Notes under the pieces: generated by a model | What the model saw: the letters and a program-made list of their open reading frames with translations, nothing else | The model's database searches: none | Told to the model about the DNA's origin: nothing | Assembly (NCBI GenBank): GCA_002011035.2 | Contig: MTLY02000003.1 | Span: 448,001 to 512,000, forward strand | Direction of reading: 5' to 3' | DNA length: 64,000 nt | Origin: Candidatus Hecatella orcuttiae | GTDB lineage: Archaea; Thermoproteota; Bathyarchaeia; Hecatellales; Hecatellaceae | Shown here: positions 1 to 64,000 of the stretch, piece after piece | Layout: the number at the start of each line of letters is the position of its first letter | Position numbering within the stretch: the first letter of the stretch is position 1 | Made by a program: the position numbers and the translations under genes

Positions 1-117
1 GCCATGTTAGGCGTTAAGTATGTGGTCTTCGCTCACCCTCAAGACTATTCGCTGAAAACCATCCGGGAGCTGGCGGAGGCTATCCAAAAGCTCACTGGCA
101 GTCGGCAGGTTAAATAG
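1..117 (+). CDS. 3' end of an unidentified gene running in from the window edge
   Basis: Frame 1 is open from base 1 (AMLGVKYVVFAHPQDYSLKTIRELAEAIQKLTGSRQVK) to TAG at 115-117, directly upstream of the co-oriented flavoprotein gene. Confidence 0.5.
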   Translation, partial: AMLGVKYVVFAHPQDYSLKTIRELAEAIQKLTGSRQVK

Positions 118-154
118 CTGAGAACCTCTAAAAAACTAGGAGGGAAGTTTTGCT

Positions 155-688
155 GTGAAGATTGCTTGGGGCATAAGCGGGTCCGGAGATTTTCTCCAAG
201 AAACTATATCGGTCATAAGGGAGCTGGTGAAGAGGAAAGATTTGAAAGTAACCGTCTTCCTGTCCAAGGCAGCTGTCAACGTGGTAAAATGGTACGGCCT
301 ATGGGATGCTTTGCGGGGAATTTCTCCGAATCCCCTCCTTGAAGAAGGACCCAACCAGCCTTTCATCGCAGGAGCTCTTCAGAAAGGAAAATACAAACTC
401 CTCCTAATCGCTCCGGCCACCGCTAATACTGTGGCCAAAGTAGCCCACGGAATCGCTGACTCTCTGGTGACCAACGCTGTTTCCCAAGCTTTAAAGGGGT
501 GTATACCTGTGTTCATTCTGCCTGTAGACCAGAAAGCCGGCACAACTGTCACCGTTCTACCTACTGGAGAGAAACTTGAAATAACCGTTCGAGAAGTGGA
601 TGCGGAGAACGTGGAGAAACTCCGATGTATGAAAGGCCTGACGGTGCTGCGAAGACCTGAAGAGCTCTTAGAGCTGATTGAAAAATAA
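155..688 (+). CDS. afpA: archaeoflavoprotein AfpA-like (HFCD flavoprotein family; dihydromethanopterin-reductase-related)
   Basis: KIAWGISGSG, APATANTVAKVAHGIADSLVTNA and ILPVDQ motifs; SD-like GGAGG upstream. Confidence 0.8.
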   Translation: MKIAWGISGSGDFLQETISVIRELVKRKDLKVTVFLSKAAVNVVKWYGLWDALRGISPNPLLEEGPNQPFIAGALQKGKYKLLLIAPATANTVAKVAHGIADSLVTNAVSQALKGCIPVFILPVDQKAGTTVTVLPTGEKLEITVREVDAENVEKLRCMKGLTVLRRPEELLELIEK

Positions 689-875
689 GCAGCTGACCGC
701 GAATCATGAACGCTAAAAGAGGCGTTTTTCCGGAAGTCGCAAACCAAAGCAGCCTTTGGGAGACGGTGATTCGCAGTTTTCCATAAACATATTGTGGGCG
801 TGATGTAGGTGAGAATTAAATATGGGTGGGAGTATAAATATGCCGCCCTTTTTAAAATAATTTGGGAGTTCGGCT

Positions 876-1637
876 ATGAGCGAAGCGGCGTACAGTAAAA
901 CTGTTCAGCCTAAAGTCACCGTCATATTTACCGCTAGGAACGAGGAAGCTACCATCGGAAAATGTGTTGAGGCTGTTAAGAAAAGCAAGTACAAGCCAGC
1001 CGTCTTGGTGGTGGACGGTTACTCCACTGACAATACTATCCAAGCTGCGAAAAAAGCCGGAGCTAAAGTCGTGCTCCAGGAAAGGCGGGTTTACCCCGGT
1101 AAAGGGGTTGCTATGAAGACAGGGATCAAGACCGCTCTCAAAGACGGCGCTGACATCATTGTGTTCTTGGACGCGGACATTGAAAACTTGGACAGCAGCT
1201 GGCTTGATAAGCTGGTTGATACTCTTCTCGTTGAAAGATACGACATGGTCAGAGGCGCCTACTTCCGAGCTCTGAGGGATGCCCCCGTGACCAAGCTCGT
1301 GGCTAAGAGGCTTATACATATTTTCTTCCCTGAGCTGGAGCACTACGAGCAGCCTCTGACAGGCGAGGTTGCAGCGAAGGCGGAAGTTTGGAGAAAAGTG
1401 CTGGAGCAAGACCTTCCAGACGGATGGGGCATTGACATAGCCATCTTGTTGGAATGCGCCATGCACGGCTTCAGCATCCGGGAGGTTCACTTAGGCTTCA
1501 AAGAACACCGATCCTATCGCCAATACTGCGAAGACGTATCCAAGCTTGGGAAGATGAGCGAACAGGTTGCTGTGACCATTCTGCTGGCTGCCAGAAAATA
1601 CAACAGAATCGACAACCTAGATGAAATTCACCCGTAG
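876..1637 (+). CDS. GT2/GT81 glycosyltransferase, glucosyl-3-phosphoglycerate synthase-like
   Basis: ARNEE, VDGYSTDNT, GKG, FLDADI (DxD), QPLTGE motifs. Confidence 0.7.
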   Translation: MSEAAYSKTVQPKVTVIFTARNEEATIGKCVEAVKKSKYKPAVLVVDGYSTDNTIQAAKKAGAKVVLQERRVYPGKGVAMKTGIKTALKDGADIIVFLDADIENLDSSWLDKLVDTLLVERYDMVRGAYFRALRDAPVTKLVAKRLIHIFFPELEHYEQPLTGEVAAKAEVWRKVLEQDLPDGWGIDIAILLECAMHGFSIREVHLGFKEHRSYRQYCEDVSKLGKMSEQVAVTILLAARKYNRIDNLDEIHP

Positions 1638-1710
1638 GATAAAAGGACGTATCCCTGCATAAACCGTCCTAGGGAACAAATATCTTTTGAAGGTTAAAAT
1701 CTAAAAAAAT

Positions 1711-2997
1711 CTAATCTTTCACCTTTTCAAACTCGTCGAGACGGCAAAGCGCCTCTTCCACGCTGGAAACAGTTGTGGCTCCCCCGTTCTTCAGCTCCCT
1801 CCAGAGTTCCTCCGCCTTCCCACCCGTGAAGTCTCTTTCCTTGATGGGTGTGTCCTCAATCATTATTATGAGCTTCCCATGTTCCAGAGCCCATTTCACC
1901 GCTTCTAGATTTTTCATATTGGCGTAGCCGAAGGGGACATCGGTTAAGACGACGACGTCAGCCTTCTCCACCATCTCTAAATTAGCCGCTTGGGCCTTCT
2001 CGGTTATGGGGGAAAAGGGCGCCTCTCCCACCACTGGAACTTTCAACATGTCAGCTACTTCATGGTCGCTGTCCAAAAGGTTGAGGACGCCTGCGGTGAC
2101 GTTAAACCTGTGGTCCACTAGGGAGTTGAGTAGCGAAACCCCGGAGCCGCCTCCGCAGATGACGTGAACCTTCAACCTTCTAGGCTGTTTAGCTTCAGGT
2201 CTGGAGGTGGAAACAGGCATCACGTAAATGGAGCCTGTTACAGGGTGAGTTTGAACGAGGACGTTGACTCCGTAGACTTTCTTGATGTTCTCACCGGTTA
2301 ACACGTCTTTCATGGAGCCTATGGAGAAAATTTTTCCATCCTTCAGCAAGACGACTGAGTCGCAGTATTTGGCTGCGAGGTTGAAGTCGTGGAACACCGC
2401 CAAGACCACCAGTTTCCTCTGCTGGGAAAGTCTCCTTAACAGATCCATTATCTCTATCTGATGGCAGATGTCCAAGTGGGTTGTAGGCTCGTCGAGGAGG
2501 AGGATTTTAGGCTCCTGAGCCAGAGCCCGCGCTATGATGACCCGCTGCTTTTCCCCGCCGCTTAGCTGGCTGAGAAGTTTATCAGCCAAATGCCATGTGC
2601 TCGTCAACTCCATGGCTTCTCTGGCCACGGCTAGGTCTTGTTCATCCTCAAATTTGAAACGGCTGAGATGGGGATTCCGCCCCATCAAGACTGCTTCCAA
2701 GGCGGTGAAGTCAAAGGCTAGGCTGGTGTCCTGGGGAACCACTGCCATGGTTCTCGCCACTTCCACGTTTTTCAGAGAGTAGACGTCCACCTCGTCCAGG
2801 AAGATGGTTCCAATACGAGGCTTCAGTGTTTTACTGATGGCTCTGAGAAGGGTTGTTTTACCTGAACCGTTGGGGCCTAGGATGCCTACGAAGTCGCCGC
2901 CCTTCACCGAAAAGGTTACGTCCTCGAGGATTTTAACGGAGCCGTAATGGCATGTGACTCCGCTGATATTCAGTGTGACCATGCTTTCAGCCTCCAT
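1711..2997 (-). CDS. btuD: corrinoid/Fe-siderophore ABC transporter ATPase with archaeal C-terminal extension
   Basis: Walker A GPNGSGKT, signature LSGGE, Walker B LLLDEPT; lies in an operon with btuC and btuF. Confidence 0.85.
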   Translation of the reverse strand: MEAESMVTLNISGVTCHYGSVKILEDVTFSVKGGDFVGILGPNGSGKTTLLRAISKTLKPRIGTIFLDEVDVYSLKNVEVARTMAVVPQDTSLAFDFTALEAVLMGRNPHLSRFKFEDEQDLAVAREAMELTSTWHLADKLLSQLSGGEKQRVIIARALAQEPKILLLDEPTTHLDICHQIEIMDLLRRLSQQRKLVVLAVFHDFNLAAKYCDSVVLLKDGKIFSIGSMKDVLTGENIKKVYGVNVLVQTHPVTGSIYVMPVSTSRPEAKQPRRLKVHVICGGGSGVSLLNSLVDHRFNVTAGVLNLLDSDHEVADMLKVPVVGEAPFSPITEKAQAANLEMVEKADVVVLTDVPFGYANMKNLEAVKWALEHGKLIIMIEDTPIKERDFTGGKAEELWRELKNGGATTVSSVEEALCRLDEFEKVKD

Positions 2998-4081
2998 GCC
3001 AGCCGACGACGGTTTTCCTTTTACGGAGGAGGTACAGAAAGAAAGGGCCTCCGAAGAGGGCTGTGATCACGCCCACAGGCAGCTCTGTGGGCTGAATCAC
3101 TGTCCTAGCCGCCGTGTCGGATAGGATTAAGACTATCATGCCGGTGAGTGCTGAGGCGGGTATCAGGAAGCGGTGGTCGGCGCCTACGAGGATCCGGGTT
3201 ATGTGAGGAATGATCAGGCCGACGAAGCCTATGATGCCGCTGAAGGAAACCGCTGTAGCTGTTATCAGGGAGGCGAAAACCAGCATGATTTTCTTCAACT
3301 TTTCCGCTTCCACCCCCAACTGCTGAGCCTGCTCTTCTCCAAGCAGCATGATGTTGAGGTCTCGGGCGAAGATGTAGATTATTAGGATGCCGAAAACAAT
3401 AGGAGGGAAAGCGATCTTCAGATGGTTCCAGTTGGTGGTGGAAAACCCTCCTAGAAGCCAGAAGATCAGGGCGTGAAGAGATTCCCCCGCAGTAATCATG
3501 ACAAAAGAAATAATAGCCGAAAGGAAGCTGCTGACCGCTATCCCCGCCAGCAATAGAGTCAGCATGGGAATCCTCGTCCCGGTCTTGGCAATGTTGTAGA
3601 CGGCGAACACCGTAACAAGAGCCCCGAGAAAAGCTGTGATGGGCACAGCGTACAGAACCCCTAAAACCGTGGTTCCCATGCCGAAGCCTATAGCTAAAGC
3701 AGCGCCCAAACCAGCTCCGGAAGAGATACCTATCACGAAGGGGTCGGCCATGGGGTTGCGGAGCAAACCCTGCAAGACTACCCCTGCTACAGCCAGCGCC
3801 GCCCCCACTAGACCCGCCCCCAACACTCTCGGGAGTCGAGCGTGGAGGACGATGATCCTCTCCACGTCGGAGGGAGGACTCCCTTTAACCAGTCCTCCCA
3901 AGTAGGGTAGCTCCCGGACGATGACTTGGAAAACGTGGGAAAAGGGGATTTTAACAGGTCCTATGGCTGTGGAGAAGATAATGGTCCCTAAGACCGCTAA
4001 AAAAAGGAGGACAGTGGAGATCTTCCACCAAGCAAACCGTTTAAGATAGTCTCGGCCTTCTTTCAACGCTTTTTCAACCAA
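2987..4081 (-). CDS. btuC: corrinoid ABC transporter permease (FecCD family)
   Basis: RLPR, LRNPMADP, GIIGFVGLIIPH, ELPVGVITALFGGPFF motifs; multiple TM helices. Confidence 0.9.
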   Translation of the reverse strand: MVEKALKEGRDYLKRFAWWKISTVLLFLAVLGTIIFSTAIGPVKIPFSHVFQVIVRELPYLGGLVKGSPPSDVERIIVLHARLPRVLGAGLVGAALAVAGVVLQGLLRNPMADPFVIGISSGAGLGAALAIGFGMGTTVLGVLYAVPITAFLGALVTVFAVYNIAKTGTRIPMLTLLLAGIAVSSFLSAIISFVMITAGESLHALIFWLLGGFSTTNWNHLKIAFPPIVFGILIIYIFARDLNIMLLGEEQAQQLGVEAEKLKKIMLVFASLITATAVSFSGIIGFVGLIIPHITRILVGADHRFLIPASALTGMIVLILSDTAARTVIQPTELPVGVITALFGGPFFLYLLRKRKTVVGWHGG

Positions 4082-4141
4082 GACATCTGATGGCAGTGGG
4101 AAGCCCGGCGAAGGCTTGGAAGGCTGCCCTGAACATGTCTT

Positions 4142-4963
4142 TTACATCTTCCCCTCCATTTGGCTTTGTCTCCGCTTCAGAATCTTCAATACTTCTTGAG
4201 CTTTTTTCGGATCATAGGCGAGAAGGGTGCCCTGCGCATAGCGGGATGCCAGAAGAGCGGCCTTGGTAAGGGCTCCTGTCTCCGCTTCTTTGGCGTAGAG
4301 CCCTATGTAGAAAGGTTTCTTCAGCTTCCTCTTGAAGGCGTTGGCTAGAATTTCAACCCAGTAGAGGGTCAGATAAGTTCGGTCGTAGATGGGGACGACG
4401 AAGAAGCTGACATGGCTGGAGAGAAAGTCTAAGTCTAAACCGAACCTTTCAGGATGGAAGGGGTCTGGATAGAGGGTTACTGAGAACTCTTTGTCTGTTA
4501 GATCAGAAGCCTGCGCGACGAATTCGTTTACCACGTGCTGCCGCCATCGAACCCAGTTAAGCCCGCTCTCTCTCCATTTTCTTTTGCACTCTTCGCAGAC
4601 GCAGTATTCTTCTCCCGGAAAACCCAAGCAGTCGAGGTGGATGCCCTCTACCTCTTCGCTGGAAGTTTGCGCGATCAGCTTCAAAAGATAGGAGCGATAT
4701 TTCTCCCTACTCGGGCATATCCAGTCGCAGTAAAACCAGCCTTGCCCCTCTTTCCTTGTAGCCTTCCTTTCCTTGGAGAGGCATATCCATTCAGCGTTTT
4801 CCCGGGCCGTTTTATTGTCGCCGAAGCAGCTTATGACGTTATGCGAACGGGGAACAGGCTTGCTGACTCTGCCAGTCACGTTTTTAACATAATGGAAGTA
4901 GATGTCTCCTCCGTCAGGCCAAGCCGGCTCATCCAGCACTATTCCGATCTTTTTGCCTTCCAA
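4142..4963 (-). CDS. uncharacterised Cys-containing TIM-barrel-like (glycoside-hydrolase-like) protein
   Basis: GIHLDCLGFP and YCVCEEC segments; TTG at 4963 follows an AGGAG SD and avoids overlap with btuF (ORF track start 5044 overlaps it). Confidence 0.6.
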   Translation of the reverse strand: MEGKKIGIVLDEPAWPDGGDIYFHYVKNVTGRVSKPVPRSHNVISCFGDNKTARENAEWICLSKERKATRKEGQGWFYCDWICPSREKYRSYLLKLIAQTSSEEVEGIHLDCLGFPGEEYCVCEECKRKWRESGLNWVRWRQHVVNEFVAQASDLTDKEFSVTLYPDPFHPERFGLDLDFLSSHVSFFVVPIYDRTYLTLYWVEILANAFKRKLKKPFYIGLYAKEAETGALTKAALLASRYAQGTLLAYDPKKAQEVLKILKRRQSQMEGKM

Positions 4964-4991
4964 TTTCAACTCCTTCTGGCCACTTAGACGC

Positions 4992-5939
4992 TTACTGCTC
5001 AAACAATTCGGGGTGAATGGCTTTAGCCAAGGCTTCCAGCCCATTCACGATCCTTGGGCCCGGCCTGCTGAGAAGGTCGGGGTGAATCTGATATATCCTG
5101 TCGTTTTTCACAGCTTCTATTTCACTCCACCCGGGTCTGGCTTTAAGCTCCTCAGGCGACACCCCCGGCATGGGAGCGTCTGGAGGCGTGATGATGATCA
5201 CGTCGGGATTTCTGCTCAGCACTGTTTCCAAGCTGACTTCCGGATACTTGGTCGCGGCGTCTTCGAAGATGTTAACTCCTCCCGCCAGTTCGATGAGGCT
5301 GTGGGCGAAGGAGCCGGGCCCGGCGCTCATCAGAGGGTCATGCCAAACCTCATAGTAAACCTTCGGCCTCTCTTCTCTGGGTATAGCCTCTGTCTTCTCG
5401 GTTATGGCTGCGATCCTCTGCCTCAGCTCTTCCACAAGCTTCTCAGCAGCCTCCTCTCTCCCCGTGGCTTCTCCAACCAAAATTATGTCGTTCAGTATGT
5501 CTTCCATATCCTGCGGCGACAAGGCTATGACCGTTATGCCCAACTCCTCCAGCCGTTCTACAAATTTCTCCTGAACTCCCCCTGTAGCCAGCACCAAGTC
5601 CGGCTCTAAGCCTACCACAACTTCGATGTTGATGTTGGCGAAGCCTCCTACCTTTGGCTCTATGTCCGCTGCCTCCGGAGGATAGTCAGAGTAGGTGTCC
5701 ACTCCTACTACTTTATCCCCTAAACCTAGAGCGAAGAGTATCTCCGTGGTGCTCGGCGCCAAGGAGACTATCCTCTCCGGGGGGTAACTGGTCAATGTGA
5801 CTGTTCTCCCAAGGTCGTCGGTGACCGTGACGGGGCCGGAAGGCTGGATGGGCGTGGCATACTGCCAAAAAGCCGCTGCGACGCCTCCCACGATGACGGC
5901 TATGATCACGCCTATGAATAGGATTTTTAGGGAAGTCAT
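4992..5939 (-). CDS. btuF: cobalamin-binding protein of ABC transporter
   Basis: N-terminal membrane anchor; VTDDLGR, RIVSLAPSTTEILFALG, RPGPRI motifs; adjacent to cob genes. Confidence 0.9.
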   Translation of the reverse strand: MTSLKILFIGVIIAVIVGGVAAAFWQYATPIQPSGPVTVTDDLGRTVTLTSYPPERIVSLAPSTTEILFALGLGDKVVGVDTYSDYPPEAADIEPKVGGFANINIEVVVGLEPDLVLATGGVQEKFVERLEELGITVIALSPQDMEDILNDIILVGEATGREEAAEKLVEELRQRIAAITEKTEAIPREERPKVYYEVWHDPLMSAGPGSFAHSLIELAGGVNIFEDAATKYPEVSLETVLSRNPDVIIITPPDAPMPGVSPEELKARPGWSEIEAVKNDRIYQIHPDLLSRPGPRIVNGLEALAKAIHPELFEQ

Positions 5940-5953
5940 GGTTGAATCACTGG

Positions 5954-5970
5954 TTGGATAATCTATCCAA
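5954..5970. promoter_or_regulatory. palindromic operator candidate TTGGATA-N3-TATCCAA in the divergent btuF/cobD promoter
   Basis: Perfect 7-bp inverted repeat between the TTTATAAA box (~5974-5981) and the btuF ATG. Confidence 0.6.
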
Positions 5971-6017
5971 GACTTTATAAACCTAAATATATAAAATTTT
6001 TCTGGAAGGTAGTATCA

Positions 6018-7139
6018 TTGAAGCCTCCCTCCGAAGTAGCAAGTCTGAAACCCTGTGTGCACGGTGGAGAAATTTTTCAGGTAGCAGAGAAATACGGCCT
6101 AGACCCTAGGGAGCTCCTGGATTTCAGCGCCAACATAAACCCCTTAGGGCCTCCGCCTGAGGCCCTTGAAGCTGTTAAAGCCAGCCTGTGGGAGGTTTCC
6201 CTCTATCCTGAAACAGATTCCGCGGCGCTTCGAAGGGCCCTAGCCCAGCATGTGGGCGGCCTGACCTCCGAAAACGTCATCTTAGGCAATGGTTCCACGG
6301 AGCTTATCCACCTTTTCGCTCAAGTTTTTCTGAGAAAAGGCAGCAGAGCGGTTATCCCCTCTCCTACCTTTGGGGAGTATGAAGCCGCTGTCCTGAAGGC
6401 TGGAGGTAAACCCGTTTTCGTAGAAGCGGGGGAAGATTTTTCTTTCCAAGTCGACAAGATTTTGGGGAAGGTGGATTCCCGAACTGTTATGGTTTTTTTG
6501 TGCAACCCCAACAACCCTACCGGAGCCCTCATGCCTGCGGAAGAGTTGATAAGCCTCATCGAAAAAGCGGAGGAGAAGGGCATCCTAGTCTTCTTGGATG
6601 AAGACTGCATGGATTTCGTGGAAGACGGGAAGCGTTTCTCCCTGTCAGGGAATGTGGAAAAACATCCTAACCTCTTCACTTTAAGGTCCTTCACCAAGTT
6701 CTACGGTATGCCCGGCCTTCGAATAGGCTACGGGTTTGCCTCCAAAAAAATCATCGAACCCATGTTGGGGTTGAAGATACCTTGGAACGTTAACTGCTTA
6801 GCTCAAGCCGCAGCTCTTCAAGCTTTAAAGGCTCAAGATTACCCGCGGAAGACTAGGGAGCTCATTCAAAAAGAAAGACTTTTTCTGATGGAGGAGCTTA
6901 AAGGTTTCAACAACCTGAGAGTCTACCCCACGGAAGCCAACTTCATTCTCATCGACATAGAGGGCTCAGGTTTAACAGCAGCGCAGCTTAAAGAAAAAAT
7001 GTTGAGACAAGGTATCCTGATCAGGGACTGCAGCTCCTTCCGAGGTTTAAGCAGCCGCCACGTTCGAGTGGCGGTGAGAAGTCGGAGGGAAAACCTGAGG
7101 CTGCTGGAAGCCCTCCGAAAGGTGTTGAAAAACCCATGA
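6018..7139 (+). CDS. cobD: L-threonine-O-3-phosphate decarboxylase
   Basis: HGG, LDFSANINPLG, CNPNNPTG, RSFTKFYGMPGLRIGY (PLP lysine); cob context. Confidence 0.88.
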   Translation: MKPPSEVASLKPCVHGGEIFQVAEKYGLDPRELLDFSANINPLGPPPEALEAVKASLWEVSLYPETDSAALRRALAQHVGGLTSENVILGNGSTELIHLFAQVFLRKGSRAVIPSPTFGEYEAAVLKAGGKPVFVEAGEDFSFQVDKILGKVDSRTVMVFLCNPNNPTGALMPAEELISLIEKAEEKGILVFLDEDCMDFVEDGKRFSLSGNVEKHPNLFTLRSFTKFYGMPGLRIGYGFASKKIIEPMLGLKIPWNVNCLAQAAALQALKAQDYPRKTRELIQKERLFLMEELKGFNNLRVYPTEANFILIDIEGSGLTAAQLKEKMLRQGILIRDCSSFRGLSSRHVRVAVRSRRENLRLLEALRKVLKNP

Positions 7140-7489
7140 GGCCTATGGGCAGGGATTACGTGGAAGAAACCATCCGGTCAGGGAAGCTCAGAGGCCCTGA
7201 CAGGACCTGCCCCTATTATCCCTGCCACAGGGAAGGCCATGACTGCACATGGTGTTTCTGTCCCTTCTACCCCTGCTTGGACGAGTCCAAGGGAGGCCTA
7301 TGGGTGAAAAATAGCCAGACAGGGAAAACCGTCTGGAGCTGCAAAGGCTGCGAATGGATTCATGAGCCTAAAATCGCTGAACGAGTGCTCGCCGAGCTGT
7401 TAAAGGTGAGAAACAAGCCCGGGGCCCCCAACCGCAGCCAGCTGCTTCGAATTTTAAGGCGAATCTCAGAGGAGGATCGGGGAAAATGA
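7136..7489 (+). CDS. cysteine-rich small domain (zf-like) protein associated with cobalamin genes
   Basis: CPYYPCH...CTWCFCPFYPC...WSCKGCEWIH; ATGA overlaps with both neighbours. Confidence 0.8.
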   Translation: MRPMGRDYVEETIRSGKLRGPDRTCPYYPCHREGHDCTWCFCPFYPCLDESKGGLWVKNSQTGKTVWSCKGCEWIHEPKIAERVLAELLKVRNKPGAPNRSQLLRILRRISEEDRGK

Positions 7490-9033
7490 AGGCCAAAACG
7501 TTGATGGTTCAAGGAACTTCCTCCCACTGCGGTAAAACCTTGCTGGTCGCCGCTTTCTGCAGGATCTTTTCCGACGCCGGCTATAGGGTGGCACCCTTCA
7601 AAGCTCAGAACATGTCCCTGAACTCCTTTGTCACCGAGGACGGAGCTGAAATCGCTCGGGCTCAGGCACTCCAAGCCTTCGCCGGCGAGGTTAAACCCTC
7701 CGCGGACATGAACCCCATCCTGCTCAAGCCCAAAGGCGACATGACCTCTCAGATAGTCTTCCACGGCAAGCCCTACAGGGATATGGGGGTTGAAGAATAC
7801 TACAGGGATTTCGCCCTCACCAAAGGCTGGGAAGGCGTCCAAGCCTCCTTCAACCGGCTGGCTTCTGAATACGATTTGGTTCTCATCGAAGGGGCGGGGA
7901 GCCCTGCGGAGATTAACCTCTACGAAGTGGACATCGCCAACATGCGCACCGCGGAGGCCGTGGGAGCGCCTGTCCTGCTGGTTGCCGACATCGACCGAGG
8001 CGGCGTCTTCGCCAACTTGGTAGGCACCATGGAGCTTCTTAAGCCTCGCCACCGGAAACTGGTCAGAGGCTTCATCATCAACAAGTTCCGAGGCCATCTG
8101 AGCCTCTTGGAGAAAGGCCTGAAGCAGCTGGAAGCCCTCACAGGGAAGCCTGTGCTGGGGGTTCTCCCTTACATCCCCGGCCTGCTGCTGCCGGGGGAAG
8201 ACTCCGTTTCCCTAGAAGAAACCCGCCCTTCAGCTTCCCCAGTGTTGGACATCGCCGTCATCAGGCTGCCTAGGATATCCAACTTCACCGACTTCGACCC
8301 TCTCCAACTGGAGCCGGGGGTTCAGGTTCGCTACGTGGAATGCGCTGAGGCCTTGGGTAAGCCTGACGCCATCATTCTCCCGGGGACGAAGAACACCGTT
8401 CAAGACCTCCTCTGGCTGCGAAGCTCCGGGTTAGCCGCTGAGATCATTCGAAGGGCGTTGGAGGACCATACCCCTATCCTAGGAATCTGCGGAGGCTACC
8501 AGATGCTGGGAAAACGCGTCGTCGACGAAAAAGGAATCGAAGGCGGGTCTTCCACATGCGTGGAAGGTTTAGGCCTCTTGGACGTGGTCACCGAGTTCGG
8601 AGCGTACGCTAAGACAACCCGGCAGGTTTCGGCTCAGGTGGTGGGAGACGGCCCTCTGCTGGGGGCGGTTAAGGGTGAAAGCTTTTCCGGATACGAAATC
8701 CACATGGGCACCACCCATCTGGGGAAAGACGTTCAGCCGGCTTTCCGAATAACCCGGTTGGGTAAAAAGCCTGCGCGAAGGCTGGAAGGCGTCACCGACA
8801 GGCGGGGGCTAGTCATCGGAACCTACATCCACGGCCTTTTCGACGCGCCCCCCATCCGGAAAGCCTTCCTCACCTATCTATCCTCCCGGAAAGGCGCTGT
8901 CTTCAACCGGTTTAGGGGAAGCGTCTGGAAAGCTTGGCAGCGGGACCTAGAAAAGCTAGCCCAAACCGTTAAAAACCATGTGGACATGGACAAAGTCTGC
9001 GAAATAGTGGGACTGCCTCCCCTCGGCGGCTGA
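7486..9033 (+). CDS. cobQ: adenosylcobyric acid synthase (CbiP/CobQ)
   Basis: QGTSSHCGKT, PFKAQNMSLNS, EGAGSPAEINL, GICGGYQMLG, GTYIHG. Confidence 0.95.
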   Translation: MKAKTLMVQGTSSHCGKTLLVAAFCRIFSDAGYRVAPFKAQNMSLNSFVTEDGAEIARAQALQAFAGEVKPSADMNPILLKPKGDMTSQIVFHGKPYRDMGVEEYYRDFALTKGWEGVQASFNRLASEYDLVLIEGAGSPAEINLYEVDIANMRTAEAVGAPVLLVADIDRGGVFANLVGTMELLKPRHRKLVRGFIINKFRGHLSLLEKGLKQLEALTGKPVLGVLPYIPGLLLPGEDSVSLEETRPSASPVLDIAVIRLPRISNFTDFDPLQLEPGVQVRYVECAEALGKPDAIILPGTKNTVQDLLWLRSSGLAAEIIRRALEDHTPILGICGGYQMLGKRVVDEKGIEGGSSTCVEGLGLLDVVTEFGAYAKTTRQVSAQVVGDGPLLGAVKGESFSGYEIHMGTTHLGKDVQPAFRITRLGKKPARRLEGVTDRRGLVIGTYIHGLFDAPPIRKAFLTYLSSRKGAVFNRFRGSVWKAWQRDLEKLAQTVKNHVDMDKVCEIVGLPPLGG

Positions 9034-9038
9034 AGAAC

Positions 9039-10007
9039 ATGGCCTCCCCTGGAACTCTACCGTTGGGTGTTCCTCTCGGAATATTAGCCTTAGCCCTACT
9101 GGTCGACTACGTGTTCGGGGAGCCTCCTGCTAGGTTTCACCCCACTGTTTGGATGGGAAAATTCGCAGCGGCCTTAGAGCCCAAACTGGGAGGTAGAAGT
9201 CCCCGTGTTGAAAAGCTGGGAGGCGTTTTCTTAGCCCTAGCCTGTCCTCTTCTGTTCGCGGTTCCGGTTTTTTTCGCCCTAGCCTTGGCCAAACACCATC
9301 TCGGCTTAGCAGCCTACACGGTGGCGGCGGCTGTCCTCCTCAAACTCACCTTCGCCATCAAAGCCATGGAAGAACATGCCTTTCCCATAGCTGAAGCATT
9401 GAGGCGGAGGAAGCTGGGGGAAGCGAGGCGCTTGGTCTCGCGGATTGTGGGCAGGGATACAGCGGAGCTTAACGAGGAGCAGGTCATATCCGCCGCCGTC
9501 GAGTCGGTGGGAGAAAGCACCGTAGACGGGGTGGTGGCACCTCTGTTCTACTTCGCCCTCCTAGGCGTGCCCGCCGCCGTTGCCTACAGGGCTGTTAACA
9601 CCTTGGATTCGATGGTGGGCTACAGGAACTACAAGTACGCTAACCTAGGCTTTTTTCCCGCCAGGTTGGACGCTTGGGCTAACTGGTGCCCGGCGAGGCT
9701 GACAGGGTTTCTGATGGTCTTAGCCGCCGGGCTTCTGGGGGAGGATTGGCGGAAGGCCTTGGAAACCCTGCGGAGGGACAGAAGCAGAACTCCCAGCATC
9801 AACGCAGGCTGGCCTCTTTCCGCCATGGCTGGAGCCTTGGGTGTTAGGTTGGAGAAGCCGGGCTTCTACGCCCTCGGCGACGGAGCCAGCCCTCTTAAAC
9901 CAGAGCATATTTTCAGGTCTCTCCGCATTATGAAGCTAACCGCCTACCTCTTCATCGGGTTGGTGGTTATCCCCGTTGCTGTGGGAATTATCACAGTCAT
10001 AGGGTGA
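9039..10007 (+). CDS. cbiB: adenosylcobinamide-phosphate synthase
   Basis: HPTVWMG, IVGRDT, NTLDSMVGY, NWCPARL; membrane protein. Confidence 0.93.
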   Translation: MASPGTLPLGVPLGILALALLVDYVFGEPPARFHPTVWMGKFAAALEPKLGGRSPRVEKLGGVFLALACPLLFAVPVFFALALAKHHLGLAAYTVAAAVLLKLTFAIKAMEEHAFPIAEALRRRKLGEARRLVSRIVGRDTAELNEEQVISAAVESVGESTVDGVVAPLFYFALLGVPAAVAYRAVNTLDSMVGYRNYKYANLGFFPARLDAWANWCPARLTGFLMVLAAGLLGEDWRKALETLRRDRSRTPSINAGWPLSAMAGALGVRLEKPGFYALGDGASPLKPEHIFRSLRIMKLTAYLFIGLVVIPVAVGIITVIG

Positions 10008-11161
10008 AACGGATGAAAAAACCCGTGAAGTTCGAAGGAAAAACTCCCATCGAAGATGTGAGATGCCGCCTTGAAAAAGGCACCCTCATCCTAGAGTCTA
10101 AACGGCTGCTCACCGTCCTAAGCTCAGCTGTTTTAAACGGGGGAATCCGCAAGGCCAAAGCCATCATCAACCACCACGTCCCCAAAAACTTCCACTACAA
10201 GAAACCCGGAGAATTCCTCAGAAAAGTAGCTGGGCGGCTGAATCTACCGGAGCCCGTGGTGGGTTTGATGACTGCGGCTGACGTGAGAAAAGCCGCTACC
10301 ATAACTCACAGAAGCCGAGAGCTCACCGTCTACGCCTTGGTCACCGCTGGGCTTTCCAACCCCGCCACGGCAGGCGACAGACCCGTTAACCCAGCGGCTT
10401 CCGGCACCATCAACATCATCCTCCTCGTCGACGGCAACCTCAGCGAAGGCTGCATGGTGGGAGTGGTGAAAACAGCCACAGAAGCCAAGGCTGTGGCGTT
10501 GAGGGAGCTGGATGTGAGAAGCCAATATTCAGGCCAGCTGGCCAGCGGAACCACCAGCGACGCCTTGGCAGTCGCCCACACGGGGCGAGGGGCCCTCATC
10601 GAATATGCGGGAACCGCCACAAAGCTCGGTGAACTGGTAGGCCGGTCGGTCAAGTTGGCTGTGAAGGAGGCAGTCCTAAGGCAGAACGGCCTCGTCCCCC
10701 ACCGCCCCCTCATCCAAAGGCTTAAAGAAAGAGGAATCACCCTCAACCGCCTAGTTCAAACAGCCATGAGGCTCTGCGTTCACCATCCCAGCATGGGGTC
10801 TAAGGAGCGAATAAGAAAGATCTTAGAAGAAGGCTTCGACAAAGCCCTAGCCGACGTGAACGTGGCCGCCTTGGTGATGGCGGGGCTGAGGCTTGAAGAA
10901 GAAGGCAGCCTCAGCCTCCTCCCCGGCATGCCGGGGGAAATCTTCCGGGAAGACCCGGTAAACCTGTTGGCAGACGAAATCTTAGGAATGGCCATCAGCA
11001 ACTACATTGCCGGAAGTAAGGGAGTCTTCGAATTCGTCCGCTTCGACAAGGCTAAACCCGGCGTTCTCGGAAAGCTGGGGCCTTTCTCCGACGACGCCAT
11101 AGGCGGCCTCGTAGCCGGCGTCTCGTCGAACATGTACACGGCTCTCCTAGGAAGGAAATGA
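10004..11161 (+). CDS. cbiS: bifunctional adenosylcobinamide amidohydrolase / alpha-ribazole-phosphate phosphatase (CbiZ-CobZ fusion, CbiS type)
   Basis: N-half: LSSAVLNGG, GLMTAA, GTINI, TATEAK, SGTTSD (CbiZ). C-half: DPVNLLADEILG...FDKAKPG...DDAIGG (CobZ). Confidence 0.85.
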   Translation: MKRMKKPVKFEGKTPIEDVRCRLEKGTLILESKRLLTVLSSAVLNGGIRKAKAIINHHVPKNFHYKKPGEFLRKVAGRLNLPEPVVGLMTAADVRKAATITHRSRELTVYALVTAGLSNPATAGDRPVNPAASGTINIILLVDGNLSEGCMVGVVKTATEAKAVALRELDVRSQYSGQLASGTTSDALAVAHTGRGALIEYAGTATKLGELVGRSVKLAVKEAVLRQNGLVPHRPLIQRLKERGITLNRLVQTAMRLCVHHPSMGSKERIRKILEEGFDKALADVNVAALVMAGLRLEEEGSLSLLPGMPGEIFREDPVNLLADEILGMAISNYIAGSKGVFEFVRFDKAKPGVLGKLGPFSDDAIGGLVAGVSSNMYTALLGRK

Positions 11162-11167
11162 AACCCC

Positions 11168-11923
11168 ATGGAATGGTTGAAGGCGATAAGGGACATCTTC
11201 GGCTTCTTCACCGTCATCCCTGTTAAAACAGACTCGCAATCTCTAAACCGAACCGCCAGCTACATGTTCCTATCCCCTCTGGCAGGCGGCTTCATCGGCC
11301 TTTCAGCCGGTCTCCTCGCATGGGCTCTGTTTCATGCCATTCCCCCTCTCCTCGTAGGGATGGTAACAATGGGGTTCATCCTTTTGCTCACAGGCCTCCA
11401 CCATACCGACGGACTGCTGGACTTCGGAGACGGCTTGATGGCCCAAGGCTCTTGGGAGCGCAAACTCCAAGTCATGCACGACCGTCAAACCGGTACAGGG
11501 GGACTGGTCCTAGGTCTCGTCGTCATCCTGATTACCGCCTTCGCTATCTCTGAACTAGGCTTAGAGGCGCTGCGGGGCTTAGTTGCGGCTGAAGTCTCAG
11601 CTAAACTCTCCATGGTAGTGGGCACTTGGGCCGGCAGACCGGCTCATGAGGGTTTAAGCAGCCTCTTCATCAAAGCCATGCATGGGCGCGGCCGGAAACT
11701 TCGCTTGGCAGGAGGTCTACTCCTATCCTCTGGTATAGCCTTCCCCCTTCTTGGAGGAAGAGGTCTGCTCCTCTTGGCCGCCGGGATCATCACAGCCCTC
11801 GTATTGGTGGCGGTTTCGAACAGAAACTTCGGAGGCATAACCGGCGATGTGCTTGGGGCCTCCAACGACCTCGCACGTATGACTTCCCTCCTAACTTTCC
11901 TCGTCGTGACTCCATGGATTTGA
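11168..11923 (+). CDS. cobS: adenosylcobinamide-GDP ribazoletransferase
   Basis: FFTVIP, TGLHHTDGLLDFGDG, GGITGDVLGA motifs. Confidence 0.93.
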   Translation: MEWLKAIRDIFGFFTVIPVKTDSQSLNRTASYMFLSPLAGGFIGLSAGLLAWALFHAIPPLLVGMVTMGFILLLTGLHHTDGLLDFGDGLMAQGSWERKLQVMHDRQTGTGGLVLGLVVILITAFAISELGLEALRGLVAAEVSAKLSMVVGTWAGRPAHEGLSSLFIKAMHGRGRKLRLAGGLLLSSGIAFPLLGGRGLLLLAAGIITALVLVAVSNRNFGGITGDVLGASNDLARMTSLLTFLVVTPWI

Positions 11924-12109
11924 TCTATCTTCTTCTCCAACGCAGTAAGTTGTCTGATAAACCTTGATGAAGGCGTTCTAGCGCTCCAGGAAAATAATTT
12001 TTTTGAGTTACTAGAGAGAAAGCAGTAAACATCGAATGATGAGTGCGAAGTTCACAAAGTCAAGTTCTTAACTGAAGCTGTCTATGATTATTGGAGGGTA
12101 AGGAGTAGG

Positions 12110-13381
12110 ATGGAAATCTGCGCGGTGAGTCAGTCTTTCTATCCCTACGCAGGAGGTGTCTCCTACTACCTTCTGTGGTTAGGCCGGAAACTGCGGAAGC
12201 AGGGGCATAAGCTCTACGTCGTTCACCTTCGCCCCTTGAAAGCTCCGGCCAAAGACGTGGTGGAAGACATCAAAGTTTACAGGGTTCCGGAAACCTCTTT
12301 AGACCCGCGGATTGTTTCCGGGTACACTCGGTTTAAAGAACTGATCCTGAAAGTTTTCCACGGTGAAGAAAGCTCTGAAGAGAAGCTGATAAACAAGCAT
12401 CTTTACGGGTTCAACGAGTATTTCGCCATCAACAAAATGTTCGCCGATAAGATCAGCGAGCTTTATGATGAAACCGGATTCGACCTTCTTCACGTGCACG
12501 ATTTTCAAGTCCTCCTGATGGGGTCTATGCTCCGGGAGCTGAAAATCCCCAAAGTATTCACTTGGCATATTCCCTTCACCGAGGAGGTTCCGAAAAGATG
12601 GCGGGAGTTTATCGTTCAACACATGCAAGAATACGATCGCGTAGTCTTGTCGACCCGGGTCTACGTGTCCACAGCCCTTCAAAGCGGCCTCAGTTGGGAT
12701 AAAGTCCGATGCATCTACCCTTTCGTCGCCGTGGAAAAAGTAAAGGTCAGCCGCTTCCGCAAAAAATACGGGCTAAGTCGGGAGGAAAAAATCATCCTCT
12801 GCGTGGCCAGGATCGACCAGTTTAAGGGTCAAGATATCCTGATAAAAGCTTTGCCTCGCATCTTGGAAAAAGAGCCCCATGTGAGATGCGTCTTTGTGGG
12901 GAACGGGTCCATGACCAAGGATGTCCTTAAAGCCAGCGAAAAAAAGCAGTATGAGGAGCGCTTGAAAAGCCTCATACATGAAATGAATCTGAAAGATCAC
13001 GTGATATTCACCGGCCACATTTCCAGAAGCGACCTCATGCAAGCCTATAAAGCATGCGACGTCGTTGTTCTCCCCTCCATCATGGAAGGTTTCGGCTTAG
13101 CGATAACTGAAGGCATGGCCTTCGGTAAACCCGTCATCGGCTCGGCTGTGGGGGGAATAAAAAGCCAAATATGGCCTGGAGTCAACGGATACCTGGTTGA
13201 AGCAGGCAACGTCACCCAGCTGGCTGAGGCCTTGGTGAAGGTTCTGTCGGATAAAGAGCTTAAGGAAAAGCTGGGAAGGAGAGCGAGAGAAATCTATGAG
13301 AGAAACTACAGCGTAGCCAGAGGTGTAAAAGACAACATAGAGCTTTACGAAGATATCCTAGGCTACAACTGGAAAAAATAG
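12110..13381 (+). CDS. GT4 family glycosyltransferase (TreT/OtsA-related)
   Basis: HVHDFQ, WHIPF, VARIDQFKG, EGFGLAITEGMAFGKPVIGS; SD upstream. Confidence 0.85.
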   Translation: MEICAVSQSFYPYAGGVSYYLLWLGRKLRKQGHKLYVVHLRPLKAPAKDVVEDIKVYRVPETSLDPRIVSGYTRFKELILKVFHGEESSEEKLINKHLYGFNEYFAINKMFADKISELYDETGFDLLHVHDFQVLLMGSMLRELKIPKVFTWHIPFTEEVPKRWREFIVQHMQEYDRVVLSTRVYVSTALQSGLSWDKVRCIYPFVAVEKVKVSRFRKKYGLSREEKIILCVARIDQFKGQDILIKALPRILEKEPHVRCVFVGNGSMTKDVLKASEKKQYEERLKSLIHEMNLKDHVIFTGHISRSDLMQAYKACDVVVLPSIMEGFGLAITEGMAFGKPVIGSAVGGIKSQIWPGVNGYLVEAGNVTQLAEALVKVLSDKELKEKLGRRAREIYERNYSVARGVKDNIELYEDILGYNWKK

Positions 13382-15339
13382 TCAGGCCTCAAGCCTTGAC
13401 TAAGATACGGGGTAAACGCCATCTTAACCTGTTGAGCTTGACTGTTGGAAATCAGTCTCGCTGAAGACAGTCGGTCTAATCCCTCGTAAAGAACTCTCAG
13501 GGTTTCGCTATCCTTGACAAGGTCGACGACGGAGCTGCTTTCTCTAACTTCAAAAGAAAGGGTGCCATCGCACTTTAAGGCCTCCAGCAGCTTCGCCCCC
13601 AAAATTTTCTCAAAGCCGACGTTTGCGGGCTTCAAAACAATTCTTTTTCTACCTAAGGCTTCTTTTACAGTTTCCCCGATCATAGGCGGATAGATCTTCT
13701 CAGAAATCCCCTCCGAAGTTTCGTAGCAAACATGGTAGAAGGGAATCTGAAGAACTGTTGTTTCAGCAACCTTCATTCCCTTGGTGGTTATCACGTATTT
13801 CTGAAGGCTGTCAATGAAGGCTGTTTGGCTTTCTATCAAACAGTCAATTTGTTTTCTTATTTCCTCCGTCCTTTTTTTCATTTCATAGATGGTCTTCTGT
13901 TCAACCCTGATTTTTTTCCTCATCTCAGCCTTAAGGAAAGGCACTTTTGCTTGAAGGTCTTTAACCTGCGAGCGGTAGTGTTTCTCAATTTTTTGATGTT
14001 CTTCTTCCGCCCGTATTCGAGTATCCTCCATCTCCCTAGGGAGGGACGCTAAGTGAGCTCTTTTCTCTTTCTCCAACTCCTCGAGCTCAACAATCTTCTC
14101 CTTCAGGTCGTATATTCTCCGCTCAATCTCACTTATGCTGGATTGAACCTTCTGCCGTGTTTCCTCTTTTTTTCGAGTTTCCTGACGGATTTCAAGGATC
14201 TTTTGGTTTAATTCCCCCATTTCTTGCTCTATTTTTTTCAACGGCTTTCTTATCTCTTCCTCCCTCTTACCGCCCTTGTGGGTTTCCACTAGACCTTGAA
14301 GCTTTGAGTATTCCATTTTCAGGTCACTAAGCCGCATCGTGAGGGTGTGCAACTGCGTGGATAAGACATCTTGCTGGCTAAGGGTTTTCTTAAGTTCCCT
14401 TTCAAGTCTTTCCTTTTGAGGCTTCAGTTCAGATAAAATTCTACTGTATTCTTCTCTTTTTTGTTTTAATTCCCTGATTTCCCCCTCCAATTTATAGGAG
14501 TCTTTTTCCATCATGTCGAGGGTTGAAATTAAAGTTTTTTCAACCTCAGTAACCTGAGACTGGTATTTATCGTATAGCTTAGCCAGCTTAGTTTCAACCG
14601 TCTTACTTTCTTTCTCTATGGAGGGGAGAAACTCCGACTCGATTTCCTTGATTCTCTCGATCTGACGTAGACTCCAGTGGTAGGTTTGATGCACTAAAAG
14701 GTCTTTGGCGGAGGTAAGTTTCTTGATACCCTCAGATGCATCCGCGTACATTCTCGTGAAAATGTTGAAAATCTCCTCCACCTGTTCCCAGGATACTCTG
14801 GGAGGTAGGGATACAGCTTTTGCAATTTCCTCCCTTCGAAAATGGGCCATGCAGGGTTGGAGGTCGTAGACGAAGCTTTCATGGGGGACAAGCCCTGAAA
14901 CGGCGAAGGATCTGGATCCCCTAAAACATGCAAAGGTAACTTGGTGTTTTCTCAGGCTTGCCAAATAATCTTCCGCGGAGTTAACCTCTTTGATATCGTT
15001 GAGGAAACTGTCTACGTCTGGCAGTTCATCGTAGTCTATGATGCTGTGGAAGATTCCCAGCCCTTCAATGATCAGGCATGTTTCATCTTTCCAAGGCTTA
15101 GCCCAGAGAGGATAGAAAATCTTGGTGACGCTCAGATTTTTAACAGTTTTAGAGTGTTTTTTCCCAATTTTCTCTTTGAACTTTTCAATTAATGGCCGTT
15201 CCCCATCTATTCCCAGCCATTCATACCATATTCTCAAAAAAAGAAAGGCTATTTCAACTTCTTTTGAAGCCTCTTTTTTCTGTCCTTTCTCCGTAACTTC
15301 GAAGGCGTAAGGGAAAACTAGAGGCTCAAGTTCCTCCAA
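13363..15339 (-). CDS. large hypothetical protein with long central coiled coil
   Basis: 658 aa; E/K/Q-rich heptads over roughly aa 200-515, flanked by globular N- and C-terminal regions; no Walker A. Confidence 0.75.
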   Translation of the reverse strand: MEELEPLVFPYAFEVTEKGQKKEASKEVEIAFLFLRIWYEWLGIDGERPLIEKFKEKIGKKHSKTVKNLSVTKIFYPLWAKPWKDETCLIIEGLGIFHSIIDYDELPDVDSFLNDIKEVNSAEDYLASLRKHQVTFACFRGSRSFAVSGLVPHESFVYDLQPCMAHFRREEIAKAVSLPPRVSWEQVEEIFNIFTRMYADASEGIKKLTSAKDLLVHQTYHWSLRQIERIKEIESEFLPSIEKESKTVETKLAKLYDKYQSQVTEVEKTLISTLDMMEKDSYKLEGEIRELKQKREEYSRILSELKPQKERLERELKKTLSQQDVLSTQLHTLTMRLSDLKMEYSKLQGLVETHKGGKREEEIRKPLKKIEQEMGELNQKILEIRQETRKKEETRQKVQSSISEIERRIYDLKEKIVELEELEKEKRAHLASLPREMEDTRIRAEEEHQKIEKHYRSQVKDLQAKVPFLKAEMRKKIRVEQKTIYEMKKRTEEIRKQIDCLIESQTAFIDSLQKYVITTKGMKVAETTVLQIPFYHVCYETSEGISEKIYPPMIGETVKEALGRKRIVLKPANVGFEKILGAKLLEALKCDGTLSFEVRESSSVVDLVKDSETLRVLYEGLDRLSSARLISNSQAQQVKMAFTPYLSQGLRPDYFFQL

Positions 15340-15573
15340 ATTTTTATAGGCTCCTTTGAATCGGTTTAAATCAGCAAGATACCCTTAAGAGGATCGATAT
15401 TTTCACAATTAAACTTTGTTCACCTAACGTTTTTTGAGGATTTTTCTTGACGCGTAAGCGTTGAAGCCCTCAAAAACGGGTCTGCCAGATAATTTTTAAA
15501 CCTACCGTCGATAAGAATCTCCCAGAGCTTAAAGCTTAAACGTACTTCTCCATATAGAGGACGCCTGATCCTC

Positions 15574-16341
15574 ATGCGGTATCTGTTCGCTCATTGGCCG
15601 GATGTCGAGAAACTTATCAAAACCCGAGGAAGAGCAGTTATCCTGAGCGATTATGATGGCACTTTAACGCCTATAGTCGATAGGCCTGAACTGGCTTTGC
15701 TGCCGGAGAAGATGAGGAGGCTTCTCAACTCCTTAGCTCACCATCCCCACTTCACCCTCGCCATCATAACAGGCAGAGCCTTGGAGGACATCAAAAAATT
15801 GGTTGGCGTGAAAGGCGTATACTATGCGGGAAACCACGGCCTAGAAATAGAAGGCCCCGGCTTAACTCTCAGGCACCCCAGCGCATTGGCGGCAAGACCT
15901 GTCATCGCTCAAATCTGCCGGGAATTGAGGAGCCGGTTAAGCCGGGTGCCCGGGGTTATGGTGGAGGACAAAGGGCTAAGTGCCAGTCTCCACTATCGCC
16001 TAGTTTCCCGAGAAAAAATCCCCTCCGTGAAAAGGGCTCTTCTCCAAGTAACCCGCGGTTTTGGGGAGGTCAAAATCACCGAGGGTAAAAAGGTATTTGA
16101 AATCAGGCCTGATGTGGCTTGGGATAAAGGGGCGGCTGTTCGCTGGCTTTTGAAGGCCATGAAAAACTCCGGCTTCCCCATTTACTTGGGAGATGATCAA
16201 ACGGATGAAGATGCCTTCAAAGCCTTAGACGATGGAGTTACAATCCTCGTGGCGGCTAGGAGAAGGCCTTCTAAGGCGAAGTTTTTTGTGCGAGGCGTTC
16301 CAGAAGTTCAAGAATTTTTCCGACGGCTAGCCGGTTTGTAG
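15574..16341 (+). CDS. otsB: trehalose-6-phosphate phosphatase (HAD IIB)
   Basis: SDYDGTLTPI, ITGR, AGNHGLE, HYR, EIRP...DKG, GDDQTDEDAF. Confidence 0.93.
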   Translation: MRYLFAHWPDVEKLIKTRGRAVILSDYDGTLTPIVDRPELALLPEKMRRLLNSLAHHPHFTLAIITGRALEDIKKLVGVKGVYYAGNHGLEIEGPGLTLRHPSALAARPVIAQICRELRSRLSRVPGVMVEDKGLSASLHYRLVSREKIPSVKRALLQVTRGFGEVKITEGKKVFEIRPDVAWDKGAAVRWLLKAMKNSGFPIYLGDDQTDEDAFKALDDGVTILVAARRRPSKAKFFVRGVPEVQEFFRRLAGL

Positions 16342-16361
16342 ATGAAAAAGGAGTCTTCAGC

Positions 16362-16595
16362 CTAAGCCTTCCATATTACGGTCATCGTCAGTGTGCTTTT
16401 TACGTTTTCCAGTTTTCTGATCTCCGCTATGCAATCTTTCAGTTCGTCGTCAGTTTCCGCTTCTATTTTCGCTATGAGGTCGTAGATGCCGTAGACGAAG
16501 TACACGTCTTTAACGCTTTTCAACTCAGTGACGGCTTTCGCAACTTCTTTCTCCGTGCCCGGTTCTACGTTTACCATGACAAAGGCTAAAACCAT
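16362..16595 (-). CDS. stand-alone Lrp/AsnC ligand-binding (RAM) domain protein
   Basis: AFVMVNVEPG...VYGIYDLIAKIE...STLT; ATG at 16595 after a GGGAG SD. Confidence 0.85.
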   Translation of the reverse strand: MVLAFVMVNVEPGTEKEVAKAVTELKSVKDVYFVYGIYDLIAKIEAETDDELKDCIAEIRKLENVKSTLTMTVIWKA

Positions 16596-16774
16596 GAGCT
16601 CCCCTTCTCTCAAAAAAAGAGGCAGCGGCCTCAATAAAACTTTTTTAAAGGCCTACTCCCCTCCAACCGTTTTTAACGGAATCTGGAGTCCTTCCCTTTA
16701 AAGAGCCGGTCTAAGTGTTACCGCATCCCGCAAGGCATGCGGTTTTTAAGGGCAAACTCCCTAATTCCAAATAG

Positions 16775-17644
16775 GTGGCTGGACTCTTGTCGAAGATAAG
16801 GCAGCCTTACAACGCAGGGTCATGGTATGCTGGGGGAGCCGCTTCCCTTAAGAAGCAGATTGAAAATGAATGTTTCCTCCACAGGCTGGGCCCGGGGAAA
16901 GTCCCGGAACTCTCTCGAGCTGGTTCTCGGAATGTTGTTGGACTCCTATGCCCGCATGCCGGCTATATGTATTCCGGCCCTATTGCGGCTCATTCTTATT
17001 TTGCTCTAGCCGCTGACGGCCCGCCGGAAACAGTTGTCATCCTAGGGCCGAATCATACGGGGATGGGGAGCGCTGTTTCCCTCATGGTGGAGGGGGTTTG
17101 GAGAACTCCTTTGGGAGATGTCCCCGTAAACTCTTCGGCGGCGAAGGCTATTCAGAAGCGCTCGGCATACCTTGACATAGACGACAAAGCCCACCTCTAC
17201 GAGCACTCCATCGAGCTTCAGCTGCCTTTTCTCCAGTATTTTCTAGGCTCCAACTTTGATATGGTTCCCATATGCATGATGCTTCAAGACTTGGAGGTAG
17301 CTTTAGATGTGGGCAAAGCGGTGGCGGAGGCTTTGAAGGAAACCAACGCTCTAGTTATTGCCTCCAGCGACATGACCCACTACGAGCCTCAGAGTTCCGC
17401 TGAAAGAAAGGACAAAGTCGCCATCGAGGCGTTGAAAAAACTGAATGAAGAGGAGCTTTTCCAGACAGTCCACCGTTTGGGCATTTCCATGTGCGGCGTG
17501 GGGCCGACGGCGGCCATGCTGTGCGCGGCTAAACTTCTCGGAGCCAAAAAGGGGGTTCTCCTCAAATACGCCACGTCGGGAGATGTCACAGGAGACCTTT
17601 CAGCGGTGGTGGGCTACTGCTCCCTAGCCGCCCTCAAGACCTAA
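16775..17644 (+). CDS. MEMO1 family protein (AmmeMemoRadiSam protein B)
   Basis: AGSWY, PHAGYMYSG, GPNHTG, EHSIELQLPFLQ, ASSDMTHY, SMCG, VVGY. Confidence 0.92.
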   Translation: MAGLLSKIRQPYNAGSWYAGGAASLKKQIENECFLHRLGPGKVPELSRAGSRNVVGLLCPHAGYMYSGPIAAHSYFALAADGPPETVVILGPNHTGMGSAVSLMVEGVWRTPLGDVPVNSSAAKAIQKRSAYLDIDDKAHLYEHSIELQLPFLQYFLGSNFDMVPICMMLQDLEVALDVGKAVAEALKETNALVIASSDMTHYEPQSSAERKDKVAIEALKKLNEEELFQTVHRLGISMCGVGPTAAMLCAAKLLGAKKGVLLKYATSGDVTGDLSAVVGYCSLAALKT

Positions 17645-18749
17645 CTGCTTCCCCCCTCTTCGCGTAGGCTTCTGGGTTAAAACCTCTAACCCTCAACCAC
17701 TCCGCTGTTTTACCGGTAACCACCAAGGGCTTCATTGCAAGATCCATGACGGACTTTCCCCCTACCAAGAAGATGGCGATTTTCAACTCAGCGGTGAGAA
17801 GGTTTAACTCTTGGACAACCCTCTCTGAGCCCTTGACTGCCAGCTTGAGGAAAGGCCGTGCTATTCCTGAACATTGAGCCCCCAAGGCTAAGGTTTTGGC
17901 GATATCCATGCCGGTTCTGACACCTCCCGTGGCTATCACCGTCAAGTCCGTGGCTTTCCGCACCTCCACGAGGCTGACGACGGTGGGGATACCCCAGTCC
18001 CAAAAGGCTTGGCCGAGCCTCTGGTGTCGGATGTTTTTCATCTTCCTCGCCCTATGGTATTCGACGGCAGCCCAGCTGGTTCCTCCAGCTCCCCCTATCT
18101 CTATTCCCCGGACGCCTGATTCCTTCAGCTTCAAAGCTGTCTCCGCGGAGATGCCGGCCCCCGTTTCCTTGGCTATGATGGGTATATCGATGGACTGGGA
18201 GAGCTCCTTGATCTTCTTCAGAACCCTTCGGAAGTCTGTCTGGCCCTCGGGCTGAACCGCCTCGTGGAGGGGGTTGAGATGTAAAGCTAGGGCGTCCGCT
18301 TCAATCATATCCACAGCCTTCAAGGCTTCGTTTACTCCATAGTCTTTCGCCAGCTGGGCGCAGCCTAGGTTGGCTATCAAAAAGGCGTGAGGTGCCTTCT
18401 GCCGAGCTATCTGGAAGGAGTAGGCTTTGGATGGGTCTTCAAGGGCAACCCTCTGGCTGCCTACCCCCATGGCTACCCCTGTCTTCTCCGCTGCTTCCGC
18501 CAAGGAGGCGTTTATCTTGGCAGCTTCCCTGGTTCCCCCCGTCATGGCGGAGATGAGAATGGGTGAAGAGAGCTTATGCCCGAAAAATTGGACAGCTGTG
18601 TCCACGTCCTCCAGCCTCGCTTCAGGCGCGGCGTCATGGATCAGATGCACATCTTCCAAGCCTGTGGTTGTCGTTCGAGCTTGAACGTTCTCGGTGAGGC
18701 ATATTCGAATGTGGTCGGTTTTCCTCTCCGCTGTTTTCTCTTCGACCAT
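17634..18749 (-). CDS. fni: type 2 isopentenyl-diphosphate delta-isomerase
   Basis: RKTDHI, AMTGG, GSQR, HLNPLHEAVQPEG, KETGAG, GAGGTSWAAVE, WGIPT. Confidence 0.95.
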   Translation of the reverse strand: MVEEKTAERKTDHIRICLTENVQARTTTTGLEDVHLIHDAAPEARLEDVDTAVQFFGHKLSSPILISAMTGGTREAAKINASLAEAAEKTGVAMGVGSQRVALEDPSKAYSFQIARQKAPHAFLIANLGCAQLAKDYGVNEALKAVDMIEADALALHLNPLHEAVQPEGQTDFRRVLKKIKELSQSIDIPIIAKETGAGISAETALKLKESGVRGIEIGGAGGTSWAAVEYHRARKMKNIRHQRLGQAFWDWGIPTVVSLVEVRKATDLTVIATGGVRTGMDIAKTLALGAQCSGIARPFLKLAVKGSERVVQELNLLTAELKIAIFLVGGKSVMDLAMKPLVVTGKTAEWLRVRGFNPEAYAKRGEAVRS

Positions 18750-18958
18750 TGTTCAGCATCCTTCTTTTTGTTAAGCTGTATAGGCCTATAAAATGCTGAA
18801 GGGTGTTAGTTTGACAGTATCCCCCGGGGAGGTTATTAAAATTAACCCTGAAAGAAAATAAACCGATTTTTGTAAAAGCTTTTTCAGGGCGGCTGTTTTC
18901 CTCCTCATTTTAAATAGGAGAACTTTTCTTTCAAAAGAGTCGGCTGCAGGGATGAGCG

Positions 18959-20209
18959 GTGAAGACGCTGCTTGAGCAGGCAAGAGAGGGCCTCATCACC
19001 GAGGCCATGAAGGCTGTTGCGAAATCTGAGAGAGTTTCAGAGAAGTTCATTCGGGAAGGCGTTGCGGAAGGTAGGATTGTGATTCTGCAGCGCCCTGGTT
19101 TTTCACCCTTGGGGATTGGAAAAGGGCTGCGCACTAAGGTGAACGCCAACATAGGCTCATCTTCCGACGCTGTGGATGAGGAAAAAGAGATAGAGAAAGC
19201 CCGGGTTGCGGAAAAATACGGAGCCCATACCATTTCGGATTTATCCATGGGAGGAAACCTCGCCTACCTAAGGGTGAAGATCCTTGAAGCGACCACCGTT
19301 CCCGTCTCCTCCGTCCCCATCTATCAGGCTTTGAGCGAATGCAGAAGCTTTGAAAAGATGAGCCTTTCTAAGATTCTAAAAGTCCTCCGAAGGGATGTAT
19401 ACCAAGGCATAAGCTCCATCGTCATCCACCCCGGTTTCACCTTGGAGACCTTGGAAAAGGTAAGGAAGAGAAAGCGCATCATGGGGATTGTTTCAAAGGG
19501 AGGCTCCTACACCGCCATGTGGATGCTTACCCACCGAAGGGAAAACCCCTTCTTAGAGGTCTTCGACGAGATTTTGGACATAGCCCACAGCCGTGATGTG
19601 GTGCTTTCCCTAGGAAACACTATGCGCTCCGGTTCAGTCTACGATGAGCTTGACGAGCCTCAAATGGACGAACTCCACATGAACACGGAGCTCGCGGAGA
19701 AAGCCAACGAGAGAGGAGTGCAGGTCATCATAGAAGGTCTAGGCGGGCACATCCCAGCCGGCAACATAGCCCCTTCAGTGGAAAAATTCAACAAAATAAC
19801 AGGCCAACGCCCCCTCTACGTGGCAGGGCCTCTGCCAGTGGACGTGGCAGTGGGCTACGACCACATTGCAGCCTGTGTGGGAGGAGCCCTCGCCGCGGGA
19901 GCTGGGGCAGACTATCTCTGCTACATCACCCCAGCGGAACACCTCAACCTACCCACCGTGGAACAGGTCAAGGAGGGAGTCTTAGCCTGCAGGATTGCAG
20001 CCCACATCGGGGACACCGTGAAATACGGCCTCTCCGAAGCCGATAGGAACATTGGCCTTCACAGAAGAAAACAGGACTGGGAAGGCCAGTTCTTCCACGC
20101 CTTAGACGGAGGGGAAAAGGGAAGGCAGATCCGCGGGGAAACCGTTATGTGTAAAATGTGCGGCCGATACTGTGCGCTGAAAATCATGGACCAATATTTG
20201 GGAGGGTGA
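18959..20209 (+). CDS. ThiC/BzaF-family radical SAM enzyme (HMP-P synthase or 5-hydroxybenzimidazole synthase)
   Basis: TKVNANIGSS, VPIYQA, GYDHI, CYITPAEHL, C-terminal CKMCGRYC cluster motif; several active-site segments diverge from canonical ThiC. Confidence 0.85.
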   Translation: MKTLLEQAREGLITEAMKAVAKSERVSEKFIREGVAEGRIVILQRPGFSPLGIGKGLRTKVNANIGSSSDAVDEEKEIEKARVAEKYGAHTISDLSMGGNLAYLRVKILEATTVPVSSVPIYQALSECRSFEKMSLSKILKVLRRDVYQGISSIVIHPGFTLETLEKVRKRKRIMGIVSKGGSYTAMWMLTHRRENPFLEVFDEILDIAHSRDVVLSLGNTMRSGSVYDELDEPQMDELHMNTELAEKANERGVQVIIEGLGGHIPAGNIAPSVEKFNKITGQRPLYVAGPLPVDVAVGYDHIAACVGGALAAGAGADYLCYITPAEHLNLPTVEQVKEGVLACRIAAHIGDTVKYGLSEADRNIGLHRRKQDWEGQFFHALDGGEKGRQIRGETVMCKMCGRYCALKIMDQYLGG

Positions 20210-20309
20210 AACAGCCGCCTCTGGCAGCGGATTTCCGAGAAGGCGGCTTCACCAAACAGCTTATGAAGGTGAAACTTCCCTTAAAGAATGGAATCCTAGG
20301 GATGCTCCT

Positions 20310-22061
20310 TTGTCAGAGGACCGGGAACACCAGAAGCTTGAAAGTTTAATCCGAAAATACACCATTTTGAACGCTTACACCCACAGGGGGAAGGCCCACG
20401 CCCAAGCAGTGTTAAGCAAAGTTTTGGGGGAAATGCCCCAATACAAGAAAAAAGCCCTAGAAGTTCTGAGCGAAGTCAAACGGGCGGTGGAGGAAGTAAA
20501 CAGGTTAACCCTCCAAGAGCAGAAAAAAATTTTGGAGGAAACGTGGCCTGAACTTTTGGAAGCTAAGCCCAAGGTGGAGGAGCGGGCGCTGCCTCCTCTT
20601 CCTGAGGCTGATAAATACCCGCAGGTTGTCACCAGGTTTTCCCCCAATCCTGACTGCGTCCTCCACATGGGCTCCGCGCGGGCCATAATTCTGTCTTGGA
20701 GTTACGCCCGCATGTACCACGGTGTTTTCCTCCTCAGGTTTGAGGACACGGACCCTCATTTGAAGAAGCCGTCGCTGGAGTTTTACGACAGCATAAGGGA
20801 GGACCTCCTCTGGCTGGGCTGCAAGTGGGATAGAGAATACATTCAAAGCCAAAGACTCGGCCTTTACTACATCTACGCAAAAAAACTTCTCGAAGAAGGA
20901 AAAGCCTACGTCTGCACCTGTCAGCCTGAGGTTTTCAGGCGGAAAATATCAGCAAGGCAGCCTTGCCCCTGCCGGGAGCAACCCCCCGAGACCCACCTTC
21001 ACAGGTGGGAGAAAATGCTCGACGGAGGATTCGGCGAGGGGGAGGCTGTGGTGAGGGTGAAGACCGACCTCAGCCACCCTAACCCCGCTGTGAGGGACTG
21101 GCCTGCCTTGAGGATCGTGGACACCGGGAAGACGCCTCACCCCTTGGTGGGAGATCGCTACAGAGTTTGGCCTCTCTACAATTTCTCCAGCGGCTTAGAC
21201 GACCATCTCTTAGGAGTCACCCATGTCATCCGGGGTAAGGAGCACCTCACCAACGAGCAGCGTCAGCGATACCTCTACCACCATCTGGGGTGGGACTATC
21301 CCACAGCCATCCATTACGGCCGGCTTAAGATAGAGGGAGTCCTCCTCAGCAAGTCCAAGATTAAGCTGGGAGTCGAACAGGGGGTCTATGAAGGCTACAG
21401 CGACCCTCGACTGGCCACCTTCGCCGCCCTCCGGCGGAGAGGCATAAAGCCTCAGGCTATCGAGGAAATGATCCTAGAAATAGGCCTGAAGCCTGTGGAC
21501 ATTACTCTAAGCTGGGATACCCTCTACTCTCACAATCGCAGGATTCTGGACCCCGTGGCTAACCGCTACTTTTTCGTCGCCCAACCCTTCCTCCTCGAAG
21601 TTTCAGGGGCTGAGAAGCCTTTCAAAGCTGTGCACCCCCTCCACCCTGAGCACCCGGAAAGAGGTTTCCGGGCCTTTGAAATTAAACCGGACAAGGGAGT
21701 AATCCGGCTGCTGGTTTCCGGGAACGACCGCCCGCTTTTCACATCCGGAGCCTACCTCCGGCTGAAAAACCTCTTCAACATCCAAGTTAAAGCCTTCCAA
21801 GAGGGCAAGGCTCTGGCCAGCTTCACCGGGACCAGCCATGAGGAGGCCCAGAAGGGGCACGTCCCCATAATTCACTATCTGCCCGCTGCGTCCAACATTC
21901 CCAGCCTCATGGTCATGCCCGATGGCTCTAGGATTGAAGGGTTTTCCGAGGAAGCCTGTAAAGGGTTGAAGGTGGGAGAAATGGTTCAACTGGAGAGATG
22001 GGGATTCGCCAGGGTGGATGCTGTAGCTCCCCAGCTCACCTTCTTCTACGCTCACAAATAG
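20310..22061 (+). CDS. gltX: glutamyl-tRNA synthetase (archaeal)
   Basis: RFSPNP, HMGS (HIGH-like), LRFEDTD, THVIRGKEH, LSKS, QLERWGF. Confidence 0.95.
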   Translation: MSEDREHQKLESLIRKYTILNAYTHRGKAHAQAVLSKVLGEMPQYKKKALEVLSEVKRAVEEVNRLTLQEQKKILEETWPELLEAKPKVEERALPPLPEADKYPQVVTRFSPNPDCVLHMGSARAIILSWSYARMYHGVFLLRFEDTDPHLKKPSLEFYDSIREDLLWLGCKWDREYIQSQRLGLYYIYAKKLLEEGKAYVCTCQPEVFRRKISARQPCPCREQPPETHLHRWEKMLDGGFGEGEAVVRVKTDLSHPNPAVRDWPALRIVDTGKTPHPLVGDRYRVWPLYNFSSGLDDHLLGVTHVIRGKEHLTNEQRQRYLYHHLGWDYPTAIHYGRLKIEGVLLSKSKIKLGVEQGVYEGYSDPRLATFAALRRRGIKPQAIEEMILEIGLKPVDITLSWDTLYSHNRRILDPVANRYFFVAQPFLLEVSGAEKPFKAVHPLHPEHPERGFRAFEIKPDKGVIRLLVSGNDRPLFTSGAYLRLKNLFNIQVKAFQEGKALASFTGTSHEEAQKGHVPIIHYLPAASNIPSLMVMPDGSRIEGFSEEACKGLKVGEMVQLERWGFARVDAVAPQLTFFYAHK

Positions 22062-22081
22062 CTGAAGCGGTTCGATTAACC

Positions 22082-22097
22082 CGCAAAAGCTTATAAA
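22082..22097 (+). promoter_or_regulatory. BRE/TATA promoter of the rpl7ae operon
   Basis: cgcaaaag followed by cTTATAAA about 50 nt upstream of the rpl7ae ATG. Confidence 0.6.
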
Positions 22098-22145
22098 CTG
22101 GGTTCCTAACCTAAATCTAGCATACCATTATAAGGGTGTAGGCGA

Positions 22146-22520
22146 ATGCCAAAAGCCTTCTATGTCAAGTTTGACGTGCCAAAAGAACTGGCAGATGTAG
22201 CCTATGAAGCCCTTAGGATAGCCAACGACACGGGAAAGATCAGACGGGGAACCAACGAAACCACCAAGGCTGTTGAAAGAGGAATCGCCAAACTGGTGCT
22301 CATAGCCGAAGACGTAGAGCCCCCTGAGGTCGTGGCCCATCTGCCCCTTCTCTGCGAAGAGAGGAAAATCCCCTACATTTACGTGTCCAGCAAAGAAAAG
22401 CTGGGAGAAGCCTCCGGAATCAACGTCAGAGCTGCCTCCGTCGCCATCGTTGAGCCCGGCGAATCCAAGGAAATGCTCTCCGAGCTCATCAAAAAACTGG
22501 AAACCTTGAAGAAAGCGTGA
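22146..22520 (+). CDS. rpl7ae: 50S ribosomal protein L7Ae
   Basis: [17 protein letters not shown]...[15 protein letters not shown]. Confidence 0.97.
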
Positions 22521-22534
22521 GGTTTTAAGCTTCC

Positions 22535-22744
22535 ATGAGCTCCGCTCAGCAAAACACCCCTGCTGAAGTTGTTCAGGTTGTAGGGAGAACCGGAGTGACG
22601 GGAGAGGTCATCCAAGTCAGAGTTAAGATTCTCGAAGGCAAAGACAAAGGTCGAGTGATCACAAGAAACGTTCGAGGCCCTGTTAGGACAGGGGACATTC
22701 TGATGCTGAGAGAGACTGAGCGGGAAGCCAAAAGAATATCCTAA
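22535..22744 (+). CDS. rps28e: 30S ribosomal protein S28e
   Basis: [14 protein letters not shown]...RNVRGPVR...LRETEREA. Confidence 0.97.
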
Positions 22745-22758
22745 CCTAGGGATAGTCG

Positions 22759-22956
22759 ATGCCTAAACCGAGGTCATGCTCTTTCTGTGGGAGAGAATTT
22801 CCCCAAGGATTCGGCTTGATGTACGTTAAAAACGACGGAACCATCCTCTGGTATTGCTCCAGCAAATGCCGAAAAAGCTCCCTCCACCTTCGGAGGGACT
22901 CGAGGAAGCTCAAATGGACAGCCTACTACGGAAAGAAGGAAAAAGGCCGAGGTTAG
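22759..22956 (+). CDS. rpl24e: 50S ribosomal protein L24e
   Basis: CSFCG...G.MYVKNDG...CSSKC...KLKWT. Confidence 0.97.
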   Translation: MPKPRSCSFCGREFPQGFGLMYVKNDGTILWYCSSKCRKSSLHLRRDSRKLKWTAYYGKKEKGRG

Positions 22957-22960
22957 GCTG

Positions 22961-23383
22961 ATGGTGGAAAAAACCTTCGCCATACTAAAACCTGAAACCG
23001 TTGCCCGAGGCCTCGTCGGAGAGGTTCTTCGGCGGATTGAGCAAGAGGGCTTCAGAATCTGCGCCGCCAAACTCGTCAAGGCTACTGAGAAGCAGGCGGA
23101 AAAACTGTACGAGATGCACGTGGGAAAACCCTTCTACAAGGAACTTTTAAGCCACATCACCTCCGGGCCCATCTTCGTCATGGTGGTGGAAGGGGAAAGT
23201 GCTGTGCAAAGACTCAGAGCCTTGGTGGGAGCGACCAACCCTGCGGAGGCTGAGAAGGGAACCATCCGGGGAGACTACGGGTTAACCGTCACTAAGAACG
23301 CCATCCACGCTGCGGACAGTCAGGAAAACGCTAGGAGAGAGACGGCTATCTTCTTCGCTCCGGAAGAAATCCTAGACCTTTAA
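22961..23383 (+). CDS. ndk: nucleoside diphosphate kinase
   Basis: TFAILKP, GATNP, GTIRGD, NAIHAADS (catalytic His). Confidence 0.96.
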   Translation: MVEKTFAILKPETVARGLVGEVLRRIEQEGFRICAAKLVKATEKQAEKLYEMHVGKPFYKELLSHITSGPIFVMVVEGESAVQRLRALVGATNPAEAEKGTIRGDYGLTVTKNAIHAADSQENARRETAIFFAPEEILDL

Positions 23384-23512
23384 CAAACCTTCCGACTTGT
23401 AAAAATTACATCTCACCTAAAATGCTGGGTTCATCGCCCACCGGCAGCGACACTTTAATAGGAGCGATTTTTTAAATTTTAATAGACCTCATCACCGAGA
23501 TGTTGGTTCACC

Positions 23513-23824
23513 GTGTTTTCCAGCGCCTTTAAGCGTACACTTTGGTGGATGATAGCCGGAACGAGGGGAGGGGTAACCCGGGGAAAAATAATCCTCGCCT
23601 TGAAGGAGAGGCCTTTGAACGCCAATCAGCTGGCTGAGCTTCTTCAACTACACTACAGGGCTATCCGCTTCCATCTGGAACTGCTGGTTGACAACAACAT
23701 CCTCACCAATGCTGGGGGTAAATACGGGGCGGTTTATTTTCTTTCCCCAGAGATTGAGTCAAACTGGGAGCTCTTCAAGGAAATATGGAATCGCCTCCAA
23801 AGGATAGATAAAAAGAAAGGGTGA
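23513..23824 (+). CDS. ArsR-like winged-helix transcriptional regulator
   Basis: LWWMIAGTRGG..R..II..L..RP.NANQLA..L...Y..IR.HL..L; KYGAVYFLS wing. Confidence 0.85.
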   Translation: MFSSAFKRTLWWMIAGTRGGVTRGKIILALKERPLNANQLAELLQLHYRAIRFHLELLVDNNILTNAGGKYGAVYFLSPEIESNWELFKEIWNRLQRIDKKKG

Positions 23825-23859
23825 ATCAACGTATAAGACATCAGGAAGGTTGAACAGAT

Positions 23860-24111
23860 ATGACTTTAGAGAGTGGTGTGCATATAGTTTCTCATATTGT
23901 TCAAATAACCATCACCCTGATAATTATCTACTATTTCATTCAAAATTATAGGGCCATAAGGTCAAGGTTTAACTTAGGTCTCATTCTCTTCGCCGTGGCC
24001 ATGTTGTTTCAGATTGTTTTCGCTTGGTCTTTGCACATCCCTCTCCATCTTCTGTCGGAAACGTTTGAGATAGCGGCGCTTTTGATCTTTTTAAGCCTTA
24101 TAAGACGGTGA
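23860..24111 (+). CDS. small 3-TM membrane protein paired with the regulator
   Basis: 83 aa, three hydrophobic helices, co-oriented with the HTH gene; SD-like AGGAAGG. Confidence 0.75.
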   Translation: MTLESGVHIVSHIVQITITLIIIYYFIQNYRAIRSRFNLGLILFAVAMLFQIVFAWSLHIPLHLLSETFEIAALLIFLSLIRR

Positions 24112-24140
24112 AAACGCCTTCCCATCAGGTCAGCGTGTAT

Positions 24141-24221
24141 ATGTCTATATAGTTAAAATATTGTATAGACGTAAAAGCTAAATATCTTGAATTTATAATT
24201 AATTTGTAACAAATTTATAAT
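24141..24221. promoter_or_regulatory. AT-rich promoter with an inverted repeat and three phased direct repeats
   Basis: ATGTCTATA...TATAGACGT inverted repeat at 24141-24172; AATTT(A/G)TAA(T/C) at 24190, 24201 and 24212 (11-bp period). Confidence 0.55.
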
Positions 24222-24234
24222 AGATGGATGACAT

Positions 24235-25089
24235 TTGAGCGACAGCCCTGCGGAAATACCTCCCGCCTCCGAAACAGCAAAACCTTCCCCGCTTAGGATG
24301 ATGGCAGAAGCCTTAAAGCTACATCGCCAAGGGAAGCCTTTGGCTAAGGATGATGTAATCTCCCTCTTCTTCTCGATGGCTGATTATGTGCACAAAGCTT
24401 GGAAGGCAGGCCTCAGTAAAAGAAGCGAATGCGCCTATGCAGGTTCTCTGCTTCTCTACGAGACGCTGAAAAGGACAGGCTTCCGATTTGCCTCCGACGT
24501 GGAGGATGCCAATCGAATCTGGAAAGCTGGAATGAAGCTGGCGGAGGAAATTTGGAACAAGCTTGAATCTTCCAGGAATAACCCGCTCTCGGGTGAAGGT
24601 CTGAGCTTTAAGGAGGAAATCCAAGCCATGTCCTCTCTACTCTGGGAGGAATACCAAAAGGTAGCTAACCCTCCTGCAGGTCAAGTGGAAGGAAAAGGAT
24701 TGACTGAAGTTTTCAGAAAGGCGGTTGAATACGTCGAAGCTGGAAAAAAGGAGGGGCTTCAAGAACATCAGATCCAGATGCAGTTACCTGAGTTTAGACA
24801 TGGACGATTCCGCGTAAACAGAGTTTACAGTTTCGACCCTCTTATCCTGGGAATGCATCTGAACGATGAGGCAAGACTCAGGTTTAATCCAAAGGTCAAA
24901 AAAACCGTGGAGGATTTCGCAGCTAGGCGGGGTTTAAGGTTTCAACCCTCAAGCTTTGACATCTACCTTCTCAAGGGAGAGAAGAAGGTGGCTTGGCTTA
25001 GGGAGGATTTCTTTGGGGCGTCAACCCCGGAGCTTTTTGAGGAGATAGGCCGCATAATCTACGGCTCAGCCCTCAGGGATGATGAATGA
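24235..25089 (+). CDS. hypothetical soluble protein
   Basis: 284-aa ORF; its stop overlaps the next start (ATGA), so it is translationally coupled; no recognisable motif. Confidence 0.7.
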   Translation: MSDSPAEIPPASETAKPSPLRMMAEALKLHRQGKPLAKDDVISLFFSMADYVHKAWKAGLSKRSECAYAGSLLLYETLKRTGFRFASDVEDANRIWKAGMKLAEEIWNKLESSRNNPLSGEGLSFKEEIQAMSSLLWEEYQKVANPPAGQVEGKGLTEVFRKAVEYVEAGKKEGLQEHQIQMQLPEFRHGRFRVNRVYSFDPLILGMHLNDEARLRFNPKVKKTVEDFAARRGLRFQPSSFDIYLLKGEKKVAWLREDFFGASTPELFEEIGRIIYGSALRDDE

Positions 25090-27059
25090 AGAAAAATCAT
25101 CTGCTGTCCGTCGCCGTAATCGTCATCGCCTTGGTTATTCTTGGTTACGCCCTACCGGTAACAGGGCGGATGAGCGAAATAATCCTAACAGTCGAAGAAG
25201 AATCCGGCCGGCTGGCTGAAGCTGATTCTTCACCCAAGATCATAGAGATCACCGCGAAAAGGTTCACCTTCGAACCCAACATCATTCACGTAAAGCTGGG
25301 AGAGGAGGTAATCTTCAGGATAAAGAGCGCGGATGTCACCCACGGATTCTACATCGACGGCTACGATTACTTCGTAACCATCCCCCCGGGAGAAGTCGTG
25401 GATGTGGGGCCGATAATTTTCGACGGACCGGGTAAATTGAAGATAAGATGCGCGATAACGTGCGGGCCTCTGCATCCATTCATGGTTGCGGACATACTCG
25501 TGGAGCCCAATTATGTTTTCCCAGCCTTCATCTTCTTAACGTTAGGCATGTTCGGGGCCACCACTCTCTACATCAGCCGAGGGCCCAGTAACCGAATGCT
25601 GGGAGTTCCCCTTGACAAGGATGTTGACTTGCTGAGGGTTAAGATCGTAGGGCCTATTTTGAAGAAGATTCTCCAATGGAGGGGTATCCACTTTGCACTC
25701 ATCTGGCCAAACCTTCTGATCTTTATGATCGTCTTAACAACAGCATTCTTCGGTAATCCAACAGGAAACAAGAACTTCTCCATAGCGGTAGTCTGGATAC
25801 TTTGGTTTGCCGCTGTTGAATTTATGATACTCTTTGCTGGAAGACTATGGTGCACTGTCTGTCCTCTACCGGCTTTCGGAGAATGGCTTGCAAGAAGAAG
25901 ACTTTACGGTGTTCACAGTCTGAGAAAGTGGCTGTCTTTGGGAAAAAAGTGGCCTAAAAGCTTGAACAACATGTGGATACCGGCCTTCGGTTTCTTAGGA
26001 ATATCTCTCATCGTTCCTTGGCTTGTCACAAGACCCGTAGTGACCGGGTTTTTGTTCCTCATACTTATAGTGCTCCCTTTGATTCTACATCCAATTTTTA
26101 CCCGGAGATATTTCTGTCGCTCTGTCTGTCCGGCGGGCGGATACATAGGCCATCATTCTAACGCTTCGATCCTCGCTATTAGATGCCGGAATAAAACTGT
26201 CTGCGATAAGCATGTGGCTAAAGAGTGTATCGGTGGAAGTCCCAAAGGCTACGGTTGCCCTTGGGTGCTCTATCCGGGTGGCAACGACCAGAACACCTAC
26301 TGCGGTCAGTGTTTTGAATGCCTCAAATCTTGTCCCTTAGACAATATGACGCTGAAGCTGAGGATGATAGGCCAAGACCTAGCTAACCTAGCAACCAAAG
26401 CCAAGGACAAGTTTGATGAGGCGTGGATGGATTTCATCAGATTTACCTTGGTCATCACTTACCAGCTGGTCTTTTTCGGCCCCTACTTCTGGTTTAAAGA
26501 CTGGGGTAACATGGGGAATATCTTCGGAGCTAACCTGGCCACCATAGGACTTCTCACACCTTCTTTCCAAGGACTGAGCAACTGGTTCGGATGGGCGGTG
26601 ATAGTGGGTGGCACTGCATTAGTAGGCTATCCTGCCCTGTTCTACGCCTTCTCTTGGCTGGCGAAGAAGACTGCCGGCGATGTTGAACACGCACCTAAAC
26701 AAGTCTTCCTCTCTTTCAGCTACGCCTTGACTCCCTACAGCCTGTTCCTTTGGCTGGCATTCGCCATCACCCTCGTAACCGTTAACTGGGCATATCCCCT
26801 AACGGCTTTTTCCGATCCTCTGGGGTGGGGTTGGAATCTGCTGGGAACCCGGTTTGCATGGAGACCAATCCTTCCGGATTTTCTGCCCTACTTCCAGCTA
26901 CCGATTGTTCTTGTAGGGCTAGCTTTGGCGGTGAACAGCACCTACAACATCGCTGTGAGACTCTTCGGCGACCACGCTAAGGCTCTGAGAGCATCAACGG
27001 TCATGGGTGTTTTGCACACCCTTGCCGCCTTGGTTTTCATCTGGATTATATCGGGGTGA
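25086..27059 (+). CDS. CuA-type cupredoxin fused to a multi-TM 4Fe-4S polyferredoxin (NapH/NosR/CcoG/FtrD-like)
   Basis: Signal/anchor; DVTHGF...CAITCGPLHPFM (CuA); WCTVCP and FCRSVCP; CGQCFECLKSCP; roughly 10 or more TM helices. Confidence 0.85.
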   Translation: MKKNHLLSVAVIVIALVILGYALPVTGRMSEIILTVEEESGRLAEADSSPKIIEITAKRFTFEPNIIHVKLGEEVIFRIKSADVTHGFYIDGYDYFVTIPPGEVVDVGPIIFDGPGKLKIRCAITCGPLHPFMVADILVEPNYVFPAFIFLTLGMFGATTLYISRGPSNRMLGVPLDKDVDLLRVKIVGPILKKILQWRGIHFALIWPNLLIFMIVLTTAFFGNPTGNKNFSIAVVWILWFAAVEFMILFAGRLWCTVCPLPAFGEWLARRRLYGVHSLRKWLSLGKKWPKSLNNMWIPAFGFLGISLIVPWLVTRPVVTGFLFLILIVLPLILHPIFTRRYFCRSVCPAGGYIGHHSNASILAIRCRNKTVCDKHVAKECIGGSPKGYGCPWVLYPGGNDQNTYCGQCFECLKSCPLDNMTLKLRMIGQDLANLATKAKDKFDEAWMDFIRFTLVITYQLVFFGPYFWFKDWGNMGNIFGANLATIGLLTPSFQGLSNWFGWAVIVGGTALVGYPALFYAFSWLAKKTAGDVEHAPKQVFLSFSYALTPYSLFLWLAFAITLVTVNWAYPLTAFSDPLGWGWNLLGTRFAWRPILPDFLPYFQLPIVLVGLALAVNSTYNIAVRLFGDHAKALRASTVMGVLHTLAALVFIWIISG

Positions 27060-27463
27060 ATGAAGTGATGAAGAAAACTGTACTGTTGTGGGAAAGCATT
27101 GCATTGCTCTTGGTAGTCGTCGCTGTGGCCGCGTTTTTCCTTCCTTTGGCAGATGGGATTTTCATGCCGAGGGAGCCGGACGAGATTGTGGTAAGGATGA
27201 GCATCAAGGAAAGCGGAGGCTTCGACCCCGAAGTCATAACCGTGAAGAAAGGGCAGACTGTCCGGTTGGTCCTCATAAGCATGGATGTTTCCCACGGCTT
27301 CACTGTCGAAGGCCTTGACATCGACGTGAAGATTGTTAATCCGGAAAAGAAGGTGGTGGTGGAGTTCACACCTGAGGAAGAGGGAGTCTACATGTTTAAA
27401 TGTACAGTTCAATGCAGCCCCCTCCACCACTACATGAGGGGACTGTTCATAGTGGAGGGTTAG
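27056..27463 (+). CDS. membrane-anchored CuA-type cupredoxin (COX2/NosZ C-terminal-like)
   Basis: N-terminal TM; GFDPEVITVKKGQTV, DVSHGF, CTVQCSPLHHYM. Confidence 0.88.
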   Translation: MNEVMKKTVLLWESIALLLVVVAVAAFFLPLADGIFMPREPDEIVVRMSIKESGGFDPEVITVKKGQTVRLVLISMDVSHGFTVEGLDIDVKIVNPEKKVVVEFTPEEEGVYMFKCTVQCSPLHHYMRGLFIVEG

Positions 27464-27465
27464 AG

Positions 27466-27993
27466 ATGAAAAACAGCGTCTTAGCTCGGTTGTTGAAATT
27501 TCCGCCTTTGGTTTTCTTTCTTCTCCTGATCCTAAGCTTCACCGCCTTCCAAGGATACGTTTCACTTGTAGGAGTGGGGGAAGCGGAAGAGTTTCCACAC
27601 ATGGAACCGATAGTCACGACGGATAGCGAAACCTATTCCAGAGACTCTTTTGTGTACATCCACGTCAAGGTCAGTACGCATCCTCATGAGCATGTCCATG
27701 AGGAGGAGGCTGTGGTAGAGGAGCATGTCCATGAGGAGGAGGCTGTGGTAGAGGAGCATGTCCATGAGGAGGAGGCTGTTTTTGAAGGAGCTGAAGTTAT
27801 CCTCATCATCTACGACCCAGAAGGTAACGTGTTTGCAGACCTGAGAGGAATAACCAATCAAGATGGAGAGATGATGTTTGAGGTTTACATAGGAGCTGAT
27901 GACCCGACCGGCATCTACACTATCATCCCTGAAGCCAGCTTCAAAGGCTCACCTATCGTGATAGGGGAAACAGCCTATTTTAGAGTGACTTGA
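27466..27993 (+). CDS. secreted or anchored Ig/MG2-like protein with His/Glu-rich repeat insertion
   Basis: ATG 27466 two bases after the cupredoxin stop; hydrophobic N-terminus; TTDSETY...IYDPEG...DPTGIYTI beta-sandwich pattern; EHVHEEEAVVE repeats. Confidence 0.75.
   Translation: MKNSVLARLLKFPPLVFFLLLILSFTAFQGYVSLVGVGEAEEFPHMEPIVTTDSETYSRDSFVYIHVKVSTHPHEHVHEEEAVVEEHVHEEEAVVEEHVHEEEAVFEGAEVILIIYDPEGNVFADLRGITNQDGEMMFEVYIGADDPTGIYTIIPEASFKGSPIVIGETAYFRVT
27688..27779 (+). repeat. 33-bp coding tandem repeat, about 2.8 copies (EHVHEEEAVVE)
   Basis: gagcatgtccatgaggaggaggctgtggtagag at 27688 and 27721; partial third copy at 27754. Confidence 0.95.
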
Positions 27994-28068
27994 GAAAGGC
28001 TGAAAAGCAGTTTTTCTCAGATGATTTCTCCTTTAACCCCGCGAAATATTTTTTCGGCAGAAAATCTG

Positions 28069-30099
28069 TTAGAGCACTAAGAGAAGAGGCGCTGCCACTA
28101 TCAAGGGAGCGAAGATCACCGACAGCATGTTGATGGCTTTAATCATAGGGTTAATGGCCGGACCTGCTGTGTCCTTGAAGGGGTCGCCCACCGTGTCCCC
28201 TATGACTGTGGCCGCGTGGGTTGGCGACCGCTTTCCTCCCAGCTTTCCTGTTTCCACGTATTTCTTGGCATTGTCCCAAGCTCCGCCGCCGTTGGCCATG
28301 AAGAGAGCTAAAGCCAGCCCGGTTACGATGGCGCCGATGAGCAAGCCGCCTAAAGCTTCAGCGCCCAATATGAAGCCTACTAGGATGGGTGACAGAACGG
28401 CTAAAAGGCCGGGGAGAGCCATCCCCCTCAAGGCGGTGCGGACGCTTATGTCTACGCATCGGCCGTAGTTCGGTTTGGCTTTTCCCTCCATGATGCCTGC
28501 AATCTCCCTAAACTGCCTTCGGACCTCCTCCACCATTCGGAAGGCACCCTTGCCCACGCCTTTGAGGCAGAGGGATGAGAAAATGAAAGTGATCCCTCCA
28601 CCCAGCAGCAAACCTACCAGCACCCTAGCGTCCATGATGTTGATGACGGGATTGTCCAAGGAAATACCGCCGCCGAACTTGGCGACTTCTAGGACGTAGG
28701 CGAAGAGAAGGGATAAAGCCGCCAGCCCCGCTGAGCCGATGGCGAAGACCTTGGTTAAAGCCTTGGTGGTGTTGCCCACGGCGTCCAAGGCGTCGGTGAC
28801 CTCCCTCACCTCGGGGGACAGTTCAGCCATTTCTGCTATTCCCCCTGCGTTGTCCACGATGGGACCGTAGGCGTCTACGGAGACGATTATCCCCGCGACG
28901 GAAAGCATGGACATGGCGGCTATGGCCACGCCGTAGAAGCCCACCACACCTCCCCCGGCTAGGAAGTAGGCGGCTATGACGCCTCCGCAGATGACGAGGA
29001 TGGGGAGGATGGTGCTTTCCATGGCGTTGGCCAAGCCTGAGATGATGTTGATTCCCGGCCCTGCTTGGGAGGCCTCCGCAACCTTGCGCACAGGGCTGTG
29101 CTCGTAGGAAGTATAATAGTCGGTTAGAAGAGCCAGGAGAACCACGATCACCACGCCTACGATAGTTGTGTAGAAGATTCCCATGCCCATCCCGGTGTAG
29201 ACGGTCAGAATGTAGAATCCGGCGATGGATACGGCCACTGTGACAGCTATCCCTTGGAGAATGGCTGAAGTAGGACTCCCAGTCTTCCTGATTCTCACAA
29301 AAAAAGTGCCGACGATGGTGGCGAAAATGGCAACAGCTCCCAAAAGCAGCGGATAGGTAACCCTCTGAGCGTTGAAGACCGGAAAAGCCCCCAAAAGCAT
29401 GGCTCCGATGATGGTCACAGCGTAGGTTTCGAAGAGATCCGCAGCCATCCCGGCCACATCCCCCACGTTGTCCCCCACGGCGTCGGCTATCACCGCCGGG
29501 TTTCGAGGGTCATCCTCCGGTATCCCCGCCTCCACCTTCCCCACCAAGTCCGCTCCCACGTCGGCGGATTTGGTGTAGATTCCTCCCCCTATCCTGGCAA
29601 AGAGGGCTACAAGGCTTCCTCCGAAGCCGAAGCCTGCGAAGAGAATAGGGTCGGTCCAGAGGAAGTAGAAGACGGTCACGCCCATCAAGGCTAATCCCAC
29701 CATGAACAAGCCCATCACAGCTCCGCCTTTGAAGGCTACCCGCAACGCAGCGCCTATGCCCCTGTGGGCAGCGTTGGCCGTTCGGACGTTGGCCTTGACG
29801 GCCACGTTCATGCCTAGGTAGCCCGCTAAGGCGGAAAGACAGGCTCCTGCGATGAAGGAAACCCCGGTGTTCCAGTTGATGGCTAGACCCAGCACCACAC
29901 CTACGATGACCATGAGGGTTAGCAATGCGCGGTATTGCCTGCTGAGGTAGGCTTGAGCTCCTTCCCTGATAGCCTCGTAGATTTCCCTCATCCGAGGGTT
30001 CCCCAGTTCCTCTTTTAGGATGCTCCAGACGAGGTAGCCGACGAAACCTAAGGCGGCGAGAGAAGCCATAGGCGCGATTATAATAGGCTCCATGGTCAC
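28069..30099 (-). CDS. hppA: membrane-bound H+-translocating pyrophosphatase, predicted K+-independent
   Basis: GGGIYTKSADVGADLVGKVEAGIPEDDPRN, DNAGG, GNTTKA (Lys variant), GDTVGDPFKDT. Confidence 0.95.
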   Translation of the reverse strand: MTMEPIIIAPMASLAALGFVGYLVWSILKEELGNPRMREIYEAIREGAQAYLSRQYRALLTLMVIVGVVLGLAINWNTGVSFIAGACLSALAGYLGMNVAVKANVRTANAAHRGIGAALRVAFKGGAVMGLFMVGLALMGVTVFYFLWTDPILFAGFGFGGSLVALFARIGGGIYTKSADVGADLVGKVEAGIPEDDPRNPAVIADAVGDNVGDVAGMAADLFETYAVTIIGAMLLGAFPVFNAQRVTYPLLLGAVAIFATIVGTFFVRIRKTGSPTSAILQGIAVTVAVSIAGFYILTVYTGMGMGIFYTTIVGVVIVVLLALLTDYYTSYEHSPVRKVAEASQAGPGINIISGLANAMESTILPILVICGGVIAAYFLAGGGVVGFYGVAIAAMSMLSVAGIIVSVDAYGPIVDNAGGIAEMAELSPEVREVTDALDAVGNTTKALTKVFAIGSAGLAALSLLFAYVLEVAKFGGGISLDNPVINIMDARVLVGLLLGGGITFIFSSLCLKGVGKGAFRMVEEVRRQFREIAGIMEGKAKPNYGRCVDISVRTALRGMALPGLLAVLSPILVGFILGAEALGGLLIGAIVTGLALALFMANGGGAWDNAKKYVETGKLGGKRSPTHAATVIGDTVGDPFKDTAGPAINPMIKAINMLSVIFAPLIVAAPLLLVL

Positions 30100-30211
30100 T
30101 CAGCCTATGCCAGTAAAATCTAACTTTAACTCTATTTGAGCTAGGTTTATAAATATTCCATTCGCGGAGAATTAAGCGGCTTGAAGCTTTATAATCCTGA
30201 AGTGCTTCCCC

Positions 30212-32020
30212 ATGCAAACCCCGGCGGGGTTCCCCTTGCCCATCCGACAGCCCATCGTCGTCGTCTTAGGTCATGTCGACCACGGGAAAACCACCCTCCT
30301 AGACAGAATTAGAGGAACGGCTGTAGCGGCCCGGGAGCCGGGAGCCATCTCCCAGCACATAGGGGCCAGCTTTGTTCCCGCTCAGGTTCTGGCTGACATC
30401 TGCCGTGGGCTGTTGGAGGTTTTCCGGTTCAAAATAGACATCCCCGGCTTGCTTTTCATAGACACCCCCGGCCACTCGGCTTTTTCCAACCTGCGAAGGC
30501 GAGGTGGCTCGGTGGCGGACATCGCCATCCTCGTCATCGACCTCATGGAGGGAGTGAAGCCTCAGACAGCGGAATCCATAGATATATTGAAGGCTCGAAA
30601 AACTCCCTTTGTGGTTGCTGCCAACAAACTCGACATGGTTCCCGGCTGGCGGTCTACGGAGGGAGGCAGCTTCCTTGAGTCCGTGAAGAAGATGGGGCTG
30701 CCTGTTGTTAAGGTTTTGGATGAAAAAATCTACTTCATCGTGGGGAGTTTAGCTGAGTTTAAGCTGAGCGGGGAAAGATTTGACCGGGTGAGGGACTTTA
30801 GAAAAAACGTGGCGATAGTTCCGGTAAGCGCAAAAACTGGAGAAGGGCTGCCCGACCTCCTCACTGTCTTGGTGGGGCTGACCCAGCAATATATGAAAGA
30901 GCGACTCGTAGTCTCTGAGGGAGGCGCCTGCGGCACGATTTTAGAGGTTAAGGAAGACCCCGGGCTCGGTGTCAACGTCAACACCATAATCTACGATGGA
31001 GTTCTTCGAGAAAACGACACACTGGTGGTGGGAGGTAAGCAGAAGGTTTTCACCACCAAGGTTCGAGCCATCCTTGTACCGAAGCCTCTGGACGAAATAA
31101 GAGACCCTAGGGAAAAATTCTTGAAAATCAAAGAAGTTCCCGCCGCCGCAGGGGTTAAGATAGTGGCCCCGGGACTTGAAGAAGCCCTGCCTGGAAGCCC
31201 CCTCTATGCTCTCTCCGAAGATTCCACCCCGGAGCAGTTGGTCTCTAAGGTTAGGGAAGAAATAGAGGGGGTGAGAATCTCCACCGACAAAGTCGGCGTA
31301 GTCCTCAAAGCGGACACCCTCGGCTCTTTGGAAGCCTTGGTAGGTGAGCTGGAATCCTCCAACATCCCCGTTCGACTGGCGGATGTGGGAGACATATCCA
31401 GAAGAGACGTGGTGGAAGCGGAGGTTGTGAAGGCTGAGGAGCCCGCCTACGGTGTGGTCTTAGGCTTCAACGTGAAGGTTCTTCCCGACGCTGCGGAGGA
31501 GGCTTCGAAGCGAGGCGTGCTGATATTTCAGAACAACGTCATCTACGGGTTGCTGGAAGAATATTTAGAATGGATGGGAAGCCTCAAGGAGAGGGAAACC
31601 CGGAAAGCCTTGGAATCTCTGTGGCGGCCGGCTAAGCTGAAGGTGCTCAAAGGCCTTGTTTTCCGCAGAAGCAAACCCGCCATCTTCGGAGTGGAGGTCC
31701 TAGCTGGAACGGTTAAATCCGGCTCCCCAATCATCCGAGCCAACGGGGTGGAAGTTGGAAAAATCGTTCAAATACAGGATAAAGGCGAAACCATTCCACA
31801 AGCATCCAAGGGCATGCAGGTAGCCGTCTCCATGAAGGAGCCCACAGTAGGACGCCACATCCGGGAGGAAGACATCCTGTATGTGGATGTTCCCGAAAGC
31901 CATGTTAAGCTTCTCCGCAGCGAATACCAAAACATCCTAAGCAGGGATGAAATCGAATGCCTCAACGAGTTCGTCGAAATTAAAAGGAAAACAGCCCCAT
32001 ACTTCGCCTTCGGCACCTAA
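30212..32020 (+). CDS. infB: translation initiation factor aIF5B (IF-2)
   Basis: GHVDHGKTT, DTPGH, NKLD, KADTLGSLEAL. Confidence 0.96.
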   Translation: MQTPAGFPLPIRQPIVVVLGHVDHGKTTLLDRIRGTAVAAREPGAISQHIGASFVPAQVLADICRGLLEVFRFKIDIPGLLFIDTPGHSAFSNLRRRGGSVADIAILVIDLMEGVKPQTAESIDILKARKTPFVVAANKLDMVPGWRSTEGGSFLESVKKMGLPVVKVLDEKIYFIVGSLAEFKLSGERFDRVRDFRKNVAIVPVSAKTGEGLPDLLTVLVGLTQQYMKERLVVSEGGACGTILEVKEDPGLGVNVNTIIYDGVLRENDTLVVGGKQKVFTTKVRAILVPKPLDEIRDPREKFLKIKEVPAAAGVKIVAPGLEEALPGSPLYALSEDSTPEQLVSKVREEIEGVRISTDKVGVVLKADTLGSLEALVGELESSNIPVRLADVGDISRRDVVEAEVVKAEEPAYGVVLGFNVKVLPDAAEEASKRGVLIFQNNVIYGLLEEYLEWMGSLKERETRKALESLWRPAKLKVLKGLVFRRSKPAIFGVEVLAGTVKSGSPIIRANGVEVGKIVQIQDKGETIPQASKGMQVAVSMKEPTVGRHIREEDILYVDVPESHVKLLRSEYQNILSRDEIECLNEFVEIKRKTAPYFAFGT

Positions 32021-32108
32021 CCCTCCCTTTTCAGGGACGAAATTCTTAATAACAGCCAAACCCCCATCCACTCTAAGGTTTTACCCACGGCTTTCTCGTC
32101 AAAGGTAG

Positions 32109-32453
32109 GTGTCCGAGCTGGCTTCAGAAAGGGGAAAAAGCGAAAAACAGCCTGAGAGTTCAGAGGAGCCCATCAAAGTTAACGTCAAGTTCTTCACAAC
32201 CCTGAGGGAGATGGTGGGCAAGAGAAACGAAGAATTCACCCTCCCCCCTACCGCCACCGTGGAAAATCTTCTGGAAATACTCTGCAAAACCTACGGGCCG
32301 TCCTTCGCAGAATACCTCTTTGAGGGAGGGAAGCTCAGGTCCTACCTGCAAATCCTCGTCGACGGGAAAAACGTGAACCTTCTCGAAGGGCTTAAGACCC
32401 GGTTGAAAAACGGAACCTCCTTGGCAATTTTACCGCCCGCGGGGGGAGGCTGA
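32109..32453 (+). CDS. MoaD/SAMP ubiquitin-like sulfur carrier
   Basis: VNVKFF..LRE, ILVDG, C-terminal PPAGGG. Confidence 0.88.
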   Translation: MSELASERGKSEKQPESSEEPIKVNVKFFTTLREMVGKRNEEFTLPPTATVENLLEILCKTYGPSFAEYLFEGGKLRSYLQILVDGKNVNLLEGLKTRLKNGTSLAILPPAGGG

Positions 32454-32498
32454 AAGCACAGGCGGCTCCTGCGCCCACAAAAAACCGGGAGCAAACCG

Positions 32499-33818
32499 AT
32501 GGACCGGGAGGTTTCCAAGCTGGCAGCCGTGGAAGAAGCTCCAAAGGTTTACGTAGAAAGCTTCGGCTGTTCTTCCAACATGGCTGACGGAGAAAGGATC
32601 GCCGGATGCCTTCAAGCAGCCGGCTACACCCTTGTCCCTCAACCGTCCGAAGCGGGAATAGTCATCTACAATACCTGCGCTGTGAAGGCTCCCACTGAAA
32701 ACAAGACCCTCACCCTCCTTCAAAAGGTGCCTCCCGGCAAAAAATTGGTAGTAGCCGGCTGCCTGCCTCTCATCAATTTCCCGAGGCTGAAAAAGGAGGT
32801 CAGATTCGACGGAGCTATAGGGCCGGCTCCCGGGACTGAAATAGTCGACTTGGTTAGAAAGGTTGAGATGGGGGAAAAACCCGTTCTCCTCGAGAAAGGC
32901 TGGAAACCGCCTCTTTCTCTACCTAAAATTTCAACCTCACCCGTCAGGACTATAATACCCGTAGCTTACGGCTGCCTCAACGCATGCAGCTTTTGCTGCG
33001 TCCGCTTTGCTAGGGGTAGGCTGAGAAGCTATCCTATAGAGGATGTTGTTGAATACGTGAAGAAGGAAGTGAAGCTAGGGCGGCGGGAATTCTGGTTTAC
33101 AGGGCAAGACCTCTCCTGCTATGGCAGAGACCTAGGCGTAGACCTTCCCACCCTCTTAGAAGCCGTAACCAAGGTCGAAGGACGGTTTTTCATCCGCGTA
33201 GGCATGGTGAACCCCCGCGGCTTCTCGAACTCCTTCCTAGAAGGGTTGCTGAAAGCCTACGAAAGCCCCAAGGTCTTCAAATTTCTCCACATCCCCCTTC
33301 AGAGCGGCGACGATGAAGTTTTGAAACTGATGAACCGAGGCTACACGGTGGAGGAGTTCAGAGACATCGTTTCCCAATTCCGCCGAAAATTTCCCCAGCT
33401 AACTCTAGCCACAGACATCATATGCGGACATCCCGGGGAATCCGAAGAAGCCCACCGCCGGACCATTAGGTTGCTGGAGGAGATCAGACCCGACATCGTC
33501 AATGTTTCAAAATTTTTCCCCAGACCCGGCACACCCGCCCAAGAGATGAACCCGCTTCCCTCCTGGAAGGTTAAGGAAAGAACCAGAAAACTGGCGCAAA
33601 TATGCAGAAACATAGCTTGGGATAAAAACCGAAAATGGCTGGGTTGGAAGGGGGAGATCCTTGTAGAGGAAAAGGGGAGGGGGGACTCTTGGATTGGACG
33701 GAATATCGCCTACAAGCCTGTGGCCGTGAAGAGTACAGAGAACCTTTTGGGGAGGTTTCTTGAGGTAAGGGTTGTAGAAACTTTTTCAACTCATTTAGAG
33801 GCTGTATTGCTTCAATAG
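32499..33818 (+). CDS. mtaB: tRNA t6A37 methylthiotransferase (e-MtaB/CDKAL1 type)
   Basis: SFGCSSN, NTCAVK, AGC, CLNACSFC (radical SAM), C-terminal TRAM domain. Confidence 0.88.
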   Translation: MDREVSKLAAVEEAPKVYVESFGCSSNMADGERIAGCLQAAGYTLVPQPSEAGIVIYNTCAVKAPTENKTLTLLQKVPPGKKLVVAGCLPLINFPRLKKEVRFDGAIGPAPGTEIVDLVRKVEMGEKPVLLEKGWKPPLSLPKISTSPVRTIIPVAYGCLNACSFCCVRFARGRLRSYPIEDVVEYVKKEVKLGRREFWFTGQDLSCYGRDLGVDLPTLLEAVTKVEGRFFIRVGMVNPRGFSNSFLEGLLKAYESPKVFKFLHIPLQSGDDEVLKLMNRGYTVEEFRDIVSQFRRKFPQLTLATDIICGHPGESEEAHRRTIRLLEEIRPDIVNVSKFFPRPGTPAQEMNPLPSWKVKERTRKLAQICRNIAWDKNRKWLGWKGEILVEEKGRGDSWIGRNIAYKPVAVKSTENLLGRFLEVRVVETFSTHLEAVLLQ

Positions 33819-34072
33819 GCTTGATATGAAGCTTTTCAGTTAGACTTGAAGGGATGCGACTGGTTGCTGGGGAAAGTAATGGATTACAGAAATGTTAAAA
33901 ACAAAATTTTCGAAGTATGATATTTGACATATTCGATGCTATTGGAAAAACGCTTGCATAGAATTCTTTATATAAGCAAAGAACATTCGTATTTCAATTT
34001 AAATACAATTTAAATACATATTATATATTACATAAGCCTCCACTATAACACCACATTCAGGGAGTGAGATAG

Positions 34073-34231
34073 ATGAAAGTAATCCCCGTACTCGTCGCCG
34101 AAGACCTAGGAAGAACCCCCCTGCCAAGGAGTGATGCTGTCTTGTACGATTTGGAAGAACATGAAGTTGAAGCAGAAAAGGTTGAAATGGTAAACCTGAA
34201 TCTAAACCTCGACCAAATGGAAGAATACTGA
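34073..34231 (+). CDS. unannotated 52-aa acidic small protein
   Basis: MKVIPVLVAEDLGRTPLPRSDAVLYDLEEHEVEAEKVEMVNLNLNLDQMEEY; GGGAGTGA SD, AT-rich TATA region upstream and pyrimidine tract downstream; shorter than any ORF in the track. Confidence 0.55.
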   Translation: MKVIPVLVAEDLGRTPLPRSDAVLYDLEEHEVEAEKVEMVNLNLNLDQMEEY

Positions 34232-34318
34232 ATTTTCTTCCATCCCCCTTCTTTCTGAACAAACTATGTTTAAGGTTTTCATAAAAGTTTCCCTGTTCTT
34301 TTCGACGAAGCTGGCGGG

Positions 34319-35188
34319 TTATTTGAACACGTATACTCCGGGAGCGTAGCGGCCTGCCGAGGTTTTCCTTCGGGAAATCAAATGCACTATCTGCCTTTTA
34401 GCCAAGTGCTCCACGATTCTTCTGTTAACCTCCTCCAATTCTAATTCACCGCTCAGCCAGGAGATGGGAATGTTGACGAAGGCGAATTTTACAGGAAACA
34501 TATGCCGGGTTGATTTTGGAGCGAAAAGCTGACCTTTCTCCACGGTTTCCACCACTTCCTCCTTGGTAACCGGAGGAGTCATCATCATGGCGGTTACCCT
34601 ATTGAGTTTGATCTTTTCTCCCGCATCCTGTTCGGTGTGATAGGTGACTTTAAAGCCTCTTGACTTGAATTGTGTTTCCGCCAGCTTTACAGCATCGTAG
34701 GCTTCTTTGACTGTGGCTTCTTTTTGGCCTTGAACAGCGAAAGCCTTTCTCCAATTCGCCAAACCTAAAGTTGCCTTTCTCCCCTCCACAAGTCTGCTCA
34801 CCTGTTCAAACGGTTTTTCCTCAGCTGTAAAGCCAAGTTTCTCCATTGTCGAAATCAATATTTCCAAAGTATTTTCCGCGGAGCCGGTGACCATTCTATA
34901 CCATCTGCCAATCTCCACCAAGTCACTGGAATAGTCTACGAAGCATACGGGGATGTAGCGGAAGTGAAGGTTTTTCACAGCCGCCACTCTGTGCATGCCG
35001 TCCAAGATAATGTGTGTCTTTGCATCTGCGATGATGGGATGTTTGATGCATCCGTCGGCTCTGATGACTTCTGTCAGTTTGCCCAAAAGATTCGGCAAGA
35101 CTTCTTCGTGAAATTTCAGCCTGCTTCCTTCCTCCGCCGCAATCTCCAGATCGAGTAAAGGGTGGCGAACCTTAAATCCAGGGCTCAT
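34319..35188 (-). CDS. serK: ParB/Srx-fold free L-serine kinase (SerK-like)
   Basis: FHEE, ILDGMHR, VDY...WY and TKEEV...G.LFAPKSTRH match the Thermococcus SerK pattern as recalled. Confidence 0.75.
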   Translation of the reverse strand: MSPGFKVRHPLLDLEIAAEEGSRLKFHEEVLPNLLGKLTEVIRADGCIKHPIIADAKTHIILDGMHRVAAVKNLHFRYIPVCFVDYSSDLVEIGRWYRMVTGSAENTLEILISTMEKLGFTAEEKPFEQVSRLVEGRKATLGLANWRKAFAVQGQKEATVKEAYDAVKLAETQFKSRGFKVTYHTEQDAGEKIKLNRVTAMMMTPPVTKEEVVETVEKGQLFAPKSTRHMFPVKFAFVNIPISWLSGELELEEVNRRIVEHLAKRQIVHLISRRKTSAGRYAPGVYVFK

Positions 35189-35425
35189 CTAACATCTACC
35201 GCTCATTCCCGCATTCATGACGTAGGTAGCCTTGTACTTATTTTTTTAACCATTTCAGGAGGTCTTTCGACGAAATAACGTTTCCCAGAGAAAAGTTAAA
35301 AGTTTCGCCTAATGAAATTGAAGCGCTCATTGACGGCCTTTCAGTCAAAATTCTCTCTGCAAGTTCTTCCCCTGGGGAGAGTGTAAACAGTTCTCTTTTT
35401 ATCAGTGTAGAGGTTTTGAATTCTC

Positions 35426-36685
35426 ATGATTGAAGCGAAGATATGCGGGATTGAAGTGGGCGATAATTTTCCAGTAGCCGTCATCGGGGCGATAAATGTA
35501 AGCCCGGACTCTTTCTATAAAGGGTCGATAAAGCTGACCCGGGAAGAAATCGCCTTCCAAGCTGAAAAAATGGTGGGCGAGGGAGCAGCAGCCATCGACC
35601 TAGGAGCCGTGTCCACGGCACCCTATCGGAAATTTGAGGAAATCCCCGTGGCTGTGGAGAAGGAAAGACTTGTCAACGCTATTAAGACTGTGAAGGCTGT
35701 TGTGGACGTGCCTGTTTCCGCCGACACTCGCCTGAGCGAGGTGGCTGAAGCTGCTCTTAACGTGGGAGCCGACATCATCAATGATGTCAGCGGTTTCAAA
35801 TGGGATGGTAGGATGGCGGACATCGTAGCCGAATATGGGGCAGTCGCCTACTTGGCTGCTTGTGAAAGAAAACCGGGAGAAGGCGGGCCGGTGGGGAGAA
35901 TCTTAGCGGCTTTGAAGGAAAGTCTGGAAATCGCCCAAGTCAAGGGTGTGGCTTTGGAGAAGCTGGTGGTAGACCCTGCCATAGGTTTTCTGAGGCCTCC
36001 CGACTATCCTTGGTATCTCTGGGATTGTTACGTGTTGGGGAACCTATTTCGGCTGAGGTCTTTGGGGAGACCTATCCTCGTGGCTGTTTCCAGAAAGTCT
36101 TTCATCGGGAAAATTCTGGGGCAAGAGCATCCAGAACAGAGACTTTACGGGTCCTTGGCCTCGGAGGCTGTAGCTGTGTACAATGGCGCCCACATGATCC
36201 GCACCCACGACGTAGCGGCTACCGTTGAAGCTGTAAGGATGGCGGAATCCATGAGGAGGAAAGTTTCCCTTAAAGCCTCCGGTAGAATCGAGGTGGAAAC
36301 GGTGGCCGGTGCAGGGTTTAAAGATGATATGGCGGAAGAGATTAGAAAGCTGGGGGCTGCGGGTGCGGAAGCCCTAAGCCAAAAGGCGGTGTTTCGGGCG
36401 ATAAAAGTGAAGAACCTGCCAACTCCTCTAGCCTTGCTCGTGAAACAGGAAATGTTGGCAGTAGGAGGCGACGCGGCGTTGCCAGAGTCCGCCCTAGTTT
36501 TTGGCGAAAAGGCTGTGGACGTTCTTCTGCTGGGTACCTTGGCTCAGTATAATGGGTTTATGGAAAAAATAAAGAGGGCTCCTTTCGAAGGCTGGAGGCT
36601 TGCTGAGGTTTTGCGAGAGTTATTGAAGCTTGAAGAAGAACATACCCTTTTGGGGACTCAGGCTGAGGGAAGCGCTTCCCCGTAG
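35426..36685 (+). CDS. folP: dihydropteroate synthase with a C-terminal Prd-like domain
   Basis: NVSPDSF, SADT, INDVSG, DPAIGF, SRKSFIG, RTHDV; extra ~130 aa containing KQEMLAVGGDAA. Confidence 0.88.
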   Translation: MIEAKICGIEVGDNFPVAVIGAINVSPDSFYKGSIKLTREEIAFQAEKMVGEGAAAIDLGAVSTAPYRKFEEIPVAVEKERLVNAIKTVKAVVDVPVSADTRLSEVAEAALNVGADIINDVSGFKWDGRMADIVAEYGAVAYLAACERKPGEGGPVGRILAALKESLEIAQVKGVALEKLVVDPAIGFLRPPDYPWYLWDCYVLGNLFRLRSLGRPILVAVSRKSFIGKILGQEHPEQRLYGSLASEAVAVYNGAHMIRTHDVAATVEAVRMAESMRRKVSLKASGRIEVETVAGAGFKDDMAEEIRKLGAAGAEALSQKAVFRAIKVKNLPTPLALLVKQEMLAVGGDAALPESALVFGEKAVDVLLLGTLAQYNGFMEKIKRAPFEGWRLAEVLRELLKLEEEHTLLGTQAEGSASP

Positions 36686-36691
36686 AGGGTT

Positions 36692-37489
36692 GTGCCCATG
36701 CAGCTTTTCAGTGTAAAGACCCCTCTAATCCGCCCCAAAGATAACCTTGTGGATATTCTACTTCGCAGCGTGAAGAAGCAGGGCTTAAAGCTTCAGGAGG
36801 GAGACATCCTAGCGATATCTTCAAAGGTTCTCTCCTACGCGGAAGGCCGGGTGATTCGTATTGATGAAAAGCCTGCTTCCAAGGCGGCTAGAAAACTGGC
36901 GGAAAAATATTCTCTGGAGCCGGGGTTCGTGGAGTTGGTCATGGGAGAGGCGGAGGAGGTGTACGGAGGCGTCTACAGGGCGCTTCTCACCTTGAAGGAC
37001 TCCCTTCTCCTACCCAACGCGGGCATCGACCATAAGAATGCTCCTCGAGGCCACGTTGTCCTTCTCCCTTCAAACCCGCAAAGGGCTGCGGAGAGGATCA
37101 GAGGCGAGCTTTTCCTTCGAACCGGTAAAAAAGTGGGGGTTCTCATCGTGGACAGTCACACCCTTCCCTTAAGGCTGGGGATCACAGGAATAGCCTTAGG
37201 GGTCGCTGGATTTAACGCCGTGGAAGACTGCCGAGGGAAACTGGACCTTTACGGTAAGCCTCTACTGATCACCCGGACGGCTGTGGCTGACAGTCTAGCC
37301 TCCGCCGCCAACCTGCTGATGGGAGAGACAGGAGAGCGAACTCCCGCGGTCATCATTCGGGGGGCGCCCGTTACCCTCAGGGAGAAAGCGAACGTGAGGG
37401 AAACTCACATCAGCCCGAAAGAATGCCTTTACTTCAAAAGCTTCAAGCTGAAGCAGTATTACAAGAAGCGAAGCCGCCGGAAGGGCTGA
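36692..37489 (+). CDS. cofE: CofE-family gamma-glutamyl ligase (F420-0:glutamate ligase / FolC2-like)
   Basis: SSKVLS.AEG, PNAGIDHKN, IVDS..P.R.G, MGETGERTP. Confidence 0.85.
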   Translation: MPMQLFSVKTPLIRPKDNLVDILLRSVKKQGLKLQEGDILAISSKVLSYAEGRVIRIDEKPASKAARKLAEKYSLEPGFVELVMGEAEEVYGGVYRALLTLKDSLLLPNAGIDHKNAPRGHVVLLPSNPQRAAERIRGELFLRTGKKVGVLIVDSHTLPLRLGITGIALGVAGFNAVEDCRGKLDLYGKPLLITRTAVADSLASAANLLMGETGERTPAVIIRGAPVTLREKANVRETHISPKECLYFKSFKLKQYYKKRSRRKG

Positions 37490-37494
37490 AGGTT

Positions 37495-38403
37495 CTATTT
37501 TCTGAAGAAGTCGATGATCTTGTGGGCTATCAGAACGCTGGCGTTTCTTTGAGCCTCCTCAGTCTGTCCGCCTATGTGGGGAGTGCAGACCACGTTGGGA
37601 AGTTTAGCCAGCTCCAAGTTGGTGGGGGGCTCGGTTTCATGGCAGTCCAGCCCGGCGCCGGCGACCTTGCCGGTTTTCAGGGCTTTGTACAAGGCTTTCT
37701 CGTCGATGAGCGCTCCCCTGGCTATGTTTATGATGATCACGCCGTCCTTCATCATGGCGAATTCTTTTTCCCCGATCATGTGGTAGGTTTCCGGAAGCAA
37801 GGTAGCGTGCAGAGTTATGATGTCTGAATTTCTCAGCAGCTCCTCCAAGGAGACAGCCTTCCCTCCCACCTCCTTCAGTGCAGCTTCGTTCATGAAGGGG
37901 TCGTAGGCTAAAATATTCATCCCCAAGGTTTTGGCGATCTTCGCCACCCTAGAGCCTATCCGGCCGAAGCCTATCACTCCGAGGGTCTGGCCTTGAAGCT
38001 GACGGCCCATTATTTTACTTTTCAGCCACTCCCCCTTTTTGAGGGCGCTGTCGGCTAAGGGGATCTGCCTTGCCACAGCGATCATCAAGCCTATGGTGAG
38101 TTCAGCTACGGCGTCGGTGACGGCTTCGGGGGATGTCAGCACCTTCGTCCTTTTGATGACCTCCGCATCTATGTTGTCCACTCCCACCCCCACTCTTCCT
38201 ATGACTTTCACCCTAGAATTTTCAGGAACCACGTCTTTGGTGACTTTCGTTCTGCTTCTCACGATCAAGGCATCATAGTCTCTAGCTATCTTCTCCAACT
38301 CTTCAGGCTTCAAATCCAGTTTCTCGTCGACGTCGAATCCAGCCTCCCTCAGCAGGTTTAGGCCTTCTTCATGAATTTTATCGCAGACCAGAATTTTCAC
38401 CAT
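37495..38403 (-). CDS. serA: D-3-phosphoglycerate dehydrogenase-like (short form without ACT domain)
   Basis: VRSRTKV, GVGVDNID, GFGRIG, INIARG, TPHIGGQTEEAQ. Confidence 0.8.
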   Translation of the reverse strand: MVKILVCDKIHEEGLNLLREAGFDVDEKLDLKPEELEKIARDYDALIVRSRTKVTKDVVPENSRVKVIGRVGVGVDNIDAEVIKRTKVLTSPEAVTDAVAELTIGLMIAVARQIPLADSALKKGEWLKSKIMGRQLQGQTLGVIGFGRIGSRVAKIAKTLGMNILAYDPFMNEAALKEVGGKAVSLEELLRNSDIITLHATLLPETYHMIGEKEFAMMKDGVIIINIARGALIDEKALYKALKTGKVAGAGLDCHETEPPTNLELAKLPNVVCTPHIGGQTEEAQRNASVLIAHKIIDFFRK

Positions 38404-38544
38404 CTCACCTGCCCTCCTGCGAAGTGTGCAATGCGGCTAACTGTGCTTCTCCAGTAGGATGGGTCTGCGGTGATATTATAGTTTTTTGGAAACCCTGAAT
38501 TATTTATGGGTTCATCACCCTCCGATAAGCATGGAGGACGCAGG

Positions 38545-39081
38545 TTGGGCAGCGTGGAAAAAAGGCTTAGGCCGCTTAAAGAAAAGACCATCCCCCTGAA
38601 ACCCATAGGCTTCGTCCGTTCGCCCCAAAAGGAGGGAACCGTCAAAGATCGAAGTTTAACCTCGGAGATTGTTTTAGAAAAAACCTACTCGGCGGGGCTG
38701 GAAGGCTTGGAGGGCTTCTCCCACCTCTACGTCATCTACTGGCTTCACAAAATCAGAGAAGCTCCCAAACTGAAGGTTCACCCTTGGGGAAGCCGGGAGA
38801 TGCCTTTGCTGGGCGTTTTCGCCACCCGCTCCCCCAGCCGCCCTAATCCTCTGGGGCTGACCTTGGTTGAGCTTTTGGAGAGGGAAGACTGTGTGTTGAA
38901 GGTTCGAGGCTTGGACGCCTTAGACGGCTCCCCTGTGTTGGACTTGAAACCCTTCGACTTTTCGGATGTAGACGAATACCGGAAGGTCAGAGTTCCCGGT
39001 TGGTGGGTTAAAGCCAAACCTGAGAAGTGGAAAAAATGGAAGAAACTAGTAGGCGGCTCTAGAACCCATCCTCCACTATGA
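38545..39081 (+). CDS. tsaA: tRNA m6t6A37 methyltransferase (TrmO/TsaA)
   Basis: PIGFVRSP, GLEGFSH, GVFATRSPSRPNPLG, GLDALDGSPVLDLKP; TTG 38545 follows GGAGG (ORF track start 38506). Confidence 0.88.
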   Translation: MGSVEKRLRPLKEKTIPLKPIGFVRSPQKEGTVKDRSLTSEIVLEKTYSAGLEGLEGFSHLYVIYWLHKIREAPKLKVHPWGSREMPLLGVFATRSPSRPNPLGLTLVELLEREDCVLKVRGLDALDGSPVLDLKPFDFSDVDEYRKVRVPGWWVKAKPEKWKKWKKLVGGSRTHPPL

Positions 39082-39095
39082 TATAACGGGAAAGT

Positions 39096-39917
39096 TCAGC
39101 CGACCCATAGCATTCTGAAGGCTATGAGGAGGAGGACGAGGCCGAAAATCCTCCGAAGCACCGGCGCCCCGGCCTTTTTCGAAATTCTAACTCCCACCTG
39201 CGCTCCTCCAAAGGCGCCTAAGCCCAGCGCTAAGGTGAGGGGGAGGTTGACGTGGCCTAGAGTCGAGTGAGCTGCGGCTCCGAAGGCGGAGGTGATGAGG
39301 CTGGTGAGGCTGGAGGTGGCTATGGCCACGTGGACAGGGACGCCTAAACCCAAGGTCATCAAGGGCACCTTAAGAAGCCCTCCGCCTATACCGGCTATGC
39401 CTGAAAGGAGGCCTACGGCGAACCCTCCGGCTAGTAGGGGGACAACGTTGACGGTGAATTCAAACTTCTTGTTCTCTCCGTCCACAAACAGCCGCCTCCA
39501 CAACAGCGGCTTAGGGCTCAGCCTAGCGGGGAATATCCTCTTCCTCCAAAGGCTGAATCCCGTCAGCATACTGACCCCCGCGTAGGCGGCGAGAACTCCG
39601 AAAACTGTGCGCAGAACCGTCGGCTCCAAGAATCCGGTTAGGGAGGCTCCCAGAAAGGAGCCGGGAGCCGCGGCGGACTCTAGGAGGAGCCCCAGCTTGT
39701 AGTCTACGCGCTTCTGGTGGAAGTAGCTCAGCGTGGCTGAGGAGGTGGTGAAAAGGTTGGATGCCATGGAGGTTCCCACAGCCGAATGGATAGACTGGCC
39801 GAGGAGAAAGTGAAGGTAGGGGACGAAGAGGAATCCTCCTCCCAGCCCCAGCATGCTGCCCAGTGTGCCTATGAGGACTCCGACGGTAAAAATTAAGGCA
39901 GCGGCTTCCACGGGCAT
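39096..39917 (-). CDS. TauE/SafE sulfite exporter family membrane protein
   Basis: GLGGG.L.VP and GIGGG.L.VP repeats, AVGTS/AIATS; about 8 TM. Confidence 0.9.
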   Translation of the reverse strand: MPVEAAALIFTVGVLIGTLGSMLGLGGGFLFVPYLHFLLGQSIHSAVGTSMASNLFTTSSATLSYFHQKRVDYKLGLLLESAAAPGSFLGASLTGFLEPTVLRTVFGVLAAYAGVSMLTGFSLWRKRIFPARLSPKPLLWRRLFVDGENKKFEFTVNVVPLLAGGFAVGLLSGIAGIGGGLLKVPLMTLGLGVPVHVAIATSSLTSLITSAFGAAAHSTLGHVNLPLTLALGLGAFGGAQVGVRISKKAGAPVLRRIFGLVLLLIAFRMLWVG

Positions 39918-39965
39918 CTAAACCTTGCCTGAAATTTTCCTCAGCAGGGCGGAGAAAACCCGGAG

Positions 39966-40151
39966 TTACCTGACTTTGAGGGCGTACCTTCCCGCTCTGG
40001 TGATTCCCATCTTCTTCCCTATCTCGGACTTCTCCGGGTCGAGGATGATGAGAACTCCTGTGAAGTCGTCGGAGAGACTAGACTCCTTGCAGTTAGGGCA
40101 GATGTTGCCGTAGACGATGAGGTGGCATTTGACGCAGGCTCGCTCCTTCAC
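39966..40151 (-). CDS. spt4: transcription elongation factor Spt4 (RpoE2)
   Basis: ACVKC...CPNC...G.LIILDPEKSEI...G.YALKVR. Confidence 0.95.
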   Translation of the reverse strand: MKERACVKCHLIVYGNICPNCKESSLSDDFTGVLIILDPEKSEIGKKMGITRAGRYALKVR

Positions 40152-40741
40152 TTTTTCTTCCCCTCCGCCTGCGGAGTTCGCTTCTCCGCTTCCCTCAGTT
40201 TTTTAACATCATCCCTGATCCACTCCAGCTTCCCCAGATAGGGCTGCCTCATGGTGATGCCTATCTTGCCGCTGGAGCCTCCTTTGGCTATGCTGATGGC
40301 TGTCACCCTCGCTCGAACCTTATCCCCGCTGGCCAGCTTCCTAAGGGTCTCCCTTCCCAGGAGGGTTCCTTGCTTTTCTTCGTAGACCACGTAGTCGTCG
40401 ATTATCTGGGAGATGTGAAGCAGAGCCTCCACAGGGCCTATTCTCACGAAGGAGCCGAAGTCCCCGATTTCAACCACCTCCCCCTCGACGATCTCCTGAA
40501 CTTCCGGCTTGTAGTTTAGGAGGGTGAAGGTTGCCGTGTGGTAGGTGCCTCCGTCCCCGGGAAGAATCTTGCCCACCGGGGATATCTCCACCGACGTGAC
40601 GGCGATGACGTAGCCTAGGTCCTTGCTGAGGATGCCCTCGTATTTCTTGCTCAACTCCTCCTCAGCTACCTTCTTCAGGTCGGAGCTGAACTTTTCCGGG
40701 GGAATCCTGACGATGTCTTGGCATTTCACAAGCTCAAACAT
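40148..40741 (-). CDS. rpoE1: RNA polymerase subunit Rpo7 (E')
   Basis: VRIPP, GDG, S1 domain FVRIGP..L.HISQI, TMRQPYLGK. Confidence 0.95.
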   Translation of the reverse strand: MFELVKCQDIVRIPPEKFSSDLKKVAEEELSKKYEGILSKDLGYVIAVTSVEISPVGKILPGDGGTYHTATFTLLNYKPEVQEIVEGEVVEIGDFGSFVRIGPVEALLHISQIIDDYVVYEEKQGTLLGRETLRKLASGDKVRARVTAISIAKGGSSGKIGITMRQPYLGKLEWIRDDVKKLREAEKRTPQAEGKKK

Positions 40742-41176
40742 TTAGGCTACATACCCCTCCAAAACCAAACGGGTCTTCTCCCTCAAGAATACAACAGGTA
40801 AACCTTTAGCGCGAAGCTGCCTTCTCAGCTTCGAGTCCCCTGTGGCCACCGGGCAGCCTAATGCTTCCGCAGCCCTGACCAAGTACTCGTCCACAGACTC
40901 TCCGGGGAGCTTATTGAAATCAGCCTTCAGACAGCGCTCCGCTATTCTCAGGGCGTGGGCGGCCTTTCTTCCAAGGCCGGTCTCAGAGTTGGAAGCTATT
41001 TTTTCAACCTCCTCCAGCACCGGGGGCAAAACCACAGGTTCGACTTTCGTTGATAAAAGTCTCTCCAGTTCCTTAAATATATCTATTCTCCTATGAGTTG
41101 GGAGAAAAAGGAAGCTGGAGTCCAACAGCACCTTTCTAGGCAAAGAGAAAACATTCACCCTTTCCCAGTTCGGCAA
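40742..41176 (-). CDS. PIN-domain (Fcf1/Utp24-like) protein
   Basis: VLLDSSFL, VD, VATGD..LR; conserved position upstream of rpoE1. Confidence 0.85.
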   Translation of the reverse strand: MPNWERVNVFSLPRKVLLDSSFLFLPTHRRIDIFKELERLLSTKVEPVVLPPVLEEVEKIASNSETGLGRKAAHALRIAERCLKADFNKLPGESVDEYLVRAAEALGCPVATGDSKLRRQLRAKGLPVVFLREKTRLVLEGYVA

Positions 41177-41600
41177 GCTAAGGTAGTAACAGGCTATTAA
41201 ATGTTTTGAAAACCTTGGTAAGCGTCTTCCCGAGTGAAACCCGCTGCTTCAGTTGCGGTTGCGGGGGAGAGGGATCAAAAACCGAGGAAAACCCTTTCCA
41301 GCTTCTACCAGGTCTTAAGCATTCTTTATGTTTTCCCTTCCCTCCCCTTCATGCCGTTGGCAGTTTATAAAGTTGCGAATCAAAATTCTTTCATGAGAGT
41401 TCATTCGGTGAAGGAAATTCTTTATTGGAACGTCTTTAATTTTTCCCCAAGACTTCCCGATTTTTTTACAGGTTTATGCTAAGTGCGAAGATAGGATTCG
41501 CCTCCACCTTCTCATCGTTTCATCAAAGGTTTCATCCGTCCTTCTCCGTAAATTTTTATGTGATTCTTCAGTTTGATGAAAGAATGCGGAAGGACTCCCG

Positions 41601-42419
41601 ATGGCTTTCTCAGGTTTCTTACGGAGGATGAAGCATCGCTCTTCCAACGCCCCTTCTCGCTCCAACGGGGCCGCCGCAGACAATTTCCTGTTCCTCCTCC
41701 CCCTAGGAGCCATCTTCGCAGGCTGGGAGGCCGCTGCGAGGCTGAACCTGTTTTTCGTTAAATTCGCGCCTTCCCCCTCTGAGATCCTCGCGGTTTTGTT
41801 CACCAACCTAGGCAATCCTGAATTCGTCTATCTTATCCTCCACAGCATGGCCAACTTGGTCTTAGGCATCATCATAGCCAGTGTTTTCGCCATACCCCTA
41901 GCCATCGGGACGGGGTTGAAGTCTCGGGTTGATTCCACGCTTACCCCTTTGGTGATGATAGTGGGAGCGCTGCCTGACCTGGCGCTTCTCCCTTTGATAG
42001 TCTTCTGGTTCGGCCCCGGGATGGCGGCCGCTGTGTTCATGGCCACTGTGGTGGCGTTTTTCCCCGTGTTCTTCACCGTGAGGGAGGGTGTGAAAGATAT
42101 TCCTCAAGACTATTTCCATGTGGCGGAGATCTACAAGGCGAAAAAATACCAAGTCTACACCAAGCTGGTTTTCCCCGCTGTTTTGCCTCAGATCGTAACT
42201 GGGGTGAGGTTGGCTTACGAGTTTCTATGGGAAATAGTCTTAGCCATAGAAATCATAGCCAGCATCCACGGCATAGGCTTCTTCATCAACCACTCCGTTC
42301 AGGCTGAGTCTCTCACCCAAGCTTTCGCCGGCATCTTCGCCATCGGAGGCTTAGCCATCATCATTGACAGGACTGTCTTCCAGCGGCTGGAGAACTACAT
42401 CAGGAAGTGGCATGAATGA
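41601..42419 (+). CDS. NitT/TauT-family ABC permease
   Basis: PSPSEI, ALLPLIVFWFG, PAVLPQIVTGVRL, GIG; about 6 TM. Confidence 0.88.
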   Translation: MAFSGFLRRMKHRSSNAPSRSNGAAADNFLFLLPLGAIFAGWEAAARLNLFFVKFAPSPSEILAVLFTNLGNPEFVYLILHSMANLVLGIIIASVFAIPLAIGTGLKSRVDSTLTPLVMIVGALPDLALLPLIVFWFGPGMAAAVFMATVVAFFPVFFTVREGVKDIPQDYFHVAEIYKAKKYQVYTKLVFPAVLPQIVTGVRLAYEFLWEIVLAIEIIASIHGIGFFINHSVQAESLTQAFAGIFAIGGLAIIIDRTVFQRLENYIRKWHE

Positions 42420-43237
42420 CCGTGTGCTTGGAGGTTGAGAAGGTAACCAAGCACTTCCCCCATCGTAGGGAGAGAGTCTGCACCCTCCACGAGGTAACCT
42501 TCGACGTCCACGACAAAGAGTTCGTGTGCATCATCGGGCCCAGCGGCTGCGGGAAGTCCACGCTTCTCAAGATCATCGCCGGCTTAGATGCGCCCTCCAC
42601 CGGGGAGGTCAGGCTTAGGGGTGAAAGCATCGAGGAGCCTCATCCCAAGATAAGCATGGTGTTCCAATCCTTCGCCCTTTTCCCTTGGAGGACGGTGGTT
42701 CAAAACGTGGAATTCGGCCTTGAAGCCAGGGGAGTCCCCCGCCCTCAGAGGAGGAAAATCGCCCTCGAGCTTCTGGAAATGGTGGGATTGAAGGGTCTGG
42801 AGAACCTTTATCCCAAAGAGATTTCCGGGGGGATGAAGCAGAGAGTCGGCATTGCAAGGGCCTTAGCCGTCGACCCCGAGGTCATCCTGATGGATGAGGC
42901 CTTCAGCGCGGTCGACGAATTTACGGCGCAGGTTTTGAGAAGCGAGGTTCTGGAGCTTTGGGAGGAGACGGAGAAAACCTTCCTGCTTGTTACCCACAAC
43001 CTGACGGAAGCCATAGAGATGGCTGACAGGATTATTGTCCTAAGTTCGAAGCCGGCTAGACTTAAGTGCAATGTCCCCGTCCACCTTAAGAGGCCTAGGA
43101 ATAGGGGAGAACCCCGTTTCTTGAAGTTTCAAAAAGAACTTTTCGAATTGCTGAGGGAGGAGCTGGAGAACACCATCGTGAGGCATAAGCTCAGAGCCGT
43201 CCACGCCCACCACGGCCTTGAAGACATGGAGAAGTAG
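42416..43237 (+). CDS. NitT/TauT-family ABC ATPase
   Basis: GPSGCGKST, FQSFALFPW, ISGGMKQR, LMDEAF, THN. Confidence 0.92.
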   Translation: MTVCLEVEKVTKHFPHRRERVCTLHEVTFDVHDKEFVCIIGPSGCGKSTLLKIIAGLDAPSTGEVRLRGESIEEPHPKISMVFQSFALFPWRTVVQNVEFGLEARGVPRPQRRKIALELLEMVGLKGLENLYPKEISGGMKQRVGIARALAVDPEVILMDEAFSAVDEFTAQVLRSEVLELWEETEKTFLLVTHNLTEAIEMADRIIVLSSKPARLKCNVPVHLKRPRNRGEPRFLKFQKELFELLREELENTIVRHKLRAVHAHHGLEDMEK

Positions 43238-43273
43238 CCCCTTTTTTTTGGGAGGCCGGTTTCCCCCTTTTTT
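43238..43273 (+). terminator. oligo-T terminator
   Basis: T8 run at 43242-43249 and a second T-run directly after the ABC ATPase stop. Confidence 0.6.
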
Positions 43274-43358
43274 CGCAGACGTTTTGAGACGTAGATTTTT
43301 ATATGTGGGGGAAGGCTATATTCTTCTTGAGAATTAATCGATATGAGGCTAAAGTTGT

Positions 43359-44462
43359 TTGAAGCTTGTAACCATAGGTTTAGGGCAGGCTGGCGGGAGA
43401 ATCGTCGACCTACTCCTCCATTATGATACTTGGGGAAGACACAAGCATATTGTGGCCTCCTGTATGGCTGTTAATACCTCCAAGTCGGACCTCATAGGCT
43501 TGAGAACCATCCCCCAGAAGCACAGGGTCCTCATAGGGCAGAGCGCTGTGAAAGGCCACGGAGTAGGATTAAACAACGAGCTGGCGGCTAAAATAATGGA
43601 AAAAGACCATCCGATGATCAAGAGAGTGCTGAGTGAGCGGGAGCACTTGGACATCGACGCCTTCCTCCTGATAGCCGGGCTTGGCGGGGGCACAGGTTCA
43701 GGGGGAACCCCCGTGCTGGTTAAAGCATTGAAGGAGAGCTACGGGGAGCCTGTCTATGTCCTCGGAGTGCTGCCCAGCGACGATGAGGGAGGCCTGATGT
43801 GCTACAACGCGGCGAGAAGCCTGGTTTCCCTCAAAGACAAGGCGGACGGAATCATTCTTTTCGACAACAACCTCTGGAGGAGGGAAGGGCTGCCCATCCA
43901 AGCCAGCTACGACGCCATGAACCACCAGGTGGTCAAGCCTCTGCCTGTGCTGATGGGAGCCGGGGAGGTCACGGCTAAGGATAAAATAGGCGCCAAGGTG
44001 GTAGACGCCTCCGACATTATGAACACCATCCGCCAGTTCACTGTCCTAGGCCATTCGGAAGTCCAGCTGGGTGGGCTGTGGAGTAAAAAAGTGGACATCC
44101 ACGAGCTCATAAGACTGGCTGTGACGGGGAAGCTGACGGCTGAGTGCGACATAAAGCAGGCCCGCCGGGTCTTGTTCATGGTAGCCGGGCCTCCGCGGGA
44201 GATGAGCCGCGCCGGCATCGATCATGCTCGAAGCTGGCTGGAGAGCGTTGCCGTGAACGCGGAGCTGAGGGTGGGCGACTACCCGCTTCCCAAGTCTAAA
44301 ACCATGATGAGCATCGTCCTCTTCTCAGGCATGGAGGACACGCCGAGGGTGAAGGCGTTGGTGAAGAAGGCTCTGGAGTATCAGAAACTTCAGGAAACCC
44401 GGGAGGCGGGGGTAAGCAGCTTGGAGTTGGGCAAAGGTCGGCTGAAGCCTCTGATAGAGTAG
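43359..44462 (+). CDS. cetZ: CetZ-like tubulin/FtsZ-superfamily GTPase
   Basis: IGLGQAGGRIVD, KGHGVG, GLGGGTGSGG tubulin signature, FDN, VVDASDIMNT T7 loop, GDYP. Confidence 0.85.
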   Translation: MKLVTIGLGQAGGRIVDLLLHYDTWGRHKHIVASCMAVNTSKSDLIGLRTIPQKHRVLIGQSAVKGHGVGLNNELAAKIMEKDHPMIKRVLSEREHLDIDAFLLIAGLGGGTGSGGTPVLVKALKESYGEPVYVLGVLPSDDEGGLMCYNAARSLVSLKDKADGIILFDNNLWRREGLPIQASYDAMNHQVVKPLPVLMGAGEVTAKDKIGAKVVDASDIMNTIRQFTVLGHSEVQLGGLWSKKVDIHELIRLAVTGKLTAECDIKQARRVLFMVAGPPREMSRAGIDHARSWLESVAVNAELRVGDYPLPKSKTMMSIVLFSGMEDTPRVKALVKKALEYQKLQETREAGVSSLELGKGRLKPLIE

Positions 44463-44502
44463 CAGAGCTGGACTCCGAAAACTTTTTCAGCTCCCCAGCT
44501 TT

Positions 44503-45663
44503 ATGGGAGGCGGAGCAACCTTGCAGGTTTCAGGCTTCCGAAAGTTTTACCCCTTTTTCTTCGCAGTCCTTCTCTCCCTCGGCAGCTTGACGGCCTTGGC
44601 CTCCGCAGCCGCCCTCCAAGGGGAGGTCGAAGTTCTGCTGGAGGGGCTGAATCACCCTACAGGTTTGGCTGTGGACCAGGAGGGCAACGTTTACTTCACG
44701 GAGTTCGGTTTGGAGGGAGCTCTTAAAAAATACTGGGCGGACGGCCGGGTTTCCACGCTGCTCTCCAACCTCACCTCCGCGCCGGGGGTGGCAGTGGGGC
44801 CTGAAGGCGACGTCTACGTGGTGGAGGGCGCTGAAGGGGTGCTCTGGAGGCTGAGGCCCGGAGCTTCGGAGCCTGAGGCTGTGGTGGAGGAGACCTTGGG
44901 GATGTGGGACTTGGCCTTGGACGGAGACGGCAACCTTTACATTACCATCCGGTCGGTGGAGGGGGCGCTGCTGAGGCTGAGCCCCGGGGCTGAGCGGCCT
45001 GAAACCTTGGTGGAGGGTTTGAACGTCCCCTACGGAGTGGCCGTGGACGGAGCTGGCAGTGTCTACTGGGTGGAGTTTGGGAACAGAACGGAGAGCAACG
45101 GAGCCCTGAGGATGCTTCCCCCGGGGTCGGCGGAGCCTCTGACCCTGCTGGAGGGGCTGCGGAACCCCTACGACGTGGCTGTGGACGGCCGGGGCTGGGT
45201 TTACTTCACCGAGAAGGCGGGGACGCTGAAGGTTTTGAAGCCTGAGGGCGGGGAGCCGGAGGTAGTCCTCTCCGACCTGGGGAGGGTCTACGGCATCGCC
45301 TTCGACCCCTTGGGAAACCTGTACCTGGCTAGGTTCGGAAGCCCCGTTGGCACAGGCGACGGAGCCCTTTGGAGGCTTCGGGTTTCGGAGCCCCCTGCCC
45401 CCGAGGGCGAGGACGGGCGGCTGGCTGCTTTGGAAAGCCGGGTGGCTGAGCTTTCTTCGGAGGCTGCTTCCCTGGAAGCTCAGGTAGTTGCGTTGGGGGA
45501 CGCCGTGGACGACTTGGCCGGTGAGGTGGCTGGGGTTGAGGGTTTGATACGGGGAGTTCTGGCTTTGGCGGCTGTGGCCGTGGTCTTGGCTGTGGCTTCC
45601 CTGGGGCTTCAGTTGAAGGCCGGGGCTCCGAAGGGGAAGGCTGGGCGTCCTCGGAGAGTTTGA
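44503..45663 (+). CDS. surface beta-propeller (NHL-like) protein with coiled-coil stalk and C-terminal TM anchor
   Basis: Signal peptide; about six P.G.AVD..G.VY repeats; heptad stalk; TM followed by a basic tail. Confidence 0.82.
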   Translation: MGGGATLQVSGFRKFYPFFFAVLLSLGSLTALASAAALQGEVEVLLEGLNHPTGLAVDQEGNVYFTEFGLEGALKKYWADGRVSTLLSNLTSAPGVAVGPEGDVYVVEGAEGVLWRLRPGASEPEAVVEETLGMWDLALDGDGNLYITIRSVEGALLRLSPGAERPETLVEGLNVPYGVAVDGAGSVYWVEFGNRTESNGALRMLPPGSAEPLTLLEGLRNPYDVAVDGRGWVYFTEKAGTLKVLKPEGGEPEVVLSDLGRVYGIAFDPLGNLYLARFGSPVGTGDGALWRLRVSEPPAPEGEDGRLAALESRVAELSSEAASLEAQVVALGDAVDDLAGEVAGVEGLIRGVLALAAVAVVLAVASLGLQLKAGAPKGKAGRPRRV

Positions 45664-45713
45664 GGCTTGGCTGAGCTGGAGGGAAACGTGAAGCCGCTGT
45701 CTCGGATGGAAAC

Positions 45714-46064
45714 TTAGACTAGGAGCATTCGCATGGGTTTTAGTGTGCGTTTGAAGGGGTCGAGGACCAGTCCCAAAATTTCCAAGGTGACCACGCCTAA
45801 CAGTGCCTCATCACCCGCCTCTCCTAGAATGACGGGGGTGCGGGCTTCTCCTTGGGGAAGGATGATGTAGCATTCTGAAACCTTCCGGGTTATCGCGCTT
45901 CCGTCGGCTAGGGTGAAGGTGTGCTCCCGCATGGGCTTCAGCCCGATTTTCCGCCATACTTTTTGGGGAAGTAGGGAGTAGGTTGCGCTGCTGTCGACGA
46001 GGAAGCGCACTTGCTCTTCTCCAGCCGGGCCCTTCACGGTTCCTTCGAGGTGGGTGATGCCCAA
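45714..46064 (-). CDS. clan AA (retroviral-type) single-domain aspartic protease-like protein
   Basis: FLVDSSATYS, LADG, ALLGVVTLE.LGL..DP; the catalytic-triad Gly is replaced by Ser. Confidence 0.8.
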   Translation of the reverse strand: MGITHLEGTVKGPAGEEQVRFLVDSSATYSLLPQKVWRKIGLKPMREHTFTLADGSAITRKVSECYIILPQGEARTPVILGEAGDEALLGVVTLEILGLVLDPFKRTLKPMRMLLV

Positions 46065-46384
46065 AAAAATATCCCCGCTTTTGAACGCGGTTTTCCGCTC
46101 TATTAAGCTTTACGCCCGTTGGATTGTGTGGTGTGAGTTTTTTGCAAGGTTTTTCAGGACTGCTGGTTTTGTAGGAGGGTGAGTCCGTAGGGTCTGGAAT
46201 GTTCAACTTTTCTTGTTGAAGGGTTAAGCGAGGTGTTCTCAGAAAGTTTAAGGGCGTCTTTCCGCCGAAAACCTATGCCACCATATGCCACTATCGCGCA
46301 CTTTTAGGGACTCTGCTCTGGGGCTGGGGTGTTGTGGTTTTTCAGGCGGCTGTTTAGGGTGGTTTTTGTTGTTTTTTGTTTACA

Positions 46385-46420
46385 TTTGTATATAAAATGT
46401 AAGCTAAGGTATATATACTG
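46385..46420 (+). promoter_or_regulatory. S-layer gene promoter (TATA elements)
   Basis: TATATAAA at 46389 and GTATATATAC at 46409, upstream of the S-layer ATG. Confidence 0.5.
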
Positions 46421-46474
46421 TCGGAGGGCTAGTTTGAGGTTGGAAATATCTAACGGTATGAGTGTGAGAAAAAG

Positions 46475-49400
46475 ATGAATACCATAGGCTTGAATATCGA
46501 CATGAAAAAAGGTTTAGGCATAGCAACCATCGCCATACTCCTCCTAGGAGTACTAGCCGCCATACCCATCGTCCTACCCAAAGCCCACGCAGGCACCCTG
46601 GGAACCATAACCGTATCATCCGACAGGTTCAGCGGCGACAACCTACTTCAGATAACCATCACAGACCCAGATATCGCCGCTGCCACTGCTGGAATGCCCA
46701 GTGTTGAGGTAAACGGCGTAGCCATAGACCTCTATCAAATAGTGGGAGGCGCTTGGGTTGCGTGGATCGTGGACGACGCCTTTGATACTCCTACAAACGA
46801 AGGCCGTCCAGCTAATCCGCCCAACCAAGAAGCCAACCTCGGCGCTAACGAACCGAATGCTGATGACGACGGTGATGGCGTCACAGAGTTGGGCGAATTT
46901 GATGAGGTCGTTGAAGAGTTCGACTTTGCTGATGCAGGTGTGACCTCTGTTACGATCATCTACCATGATGTAGATCCCTTCCAGGATGTTTCTGTGACCG
47001 TAAGCTACGGTGCCATCACGGGCGCTGTTACCCTTGACCGTGAAGAGTACCCACTAGGCGCTACTGTCAACATCGATGTAGAGGACGTAGACCTGAACGC
47101 CGACCCCACAGCTGCGGAGACAACCGCAGCCTTGCTGAACCTCGCCACCACCACAGGTGGTGCTGTAGGCGTCCAGACTATGACTGAAACAGGTCCCACC
47201 ACGGGCGTGTTTGAGGACGCCATAGCGCTGCCTGCGGGAACAGCAGTAGGAGACATCATCACGGTGACCTACGATGCCGGAGGAGACAACGTGGTGGTAA
47301 CCGCCGTGGTCACAGCCAACACAGGCGCCGTGACCTTGGACAAGGCGGAGTACGACATCAACGATGTGGCTACCATAACCCTGACTGACCCAGACCTTAA
47401 CCTCAACGCGGAGGCCGCTGACGAGGTTAACAACGTTAACGTGCTGAAAGTCACAGTAGACCTGCCGGCTGCTGTAGGAAACTACGCTGTGGACATGGAT
47501 GAGACAGGCGTCAACACAGGTGTCTTCACCGGCCAGTTCTCCTTCGTCCTAGACGACGGAGATGCAAACGACGACAGCACCGCTGGCAACGACCCCATCA
47601 TCGAAGTGGCCAGTGGAGCTACGATCACCGTAACCTACACCGACGCCAACACGGCGGACGGTCGGACGAACGTGGACCTCACAGCTACGGCTGACTTCGT
47701 CACCCACACAGGAACTGTTGCCTTGGACAGGGACACCTACGGCCCCAACGCCGTAGCTACCGTCACCGTGACGGACATGGACCTGAACACCGACTCCAGC
47801 GCTCGGGAGAGATACTACTCCTTAAACGTGCTGGATGTCACCAGCGCAGCTGACCAGAACGCTCCCCACGCCATCATGATCTTGGAGACGGGACCTGACA
47901 CAGGTGTCTTCACCGGCCAGTTCCGGTTCACCACCACAGACGGTGCAGGAACTGCTGGCACCATTCCGACGGTGGAAGTTGCCATCGGCGGAACAGTGAC
48001 TGTAACTTACACCGATGCGGTGGATGCAGCCGGTAATGCCGTGGACGTGACTGACACAGCTACCTTCAGAAGCCAGACAGGGTCCATCGACATCCTCAAG
48101 TCGGTGATCTCGCCGGACACCACCATCCTAGTCCAACTAACCGATCCAGACCTCAACACTGACGCCTACGTGGTAGACGACGCCTTCGACAGTCTGGCGG
48201 ACACAGCTCTGACCTTCTACAGCACAAGCTGGCCTCTTACCTCTGGCACTGAAGATGAACACCAGTTCGAAGATAGTGCTGCGGTTGAAACCGACTTCGA
48301 CGAGACGGGTGTTAACACAGGAGTCTTCGAGATACGAATAGACCTCAGCCACGCAACTGTTCTCGAAGCAGCCGGAGATACATTCTACGTTAAATACATC
48401 GATCCGGCTAACAGTGCAGGCGGCACCTCCACCCTCCAAGACACAGCCTCAGTTAGGACTAACACAGGGACATTGTCGCTGGACAAATCCGAATACAGCA
48501 TCGGCGATACGATAACGATAACCCTGACCGACCCAGATCTGAACACTGACCCGGAAGCAGCGGACACAACTCCCGACGACGGTGACGACACACTGGAAGA
48601 CAGCGAAGTCCTGATAAAGAGCAGCACGGATCCCACAGGCGAGGTCATAGTTCTCACAGAAACAGGCTGGGACACCAACGTCTTCACCGACACGATTATC
48701 GTGTCTGAAACCCAAGCCACAAATGACGAGTACCTTCTAGTATCCCGCGCCGACACGGTCACCGTCCAATACAGAGACGCGGCCACAGCCGGAGGCGGAG
48801 GAGCTATAACCATCACCGCTACAGCGACGATCACAGCCACCACAGGCACCCTCGAACTGGACAAGACCGTCTACACGCCCAGAGGAAAGGTCACCGTCAC
48901 AGTGACCGACCCCGACCTCAACGTCAACTCCCTCGTCAACGACGAACTTGATGAAACAACGGAAAGAGCCAGAGCCTTCACCACCAGCGACCCCACAGGC
49001 ATCTACTTCACCCTCACAGAAACAGGGCCTGACACAGGCGTCTTCCAAGCCATCATCACGTTGGCAGCAGCCACCAACGATGCTGCCGACGAGTTGAAGG
49101 CTGCGGACGACGACGGCCTGACGGTGGTCTACATCGACGCTGCGGATGCCGCGGGCAACTTGGATGTAGCCGTCAGGAAGACAGCTTTGGTCACCTACAA
49201 CACAGGCATCCTCAGCTTCGACATGGCCTCCTACACCATGGATGACTCACCTGTGGTCACCCTCAATGACCCCGACCTCAACCTTGAACCAGCCCTCAGA
49301 GAATCCGCCAACATCGCAATAACTTCAAGCACCGACCCCGCGGGCATAAGGCTGACCTTAACCGAGACAGCTGTCGACTCCGGAGTATTCTCGGAGAGCT

Positions 49401-49900
49401 TCACCTTCACCACAGGCACATCCCAAGGCACCAAGCTGCAGGCTGCCGTGGGCGACATCATCACAGCGGTCTACGACGACGCCGCCAACGCCGACGGTCT
49501 GGCACAGAGGATTAAGGCCACCGCCACCCTGACGGTGACCCCGGTTGCGCCCGGAGTTGTCATCTCCGCCGGTGCACCGTCTCTGCTGGACGTCAACGGC
49601 AACCCCATCGCCGCAGCCACCGTGGGCACCACGGTGCTCCTGTCCACCGAGATGACCAACAGCGCCGCTGAAGACCAAGCCATGCTCTACATCGTCCAGG
49701 TCAAAGACGCCGCAGGCCGTGTGGTGAGCCTCAGCTTCATCAGCGGCACCGTCCCAGCCGGAGCCACCTACACCTTCGGAGTTCCGTGGATTCCGGCTGA
49801 AGCCGGAGACTACACCGTCGAAGTCTTCGCCTGGCACAGCTGGACAGACCCGACACCCCTATCAGAAGTCAGCACAGCCACAGTGACCGCCACCTCGTAA
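46475..49900 (+). CDS. S-layer protein, Nitrosopumilus/thaumarchaeal-type Ig-repeat
   Basis: Signal peptide; highly D/T/A-rich; seven ETGxxTGVF-like and multiple DPDLN repeats; C-terminal YIVQV.D..G.VVSL...W.P..AG.YTVEVF.W domain; strongly biased codons. Confidence 0.82.
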   Translation: MNTIGLNIDMKKGLGIATIAILLLGVLAAIPIVLPKAHAGTLGTITVSSDRFSGDNLLQITITDPDIAAATAGMPSVEVNGVAIDLYQIVGGAWVAWIVDDAFDTPTNEGRPANPPNQEANLGANEPNADDDGDGVTELGEFDEVVEEFDFADAGVTSVTIIYHDVDPFQDVSVTVSYGAITGAVTLDREEYPLGATVNIDVEDVDLNADPTAAETTAALLNLATTTGGAVGVQTMTETGPTTGVFEDAIALPAGTAVGDIITVTYDAGGDNVVVTAVVTANTGAVTLDKAEYDINDVATITLTDPDLNLNAEAADEVNNVNVLKVTVDLPAAVGNYAVDMDETGVNTGVFTGQFSFVLDDGDANDDSTAGNDPIIEVASGATITVTYTDANTADGRTNVDLTATADFVTHTGTVALDRDTYGPNAVATVTVTDMDLNTDSSARERYYSLNVLDVTSAADQNAPHAIMILETGPDTGVFTGQFRFTTTDGAGTAGTIPTVEVAIGGTVTVTYTDAVDAAGNAVDVTDTATFRSQTGSIDILKSVISPDTTILVQLTDPDLNTDAYVVDDAFDSLADTALTFYSTSWPLTSGTEDEHQFEDSAAVETDFDETGVNTGVFEIRIDLSHATVLEAAGDTFYVKYIDPANSAGGTSTLQDTASVRTNTGTLSLDKSEYSIGDTITITLTDPDLNTDPEAADTTPDDGDDTLEDSEVLIKSSTDPTGEVIVLTETGWDTNVFTDTIIVSETQATNDEYLLVSRADTVTVQYRDAATAGGGGAITITATATITATTGTLELDKTVYTPRGKVTVTVTDPDLNVNSLVNDELDETTERARAFTTSDPTGIYFTLTETGPDTGVFQAIITLAAATNDAADELKAADDDGLTVVYIDAADAAGNLDVAVRKTALVTYNTGILSFDMASYTMDDSPVVTLNDPDLNLEPALRESANIAITSSTDPAGIRLTLTETAVDSGVFSESFTFTTGTSQGTKLQAAVGDIITAVYDDAANADGLAQRIKATATLTVTPVAPGVVISAGAPSLLDVNGNPIAAATVGTTVLLSTEMTNSAAEDQAMLYIVQVKDAAGRVVSLSFISGTVPAGATYTFGVPWIPAEAGDYTVEVFAWHSWTDPTPLSEVSTATVTATS

Positions 49901-49916
49901 AAGGAGCTGACCCAAA

Positions 49917-50618
49917 ATGTACCCGATGACACCCCAAAAATCCCTACCTTTCTTTATGGTAGCAGTGCTCATCGTCGCCGCAGCAGTTTTGCCTTTGGCT
50001 TTCGCCGCCCCCACGGTTGCCACGGATAAGGACACCTACGAGCCGGGGGACAGCCTTTCGGTGAGCGGTACAGCTGCGGCCAACGCTTTGGTGTCTCTTC
50101 AGCTGTTCGACCCCGACGGGGTTCGGGTGGCCATAGCCCAAGCGGAGGCCGACGCCGCCGGCGCCTACTCCGCCGCCAACATCTACACTTTCTCCGCCCA
50201 AGACCCCACAGGCACCTGGACGGTGAAAGCCTACGAAGGCGGCATAACCGCGGAGACTACCTTCCAACTGGTCTCCGAGATAACGCCCCCGGTAGAAGAT
50301 AGAGTCGCCGAACTCGAAGCCCAAATCGCCGACCTCACCAGCCAACTGGAAGCCCTCCAAGCCGAACTCGCCGCCATCGAACTCCAACCAGGCCCTGAAG
50401 GTCCCCAAGGCCCTCCAGGCCCTGAAGGTCCCCAAGGCCCTCCAGGCCCAGCCGGCCCAGCCGGTCCAGCCGGCCCTGAAGGCCCACCGGGCCCACCGGG
50501 TCCTGCCGGCCCAGCCGGTCCAGCAGCACCCATGGGGCTGACCTACGGAGCCATCATCATCGCCATCATAGCCATAGCCCTCAGCGCCGCCAGCCTAGCC
50601 AGAAAACCCAAAGCCTAA
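49917..50618 (+). CDS. membrane-anchored Ig + coiled-coil + collagen-like protein (SlaB-like stalk)
   Basis: Signal peptide, TDKDTY.PGD Ig domain, heptads, 15 Gly-Pro-Y triplets, TM with basic tail. Confidence 0.85.
49965..50243 (+). repeat. 279-bp exact direct repeat, copy 1
   Basis: Identical by eye to 50799-51077 (offset 834). Confidence 0.92.
50391..50525 (+). repeat. collagen-like (Gly-Pro-Y)15 coding repeat
   Basis: Includes an exact 27-bp tandem ggccctgaaggtccccaaggccctcca x2 (50391-50444). Confidence 0.95.
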
Positions 50619-50638
50619 ACCCAAACCCAAAACCCCCC

Positions 50639-50651
50639 TTTTTATTTTTTT
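50639..50651 (+). terminator. oligo-T terminator of the S-layer operon
   Basis: TTTTTATTTTTTT about 20 nt after the stop codon. Confidence 0.65.
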
Positions 50652-50729
50652 CAACACTTCCTCGGTTAAGGTAATATAACCTAGCAGATAGTATAGTGGA
50701 TCACATACAAGCTCACCTAGGTGAAATGA

Positions 50730-51986
50730 TTGTTGAATAAAACCCTAGAAAAAACCCCCTCCCTTCACACCCTCTTGGCCGCCGGTATCCTAGCGGTTGT
50801 GCTCATCGTCGCCGCAGCAGTTTTGCCTTTGGCTTTCGCCGCCCCCACGGTTGCCACGGATAAGGACACCTACGAGCCGGGGGACAGCCTTTCGGTGAGC
50901 GGTACAGCTGCGGCCAACGCTTTGGTGTCTCTTCAGCTGTTCGACCCCGACGGGGTTCGGGTGGCCATAGCCCAAGCGGAGGCCGACGCCGCCGGCGCCT
51001 ACTCCGCCGCCAACATCTACACTTTCTCCGCCCAAGACCCCACAGGCACCTGGACGGTGAAAGCCTACGAAGGCGGCGCCTTCGCCACCGCCACCTTTAC
51101 CCTCCGAGGAGTGGTGGACACCACGCCTCCAAGCCTAACCCTCAACTTCACGCCCCTCAAGGCCGTCTACGGCAAAGCTGACACCTTCACCATCACCCTC
51201 ACCGCCGACGAACCCCTCCAATCCGCCGTCATCCACGTCAACCAGCAGGGAGCTCCCCTAGTCATCGACGGAAAATGGGCTGCCTCCGTGGAAGCCGCGG
51301 CCTCCCCAGAAGACCCCGCCCGCTGGAGCGGAAGCTACACCATCATGGAAGGCTACGACGGCCCGGCTCAAGTCCACGCCGTAGGCATAGACCTAGCCGG
51401 AAACAAGGGTGAAGCCACCGCCACCTTCCAAGTCGACACCGTCGCCCCCCAGCTGACCGTCACCGCGCCCTCCGCCACCACCGAGGCCACCGTCACCGTC
51501 ACCGGAACCGTCGACGACCCGGATATCACCGAGATAACCCTAACCTACGACGCTGCGGTTAAAACAGTCAGCGTGAGCGAGGGCTCCTGGAGCGCCACCA
51601 TCACCCTCCCAGCCGCGGGAAGCTACACCGTCCAAGCCACAGCCGTTGACGCTGCGGGCAACGTGGGCTCATCCCCCGCTGTCTCCATTGTCTACACTCC
51701 GCCCCCACCCCTAGAAGCCGAGGACATCATCGGCCCCATCCGCGCCGACATCTCCGATGTGAAAGGCGGCATCTCGGATGTGAAAGGCGGCATCTCAGAG
51801 GTTAAGGGCAGCATCTCCGAAGTCAGAGGCAGCATCTCCGAGCTGAGGGATGAAACCCGAGCCCTCAGCACAGCTGTCTCCAGTCTCACCGTCTACGTCA
51901 TGGTCGCCGTTGTGCTCTCCCTCGTCGCCGCAGTCGCCGCCATCATCTCCGTGGTAACCATCGCCCGCAAGGTCGTGCTCAAATAA
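50730..51986 (+). CDS. membrane-anchored triple-Ig + heptad-repeat stalk protein (SlaB-like)
   Basis: First Ig domain identical to that of the upstream gene; DTTPP/DTVAP and D.AGN Ig motifs; ISDVKGG heptads; C-terminal TM. Confidence 0.85.
   Translation: MLNKTLEKTPSLHTLLAAGILAVVLIVAAAVLPLAFAAPTVATDKDTYEPGDSLSVSGTAAANALVSLQLFDPDGVRVAIAQAEADAAGAYSAANIYTFSAQDPTGTWTVKAYEGGAFATATFTLRGVVDTTPPSLTLNFTPLKAVYGKADTFTITLTADEPLQSAVIHVNQQGAPLVIDGKWAASVEAAASPEDPARWSGSYTIMEGYDGPAQVHAVGIDLAGNKGEATATFQVDTVAPQLTVTAPSATTEATVTVTGTVDDPDITEITLTYDAAVKTVSVSEGSWSATITLPAAGSYTVQATAVDAAGNVGSSPAVSIVYTPPPPLEAEDIIGPIRADISDVKGGISDVKGGISEVKGSISEVRGSISELRDETRALSTAVSSLTVYVMVAVVLSLVAAVAAIISVVTIARKVVLK
50799..51077 (+). repeat. 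279-bp exact direct repeat, copy 2
   Basis: Identical by eye to 49965-50243. Confidence 0.92.
51750..51854 (+). repeat. 21-bp degenerate coding repeat x5 (IS[D/E]V[K/R]G[G/S] heptads)
   Basis: ISDVKGG ISDVKGG ISEVKGS ISEVRGS ISELRDE. Confidence 0.9.
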
Positions 51987-52039
51987 GGAGGAAAGACATT
52001 CCCAGCCCTAAATTCCTACATCAAGACTGTGAACAACCC

Positions 52040-52046
52040 TTTTTTT
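52040..52046 (+). terminator. oligo-T terminator candidate
   Basis: T7 run downstream of the stalk-protein gene. Confidence 0.45.
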
Positions 52047-52110
52047 CAGACCACCGCTTCCAGCGGAAACCTTTTAGCCTTCCCCTTCAGATAACTAAAC
52101 TCAGATAGGT

Positions 52111-52686
52111 TTGAACAGGAAACTTCTAGCAGCCCGCGAAGACTTGGTTAAAAAGATAGCTCAGATAGCCAAAAGAAAAAACCTAACTCTCTTCGCCTTC
52201 ATCAACGAAACCTTGGAGCAGCTGCTGAAATCCGAAGAGAAAGGCGTCCCCCTGCCGCAGATAGTGGAAGAATACTTCATCCTCAAGACGGCGAAGGAAG
52301 CCGGCTTCAACCTAACGCCGGAAAGTCTTTTCCATGGGCTTCTGGAAAAAGTCTTCCAGAAGGACGATCGAGCCCTCCGCGAGGCTTGGAGGGACATGGG
52401 AGGTTGGTTTGGGAAATACTTCAAAACCCTTTACTCCAATCAAGACTCTCTAAAGCTCATCGAGAAAGTCATGAGGACCATTCTGTGGGAGGCCTCGGAT
52501 TTCTCCCTCACGAAGGACGGTGAGGAAGTTTACCTCCGATGCATAGGCTCCCGGTGTCCCGCCTCCCACACTCTGCTCCTCTCCGCTCTCCTATCCGGCT
52601 TCATGGAAGCCTTCGACTACACGCCAGTTCGGAAGGACTTGGCCCGGGGGATAATATCCTTGACCTTCGTGAAAAGGAGGGAGTAA
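52111..52686 (+). CDS. putative ribbon-helix-helix + V4R/H-NOX-like domain protein (paralog 1)
   Basis: KLLAAREDLVKKIAQIAKRKNLTLFAFINETLEQ RHH-like start; W...G.WFGKY; aligns end to end with the next gene. Confidence 0.65.
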   Translation: MNRKLLAAREDLVKKIAQIAKRKNLTLFAFINETLEQLLKSEEKGVPLPQIVEEYFILKTAKEAGFNLTPESLFHGLLEKVFQKDDRALREAWRDMGGWFGKYFKTLYSNQDSLKLIEKVMRTILWEASDFSLTKDGEEVYLRCIGSRCPASHTLLLSALLSGFMEAFDYTPVRKDLARGIISLTFVKRRE

Positions 52687-52690
52687 AACC

Positions 52691-53308
52691 ACGACTGCGC
52701 CTAAAAAAGACAAAAAATTCATAGCTGTGAGAAGCGACCTCCTTCACAAGGTTATCGAAATATCCAACCGTCGAGGCACAACTGTCTACGGCTTCGTTAA
52801 CGAAATCTTCGAACAGGCTATCAAGGCTGATGAGCTTAACGCCACTCCAACCCAAGTGGTGGAATACTACAGCCTCATGGAGACCATGAAAAAGGCCGGC
52901 GCGGTGATCATCACCCTCGACATCCTAAACCATTGTATTGAGAAGCTTTCCCGCATAGACAAAGACCTGAGCAAGAAATGGTACACATCGGGTTTATGGT
53001 ATGGAAAATACCTCTCAGCCAAATTTCAAGACCCCTTGGAAACCTTGAAAAAAATATTGACCACCTGCTTCTGGGAGATCACGGAGGTGGAGCTGATCCA
53101 GAAAGACGAGGAAAACCTCACCCTGCGAGTGTTAGCTCCCAACCACACGGAGGTTCACACAGAGCTACTCCTGAGATTCGTCGAAGGAATTGTGAACTCC
53201 CTAGACTACAAGGTTCAAAGGGAAGAACACTGGAAAGGCATCATCCTCTTAGACCTTCAGAAAAGAATCATGCCCGCGGACATGGAATTAGAGATCGAAA
53301 CCATATAA
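52691..53308 (+). CDS. putative ribbon-helix-helix + V4R/H-NOX-like domain protein (paralog 2)
   Basis: KFIAVRSDLLHKVIEISNRRGTTVYGFVNEIFEQ; WY.SG.WYGKY; homology extends upstream of the ORF-track GTG 52727, so an ACG start at 52691 is proposed. Confidence 0.6.
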   Translation, partial: TTAPKKDKKFIAVRSDLLHKVIEISNRRGTTVYGFVNEIFEQAIKADELNATPTQVVEYYSLMETMKKAGAVIITLDILNHCIEKLSRIDKDLSKKWYTSGLWYGKYLSAKFQDPLETLKKILTTCFWEITEVELIQKDEENLTLRVLAPNHTEVHTELLLRFVEGIVNSLDYKVQREEHWKGIILLDLQKRIMPADMELEIETI

Positions 53309-53566
53309 CCCCTGCCGACGCCGGGGAATCCGCCCTTCAAAGGCCAACTTTATATATTCAGAGTCACGGAAAACGCTGATCGAAATGTACTTAAACTTCA
53401 AACCTCGCCGCAAAATAGACAGGAGTTGAGTTTTTCTTGTAAAAGCCCCTCTTCAACACGGCTTTTTTTAAGCATTTCATTTCTACAAGGTTAATACTTT
53501 TTGGAGTTACCCTATTTAAGGTACTACGCTGGATTGAGTGCTCTATCTAAAGGTGAGCCGGGAAAA

Positions 53567-54214
53567 ATGTTCAAAAATTGGAGTAAACCAGAAGGCGGGT
53601 CGGTGTTCCGGCGGTTTGAAGAAAAGATTCACAAGGGTCCACCGCTCAAGGAAAAAATAGCGCAAACCATTTTCAGGCTTAAACTTCAGCAAAGAAAACT
53701 GGAAGAAGCCGCATCCAAGCTTCAGCGCCATGACCGTGAATTGTTCGAAAAATGCGTTGCCGCCGAGCTGGCCAAGGATGATGCCAGAGCCGCCATCTAC
53801 GCCAACGAATGCGCCGAAGTGAGAAAAATGGCGAAGATAATCCTCCTCAGCCAGTTAGCCTTAGAGCAGGTAAGCCTGAGGCTGGAAACTGTCGAGGAAT
53901 TTGGAGACGTCCTAACCCAGATGGCCCCGGTGAGCGATGTGGTCCACAGCCTCAAAGGACGTTTAGCTGGAGTGATCCCCGAGGTCTCCTACGAACTCGG
54001 CTCCATCGGCGAGATGCTCAACGGGATGATGGTTGAGGCTGGAGCTGCCTCCAACGTTTCATGGACACCTGAAGCAGCTGGAGAAGAGTCAAAAGCCATC
54101 CTCAACCAAGCGTCTCTTGTGGCTGAAGAGAGGATGAAGGAGAAATTCCCCGACCTCCCCGCCGTCGCTACTGCTCAACGTGAAGCCACAGAAGGAGAAA
54201 AGCCCCTCCGTTAA
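53567..54214 (+). CDS. ESCRT-III / CdvB paralog (no winged helix)
   Basis: Snf7 core A.IYANE.AE.RKM...LEQ..LRLETV...GD; terminal FPDLP MIM2-like motif; ATG 53567 after AGGTGA. Confidence 0.9.
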   Translation: MFKNWSKPEGGSVFRRFEEKIHKGPPLKEKIAQTIFRLKLQQRKLEEAASKLQRHDRELFEKCVAAELAKDDARAAIYANECAEVRKMAKIILLSQLALEQVSLRLETVEEFGDVLTQMAPVSDVVHSLKGRLAGVIPEVSYELGSIGEMLNGMMVEAGAASNVSWTPEAAGEESKAILNQASLVAEERMKEKFPDLPAVATAQREATEGEKPLR

Positions 54215-54282
54215 GGTGTTCGACTTCCCGCAAGCAGAAATGGGTGAACCGTAGAAGAGTGAAGATGAGGGATTCTCTCTAA

Positions 54283-55167
54283 ATGTCCTTCCTTCGAAAG
54301 GTCCTCCCTTCCCTAAAGGCGGCGAAAGAAATGCACTTCACTAGAACACCTCTTAAAGAGAAGATCGCCCAAGCAGTCTACAGGCTGGAAACTCAGCTGA
54401 GCCGCTTAGAGCAGACCTCGGCGAAGCTTCAGCAAAGAGACCGGGAAATGTTCGAGAGATGCATAGGCGCCAAGGCCAACAACGACACAGCCCACGCGGT
54501 GATCTACGCCAATGAATGTGTGGAAATCAGAAACATGGCTAAAATCGTTCTAAGCAGCCAGCTGGCCCTCGAGAAGGTTATCCTCAGACTTCAAACCATC
54601 GAGGAAGTAGGCGACGTCATGGTTCACATGGCCCCGGTGCTGAGCATCGTAAAGGAAACCCGGGGAAACCTGAAGGGAGTGATCCCCGAGGTCTCCCAAG
54701 AGCTTGATGAAATCAACATCTTCCTCAACAACACCTTCTTAGAGGTGGGGACCACCCCGGAGCACATGGCCAATTTAGAGGCTTCCTCCTCCGAAGCCAA
54801 GAAAGTCCTTGAAGAAGCAGCAACCATAGCCGAGCGGAAGGTGAAAGAAGAATACCCCAAGCTCCCCGAACCTCCCCTCACAGCCCCAGAACCCCCAAGC
54901 CCTGAAGCTGAAGCCCTAACCGTCGGAGGTTCTCCGGAGCCAGCACCCTTCGAGGAAGAGAAACCGGTGGAGGCAGCTGAGCCTCCTACCCCCATCCAGG
55001 AAGTTCCCTTCGAACAGTTGAAAGAGCAAGTGTACGACTTCATAAGAGAATGCGGTGGAGAATTGAATCTAAGCCAGTGCGCTCAGGCTCTCAACGCTGA
55101 CATGGAATCTGTTCAGAAAGCCCTGGCTAAACTTGAGGAAGAGGGCCGAATTCGAGTTCAAACCTAG
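54283..55167 (+). CDS. cdvB: ESCRT-III CdvB with Pro-rich linker and C-terminal winged helix
   Basis: Snf7 core, YPKLPEPP MIM2-like motif, VYDFIRECGGELNLSQCA..L...L..EGRI winged helix. Confidence 0.9.
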   Translation: MSFLRKVLPSLKAAKEMHFTRTPLKEKIAQAVYRLETQLSRLEQTSAKLQQRDREMFERCIGAKANNDTAHAVIYANECVEIRNMAKIVLSSQLALEKVILRLQTIEEVGDVMVHMAPVLSIVKETRGNLKGVIPEVSQELDEINIFLNNTFLEVGTTPEHMANLEASSSEAKKVLEEAATIAERKVKEEYPKLPEPPLTAPEPPSPEAEALTVGGSPEPAPFEEEKPVEAAEPPTPIQEVPFEQLKEQVYDFIRECGGELNLSQCAQALNADMESVQKALAKLEEEGRIRVQT

Positions 55168-55196
55168 GCTGAAGCCTAGCGGGGGAACTGTTAGCG

Positions 55197-56333
55197 ATGA
55201 GCGCCCTCGAAGAACTGGAGCGCTACGCGGTTAAACATGCGTCTGAAGCCGTGCGGATGGACAGCCAAGGCGCCCGGGGAATGGCTGCCTCCGAGTATCA
55301 GCATGCCGTAGAAATTCTCCTTAAACTCTGCTCCCTCTACCCTAACGTTCCCCAGAACAGAATTTACATGAGCCGCATAGAAGCCTACAGGAAGAGGATC
55401 AAGGAGCTTCAAAAAGAGGGAGGGCAAGAGGAAAAAGCTGCGGAAGCCACAGCGGCAACCGGCCGCGTCGACTGTAAACTGAAGGAGAAACCTCGAGTTA
55501 AATGGGAGGACATTGCAAACCTAGAAAACGCCAAAAGAGCAATCCTCGAGGCTGTGGTCTACCCTGTTAAGAGGCCGGATTTGTTTCCCCTAGGCTGGCC
55601 TAAAGGCATCCTGCTCTTCGGGCCTCCTGGCTGCGGTAAAACCCTCATAGCCGCTGCCACGGCCAACGAAATCGACGCCAACTTTTACTGTGTGGACGCA
55701 GCGGCGATAATGTCCAAGTGGCTGGGGGAGTCGGAGAGAAACGTGGCTAAAATTTTTGAGGAAGCCAGAAGTTCATCCGCAAAGGGGAAGCCTTCTATCA
55801 TTTTCGTCGACGAGATAGACTCCCTCATGGCCTACCGTTCAGAGGAAGTAGGCGGAGAGGCTAGGGCGCGAAACCAGTTCCTCAAAGAAATGGACGGAAT
55901 CCTCGACAAAAACCGAAACCTCTACGTCTACGTTTTCGGAGCCACCAACAAGCCTTGGGCTTTAGACGAGCCTTTTGTGAGGCGTTTCCAGAAGAGGATT
56001 TTCGTCCCCCTCCCAGACCATCATGCCCGCTTGGAAATGATCAAAATCTACGCTAGGGAGCTAAACCTAGCCCCGGAAGTTGACGTGGAGGACTTGGCTA
56101 AAAGAATGGATGGCTTCAGCGGAAGCGACATCCGAGATCTCCTCCAATCAGCTCAGATAAAAGTGGTCAGAGAGTTCTTCGAAAACAACGGCTCCGCCTC
56201 CAACCCCCAAGCCAAGCCCAGAGCCATAACTTGGCATGATCTCCAAGAGGTTCTCTCAGAGCGAAAAACCAGCGTATCCCAAAACCTCCTCAAAGCCTAC
56301 AGAGAATGGGACTCCGCTTTCAAAGCCCTCTAG
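55197..56333 (+). CDS. cdvC: Vps4-like AAA ATPase CdvC
   Basis: N-terminal MIT helices; GPPGCGKT, SKWLGESE, FVDEID, GATNKPWALD, RRFQKRI. Confidence 0.93.
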   Translation: MSALEELERYAVKHASEAVRMDSQGARGMAASEYQHAVEILLKLCSLYPNVPQNRIYMSRIEAYRKRIKELQKEGGQEEKAAEATAATGRVDCKLKEKPRVKWEDIANLENAKRAILEAVVYPVKRPDLFPLGWPKGILLFGPPGCGKTLIAAATANEIDANFYCVDAAAIMSKWLGESERNVAKIFEEARSSSAKGKPSIIFVDEIDSLMAYRSEEVGGEARARNQFLKEMDGILDKNRNLYVYVFGATNKPWALDEPFVRRFQKRIFVPLPDHHARLEMIKIYARELNLAPEVDVEDLAKRMDGFSGSDIRDLLQSAQIKVVREFFENNGSASNPQAKPRAITWHDLQEVLSERKTSVSQNLLKAYREWDSAFKAL

Positions 56334-56489
56334 CCGGTTTTGCCGAGCCTTTCTTTCTAACTTTTTCAGCCGGAAAGCTTAAGTCACACGTTTCAGGTAG
56401 AGGGCTATTTGCATGAAGATAAGCGGAAAAACTAAATACGTATTGCCCCTCTTTTGAATAATCAAATAAAGGAGGAGTGTAGCTAAAAA

Positions 56490-58079
56490 ATGTCTGAAGG
56501 GCATGCGGACATCATCGTCATCGGAGCTGGACACAACGGGCTGATAGTGGCAGGTTATCTTCTGAAGGCCGGTTTCAGCGTCCTTGTAGTTGAGAAAAAT
56601 CCTTGGATCGGCGGCGCGACCAGCTGCCGGGAGGTCAACGGGTTCAAACTAGACTGGGCTTCCACCAACCACATCGACATTCAACCCAACCCTCTGCTGG
56701 TGGACGATGAGTTGCAGCTGAAGGCCAAATACGGGTTGAAGTACATCATCCCCGAAGTTCAGATGGCTGGGCCCTATCCAGATGGGACAAGCATGATCAT
56801 CTACAGGGATGTGGAGAAAACCGTCAAACAGGTGGCGAAGCTCTCCAAAAAGGACGCTCAAGCCTACCGCAGGTTCGCCCAGTGGGGTATCCAGTGTTTA
56901 GAAACCATCCTGCCCGGCATGTACAATCCTCCCCCCACCTTGGGAGCTATCGTTTCAGAGCTGGAGCAAAGCCCTGACGGGCAAGAGCTGCTGAGGGCTA
57001 TGATGATGAGCTTCGGAGACATCGTTGACGAATGGTTTGAAGACGACCGGGTGAAGGCTTTGCTTCTCCACTACGCTTCCGAGCTGCTGCTTCCCCCGTG
57101 GGAAAACGGAACAGGCTCAGTTCTCTTCATCATGATCCCTATCATGCACGTGTACGGGATGGGCTGCCCTGTAGGCGGCTCAGGCGCCCTGGCTGAAGCC
57201 TTGGGCAGATGCGTGGAGGCTTATGGAGGGAAAATCCTGACCAACAGCCCTGTTGAAAAAGTGATCGTGGAAAACGGGGAAGCCCGAGGTGTAATCTTGG
57301 AAAACGGCCGGCGGCTTCGAGCCGAGAAAGCGGTGGTGGCATGTCTTCACCCTAAGCCCCTGTTCCTCAACATGGTGGGTGAGGAGCATCTCGAACCCGG
57401 CTTCGTCCGGAGGGTTAAACGGGTTAAGCAGTCTGCCTTCTCAGGCATCAACACCACCTACATGCTGAACGAGGCTCCCCGCTTCAAGGTTGAAGAAGTC
57501 AACGAAGGAGCCAACTGGGAAATATCCTGGTCCCTAGAAGATATGATGGAACTCTTCCAAGACGTAGTCTTCCGGAGGGTGCCCCCCGAGAAACCATGCC
57601 CCAACGTGGTCTGCTGGTCGAAGCTGGACCCCTCCCGGGCTCCTCCAGGGAAGCATTCCCTCTACGCCATCAGCTACGCGCCCTACAACCTCAGAGACGG
57701 AGGGCCCTCCCAGTGGAAGGAAATAAAGGAGGAAGTAGCGGACAGCGTACTGGAATCCATAAGGGAGCATACCACCAACATGGGCTCCGGAAACATCCTC
57801 GGAAGACTCATAACAACTCCTGTGGACGTGGAGGAAGTCATCTCCAGCAACAACCTTCTCCACGGAGACCTCACAGGCGTGCGGGCGACGCTAGAACAGA
57901 CCTTCATGTTCCGACCTCTCATCAGCCTAGGGAACTACCGGACGCCTGTGGGGAAACTCTACCTAACTGGTGAGTGCACCCATCCCGGCGCTGGTGTGGC
58001 CGGCGGAGGCAGAGCTACCGCTCAAGTTATCCTGCAGGATTTCGGAATAAAATTTGACGATGTCCTGCGAAAGTCTTAG
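56490..58079 (+). CDS. phytoene-dehydrogenase-like FAD oxidoreductase
   Basis: IGAGHNGL, VEK...GG, GGSGAL, YRTP..KLYL.G..THPG.GV. Confidence 0.85.
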   Translation: MSEGHADIIVIGAGHNGLIVAGYLLKAGFSVLVVEKNPWIGGATSCREVNGFKLDWASTNHIDIQPNPLLVDDELQLKAKYGLKYIIPEVQMAGPYPDGTSMIIYRDVEKTVKQVAKLSKKDAQAYRRFAQWGIQCLETILPGMYNPPPTLGAIVSELEQSPDGQELLRAMMMSFGDIVDEWFEDDRVKALLLHYASELLLPPWENGTGSVLFIMIPIMHVYGMGCPVGGSGALAEALGRCVEAYGGKILTNSPVEKVIVENGEARGVILENGRRLRAEKAVVACLHPKPLFLNMVGEEHLEPGFVRRVKRVKQSAFSGINTTYMLNEAPRFKVEEVNEGANWEISWSLEDMMELFQDVVFRRVPPEKPCPNVVCWSKLDPSRAPPGKHSLYAISYAPYNLRDGGPSQWKEIKEEVADSVLESIREHTTNMGSGNILGRLITTPVDVEEVISSNNLLHGDLTGVRATLEQTFMFRPLISLGNYRTPVGKLYLTGECTHPGAGVAGGGRATAQVILQDFGIKFDDVLRKS

Positions 58080-58109
58080 CCTCGTAACCTAGAAGGTGCA
58101 CTGTGCCCT

Positions 58110-58538
58110 ATGCCGGAGGCTGAAGCGACCTTCACCATCAAGGCGCCGCTGGACCGGGTTTGGAGTTTTCTAGTGGACCCTAGGAGGTTAGGGTCCTGTT
58201 TCCCAGATGTTCAGGAGGTCAGGGTTTTGGATGAAAAGACGGCTGAATGGGTGCTGAAGGTGAAGCTTGGGTTCATCCGAAAGACCATCAAAATGAAGTC
58301 TACAGTCACGGACTTTGTCCCCCAGAAACGTGTGACGTTTCAGGGCGTTGCTGAGGAAGCGGAGCTCTCTGGGACTATGAACCTCGAGTCCGGCCCCGGG
58401 GAGGTAAAGATACATTATAAAATACTCATGGAAGGCAGAGGGCCTCTCGCCCCTCTGATGAACGACTTGATAAGGAGGAGGATAAGCAAACAAAGCCAAG
58501 AATTCATAGAAATTCTCCAAAAAAAGCTGGAAGTCTAG
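58110..58538 (+). CDS. CoxG/SRPBCC family protein
   Basis: APLDRVWSFLVDP..L.SC.P motif. Confidence 0.82.
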   Translation: MPEAEATFTIKAPLDRVWSFLVDPRRLGSCFPDVQEVRVLDEKTAEWVLKVKLGFIRKTIKMKSTVTDFVPQKRVTFQGVAEEAELSGTMNLESGPGEVKIHYKILMEGRGPLAPLMNDLIRRRISKQSQEFIEILQKKLEV

Positions 58539-58696
58539 TTTTCTTCAAGTTTAAAGCAGGAAATAAGGCTGGGACCAAAAAAATTTTAACCTTAAAATCC
58601 TTTTTTAGAACGACTTCTGAAAAGTGCACATTAGAGGCTCAGAAGATAGGCGTAAAGATCTAAAAAGGTAGTTGCCAGCAGAGGGCGACGGGGAAC

Positions 58697-60445
58697 ATGA
58701 TCGGCCGGTTGAGAGAGAGGTTCCATATACCCGCCCACGTAGAAAGGCTTGGAGTCCTAGACGTCCTCGGCATCGTAGCCGGCTTGGCAGGCGGATTGGG
58801 AGCGGTTTTTTTCCGATACATGATAGGGTTCACCCACTGGGCGTTCTTCGACCTTCTGCTTCCTCTCATCTCCTTCAGGGTGAACGGCTTTAACCTTGGA
58901 ATAATTCTTCTTCCCGCCATCGGAGGCCTGATAGTCGGGCCGATTGTTTTCACGTTCGCATCCGAAACTAAAGGCCACGGAGTGCCAGAGGTGATGGAGG
59001 CCATCCACCTCAGAGGTGGGAGAATAAGAAAGAGGGTGGCCGCTGTGAAGATAATCGCCTCCTCCATCACCATCGGCTCCGGGGGCAGCGCAGGCAGAGA
59101 AGGCCCCATAGCCCAGATTGGCGCCGCCCTCGGCTCCTTTCTGGGGCACTTCTTCCATCTGAAGGAGAGCGATGTTAAGCTCCTCGTCATCTGCGGCCTT
59201 TCAGCGGGCATCGCAGGCACTTTTAACGCACCCTTAGGCGGGGCGTTATTCGGTATGGAGGTTCTCTACCGTGAATTCCGCCCTTTGGACGCTGTGCCCA
59301 TAATTCTAGCCTCGGTTGTTGGAGCGGCTGTCGCAAGCATATTCTTTGGCTTAAACCCGGCTTTCCAAATTCCGCCTCTCCCCTTCACGAATCCGGCGGA
59401 GTTATTCTTCTACTTTCTGCTGGGACTGTTCTTCGGGCTGATGGCGGTGCTTTGGGTTAAGATTTTCTACGCCGTGGAAGACCTTTTCAACAGCCTTAAG
59501 CTTCAGCCAAGGCTTAAACTCGCCGTCGGCGGGCTTCTAACCGGAGGCATTGGAATGTTGTTCCCCACCTACGGAATAATGGGCGTGGGATATGAAGGCA
59601 TAGACTTGGCGCTTGTAGGGACTTTCCCCTTGGTCTTACTGCTGGTGCTGGGGTTCTTGAAACTTTTCGCAACCTCCTTCACCATCGGCTCAGGGGGCAG
59701 CGGAGGCATCTTCGCTCCGTCGCTGTTTATTGGCGCCATGTTAGGCGGCTTCCTAGGCCTTGTGTTTCACGGCATCTCCCCGGAGATCATCCAATACCCT
59801 TACGCTTTCTCCCTCGCAGGAATGGGCGCTCTTTTCGCCGGCGCAGCCCGAGCGCCTTTAACCTGCATGATCATGATTCCTGAAATGACGAACGACTGGA
59901 GTTTACTTCCCCCACTCATGCTTTCCACCGTCACCAGCTTCCTCATCTCCTCCTTCCTTCTCCGAGGCTCCTCCATCTACACTCTCAAACTGGAGAGAAG
60001 AGGAGTGCGGCTGAGGGAAAGAAGGAGGATAGACACTTTGGACCTGATAAAGGTAGGGGAAGTCATGGAAACCAAACTAGTCACTGTTCCCCCTGACATT
60101 ACAGTTTCCCAGTTTATGGAGGTCCTCAGAAAACACCGCCACATGGGCTACCCAGTGGTGGACAAAGGCCGGCTGATCGGAATGATGACCTTCGACGACG
60201 TCTTGAAGATACCCCGCGACATGAGGGACAAAGTAACTGTGCTGCAGGCGGCAAACCAGAAGCTGGCGGTTACATACCCGGATGAAACCGTGCACAGAGC
60301 TCTGGACAAAATGTATGAGCGAGGGGTCGATAGGCTGGCTGTTGTGGACAGAGAGCATCCGGAAAAACTGCTGGGCATTATAACTGACCGCGACGTCATC
60401 CACGCCCATCACATCGTAACCGAGAGAAGTTCTGAACTCGAGTAA
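58697..60445 (+). CDS. ClC chloride channel/antiporter with CBS pair
   Basis: GHGVPEV, GREGP, FNAPLGG, GGIFAP; two CBS domains. Confidence 0.93.
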   Translation: MIGRLRERFHIPAHVERLGVLDVLGIVAGLAGGLGAVFFRYMIGFTHWAFFDLLLPLISFRVNGFNLGIILLPAIGGLIVGPIVFTFASETKGHGVPEVMEAIHLRGGRIRKRVAAVKIIASSITIGSGGSAGREGPIAQIGAALGSFLGHFFHLKESDVKLLVICGLSAGIAGTFNAPLGGALFGMEVLYREFRPLDAVPIILASVVGAAVASIFFGLNPAFQIPPLPFTNPAELFFYFLLGLFFGLMAVLWVKIFYAVEDLFNSLKLQPRLKLAVGGLLTGGIGMLFPTYGIMGVGYEGIDLALVGTFPLVLLLVLGFLKLFATSFTIGSGGSGGIFAPSLFIGAMLGGFLGLVFHGISPEIIQYPYAFSLAGMGALFAGAARAPLTCMIMIPEMTNDWSLLPPLMLSTVTSFLISSFLLRGSSIYTLKLERRGVRLRERRRIDTLDLIKVGEVMETKLVTVPPDITVSQFMEVLRKHRHMGYPVVDKGRLIGMMTFDDVLKIPRDMRDKVTVLQAANQKLAVTYPDETVHRALDKMYERGVDRLAVVDREHPEKLLGIITDRDVIHAHHIVTERSSELE

Positions 60446-60601
60446 GCCTCCAGCTCAAGCATAACCAGCTTATTTAGGACGGATAGGTCTAAACCAGCAA
60501 ACAACAGGCTAAAAAAGAAGGATATATCCTACCCTTTACTGGGCAATCAGCTTATTAAGTCTCTTTCTTCACTATCTTTTGAATTTTCTCCAGGTGAAAG
60601 C

Positions 60602-61726
60602 ATGGCTAAGTTTCTGTGCAGCAGAAAACACTTAATCGAAAACCTGTTAAACCTAGTCCGCATACCCAGCCTCTCCGGCTCAGAGGAGGCAATAGCCTCC
60701 GAGGTTTCAAGACAGTTGGAAGCCTTGGGGCTCACCCCCAAAACAGACTCCCACTTCAACGTCCAAGCCGAGATGGGCTCAGGGAAGACCTTGCTGCTCA
60801 ACGCCCACCTGGACACAGTTCCCCCCGGGAAGGGATGGAGCTTCAACCCCTACAAAGGGAAGCTGGTGGGTGGAAGGATCTACGGTTTGGGCGCATCCGA
60901 CAACAAGTCAGGCGCAGCCGCCATGCTAGAGATCGCTCGAGTTCTATCTCGGAAAGACTTGGAAGGGAAAGTTGTTTTCCTCTTCACATCACAGGAAGAG
61001 TCAGGAGATACTCGCGCAAGAAAGGAGGTCATGAAGAGGCTGAAAGCTGATGCAGGCGTATGCCTTGACACCTGCCTTCGGCAGCCCCAGGGAGCCGCGG
61101 AAATCGTGGTAGGGTGCAGAAGCATCCAGAACTTCACCCTCCAAGTCTTGGGTAAGGCCTACCATTCCTCAGAGCCGTCGTTGGGGGTCAACGCCATCTA
61201 CAGGGCGGTGGACTTTATCGAAGCCTTCCAGAAGCTACGGTATCCCTCCATCAAAAAGCCCGCGGAGGCCTCCTCGGTGGCCAGTGTCACCACCATGAAC
61301 ACCGACGGCTGGCCTACTCGAATTCCGGACCTATGTGAGCTCACCGTCAACTACCGAGGCCTACCCGGGGAGGAGATGGAGAAAATACAGGCTAAAATCC
61401 GCCGCCTAGCCGAAAAAACCTTGGAAAAAGACTTCCGTCTAAAGCTCAGACACCGGAGGAAAGGCTACTTGCTCTCCCTCCGAGAACCCATCTACAAGGC
61501 TGCGGAAAAAGCCTTGGCCGAAATGGGCCTTAGAAGCACACCTGTCGTTTCCAAAGGCTGGATTGACGCCGCGGACTTCTACAACAGGGCCGCAGTCCCC
61601 ATCATAGGCTTAGGCACCACCACCCACGGACAAGCCCACGTGAAGGATGAATATGAAGAAGTAGAAAACCTCCACCAAGGCGCTGAGGCAGTCCTGAGGA
61701 CGGTTCTAACCTACTTTAAAACCTGA
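60602..61726 (+). CDS. M20 family metallo-amidohydrolase (ArgE/DapE-like)
   Basis: NAHLDTV, GASDNKSG, QEE, G.AYHSS.P..G.NAI, AH..DE. Confidence 0.88.
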   Translation: MAKFLCSRKHLIENLLNLVRIPSLSGSEEAIASEVSRQLEALGLTPKTDSHFNVQAEMGSGKTLLLNAHLDTVPPGKGWSFNPYKGKLVGGRIYGLGASDNKSGAAAMLEIARVLSRKDLEGKVVFLFTSQEESGDTRARKEVMKRLKADAGVCLDTCLRQPQGAAEIVVGCRSIQNFTLQVLGKAYHSSEPSLGVNAIYRAVDFIEAFQKLRYPSIKKPAEASSVASVTTMNTDGWPTRIPDLCELTVNYRGLPGEEMEKIQAKIRRLAEKTLEKDFRLKLRHRRKGYLLSLREPIYKAAEKALAEMGLRSTPVVSKGWIDAADFYNRAAVPIIGLGTTTHGQAHVKDEYEEVENLHQGAEAVLRTVLTYFKT

Positions 61727-62252
61727 CACCCCTTCCACGGAAAAAGCCCTCGAGGCGGAGGGCTGCAAGCCCTGAAAGCCACCCTAAAAAGGCTCCAGCC
61801 ACCACGTCAGTGGGCCAGTGGTAGCCTAGATACACCCGGCTGAAGCCGGCGATGAAGGCGGCAGACCATAGGAGAATCTTCCCCCGGAGAAATCTTCTGC
61901 CAAGGACGGTGGCGGCTGAGAAAGCCCTGGCTGTGTGGCCGCTGGGGAAGCTGGAGGCAGCCTCCCCCACCAACTCTCCGGAGGCGGTGGCGCTTGGGGC
62001 GAAAGGCCTCGGCCGGAAGAAGGCCAGCTTGAAGGCGGCTACCGTGGCGATGGAGATGGCTAGGCCTAGAGCTAGGAGGTAGGCTTCCCTTCTCCTCCCG
62101 GCGGCGAAAAGAGCGGTGGCCACCGAAGCCCAGAGGATGATGGAGCCCAGAATGGTCAGCTCCCTAAATATCTCGTAGGCCAGAGGGGAGGACAGGTAAA
62201 GGCTGATAGCCAGAAAAACCCAGCGGTCAACGGAAGAAACAACACCGGCCAG
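61716..62252 (-). CDS. PAP2 family membrane phosphatase
   Basis: K....RPRP, SFPSGH, SRVYLGYHWPTDV; the frame continues upstream of GTG 62123 to a CTG at 62252 preceded by AGGAGG. Confidence 0.85.
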   Translation of the reverse strand: MAGVVSSVDRWVFLAISLYLSSPLAYEIFRELTILGSIILWASVATALFAAGRRREAYLLALGLAISIATVAAFKLAFFRPRPFAPSATASGELVGEAASSFPSGHTARAFSAATVLGRRFLRGKILLWSAAFIAGFSRVYLGYHWPTDVVAGAFLGWLSGLAALRLEGFFRGRGVRF

Positions 62253-62361
62253 CGGAAGCGCCTCCTGAAGGTTGGAATAGTTTAAGGGCCTTAAAGTCCT
62301 TAAAGCTATAAGCTATAATAAAACTTCCAGCCGCCTCGGTGGAAAAGGAGTTGAACCTGAA

Positions 62362-63327
62362 TTGCGCCGGAAACCCGGAAGCCTGACGGTTCTGGCCGGT
62401 GGAACAGGCTCAGCTAAGCTGATCCGAGGCTTGGCGGAGGTCATTCCCCAAGAAAACCTCACCGTCATAGTCAACGTGGGAGACAACATCCGCCTCTACG
62501 GCCTCATCGTCTGCCCAGACCTCGACACGGTGATGTACAACCTGGCAGGTGTCGCCGACGAGAAGAGAGGCTGGGGCATCGCCGGGGACAGCTTCAACGC
62601 CCAAAAAATGCTAGCCTGTTACGGTTTGGAGACATGGTTCAACTTGGGAGACAGAGACCTAGCCACCCACATTCACCGCACAGCCCTCTTAGCCGGAGGC
62701 CTGAAGCTTTCTGAGGCCACTCGGCTTCTGGCCGAGGCCTTAGGGGTTAAAGCCCGCATTCTCCCCGCCTCCGACGACTGGATTGAGACCGTGGTCCACA
62801 CCTCAGAAGGATGGATGCATTTTCAGGAATTCTGGGTTAAGCGGAAGGCGGAGCCCAAAGTTTTGAAGGTGGAATACCAAGGCGTGGAGGACTCTAAGCC
62901 AGCGGATGGGGTGGTGGAAGCTATCTCGGAGGCGGAAGCCGTCATCCTCAGCCCGGCTAACCCCATCACCAGCATCCAACCCATCTTGGATATTCCCGGC
63001 GTCAGAAAAGCCTTAGGGGAGACAGAAGCCTCGGTCCTAGCTGTGTCGCCCATCGTGGGGGGAAGCCCTGTCAGCGGCCCCGCTGGGAGGCTGATGGCCG
63101 GGTTAGGTCTTAAGGTTTCCGCCTATACGGTGGCTGAACGGTATAGGGACTTCTTAGATGTCTTCCTCATCGACCGCCGGGATGAGGCGTTGAAGAACGC
63201 CATAGAAAGCTTGAAGATAAAATGCATCCCCACCGACATCATCATGGCCAGCCGGCGGGATGAGAGGACGCTGGCTGAATTCATCATAAAAACCCTGCGC
63301 GCAGAAGGCGCCTCTACATCTGCTTAA
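62362..63327 (+). CDS. cofD: 2-phospho-L-lactate transferase (F420 biosynthesis)
   Basis: [48 protein letters not shown]. Confidence 0.93.
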
Positions 63328-64000
63328 CGCTTGGCCTTGGCCAAAACCAAGTCCGCTATCTCCCCGGCAATGTCCACCCCGCTGGAAGTCTGCAGCCCCC
63401 GGAAGCCGGGTTGACTGTTAACTTCGTGGACGACCAGGCCTTCATTTTCTTTCTCCATGAGGTCCACTCCCGCTACTTCGCAGCCCACAGCCTTAGCTGC
63501 CCTCACAGCCAAGTCTTCCACTTCCCCCTCAGGCTTGAAGGGAACCGGCTGCCCTCCGCGGCTGACGTTGGTCTTCCATTCCGAGGAAACCCGGTACATG
63601 GCTGCGGGAACCCTGTCCCCCACCACCAGGCAACGGATGTCCCGGCTGCCGTGCTCCACGAACTCCTGCTGGTAGAGGACGAAGTGGTTGTAGGCCAGAT
63701 GCCTGAAGATTCTCCCCGCCACCTCCCCATCGGATGTTCTGGTGATCCCCAGCCCCCTGGAGCCGAAGATGGGCTTCACAACCACCTGGCTGCCCAGTTG
63801 GGGGAAAGTCTTGAAGGCTTCCCGGGGGCTCTCGGTCACCACCGTTCGAGGAACTCGAAGCCCTGCGTCTTCCAGCAGGGTTAGGGTGTAATACTTGTCC
63901 GCCGCCCTTTCGATGGCGAGGGCGGGGTTGACGACGGGGACCCCCAGCCTCTCCAGCCTGTGAAGCATGTCCACCCTGAAGATGACCTCATCCAAGGACC
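63324..64000 (-). CDS. RimK-family ATP-grasp alpha-L-glutamate ligase (MptN/CofF-like), 5' end outside window
   Basis: DK, VP.T, VVKP.FGS.G.G, QEF, DIR, WKTN...G, GVD, EVNSQPG. Confidence 0.88.
   Translation of the reverse strand, partial: SLDEVIFRVDMLHRLERLGVPVVNPALAIERAADKYYTLTLLEDAGLRVPRTVVTESPREAFKTFPQLGSQVVVKPIFGSRGLGITRTSDGEVAGRIFRHLAYNHFVLYQQEFVEHGSRDIRCLVVGDRVPAAMYRVSSEWKTNVSRGGQPVPFKPEGEVEDLAVRAAKAVGCEVAGVDLMEKENEGLVVHEVNSQPGFRGLQTSSGVDIAGEIADLVLAKAKR

Follow-up and report, generated by a model that had tools for sequence, protein, structure and literature searches.

A CuA-cupredoxin and NapH-like polyferredoxin operon in Candidatus Hecatella orcuttiae, with a proposed role in electron transfer to extracytoplasmic enzymes

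A little-studied electron-transfer unit is known beside archaeal nitrate reductase genes, and the locus described here carries it with no adjoining enzyme. In Methanoperedens, one report gives the order of the nar operon as NarG-H-J-Orf7-HCOII-NapH-HCOII (Arshad 2015, PMC4683180), its NapH protein having 9 TM helices, with five extra C-terminal helices, and every gene of the operon being highly transcribed (PMC4683180). The HCOII-NapH-HCOII part of this non-canonical operon appears in two reports (PMC4683180; Berger 2017, PMC5690323), which propose that it serves as membrane anchor and electron route for the Tat-exported NarGH. In Archaeoglobus fulgidus, AF0141-AF0144 were described by sequence and transcripts as a 'nitrate reductase-like respiratory complex' whose transcripts go up on CO plus sulfate (Hocking 2015, PMC4543118). 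A sequence-only reading of the present locus had called the unit undescribed; these in silico and transcript reports had already presented it. Biochemistry of the module was not found in the literature searched.

The locus is best read as serving electron transfer. The operon probably represents a widespread membrane redox module, made of a NapH-related polyferredoxin of at least nine helices and two anchored CuA cupredoxins, which would act as a NapGH-like quinol (or ferredoxin) dehydrogenase serving periplasmic enzymes.

Layout of the island and its accessory genes

The sequence comes from Candidatus Hecatella orcuttiae (GCA_002011035.2, contig MTLY02000003.1, positions 448,001-512,000 of the forward strand). 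This whole stretch of 64,000 nt is called the window, and coordinates are positions in it. The six open reading frames predicted between 23513 and 27993 (a winged-helix regulator, a three-helix membrane protein and a tight four-gene operon) were all found where the sequence-only reading had placed them, on the plus strand. They are carried by an inserted island of about 4.7 kb (23384..28068), delimited by synteny with family relatives and by G+C. Its left neighbour is ndk (22961..23383, plus strand; PF00334, E 1.8e-53), as had been claimed, but its right neighbour is the minus-strand gene of an H+-translocating pyrophosphatase (28069..30099; PF03030, E 2.2e-257), and infB, the claimed right boundary, starts only beyond it, at 30212. 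By locus comparison, the island is missing from the family relatives between ndk and the pyrophosphatase gene, which lie 66-90 bp apart in 4 of 9 loci from same-family genomes, and none of 13 such genomes gave a strong match to the fusion protein described below. The G+C content is 47.8% in the island against 53-55% in the flanks; no direct repeats flanking it were found. The remaining genes of the window are housekeeping genes, and no RNA run was found to contain the stretch. Family searches and a motif scan bore out the description of the locus as a CuA-cupredoxin and NapH-like polyferredoxin unit with no catalytic partner adjoining: no gene for oxidase subunit I, a NosZ propeller, FTR1 or P19 occurs at the locus, and the haem c motif CxxCH is absent from all six proteins.

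The first gene of the island (23513..23824) encodes a small winged-helix regulator, weakly ArsR/SmtB-like (HTH_5/ArsR, E 3.8e-5; NF033788, E 3.3e-5, under the curated cut-off). It contains 2 His and no Cys, and therefore no obvious metal site. Paired with it is an 83-aa three-helix membrane protein (23860..24111, plus strand) with no family match in Pfam or NCBIfam. A similar pair, of weak similarity (E 0.004 and 0.06), adjoins the operon of the nearest relative (locus L021). The spacer that follows (24112..24234), read directly, is AT-rich with TATA-like runs and is the probable plus-strand promoter of the four-gene operon, whose tight coupling includes 4-nt gene overlaps at 25086-25089 and 27056-27059.

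The first operon gene (24235..25089, plus strand) encodes a protein of 284 aa that had been listed as an unknown soluble protein. It is indeed soluble and has no Pfam or NCBIfam family, but it joins two small families that are unrelated to each other: each of its 47 library matches at E<=0.001 covers either query residues 16-145 or 156-280, and the two sets do not overlap. Residues of about 16-145 belong to a family of ~130 aa whose genes directly precede the module in the nearest archaeal clade, and the protein aligns with such preceding genes at L021, L022, L024 and L029. Residues 156-280 represent a second, distinct small family, and a paralog of this domain lies at C3:200206-200571 in the host genome (47.5% identity). 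From synteny in an Archaeoglobus MAG, AF0141 would be the counterpart of this upstream gene.

The last operon gene (ORF 27400-27993, plus strand) more likely starts at ATG 27466, two bases past the preceding stop, giving 27466..27993. Its product, listed earlier as a His-repeat surface protein, is an anchored His/Glu-repeat protein, with the repeat count corrected to three tandem 33-nt units (27688..27786, plus strand), each encoding EHVHEEEAVVE. The N-terminal anchor resembles that of a third cupredoxin, which two relatives encode in the equivalent place (E 4e-7, L029; E 4e-5, L022). The C-terminal part is beta-rich, and the protein has no Cys; folding from the single sequence gave a poor model (pLDDT 57), and no family was found in Pfam or NCBIfam.

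The cupredoxins and the membrane polyferredoxin

The second operon gene encodes a fusion protein of 657 aa (25086-27059) that matches Fer4_5, Cupredoxin_1, NapH/MauN, the NosZ C-terminus and CoxB in Pfam and NCBIfam (AF2 model: pLDDT 80.3, pTM 0.84). Residues 1-143 (25086..25514, plus strand) form cupredoxin A, an N-terminal anchor helix followed by an outward-facing CuA-type domain. The third gene (27056..27463, plus strand) encodes cupredoxin B, a membrane-anchored CuA-type protein of 135 aa (Cupredoxin_1, 5.8e-11; COX2, 3.9e-6) with an invariant Glu13 at the anchor helix. As had been read from the sequence, both carry the full binuclear ligand set H...CxxxCxxxHxxM, at H86/C122/C126/H130/M133 in the fusion and at H80/C116/C120/H124/M127 in cupredoxin B, whose CuA residues align in register with those of Thermus thermophilus ba3 subunit II. 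The predicted fold of the fusion's cupredoxin domain superimposes on the same subunit (1ehk_B) with Z 14.1 and an rmsd of 1.3 A over 94 residues, at 36% identity. The motif is not due to chance, since 65 of 77 fused homologs and 86 of 101 free cupredoxins from related loci carry all of its ligands; the 12 fused homologs that lack part of it indicate that CuA is not obligatory in the family. Both domains are candidate CuA centres.

Residues 144-657 of the fusion (25515..27059, plus strand) form the NapH-like polyferredoxin, with 10 predicted helices (Fer4_5, E 2.4e-6; TIGR02163 napH, E 4.8e-7). It has the motifs C256xxC259P and C344xxxC348P, an Fe-S domain with C373, C381, C391 and C406xxC409xxC412xxxC416P, five helices past the NapH core, and DPxGWGWN as a conserved motif of an outer loop. 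Across 77 sequences, the cysteines of the Fe-S domain and of CxxCP/CxxxCP vary little or not at all; all of them lie within K/R-rich loops, which places them in the cytoplasm. No conserved His, and so no conserved haem ligand, was found in the membrane helices of these sequences. Fixed cofactors therefore leave the path to the outer CuA unexplained, and the suggestion of a transmembrane conduit does not hold in its strict sense: no chain of fixed cofactors can be traced through the membrane, and quinone is the more likely link. The parts of the window's module, their ligand sets and their topology are established by these results.

The module in other genomes and alternative roles

Relatives of the module were found in at least 533 species genomes, 533 of the 600 pattern matches listed from one-genome-per-species contigs encoding one. 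The gene order cupredoxin A, NapH-like protein, cupredoxin B is kept in 80 related loci, where genes were crude longest-ORF calls that missed the NapH-like gene in 11, and makes up a conserved three-part unit; 22 of 71 called genes encode cupredoxin A and the membrane protein as one fusion. A quick ML tree placed the window copy within a 7-row archaeal clade (SH-aLRT 100), the nearest row among the matches listed being an Archaeoglobus MAG (75% identity). A. fulgidus proteins of 623, 469 and 153 aa are also among the fusion's homologs (42% identity).

Other loci link the module to periplasmic enzymes. A Hadarchaeota locus (L024) encodes, on one strand, NarG-H-J, the small upstream gene, the fusion and cupredoxin B; elsewhere the module is adjoined by NosR and NosZ (L044), an EB_dh protein (L070), a molybdopterin enzyme (L085) or c-type cytochromes (L041, L062, L071, L077, L083, L094). 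NarG-like genes occur in only 2 of the 80 loci, and at most of them no terminal enzyme was found within reach. Bacterial forms fuse a cytochrome c domain to the second cupredoxin: CxxCH is present in 36 of the 39 long (>=250 aa) type-B cupredoxins, and all three examined end in a CcoP/c550-like domain, an arrangement also seen in caa3 subunit II. These domains argue for a redox role.

The host genome holds a second, split copy on contig C2, in the order cupredoxin, NapH-like protein, cupredoxin and a 160-aa ORF, followed by Tat NarG-like, NarH-like and NarJ-like genes. The alpha subunit of the enzyme aligns along its whole length with Kuenenia NxrA (7b04_B; 1133 bits), and an EB_dh haem-b subunit was not found in the host genome (97% complete). 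This Tat-exported NXR/Nar-type molybdoenzyme, encoded with the C2 copy and having no recognisable haem-b subunit, is the only evident candidate partner for the window copy. With this enzyme, CcmF/CcmC, COX1 and an unlinked FTR1 all encoded, the idea of a partnerless, cytochrome-free system in a likely anaerobic host is not supported.

The alternative that survives best, though we judge it unlikely, is copper homeostasis. Here, as with CupA or CopI, Cu(I)/Cu(II) would be the substrate or cargo that the cupredoxins bind, the polyferredoxin would reduce or oxidise copper like CcoG, which is reportedly a cupric reductase of the Fer4_5 type, and the His/Glu-repeat protein would serve as a copper sponge. 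The cupredoxin fold does resemble the copper chaperone CupA (4f2e, Z 12.8), and CopI matches are weak (E 0.009-0.03), but the conserved ligand set is the full binuclear CuA and not the Cys/Met set of CupA. ArsR-like genes adjoin both module copies in the host, and the L021 operon is preceded by genes for an HMA ATPase and an ArsR-type metalloregulator (NF033788, 1.3e-26); the window's own regulator, however, has no Cys. The commonest neighbours, PCYCGC proteins (31/80), two-component regulators (31/80) and HMA P-type ATPases (14/80), can be read as copper homeostasis, and PCYCGC, HMA or YHS (6/80) genes occur in 35 of the 80 loci, yet copper genes are rare in the archaeal loci (1/9 each). CuA assembly itself depends on Sco genes (one, SCO1/SenC, E 3.6e-29, lies within the operon at L029, a member of the clade), on thioredoxin-like genes (thioredoxin-like or DsbD_TM in 13/80) and possibly on the ATPases. 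CuA maturation accounts for the copper genes near bacterial relatives no less well than does the copper uptake that had been suggested. The cytochrome c fusions, the operons shared with NXR/Nar-type enzymes and the adjoining NosZ also speak against this role.

Electron entry for the host's heme-copper oxidase, with free CuA proteins and a NapH-like subunit as a copper-based substitute for complex III, is very improbable. Cytochrome b (PF00033) was indeed not found in the 97%-complete genome, where only two small Rieske ORFs (126 and 135 aa) occur, and the oxidase (COX1, 207 bits) has a subunit II that has lost its CuA ligands (the first His is replaced by Y, and the two Cys read S...S). Such a subunit II is, however, normal in quinol oxidases, which require no donor protein. 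Oxidase subunit I is absent among 96 large annotated neighbours around the relatives, and A. fulgidus, which carries the module, is not known to have a heme-copper oxidase. A cognate oxidase or NosZ elsewhere in the genome had been named as evidence against a stand-alone unit; an oxidase is present, but on a different contig and with no tie to the operon, and a NosZ catalytic domain was not found in the host genome.

Ftr-like ferrous iron uptake, with an FtrB-like cupredoxin oxidising Fe(II) and an FtrD-like polyferredoxin accepting the electron, is close to refuted. The FtrABCD system (PMC11966278) likewise couples a cupredoxin of the periplasm to a membrane polyferredoxin of the Fer4_5 type, and FtrB (8vuk_A) matches the cupredoxin domain with Z 13.4. 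A tblastn search of the 80 related loci, which together span 1.12 Mb, found no FTR1, which also tells against the earlier proposal of iron uptake, and the host's one FTR1 (C2:435735-436529) lies among unrelated neighbours.

Proposed electron route and comparison with known systems

For the preferred role as a quinol dehydrogenase with CuA partners, the mechanism is drawn by analogy with NapGH and NosGH. The membrane subunit would exchange electrons with the quinone pool, and its cytoplasmic Fe-S clusters may accept electrons from a cytoplasmic donor, e.g. ferredoxin. Electrons would then pass to the outward-facing CuA of cupredoxin A, from there to the CuA of cupredoxin B, and on to an extracytoplasmic enzyme, the two CuA proteins taking the position that NapG, or a cytochrome c, has in bacteria. 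Quinol as the donor and this direction of flow are suggested by the analogy, and the three proteins may form one complex. Quinol oxidation is a matter of analogy and not of family membership, because the fusion's NapH-family score (29.5) is far below the curated cut-off of 213 bits.

NapGH, NosGH and NosR share with the module the Fer4_5 membrane core, two Cys-Pro motifs, cytoplasmic 4Fe-4S sites and an association with periplasmic N-oxide reductases. The module differs in having five extra helices, copper proteins as outer partners, no NapG/NosG ferredoxin and no FMN domain. In oxidase subunit II (Thermus ba3, 1ehk_B/2cua) and in NosZ, the CuA domains share the fold and all CuA ligand positions with the cupredoxins, whereas here neither a subunit I nor a CuZ propeller is fused to them or encoded alongside, and the two CuA domains go with an Fe-S membrane protein. 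FtrB/FtrD also pair a cupredoxin with a membrane polyferredoxin; in contrast to FtrABCD, neither FTR1 nor P19 is present here, and FtrB lacks the CuA cysteines, at only 9% identity. CcoG is likewise a membrane polyferredoxin, one acting on copper; no CcoG family match to the fusion was listed at E<=0.1 in Pfam or NCBIfam.

The closest counterparts remain the archaeal ones. AF0141-AF0144 is an orthologous unit that also stands alone, with no reductase adjoining; in the A. fulgidus DSM 4304 record its first cupredoxin and NapH-like protein are separate entries, whereas here they are fused. The Methanoperedens unit, by the paper's description, has a 9-helix NapH homolog (five past the core) between two single-anchor oxidase-subunit-II-like proteins and no NapG. 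Compared with it, the window copy has no adjoining NarGHJ or Orf7, a first cupredoxin fused to the NapH-like protein, and extra upstream soluble and His-rich genes; the host's C2 copy closely resembles the described Methanoperedens nar operon in gene context.

Gene content of the island and its CuA-type proteins

Between ndk (22961-23383) and a gene for an H+-pyrophosphatase (28069-30099, minus strand), an island of about 4.7 kb holds six genes, all on the plus strand. The first encodes a small winged-helix regulator that is weakly ArsR-like and has no Cys (23513-23824), and the second an 83-aa membrane protein of three helices (23860-24111). After an AT-rich, TATA-like spacer come four tightly packed genes. 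The first of these (24235-25089) encodes a soluble protein of 284 aa. In the product of the second (25086-27059; 657 aa), an anchored cupredoxin is fused to a NapH-like polyferredoxin. The third (27056-27463) encodes another anchored cupredoxin, of 135 aa, and the last (likely start 27466, end 27993) an anchored His/Glu-repeat protein, with three 33-nt repeats in the gene (27688-27786). The sequence-only reading had described a locus with two complete CuA ligand sets and no haem c motif, and this was borne out: the genes are present, both ligand sets are complete, and a motif check found CxxCH in none of the six proteins.

The 284-aa protein combines a member of a small upstream-gene family with a copy of a small protein unrelated to it. 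A free-standing 125-aa paralog of its C-terminal half (24700-25089) is encoded on contig C3 of the host genome (200206-200571; 47.5% identity); this paralog belongs to no known family, and about 17 library representatives begin with the same domain. An ESM Atlas search with the 284-aa protein returned no usable match, and ten relatives of its two domains had no match in Pfam. For the His-rich protein, folding from the single sequence gave a model (pLDDT 57) too poor for a structure search. The anchor of this protein resembles that of a third cupredoxin, found at the same position in two related loci (L029 and L022).

Both cupredoxins carry the ligand set His...CxxxCxxxHxxM. In an alignment of the 135-aa protein with subunit II of the Thermus ba3 oxidase every CuA ligand was in register, and the protein scored 27.2 bits against PF00116 (cut-off 22). 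The fused domain matched only Cupredoxin_1, at 17.9 bits and under the cut-off of 27. In the fusion as modelled by AF2 (pLDDT 80.3, pTM 0.84), residues 47-141 align with 1ehk_B with a Z of 14.1 and an rmsd of 1.3 Å over 94 residues, as a cupredoxin fold, and Foldseek matched the model to CuA domains with an E of 8e-7; the matches of both Foldseek and VIA-align cover the cupredoxin part only. Judged by ligand set, both proteins are CuA-type, as is the fused domain by fold, and a binuclear copper centre is predicted for each. The full ligand set is present in 86 of 101 free cupredoxins of related loci, and all five ligands in 65 of 77 fused homologs. Another 9-10 of these 77 read H-D-C-N-D/E in place of H-C-C-H-M (P0033, P0043, P0044, P0048-P0052, and P0056, several of them labelled Archaeoglobaceae), which suggests a different metal site on the same scaffold. 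Glu13 of the 135-aa protein (cupredoxin B), at the start of the anchor helix, is invariant in 20 of 20 aligned archaeal and bacterial sequences and may touch the membrane subunit; the binding of cupredoxin B to that subunit is putative and proposed from synteny alone.

By its profile scores, the membrane part of the fusion is related to NapH proper and is not a member of that family (TIGR02163, 29.5 bits against a cut-off of 213; PRK09477, 25.3 against 234). For the fusion, neither the CcoG family nor the FixG_C domain was among the Pfam and NCBIfam matches at E<=0.1; the fusion and CcoG/FixG have Fer4_5 in common. The cysteine sites comprise CxxCP (256-260), CxxxCP (344-349), a canonical CxxCxxCxxxCP (406-417), and an irregular group (C373/C381/C391). 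They amount to the NapH/MauN arrangement, in which a 4-helix core has two Cys-x(2-3)-Cys-Pro motifs and two 4-Cys sites on its cytoplasmic face, the side being assigned from charge. The model has ten helices beyond the cupredoxin. Loops 166-198 and 257-296 and the Fe-S domain (338-442) are rich in Lys and Arg, in contrast to the cupredoxin and to loops 223-230, 465-493, and 577-596; by the positive-inside rule, the Cys-Pro and 4-Cys sites would face the cytoplasm, as in NapH, and the CuA domain would lie outside. Among the 77 fused homologs, the Fe-S and Cys-Pro cysteines show little or no variation, and the membrane helices contain no conserved His. With the cysteines on the cytoplasmic side and no conserved membrane His, no fixed transmembrane cofactor chain is visible; a quinone is the likely link across the membrane.

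Several observations point to acquisition of the island. In four of nine loci from same-family genomes, ndk is followed by the pyrophosphatase gene within 66-90 bp, and none of 13 same-family genomes gave a strong match to the fusion. The G+C content of the island is 47.8%, against 53-55% in the flanks; no direct repeats flank it. In a quick ML tree of 71 rows, with support by SH-aLRT only, the window copy falls within an archaeal clade of seven rows (support 100), together with an Archaeoglobus MAG, Methanomassiliicoccales (two rows), Thermoplasmatota, Nitrososphaerales, and Hadarchaeota. Of these, the Archaeoglobus MAG is closest to the window copy (75% identity). The small upstream gene is confined to this clade (4 of 80 related loci), and a second copy, on contig C2 of the host genome, lies outside it. 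Taken together, the adjacency in relatives, the lack of a family match, the G+C content, and the tree indicate that the island was acquired and that the two copies are not recent duplicates.

Elsewhere in the window, a cluster for cobalamin salvage and late synthesis (6018-11923; CobD aminotransferase-like, CobQ, CbiB, CbiZ, CobS) adjoins an ABC importer of the iron/cobalamin type (1711-5939). Two F420 genes are present, a CofE-like gene (36692-37489) and cofD (62362-63327). From 46475 to 55167, plus-strand ORFs of 1141, 233, 191, 193, 237, and 294 aa matched no Pfam family at E<=1e-8; one ORF carrying a glucodextranase-B-like domain interrupts the run, and an AAA ATPase comes after it.

The unit in other genomes

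More than 120 close homologs of the fusion were found, and at least 533 species-level genomes encode a relative (one-genome-per-species contigs; 533 of 600 among the pattern matches listed). The lineages include Chloroflexota, Thermodesulfobacteriota, Acidobacteriota, Archaeoglobi, Thermoplasmatota, Hadarchaeota, and Nitrososphaerota. Eighty related loci were retained, and their ORFs, called crudely, were clustered. The recurrent order is cupredoxin A (CxxxCGxLHPFM), the NapH-like protein, and cupredoxin B, the same as in the window operon; in 22 of 71 called genes, cupredoxin A and the membrane protein form a single fusion. A fusion of the NapH-like protein to cupredoxin B, suspected in six loci, was an ORF-calling artefact.

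The most frequent neighbours in the 80 loci were a PCYCGC protein (PF13798; 31 loci), on whose function nothing was found in the literature searched, and a LuxR-type response regulator (26), followed by DUF1573 (18), an HMA P-type ATPase (14), and thioredoxin-like (8), DsbD_TM (7), and YHS (6) proteins. One locus (L029) has a SCO1/SenC gene within the operon. Large neighbours were annotated as ORFs of >=300 aa at <=5 kb from the NapH-like gene; this covered 96 of 107, the 11 omitted including NarG and NarH of the Hadarchaeota locus L024, which were identified by BLAST. The annotated neighbours include NosR and NosZ (L044), an EB_dh protein (L070), a molybdopterin enzyme with its Fe-S subunit (L085), and c-type cytochromes (L041, L062, L071, L077, L083, and L094); the remainder are mostly unrelated housekeeping genes. 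In L024, NarG-like, NarH-like, and NarJ-like genes, the small upstream gene, the fusion, and cupredoxin B lie in this order, all on one strand. In a Nitrososphaerales MAG (L023, 6960-8213), the fused module is directly preceded by genes for a lactonase-type seven-bladed propeller of 417 aa and for a thioredoxin-like protein. The CuA part of the NCBIfam 'lactonase-type NosZ' family also matches the window cupredoxins.

The best-supported reading, which we consider probable, is that of a NapGH-like dehydrogenase with two CuA cupredoxins in place of the outer Fe-S protein, which would deliver electrons to enzymes outside the cytoplasm. The bacterial forms of cupredoxin B bear on this reading. They are about 330 aa long, CxxCH is present in 36 of 39 such long forms, and a CcoP/c550-like C-terminal domain was found in the three tested; caa3 oxidase subunit II has the same architecture of cupredoxin plus cytochrome c domain. 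Copper genes near the bacterial relatives would also fit a role in copper homeostasis, which we regard as unlikely; the fused cytochrome c argues for electron transfer and not for copper carriage.

The second copy and the redox enzymes of the host genome

The module on contig C2 is split, and its NapH-like protein is 44% identical to that of the window. It belongs to a cluster of the NXR/Nar type (C2:160547-169209, minus strand; positions 547-9209 of locus L007), in which the module is followed by a 160-aa Cys-containing ORF, a molybdoenzyme with a Tat signal, its Fe-S subunit, and a NarJ-like chaperone. Aligned end to end, the alpha subunit and Kuenenia NxrA (7b04_B) score 1133 bits. Searches of the host genome (1.75 Mb, 97% complete) found no cytochrome b (PF00033), multicopper oxidase, or EB_dh; CcmF/CcmC and two small Rieske ORFs are encoded, and an 866-aa HMA ATPase lies at 152 kb of C2. 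With no EB_dh haem-b subunit found in the genome, the copper module is the only operonic redox partner of the NXR/Nar-type enzyme. The extended NapH-like core exists also without cupredoxins: in a same-class relative (L122, G016:C8:4000-23900), the CuA motif is absent in every frame within 20 kb of a NapH-like gene that is 39% identical to the C2 copy.

A broader proposal is that the unit is a self-sufficient, haem-free copper 'complex III substitute', an energy-conserving quinol (or ferredoxin):CuA oxidoreductase that would serve any outer acceptor. In stand-alone copies, cupredoxin B, aided by the His/Glu-repeat protein, would then itself be the terminal site, reducing extracellular Cu(II)/Fe(III) or a small oxidant. 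We consider this improbable; if true, it would be a new respiratory exit in cytochrome-poor archaea.

The sequence-only reading had seen no catalytic partner or FTR1 at the locus and had left coxA, nosZ, and FTR1 to a search of the genome. For the locus itself the statement stood; the genome encodes COX1 and FTR1, and no NosZ propeller was found in it. COX1 is absent from the window and present as a single copy on C2 (55013-56476; 207 bits); the oxidase locus (C2:54521-56588; L008, 6522-8588) includes its own subunit II, upstream of COX1. In this subunit II, Tyr stands in place of the first His and Ser...Ser in place of the two Cys, and the later His and Met are retained, which is the quinol-oxidase state. 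That the window module donates electrons to this CuA-less oxidase appears very unlikely. No CuZ beta-propeller of NosZ was found in the genome; TIGR04246 matched at five places, all under its cut-off and only over positions 480-578, the CuA part. The single FTR1 of the genome is unlinked to the window operon, and FTR1 is absent from the window and the 80 related loci; an Ftr-like role in iron handling is most improbable.

Significance and known counterparts

To our knowledge, textbook accounts restrict CuA to oxidase subunit II, NosZ, and a few NO reductases. In the window operon, an Fe-S membrane protein is accompanied by two CuA-type proteins without a catalytic subunit, and such units are common. 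This analysis contributes three results: a cytochrome c is fused to the bacterial forms, CuA-assembly genes travel with the unit, and an NXR/Nar-type enzyme of the host has no operonic redox partner other than the unit. Compact stand-alone copies such as that of the window would be good material for expression.

The window operon had been taken for an undescribed electron conduit; it is a further member of a unit known from genomics, not a new kind. No biochemical study of the unit was found in the literature searched. In Methanoperedens, where the unit is the proposed electron route for the nitrate reductase of a methane oxidiser, the reported order is NarG-H-J-Orf7-HCOII-NapH-HCOII (Arshad et al. 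2015, PMC4683180; Berger et al. 2017, PMC5690323). The NarG-to-HCOII genes are all described as highly transcribed and NapH as having five extra helices (PMC4683180; PMC5690323), an account of the nar/HCOII-NapH-HCOII genes that is restated in a 2026 paper (PMC13079737). In ANME, NapH homologs have been discussed as oxidisers of quinol or methanophenazine (Chadwick et al. 2022, PMC9012536). According to Hocking et al. (2015, PMC4543118), AF0141-AF0144 of Archaeoglobus fulgidus are up-regulated on CO plus sulfate, AF0143 is a 9-TM NapH homolog between two genes for Cu-binding subunit II proteins, and nosZ adjoins the Ferroglobus homologs. The fusion matches A. fulgidus proteins at E 3e-139, with 42% identity over 92% of the query, which relates it to AF0142-0144. 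With both AF0142-0144 and the HCOII-NapH-HCOII genes, the window operon shares the order cupredoxin, extended NapH-like protein, cupredoxin.

Follow-up and report, generated by a model that had tools for sequence, protein, structure and literature searches.

A tandem pair of RHH and V4R-like proteins next to S-layer and Cdv genes is a candidate regulator of S-layer transcription in Bathyarchaeia

A surface coat, a pair of putative regulators, and part of an ESCRT-III division machinery are encoded side by side in a Bathyarchaeia archaeon whose relatives are Hecatellales. On balance, we favor the explanation that these are three adjoining units and that the pair, P191 and P193, regulates S-layer transcription via TGTNNACA palindromes. 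The deeply conserved link is that between the S-layer anchor and the RHH pair, not one that joins wall, shape, and fission. Among the coat, regulator, and division neighbors, the coat-regulator link alone is ancient.

Results

Gene content and transcription units

We analyzed a stretch of 64,000 nucleotides (the window), and positions are counted from its first letter. Every gene that the initial annotation had listed is present as an open reading frame (Table 1). As it had also claimed, the whole block from 43359 to 56333 lies on the plus strand, with the minus-strand protease gene as the sole exception. Oligo-T runs followed by TATA-like boxes are found 3' of the upstream ABC ATPase gene, of SlaB-like 1, and of SlaB-like 2, and also in the interval between P193 and cdvB. 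The intergenic gaps of cdvB-cdvB-cdvC are 68 and 29 nt, and no T-run was found in them. A scan for bacterial-type hairpins was uninformative, with 12 sites and 17.7 expected. The T-runs and TATA-like boxes give each unit terminator-like and promoter-like signals, in line with the earlier view that the block is not one transcript.

We suggest that the locus consists of three adjoining units, each with promoter-like signals of its own. Unit A would comprise CetZ and four exported proteins (the lattice protein, two SlaB-type anchors, and the propeller-stalk protein) that are predicted to make a two-component S-layer. Unit B would be the tandem paralogues P191 and P193, in each of which a predicted RHH domain is fused to a V4R/H-NOX-like fold for sensing small molecules, and unit C a putative cdvB-cdvB-cdvC division operon.

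Table 1. Genes and candidate promoter elements of the locus
Feature	Position	Strand	Basis or description
CetZ-type tubulin-family GTPase, 367 aa	43359-44462	+	Pfam CetZ_C 5.2e-37, Tubulin 4.6e-32, both above cutoff
Exported NHL/SBBP beta-propeller on coiled-coil stalk, 386 aa	44503-45663	+	SBBP/NHL repeats; ScyD/ScyE
Retropepsin-like aspartic protease, 116 aa	45714-46064	-	gag-asp_proteas 2.3e-7, Asp_protease_2 5.6e-7, both above cutoff
Candidate operator, S-layer promoter	46377-46394	+	TGTTTACA, 2 nt, TGTATATA
TATA-box-like GTATATATAC, S-layer gene	46409-46418	+	Sequence reading; predicted, not a mapped start
S-layer lattice protein, 1141 aa	46475-49900	+	Repeated Ig-like modules, signal peptide, no anchor
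SlaB-like anchor 1, 233 aa	49917-50618	+	Ig/MG2-like head, coiled coil, collagen-like Gly-Pro-X stalk, C-terminal membrane helix
SlaB-like anchor 2, 418 aa	50730-51986	+	Ig-like domains, coiled coil, conserved C-terminal membrane anchor ending ...VVTIARKVVLK
Candidate auto-regulatory site TGTGAACA, upstream of P191, then T7 run	52028-52035	+	
P191	52111-52686	+	RHH domain, residues 1-46; V4R/H-NOX/Bet3-like sensor fold, residues 50-190 (AF2 model)
P193, P191 paralogue	52727-53308	+	33% identical to P191; "second-gene" clade
CdvB1/B2-like ESCRT-III, 237 aa	53501-54214	+	NF041005 2e-61, 207 bits, below equivalog cutoff 350
CdvB, winged-helix-like C-terminal tail, 294 aa	54283-55167	+	NF041005 6.8e-56 (below cutoff 350), NF041008 3.7e-45
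CdvC/Vps4, MIT + AAA ATPase, 378 aa	55197-56333	+	NF041006 1.1e-153, 511 bits, cutoff 650

Coat, CetZ, and Cdv proteins

The S-layer protein matches 8c8k, a solved 1734-aa "cell surface protein" (E 1e-49) that is presumably the Nitrosopumilus S-layer protein, and it matches the NCBIfam Kustd1514 S-layer family at 2.8e-60, below the cutoff. Both anchors have the SlaB-type layout of a signal peptide, a beta-sandwich head (Ig-like Pfam), a coiled-coil stalk, and a C-terminal membrane helix, and only some 5 residues of each extend into the cytoplasm. Their matches to NCBIfam SlaB (NF040788; 5.4e-12 for anchor 1 and 3.3e-8 for anchor 2) are far below the cutoff of 700. Anchor 1 also matches Pfam Collagen (2.4e-8, above cutoff), and its gene contains 9-nt-period repeats at 50364-50530. 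The C-terminal 83 residues of anchor 2 match chain 8qox_B (3.6e-5), which we take to be SlaB. This C-terminal anchor region is conserved in 18 aligned proteins, and its profile matches G000 at 3.0e-16.

The propeller-stalk protein has a hydrophobic segment at its N-terminus, a coiled coil, and, at its C-terminus, a membrane helix, and it passes the ScyD/ScyE family cutoff of 80 with 99.5 bits. Its orthologue in G009 (36% identity) adjoins the S-layer gene, and in G002 a copy of the protease (30% identical) sits between SlaB-like 2 and the pair. CetZ carries the GGGTGSG motif. Its best solved relatives are 4b46 (2.7e-90) and 4b45 (7.7e-65), presumably Haloferax CetZ1 and CetZ2, and it is nearer to these than to FtsZ (2r6r, only 7.8e-13; FtsZ equivalog TIGR00065, 81.9 bits with a cutoff of 295).

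CdvB (54283-55167) has weak matches to Snf7 (0.0021, below cutoff) and to a GntR-type domain (0.0016), the latter the only sign of a winged helix and a weak one. CdvC matches MIT at 2.2e-7 (31.3 bits, cutoff 30) and AAA at 3.8e-36. The gene for CdvA lies outside the window, 71 kb from cdvB (G000:C3:429542-429883; PF18822, 82.6 bits, above cutoff), and two more cdvB paralogues are located elsewhere in the G000 genome. Conserved elements TTTTT(CC)TGTAAAA and TTCTACAAG are present at the cdvB promoter.

P191 and P193 combine an RHH domain with a sensor-like fold

P191 and P193 had been described as two paralogous putative DNA-binding proteins. They are 33% identical, and the AF2 model of P191 (pLDDT 90) shows an RHH fold. 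Neither protein has a Pfam or NCBIfam match of its own, nor an RHH Pfam match at E 0.01, and the family is annotated as "hypothetical" in databases. Residues 1 to 46 of P191 align with the PutA RHH on its operator (VIA-align Z 7.5, where 7 to 9 is middling; rmsd 1.0; 44 residues). This domain also aligns with NikR, Arc, and CopA, and it fits DNA-bound RHH structures at rmsd 1.0-1.7. Residues 50 to 190 form a helical N-part and a four-stranded sheet with an inserted helix, as in the V4R/H-NOX/Bet3 fold group. They align best with the phenol-sensor domains of the activators DmpR/PoxR (Z 8.9, again middling, over 141 residues); lesser matches are BcsD (Z 8.3), TRAPP Bet3-type proteins (Z 7.7 and 7.4), the MJ1460 V4R (Z 7.1), and H-NOX. 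Foldseek gave E values of 3e-4 to 2e-3 for H-NOX, BcsD, and Bet3.

At the level of sequence, 3/23 family members match Pfam RHH_5 (7.4e-6), 2/23 match a FitA-like family (5e-4), and 3/23 match HNOB (0.091), and Pfam V4R is absent among the 25 families listed for these 23 members. A profile search gave RHH matches in the PDB only at 0.07-0.4. As called, P193 is without the RHH strand because a canonical start codon is absent upstream. Translated in frame, the interval before the called GTG (52673-52726) yields ...PKKDKKFIA, a match to the RHH strand of orthologues, and it contains no in-frame ATG, GTG, or TTG. Judging from this reading frame, the coding start of P193 very likely lies upstream of the called GTG.

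P191 and P193 are ancient tandem paralogues whose family occurs in 134/301 Thermoproteota genomes and in 66/151 Bathyarchaeia genomes, where two neighboring copies are the rule with few exceptions. In the phylogeny, the first and second genes of the pair fall into separate clades (29/30 and 27/28 rows, respectively), and forms with a single copy branch separately with 100/100 support. Structure prediction gave weak support for a P191-P193 complex (score 0.52; best of 3 controls, 0.00), at a mark that is reached by 116/157 solved complexes and 2/215 mismatched pairs, and at scores of 0.60 or less by only 18/157 solved complexes plus both of the mismatches that passed. Contact agreement between runs was at least 93%, and partner pLDDT was at least 80.

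A palindrome recurs at S-layer and anchor promoters

The candidate operator of the S-layer promoter recurs at the promoters of the orthologous genes in G002 and G009. We found the TGTNNACA palindrome beside the TATA box in 18/18 S-layer or anchor promoters, with two or more copies in 12/18; the motif was discovered and first counted on this one set, in which related genomes are not independent. Control upstream regions had one site in 19/361 cases and two sites in 5/361, and all five two-site controls are further anchor genes. The pair's own promoters in families f1 and f2 carry a site in 6/8 cases.

Further loci were fetched after the motif had been defined. At six out-of-class loci with a nearby gene for a large anchored or S-layer-like surface protein, the motif was in the promoter of three (G159, G277, and G322), and the other three (G175, G398, and G167) had no strict site within 200 nt. 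The slaA promoters of Sulfolobaceae contain TGTATACA in 3/4 cases by strict count, with the layout of the S-layer promoter in the window. The genomes G227, G241, and G407 each contain a single copy of the composite TGTATACA-NN-TGTATAWA. The site is the slaA promoter in G227 and G407, and in G241 it is at the expected slaA start, as inferred from the position of slaB and not read directly. Family f31 served as a negative control. The pair is found in 0/45 of its genomes and an S-layer lattice homologue in 44/45, and its S-layer promoters have another palindrome in that position, with the strict motif in 2/9.

The anchor-pair link is widespread and the pair-cdv link is local

Among 151 Bathyarchaeia genomes, 47 have both the pair and a SlaB-type anchor, 6 have the anchor only (4 of them weak matches), 19 have the pair only, and 79 have neither. 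In 35/47, from seven families, pair and anchor share a contig and are within 8 kb of each other. The anchor is directly upstream of the pair in 6/8 assessable genomes of the home family (G000, G001, G002, G005, G006, G008, G009, and G010); G007 could not be assessed for adjacency because its pair is on a 2.3-kb contig. No S-layer gene was found adjoining a member of the P191/P193 family in Sulfolobaceae or in families f37, f39, f48, and f52.

The initial annotation had proposed an archaeal analogue of the bacterial dcw cluster. On this reading, a single selected envelope-cytoskeleton-division cluster would be kept together by co-regulation and joint work at division. It finds support within the home family, where pair-cdvB-cdvB-cdvC is adjacent in 8/8 assessable genomes from six genera although the orthologues are only 43-72% identical. 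Moreover, the pair adjoins cdvB-cdvA in G288 of family f57, a separate second case, and G044 has a CdvB-like ORF next to a broken pair. Tubulin-family genes are inside the module in two families, as CetZ in f1 and as a very divergent tubulin in f10 (G023, G067, and G079). A tie between coat and division also fits with the M-G1 peak of slaA and slaB described for Saccharolobus islandicus in PMC12216602, and with the faster ESCRT-III division of S. acidocaldarius cells that have an S-layer, as reported in PMC12207459.

However, a Cdv-like gene is near the pair in only 1/28 loci outside the home family, and the gene order is not kept across distant lineages. Coupling to division is unproven, because the motif is at 0/7 home-family cdvB promoters. 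In addition, T-runs and TATA boxes set the units apart, and CdvA and two further cdvB paralogues are encoded elsewhere. At the pair-cdv site of G001 the S-layer module is missing; an ABC transporter adjoins the pair, and the S-layer genes are on another contig. CetZ is within the block in G000, G005, and G009, inverted in the latter two, and no tubulin-family gene was found in G002 (100% complete) or G007 (97% complete). The distant CdvA and a CetZ that is linked only now and then speak against an ancient wall-shape-fission linkage, and we judge a single selected cluster to be unlikely.

Less probable still is a neutral cdv adjacency that had one origin in the family ancestor and is not yet broken, with an accidental CetZ adjacency and the S-layer-pair link as the only functional one. 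Such drift would suit the restriction of the adjacency to one family (save G288 and G044), the mobility of CetZ and the S-layer module within that family, and the failure to find a shared operator at the cdvB promoter. It sits poorly with a gene order and orientation held over six genera, with P191 orthologues at 43-50% identity, and with the independent recurrence in f57.

Discussion

We favor regulation of the S-layer genes by the pair. P191 and P193 are probably sensor proteins that switch coat genes on. We infer that they bind DNA, probably as a hetero-oligomer, at the TGTNNACA palindromes abutting the S-layer TATA box, and in the home family they would also bind their own promoter. If the pair is bound at these palindromes, it would set S-layer transcription in response to a ligand. 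The palindrome could also be read by some other factor. It is very unlikely that the pair is instead a cytoplasmic Bet3/BcsD-like scaffold for S-layer export, anchoring, or patterning with an RHH for dimerization only: the BcsD and Bet3 matches are those of hetero-oligomeric scaffolds, and a tandem pair of paralogues would suit a hetero-oligomer, but the strongest structural similarity is to ligand-sensor domains found in transcription activators, the N-terminal domain fits DNA-bound structures, the neighboring promoters share a conserved palindrome that is altered where the family is missing, and the anchors offer minimal cytoplasmic tails.

The proposed regulator resembles DmpR/PoxR and NikR in joining a DNA-binding module to a small-molecule sensor domain, here with a V4R-type fold as the best structural match. 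MsvR, a winged-helix and V4R regulator, is built on a similar plan. P191 and P193 gave no Pfam V4R match. The combination of an RHH with a V4R-like fold was not found elsewhere in our searches. In haloarchaea, according to PMC7439475, the RHH factors CdrS and CdrL are encoded directly upstream of the division gene ftsZ2, their target. CdrS is a minimal RHH, and CdrL, which is restricted to Halobacteria, adds a double zinc ribbon and has the promoter of the neighboring operon as its sole binding target. The RHH genes here are likewise directly upstream of a division gene, cdvB. However, both proteins carry the V4R-like fold, and they are predicted to target the S-layer gene, with cdvB as the neighbor. 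Sulfolobales aCcr1, according to PMC9976878, is a small bare RHH factor that binds a short palindrome in a division-phase promoter (cdvA). An RHH protein and a short promoter palindrome are shared features, with binding predicted here; unlike those of aCcr1, the boxes stand 5' of the TATA box, and cdv promoters showed none.

The coat itself is like SlaA/SlaB of Sulfolobales, with an anchor-free lattice protein and a stalked protein whose membrane helix is C-terminal, and the lattice protein and anchor 2 have sequence similarity to the solved 8c8k and 8qox_B proteins, respectively. It is unlike SlaA/SlaB in having two anchors (the stalk of one is collagen-like), an added propeller-stalk protein, and a lattice of the 8c8k type. 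Bacterial dcw gene order is conserved across phyla. Wall genes adjoin division genes here too, but the order is held in one family only. The haloarchaeal Halo_adaptin ESCRT neighborhood also brings together CetZ-like, beta-propeller/Ig-like, ESCRT-III-like, and Vps4-like genes; PMC10936438 interprets its propeller/Ig proteins as adaptin-like binders of cargo in the cytoplasm, and its Vps4-like ATPase is without MIT. In contrast, the propeller and Ig proteins here are exported and of S-layer type, and CdvC has MIT.

Because the regulator genes are directly upstream of the cdv operon in the home family, the pair may help to time coat supply with division. A wider proposal, which we regard as speculative and rather unlikely as a whole, is that S-layer synthesis throughout Thermoproteota, including Sulfolobus, has its missing regulator in the RHH and V4R-like proteins. 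They would sense an envelope- or cell-cycle-related small molecule in the V4R-like pocket, drive the division-phase burst of slaA/slaB via TGTNNACA, and, in the Hecatellales-like family, time the adjacent cdvB-cdvB-cdvC genes. If the regulator does time these genes as well, coat supply would be coupled to ESCRT-III fission.

Gene content of the window and of its genome

ORF calls and family scans confirmed every gene named in the initial annotation; ORF starts were set by a simple rule. The CetZ gene matches the solved structures 4b46 and 4b45, which we take to be Haloferax CetZ1 and CetZ2. The 1141-aa repeat protein matches the solved structure 8c8k, of an archaeal "cell surface protein" of 1734 aa, presumably the Nitrosopumilus S-layer protein. 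For the SlaB-like anchors, we assume that 8qox_B is SlaB. P191 and P193 are tandem paralogues, referred to here as the pair.

Features of the window discussed in this section (coordinates are those of the window)
Feature	Coordinates	Strand	Match or description
CetZ	43359-44462		CetZ_C 5.2e-37; 4b46 2.7e-90, 4b45 7.7e-65
NHL/SBBP propeller protein	44503-45663		exported, coiled-coil stalk
Small retropepsin-like protease	45714-46064	-	
S-layer promoter element	46377-46394		TGTTTACA-TT-TGTATATA
1141-aa repeat protein (S-layer)	46475-49900		8c8k, 1e-49
SlaB-like anchor 1	49917-50618		
SlaB-like anchor 2	50730-51986		
Direct repeat, two copies	49965-50243 and 50799-51077		279 nt, perfect
Collagen-like run in anchor 1	50364-50530		Pfam Collagen 2.4e-8
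Pair promoter site	52028-52035		
P191	52111-52686	+	no family match
P193	52727-53308	+	no family match
cdvB promoter region	53309-53500		
cdvB1/B2-like			
cdvB			winged-helix-like tail
cdvC			MIT and AAA domains

The initial annotation also held that the region is not one transcript. Oligo-T runs followed by TATA-like boxes lie upstream of CetZ and in the intervals anchor 1-anchor 2, anchor 2-P191, and P193-cdvB, which is consistent with separate predicted units. The gaps within cdvB-cdvB-cdvC are 68 and 29 nt and hold no T-run.

The genome of the window, G000, spans 1.75 Mb in 3 contigs and is 97% complete. It encodes a second CetZ-like paralogue outside the window (446 aa, G000:C3:340660-341997) with a C-terminal zinc-ribbon-like extension. 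CdvA lies 71 kb away from cdvB, and there are two more cdvB paralogues besides those of the window. No FtsZ-like gene was found in G000 or in the other 10 searched genomes of its family, f1.

The small protease has a relative (30% identity) in the S-layer-pair neighbourhood of G002, at another position (locus L013, 10577-10939). The direct repeat gives the two anchors N-terminal heads with identical DNA, which reflects a recent gene conversion or else an effect of the assembly. The stalk of anchor 1 carries a collagen-like Gly-Pro-X run with a 9-nt periodicity, and a collagen-like stalk is also found in a 313-aa anchor of G045 (L037, 3817-4758). A collagen triple helix may replace the usual coiled-coil stalk.

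An S-layer anchor is the conserved partner of the pair

The conserved partner of the pair is an S-layer anchor. Families other than f1 have, immediately after the pair and in the same orientation, a gene for a protein of 627-1320 aa. It combines a signal peptide with Ig-like domains and a coiled coil, and its C-terminal membrane helix ends in ...AIVSLMQISRKIAG or similar. The same C-terminal anchor ends the 418-aa protein of the window. A profile of this anchor matched 53 of the 151 genomes of the class Bathyarchaeia. Pair and anchor are both present in 47 genomes, the anchor alone in 6 (4 of them weak matches), the pair alone in 19, and neither in 79, where the genome sets are samples of their groups. 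We give no P value for this co-occurrence, because relatedness makes the genomes non-independent. Pair and anchor lie at most 8 kb apart in 35 of the 47 genomes, and these 35 come from 7 families. The neighbourhood also occurs outside the class, in G159, G277, G322, G398, and G167. The neighbours in G322 are a homologue of the window S-layer protein and a SlaB-like gene.

A shared element in S-layer promoters

The S-layer promoters of G000, G002, and G009 have GTTTACATTTGT...AAGCT.A..TATATATAC in common, and TGTNNACA is present in anchor and S-layer promoters across families. Two boxes abut the TATA box, the distal one being TGTATACA and the proximal one TGTTTACA or TGTAGACA. All 18 promoters in the set carried at least one site within 200 nt, and 12 carried at least two. 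Among 361 control upstream regions from the same loci, 19 had one site and 5 had two; all 5 belong to further anchor genes. Because the motif had been defined on the 18-promoter set, we checked loci that were fetched later. Six of these, from outside the class, have a gene for a large anchored surface protein close to the family member. G159 and G322 had two sites each and G277 had one, and no site was found within 200 nt in G175, G398, or G167.

In Sulfolobaceae, TGTATACA lies 43-60 nt before slaA in three of four genomes, the slaA start of the fourth being ambiguous. The composite TGTATACA-NN-TGTATAWA occurs exactly once per genome in G227, G241, and G407. This site is in the slaA promoter of G227 and G407, and the position of slaB places that of G241 at the expected slaA start. 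The S-layer promoter of the window has the layout of this composite (see table), and for slaA of S. acidocaldarius the candidate element is TGTATACA-NN-TGTATAAA. A genome-wide count in G000 gave 18 occurrences of TTTACATTT versus about 10 expected. None of the three close TGTNNACA pairs in G000 looks regulatory; the one examined lies inside a coding region.

Family f31 served as a negative control, since 44 of its 45 genomes have an S-layer homologue and none of the 45 has the pair. Its S-layer promoters (L092-L104) have a different palindrome, TG(G/A)ACAA-N-TTGT(C/T)CA, directly upstream of the TATA box; another regulator may use this palindrome as its operator. The strict motif was seen in 2 of 9 evaluable promoters (13 fetched), both times inside that palindrome.

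The promoter of the pair itself carries a site in 6 of 8 cases in f1 and f2, including the window, and in 2 of 21 elsewhere. None of 7 cdvB promoters in f1 has the motif. The cdvB promoters of seven f1 genomes share a conserved TTCTACAAG(G)CTTAATA of their own and, further upstream, TTTTT(CC)TGTAAAA.

The pair resembles ligand-sensing regulators

The AF2 model of P191 has a pLDDT of 90. Its N-terminal domain is a ribbon-helix-helix (RHH) domain that resembles that of PutA on DNA (Z 7.5, rmsd 1.0), as well as NikR, Arc, and others. The predicted C-terminal domain is closest to the phenol-sensor domains of DmpR/PoxR (Z 8.9 over 141 residues), followed by BcsD, TRAPP Bet3-type subunits, the V4R protein MJ1460, and H-NOX; these Z values are middling, and likeness of fold is no proof of function. 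Residues W93, G97, W99, G101, and C144 of the V4R-like pocket are conserved. MsvR is built in a similar manner, from a winged helix and a V4R domain. Sequence support is confined to RHH_5 (7.4e-6, found in 3 of 23 members) and HNOB (0.091).

The family is found in 66 of the 151 Bathyarchaeia genomes and, across Thermoproteota, in 134 of 301, and all 53 database relatives are unnamed or a "hypothetical protein". Sulfolobus acidocaldarius has a single-copy member (AAY79465.1), labelled "conserved Crenarchaeal protein". In the tree, first genes form one clade (29 of 30) and second genes another (27 of 28), with the single-copy forms separate. Therefore, the duplication is old. Of 29 pairs, 28 preserve the order of the two genes.

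A P191-P193 complex is weakly supported by a prediction score of 0.52 (best control, 0.00). Of 157 solved complexes, 116 passed the mark for complexes, as did 2 of 215 mismatches; passing scores of 0.60 or below account for only 18 of the 157 solved complexes plus both passing mismatches. At least 93% of contacts agreed between runs, with a partner pLDDT of at least 80.

The P193 frame is open upstream of the called GTG (52673-52726) and reads ...PKKDKKFIA, in agreement with the RHH strand of the orthologues. No ATG, GTG, or TTG is found in this stretch; it holds GGAGGG (52675-52680) and a near-cognate ACG (52691). The arrangement suggests either a non-canonical start or re-initiation after the P191 stop.

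We rejected CdrL as an identity for the pair, since CdrL combines an RHH domain with a double zinc ribbon and is restricted to Halobacteria (PMC7439475). We also rejected a role as a substitute for CdvA, as CdvA is present and the predicted fold is RHH plus V4R-like.

The link to the cdv genes is mostly that of one family

The initial annotation likened the region to the bacterial dcw cluster, as a supercluster for envelope, cytoskeleton, and division. The pair-cdvB-cdvB-cdvC part of it held in f1, but the link to Cdv is not general outside that family. All 8 assessable f1 genomes, from 6 genera, have this block (G000, G001, G002, G005, G006, G008, G009, and G010), a count that excludes G007, where the pair is on a 2.3-kb contig. 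The pair was not found in G003 and G004 of f1. In 6 of the 8, a SlaB-type anchor immediately precedes the pair; in G001, the ABC transporter adjoins the pair, whereas the S-layer genes lie on a different contig. CetZ is inverted within the block in G005 and G009, in the order anchor-CetZ-pair. It lies beside an anchor on a separate contig in G006 and was not found in G002 or G007.

CdvB is present in 123 of the 151 genomes of the class. Among 28 loci of other Bathyarchaeia families, a CdvB-like ORF is near the pair only in G044. This 577-aa ORF (L053, 7004-8734) is CdvB-like in its C-terminal part (E 7e-45) and lies beside a pair gene that is seemingly split in two. In G288, from another class, the pair is about 2 kb upstream of cdvB-cdvA on the same strand, with two genes between (L076, 3962-8592); this is a second, independent adjacency. 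Given 8 of 8 in f1, 1 of 28 elsewhere, and G288, the Cdv link is confined to one family and one case in another class. This result shows that the supercluster is, for the most part, how a single family arranges these genes.

In family f10, a very divergent tubulin-superfamily gene (L017, 4907-5944; Pfam Tubulin 1.6e-8, 22% identity to the window CetZ) separates the pair from the anchored S-layer gene in G023, and such a gene adjoins the pair in G067 and G079 (L043 and L044). Many Bathyarchaeia genomes contain an ORF of about 890 aa that weakly matches a tubulin domain (e.g., G151:C48:199877-200116 and G106:C104:27584-27814); two of these ORFs lie 8-10 kb from the pair.

A candidate regulator of the archaeal S-layer

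The best-supported reading is that the pair encodes ligand-sensing RHH regulators of S-layer genes; we infer each functional step. The open-access literature gave no account of the pair family, of an RHH plus V4R protein beside S-layer genes, or of the slaA TGTATACA element.

In f1, the S-layer genes lie on one side of the pair and the cdv operon on the other. That the pair also has a regulatory role in division is plausible, because slaA and slaB peak in the division phase (M-G1) of Saccharolobus, in passages that name no regulator of the peak (PMC12216602), and because the S-layer is described as aiding ESCRT-III division (PMC12207459). RHH factors have been linked to division genes, as with CdrS/CdrL (PMC7439475) and aCcr1 (PMC9976878). 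A published haloarchaeal neighbourhood combines a CetZ-like gene with genes for propeller/Ig proteins, an ESCRT-III-like protein, and a Vps4-like ATPase (PMC10936438); it parallels this region in composition but differs in topology.

These results name a candidate for the control of the archaeal S-layer, a phylum-wide "hypothetical" family with a precise predicted operator. Such a family and such an operator, the latter with a single occurrence in each of three Sulfolobaceae genomes, make the idea directly testable in a tractable model organism. The question that such a regulator would address is how S-layer synthesis is controlled and matched to growth and division.
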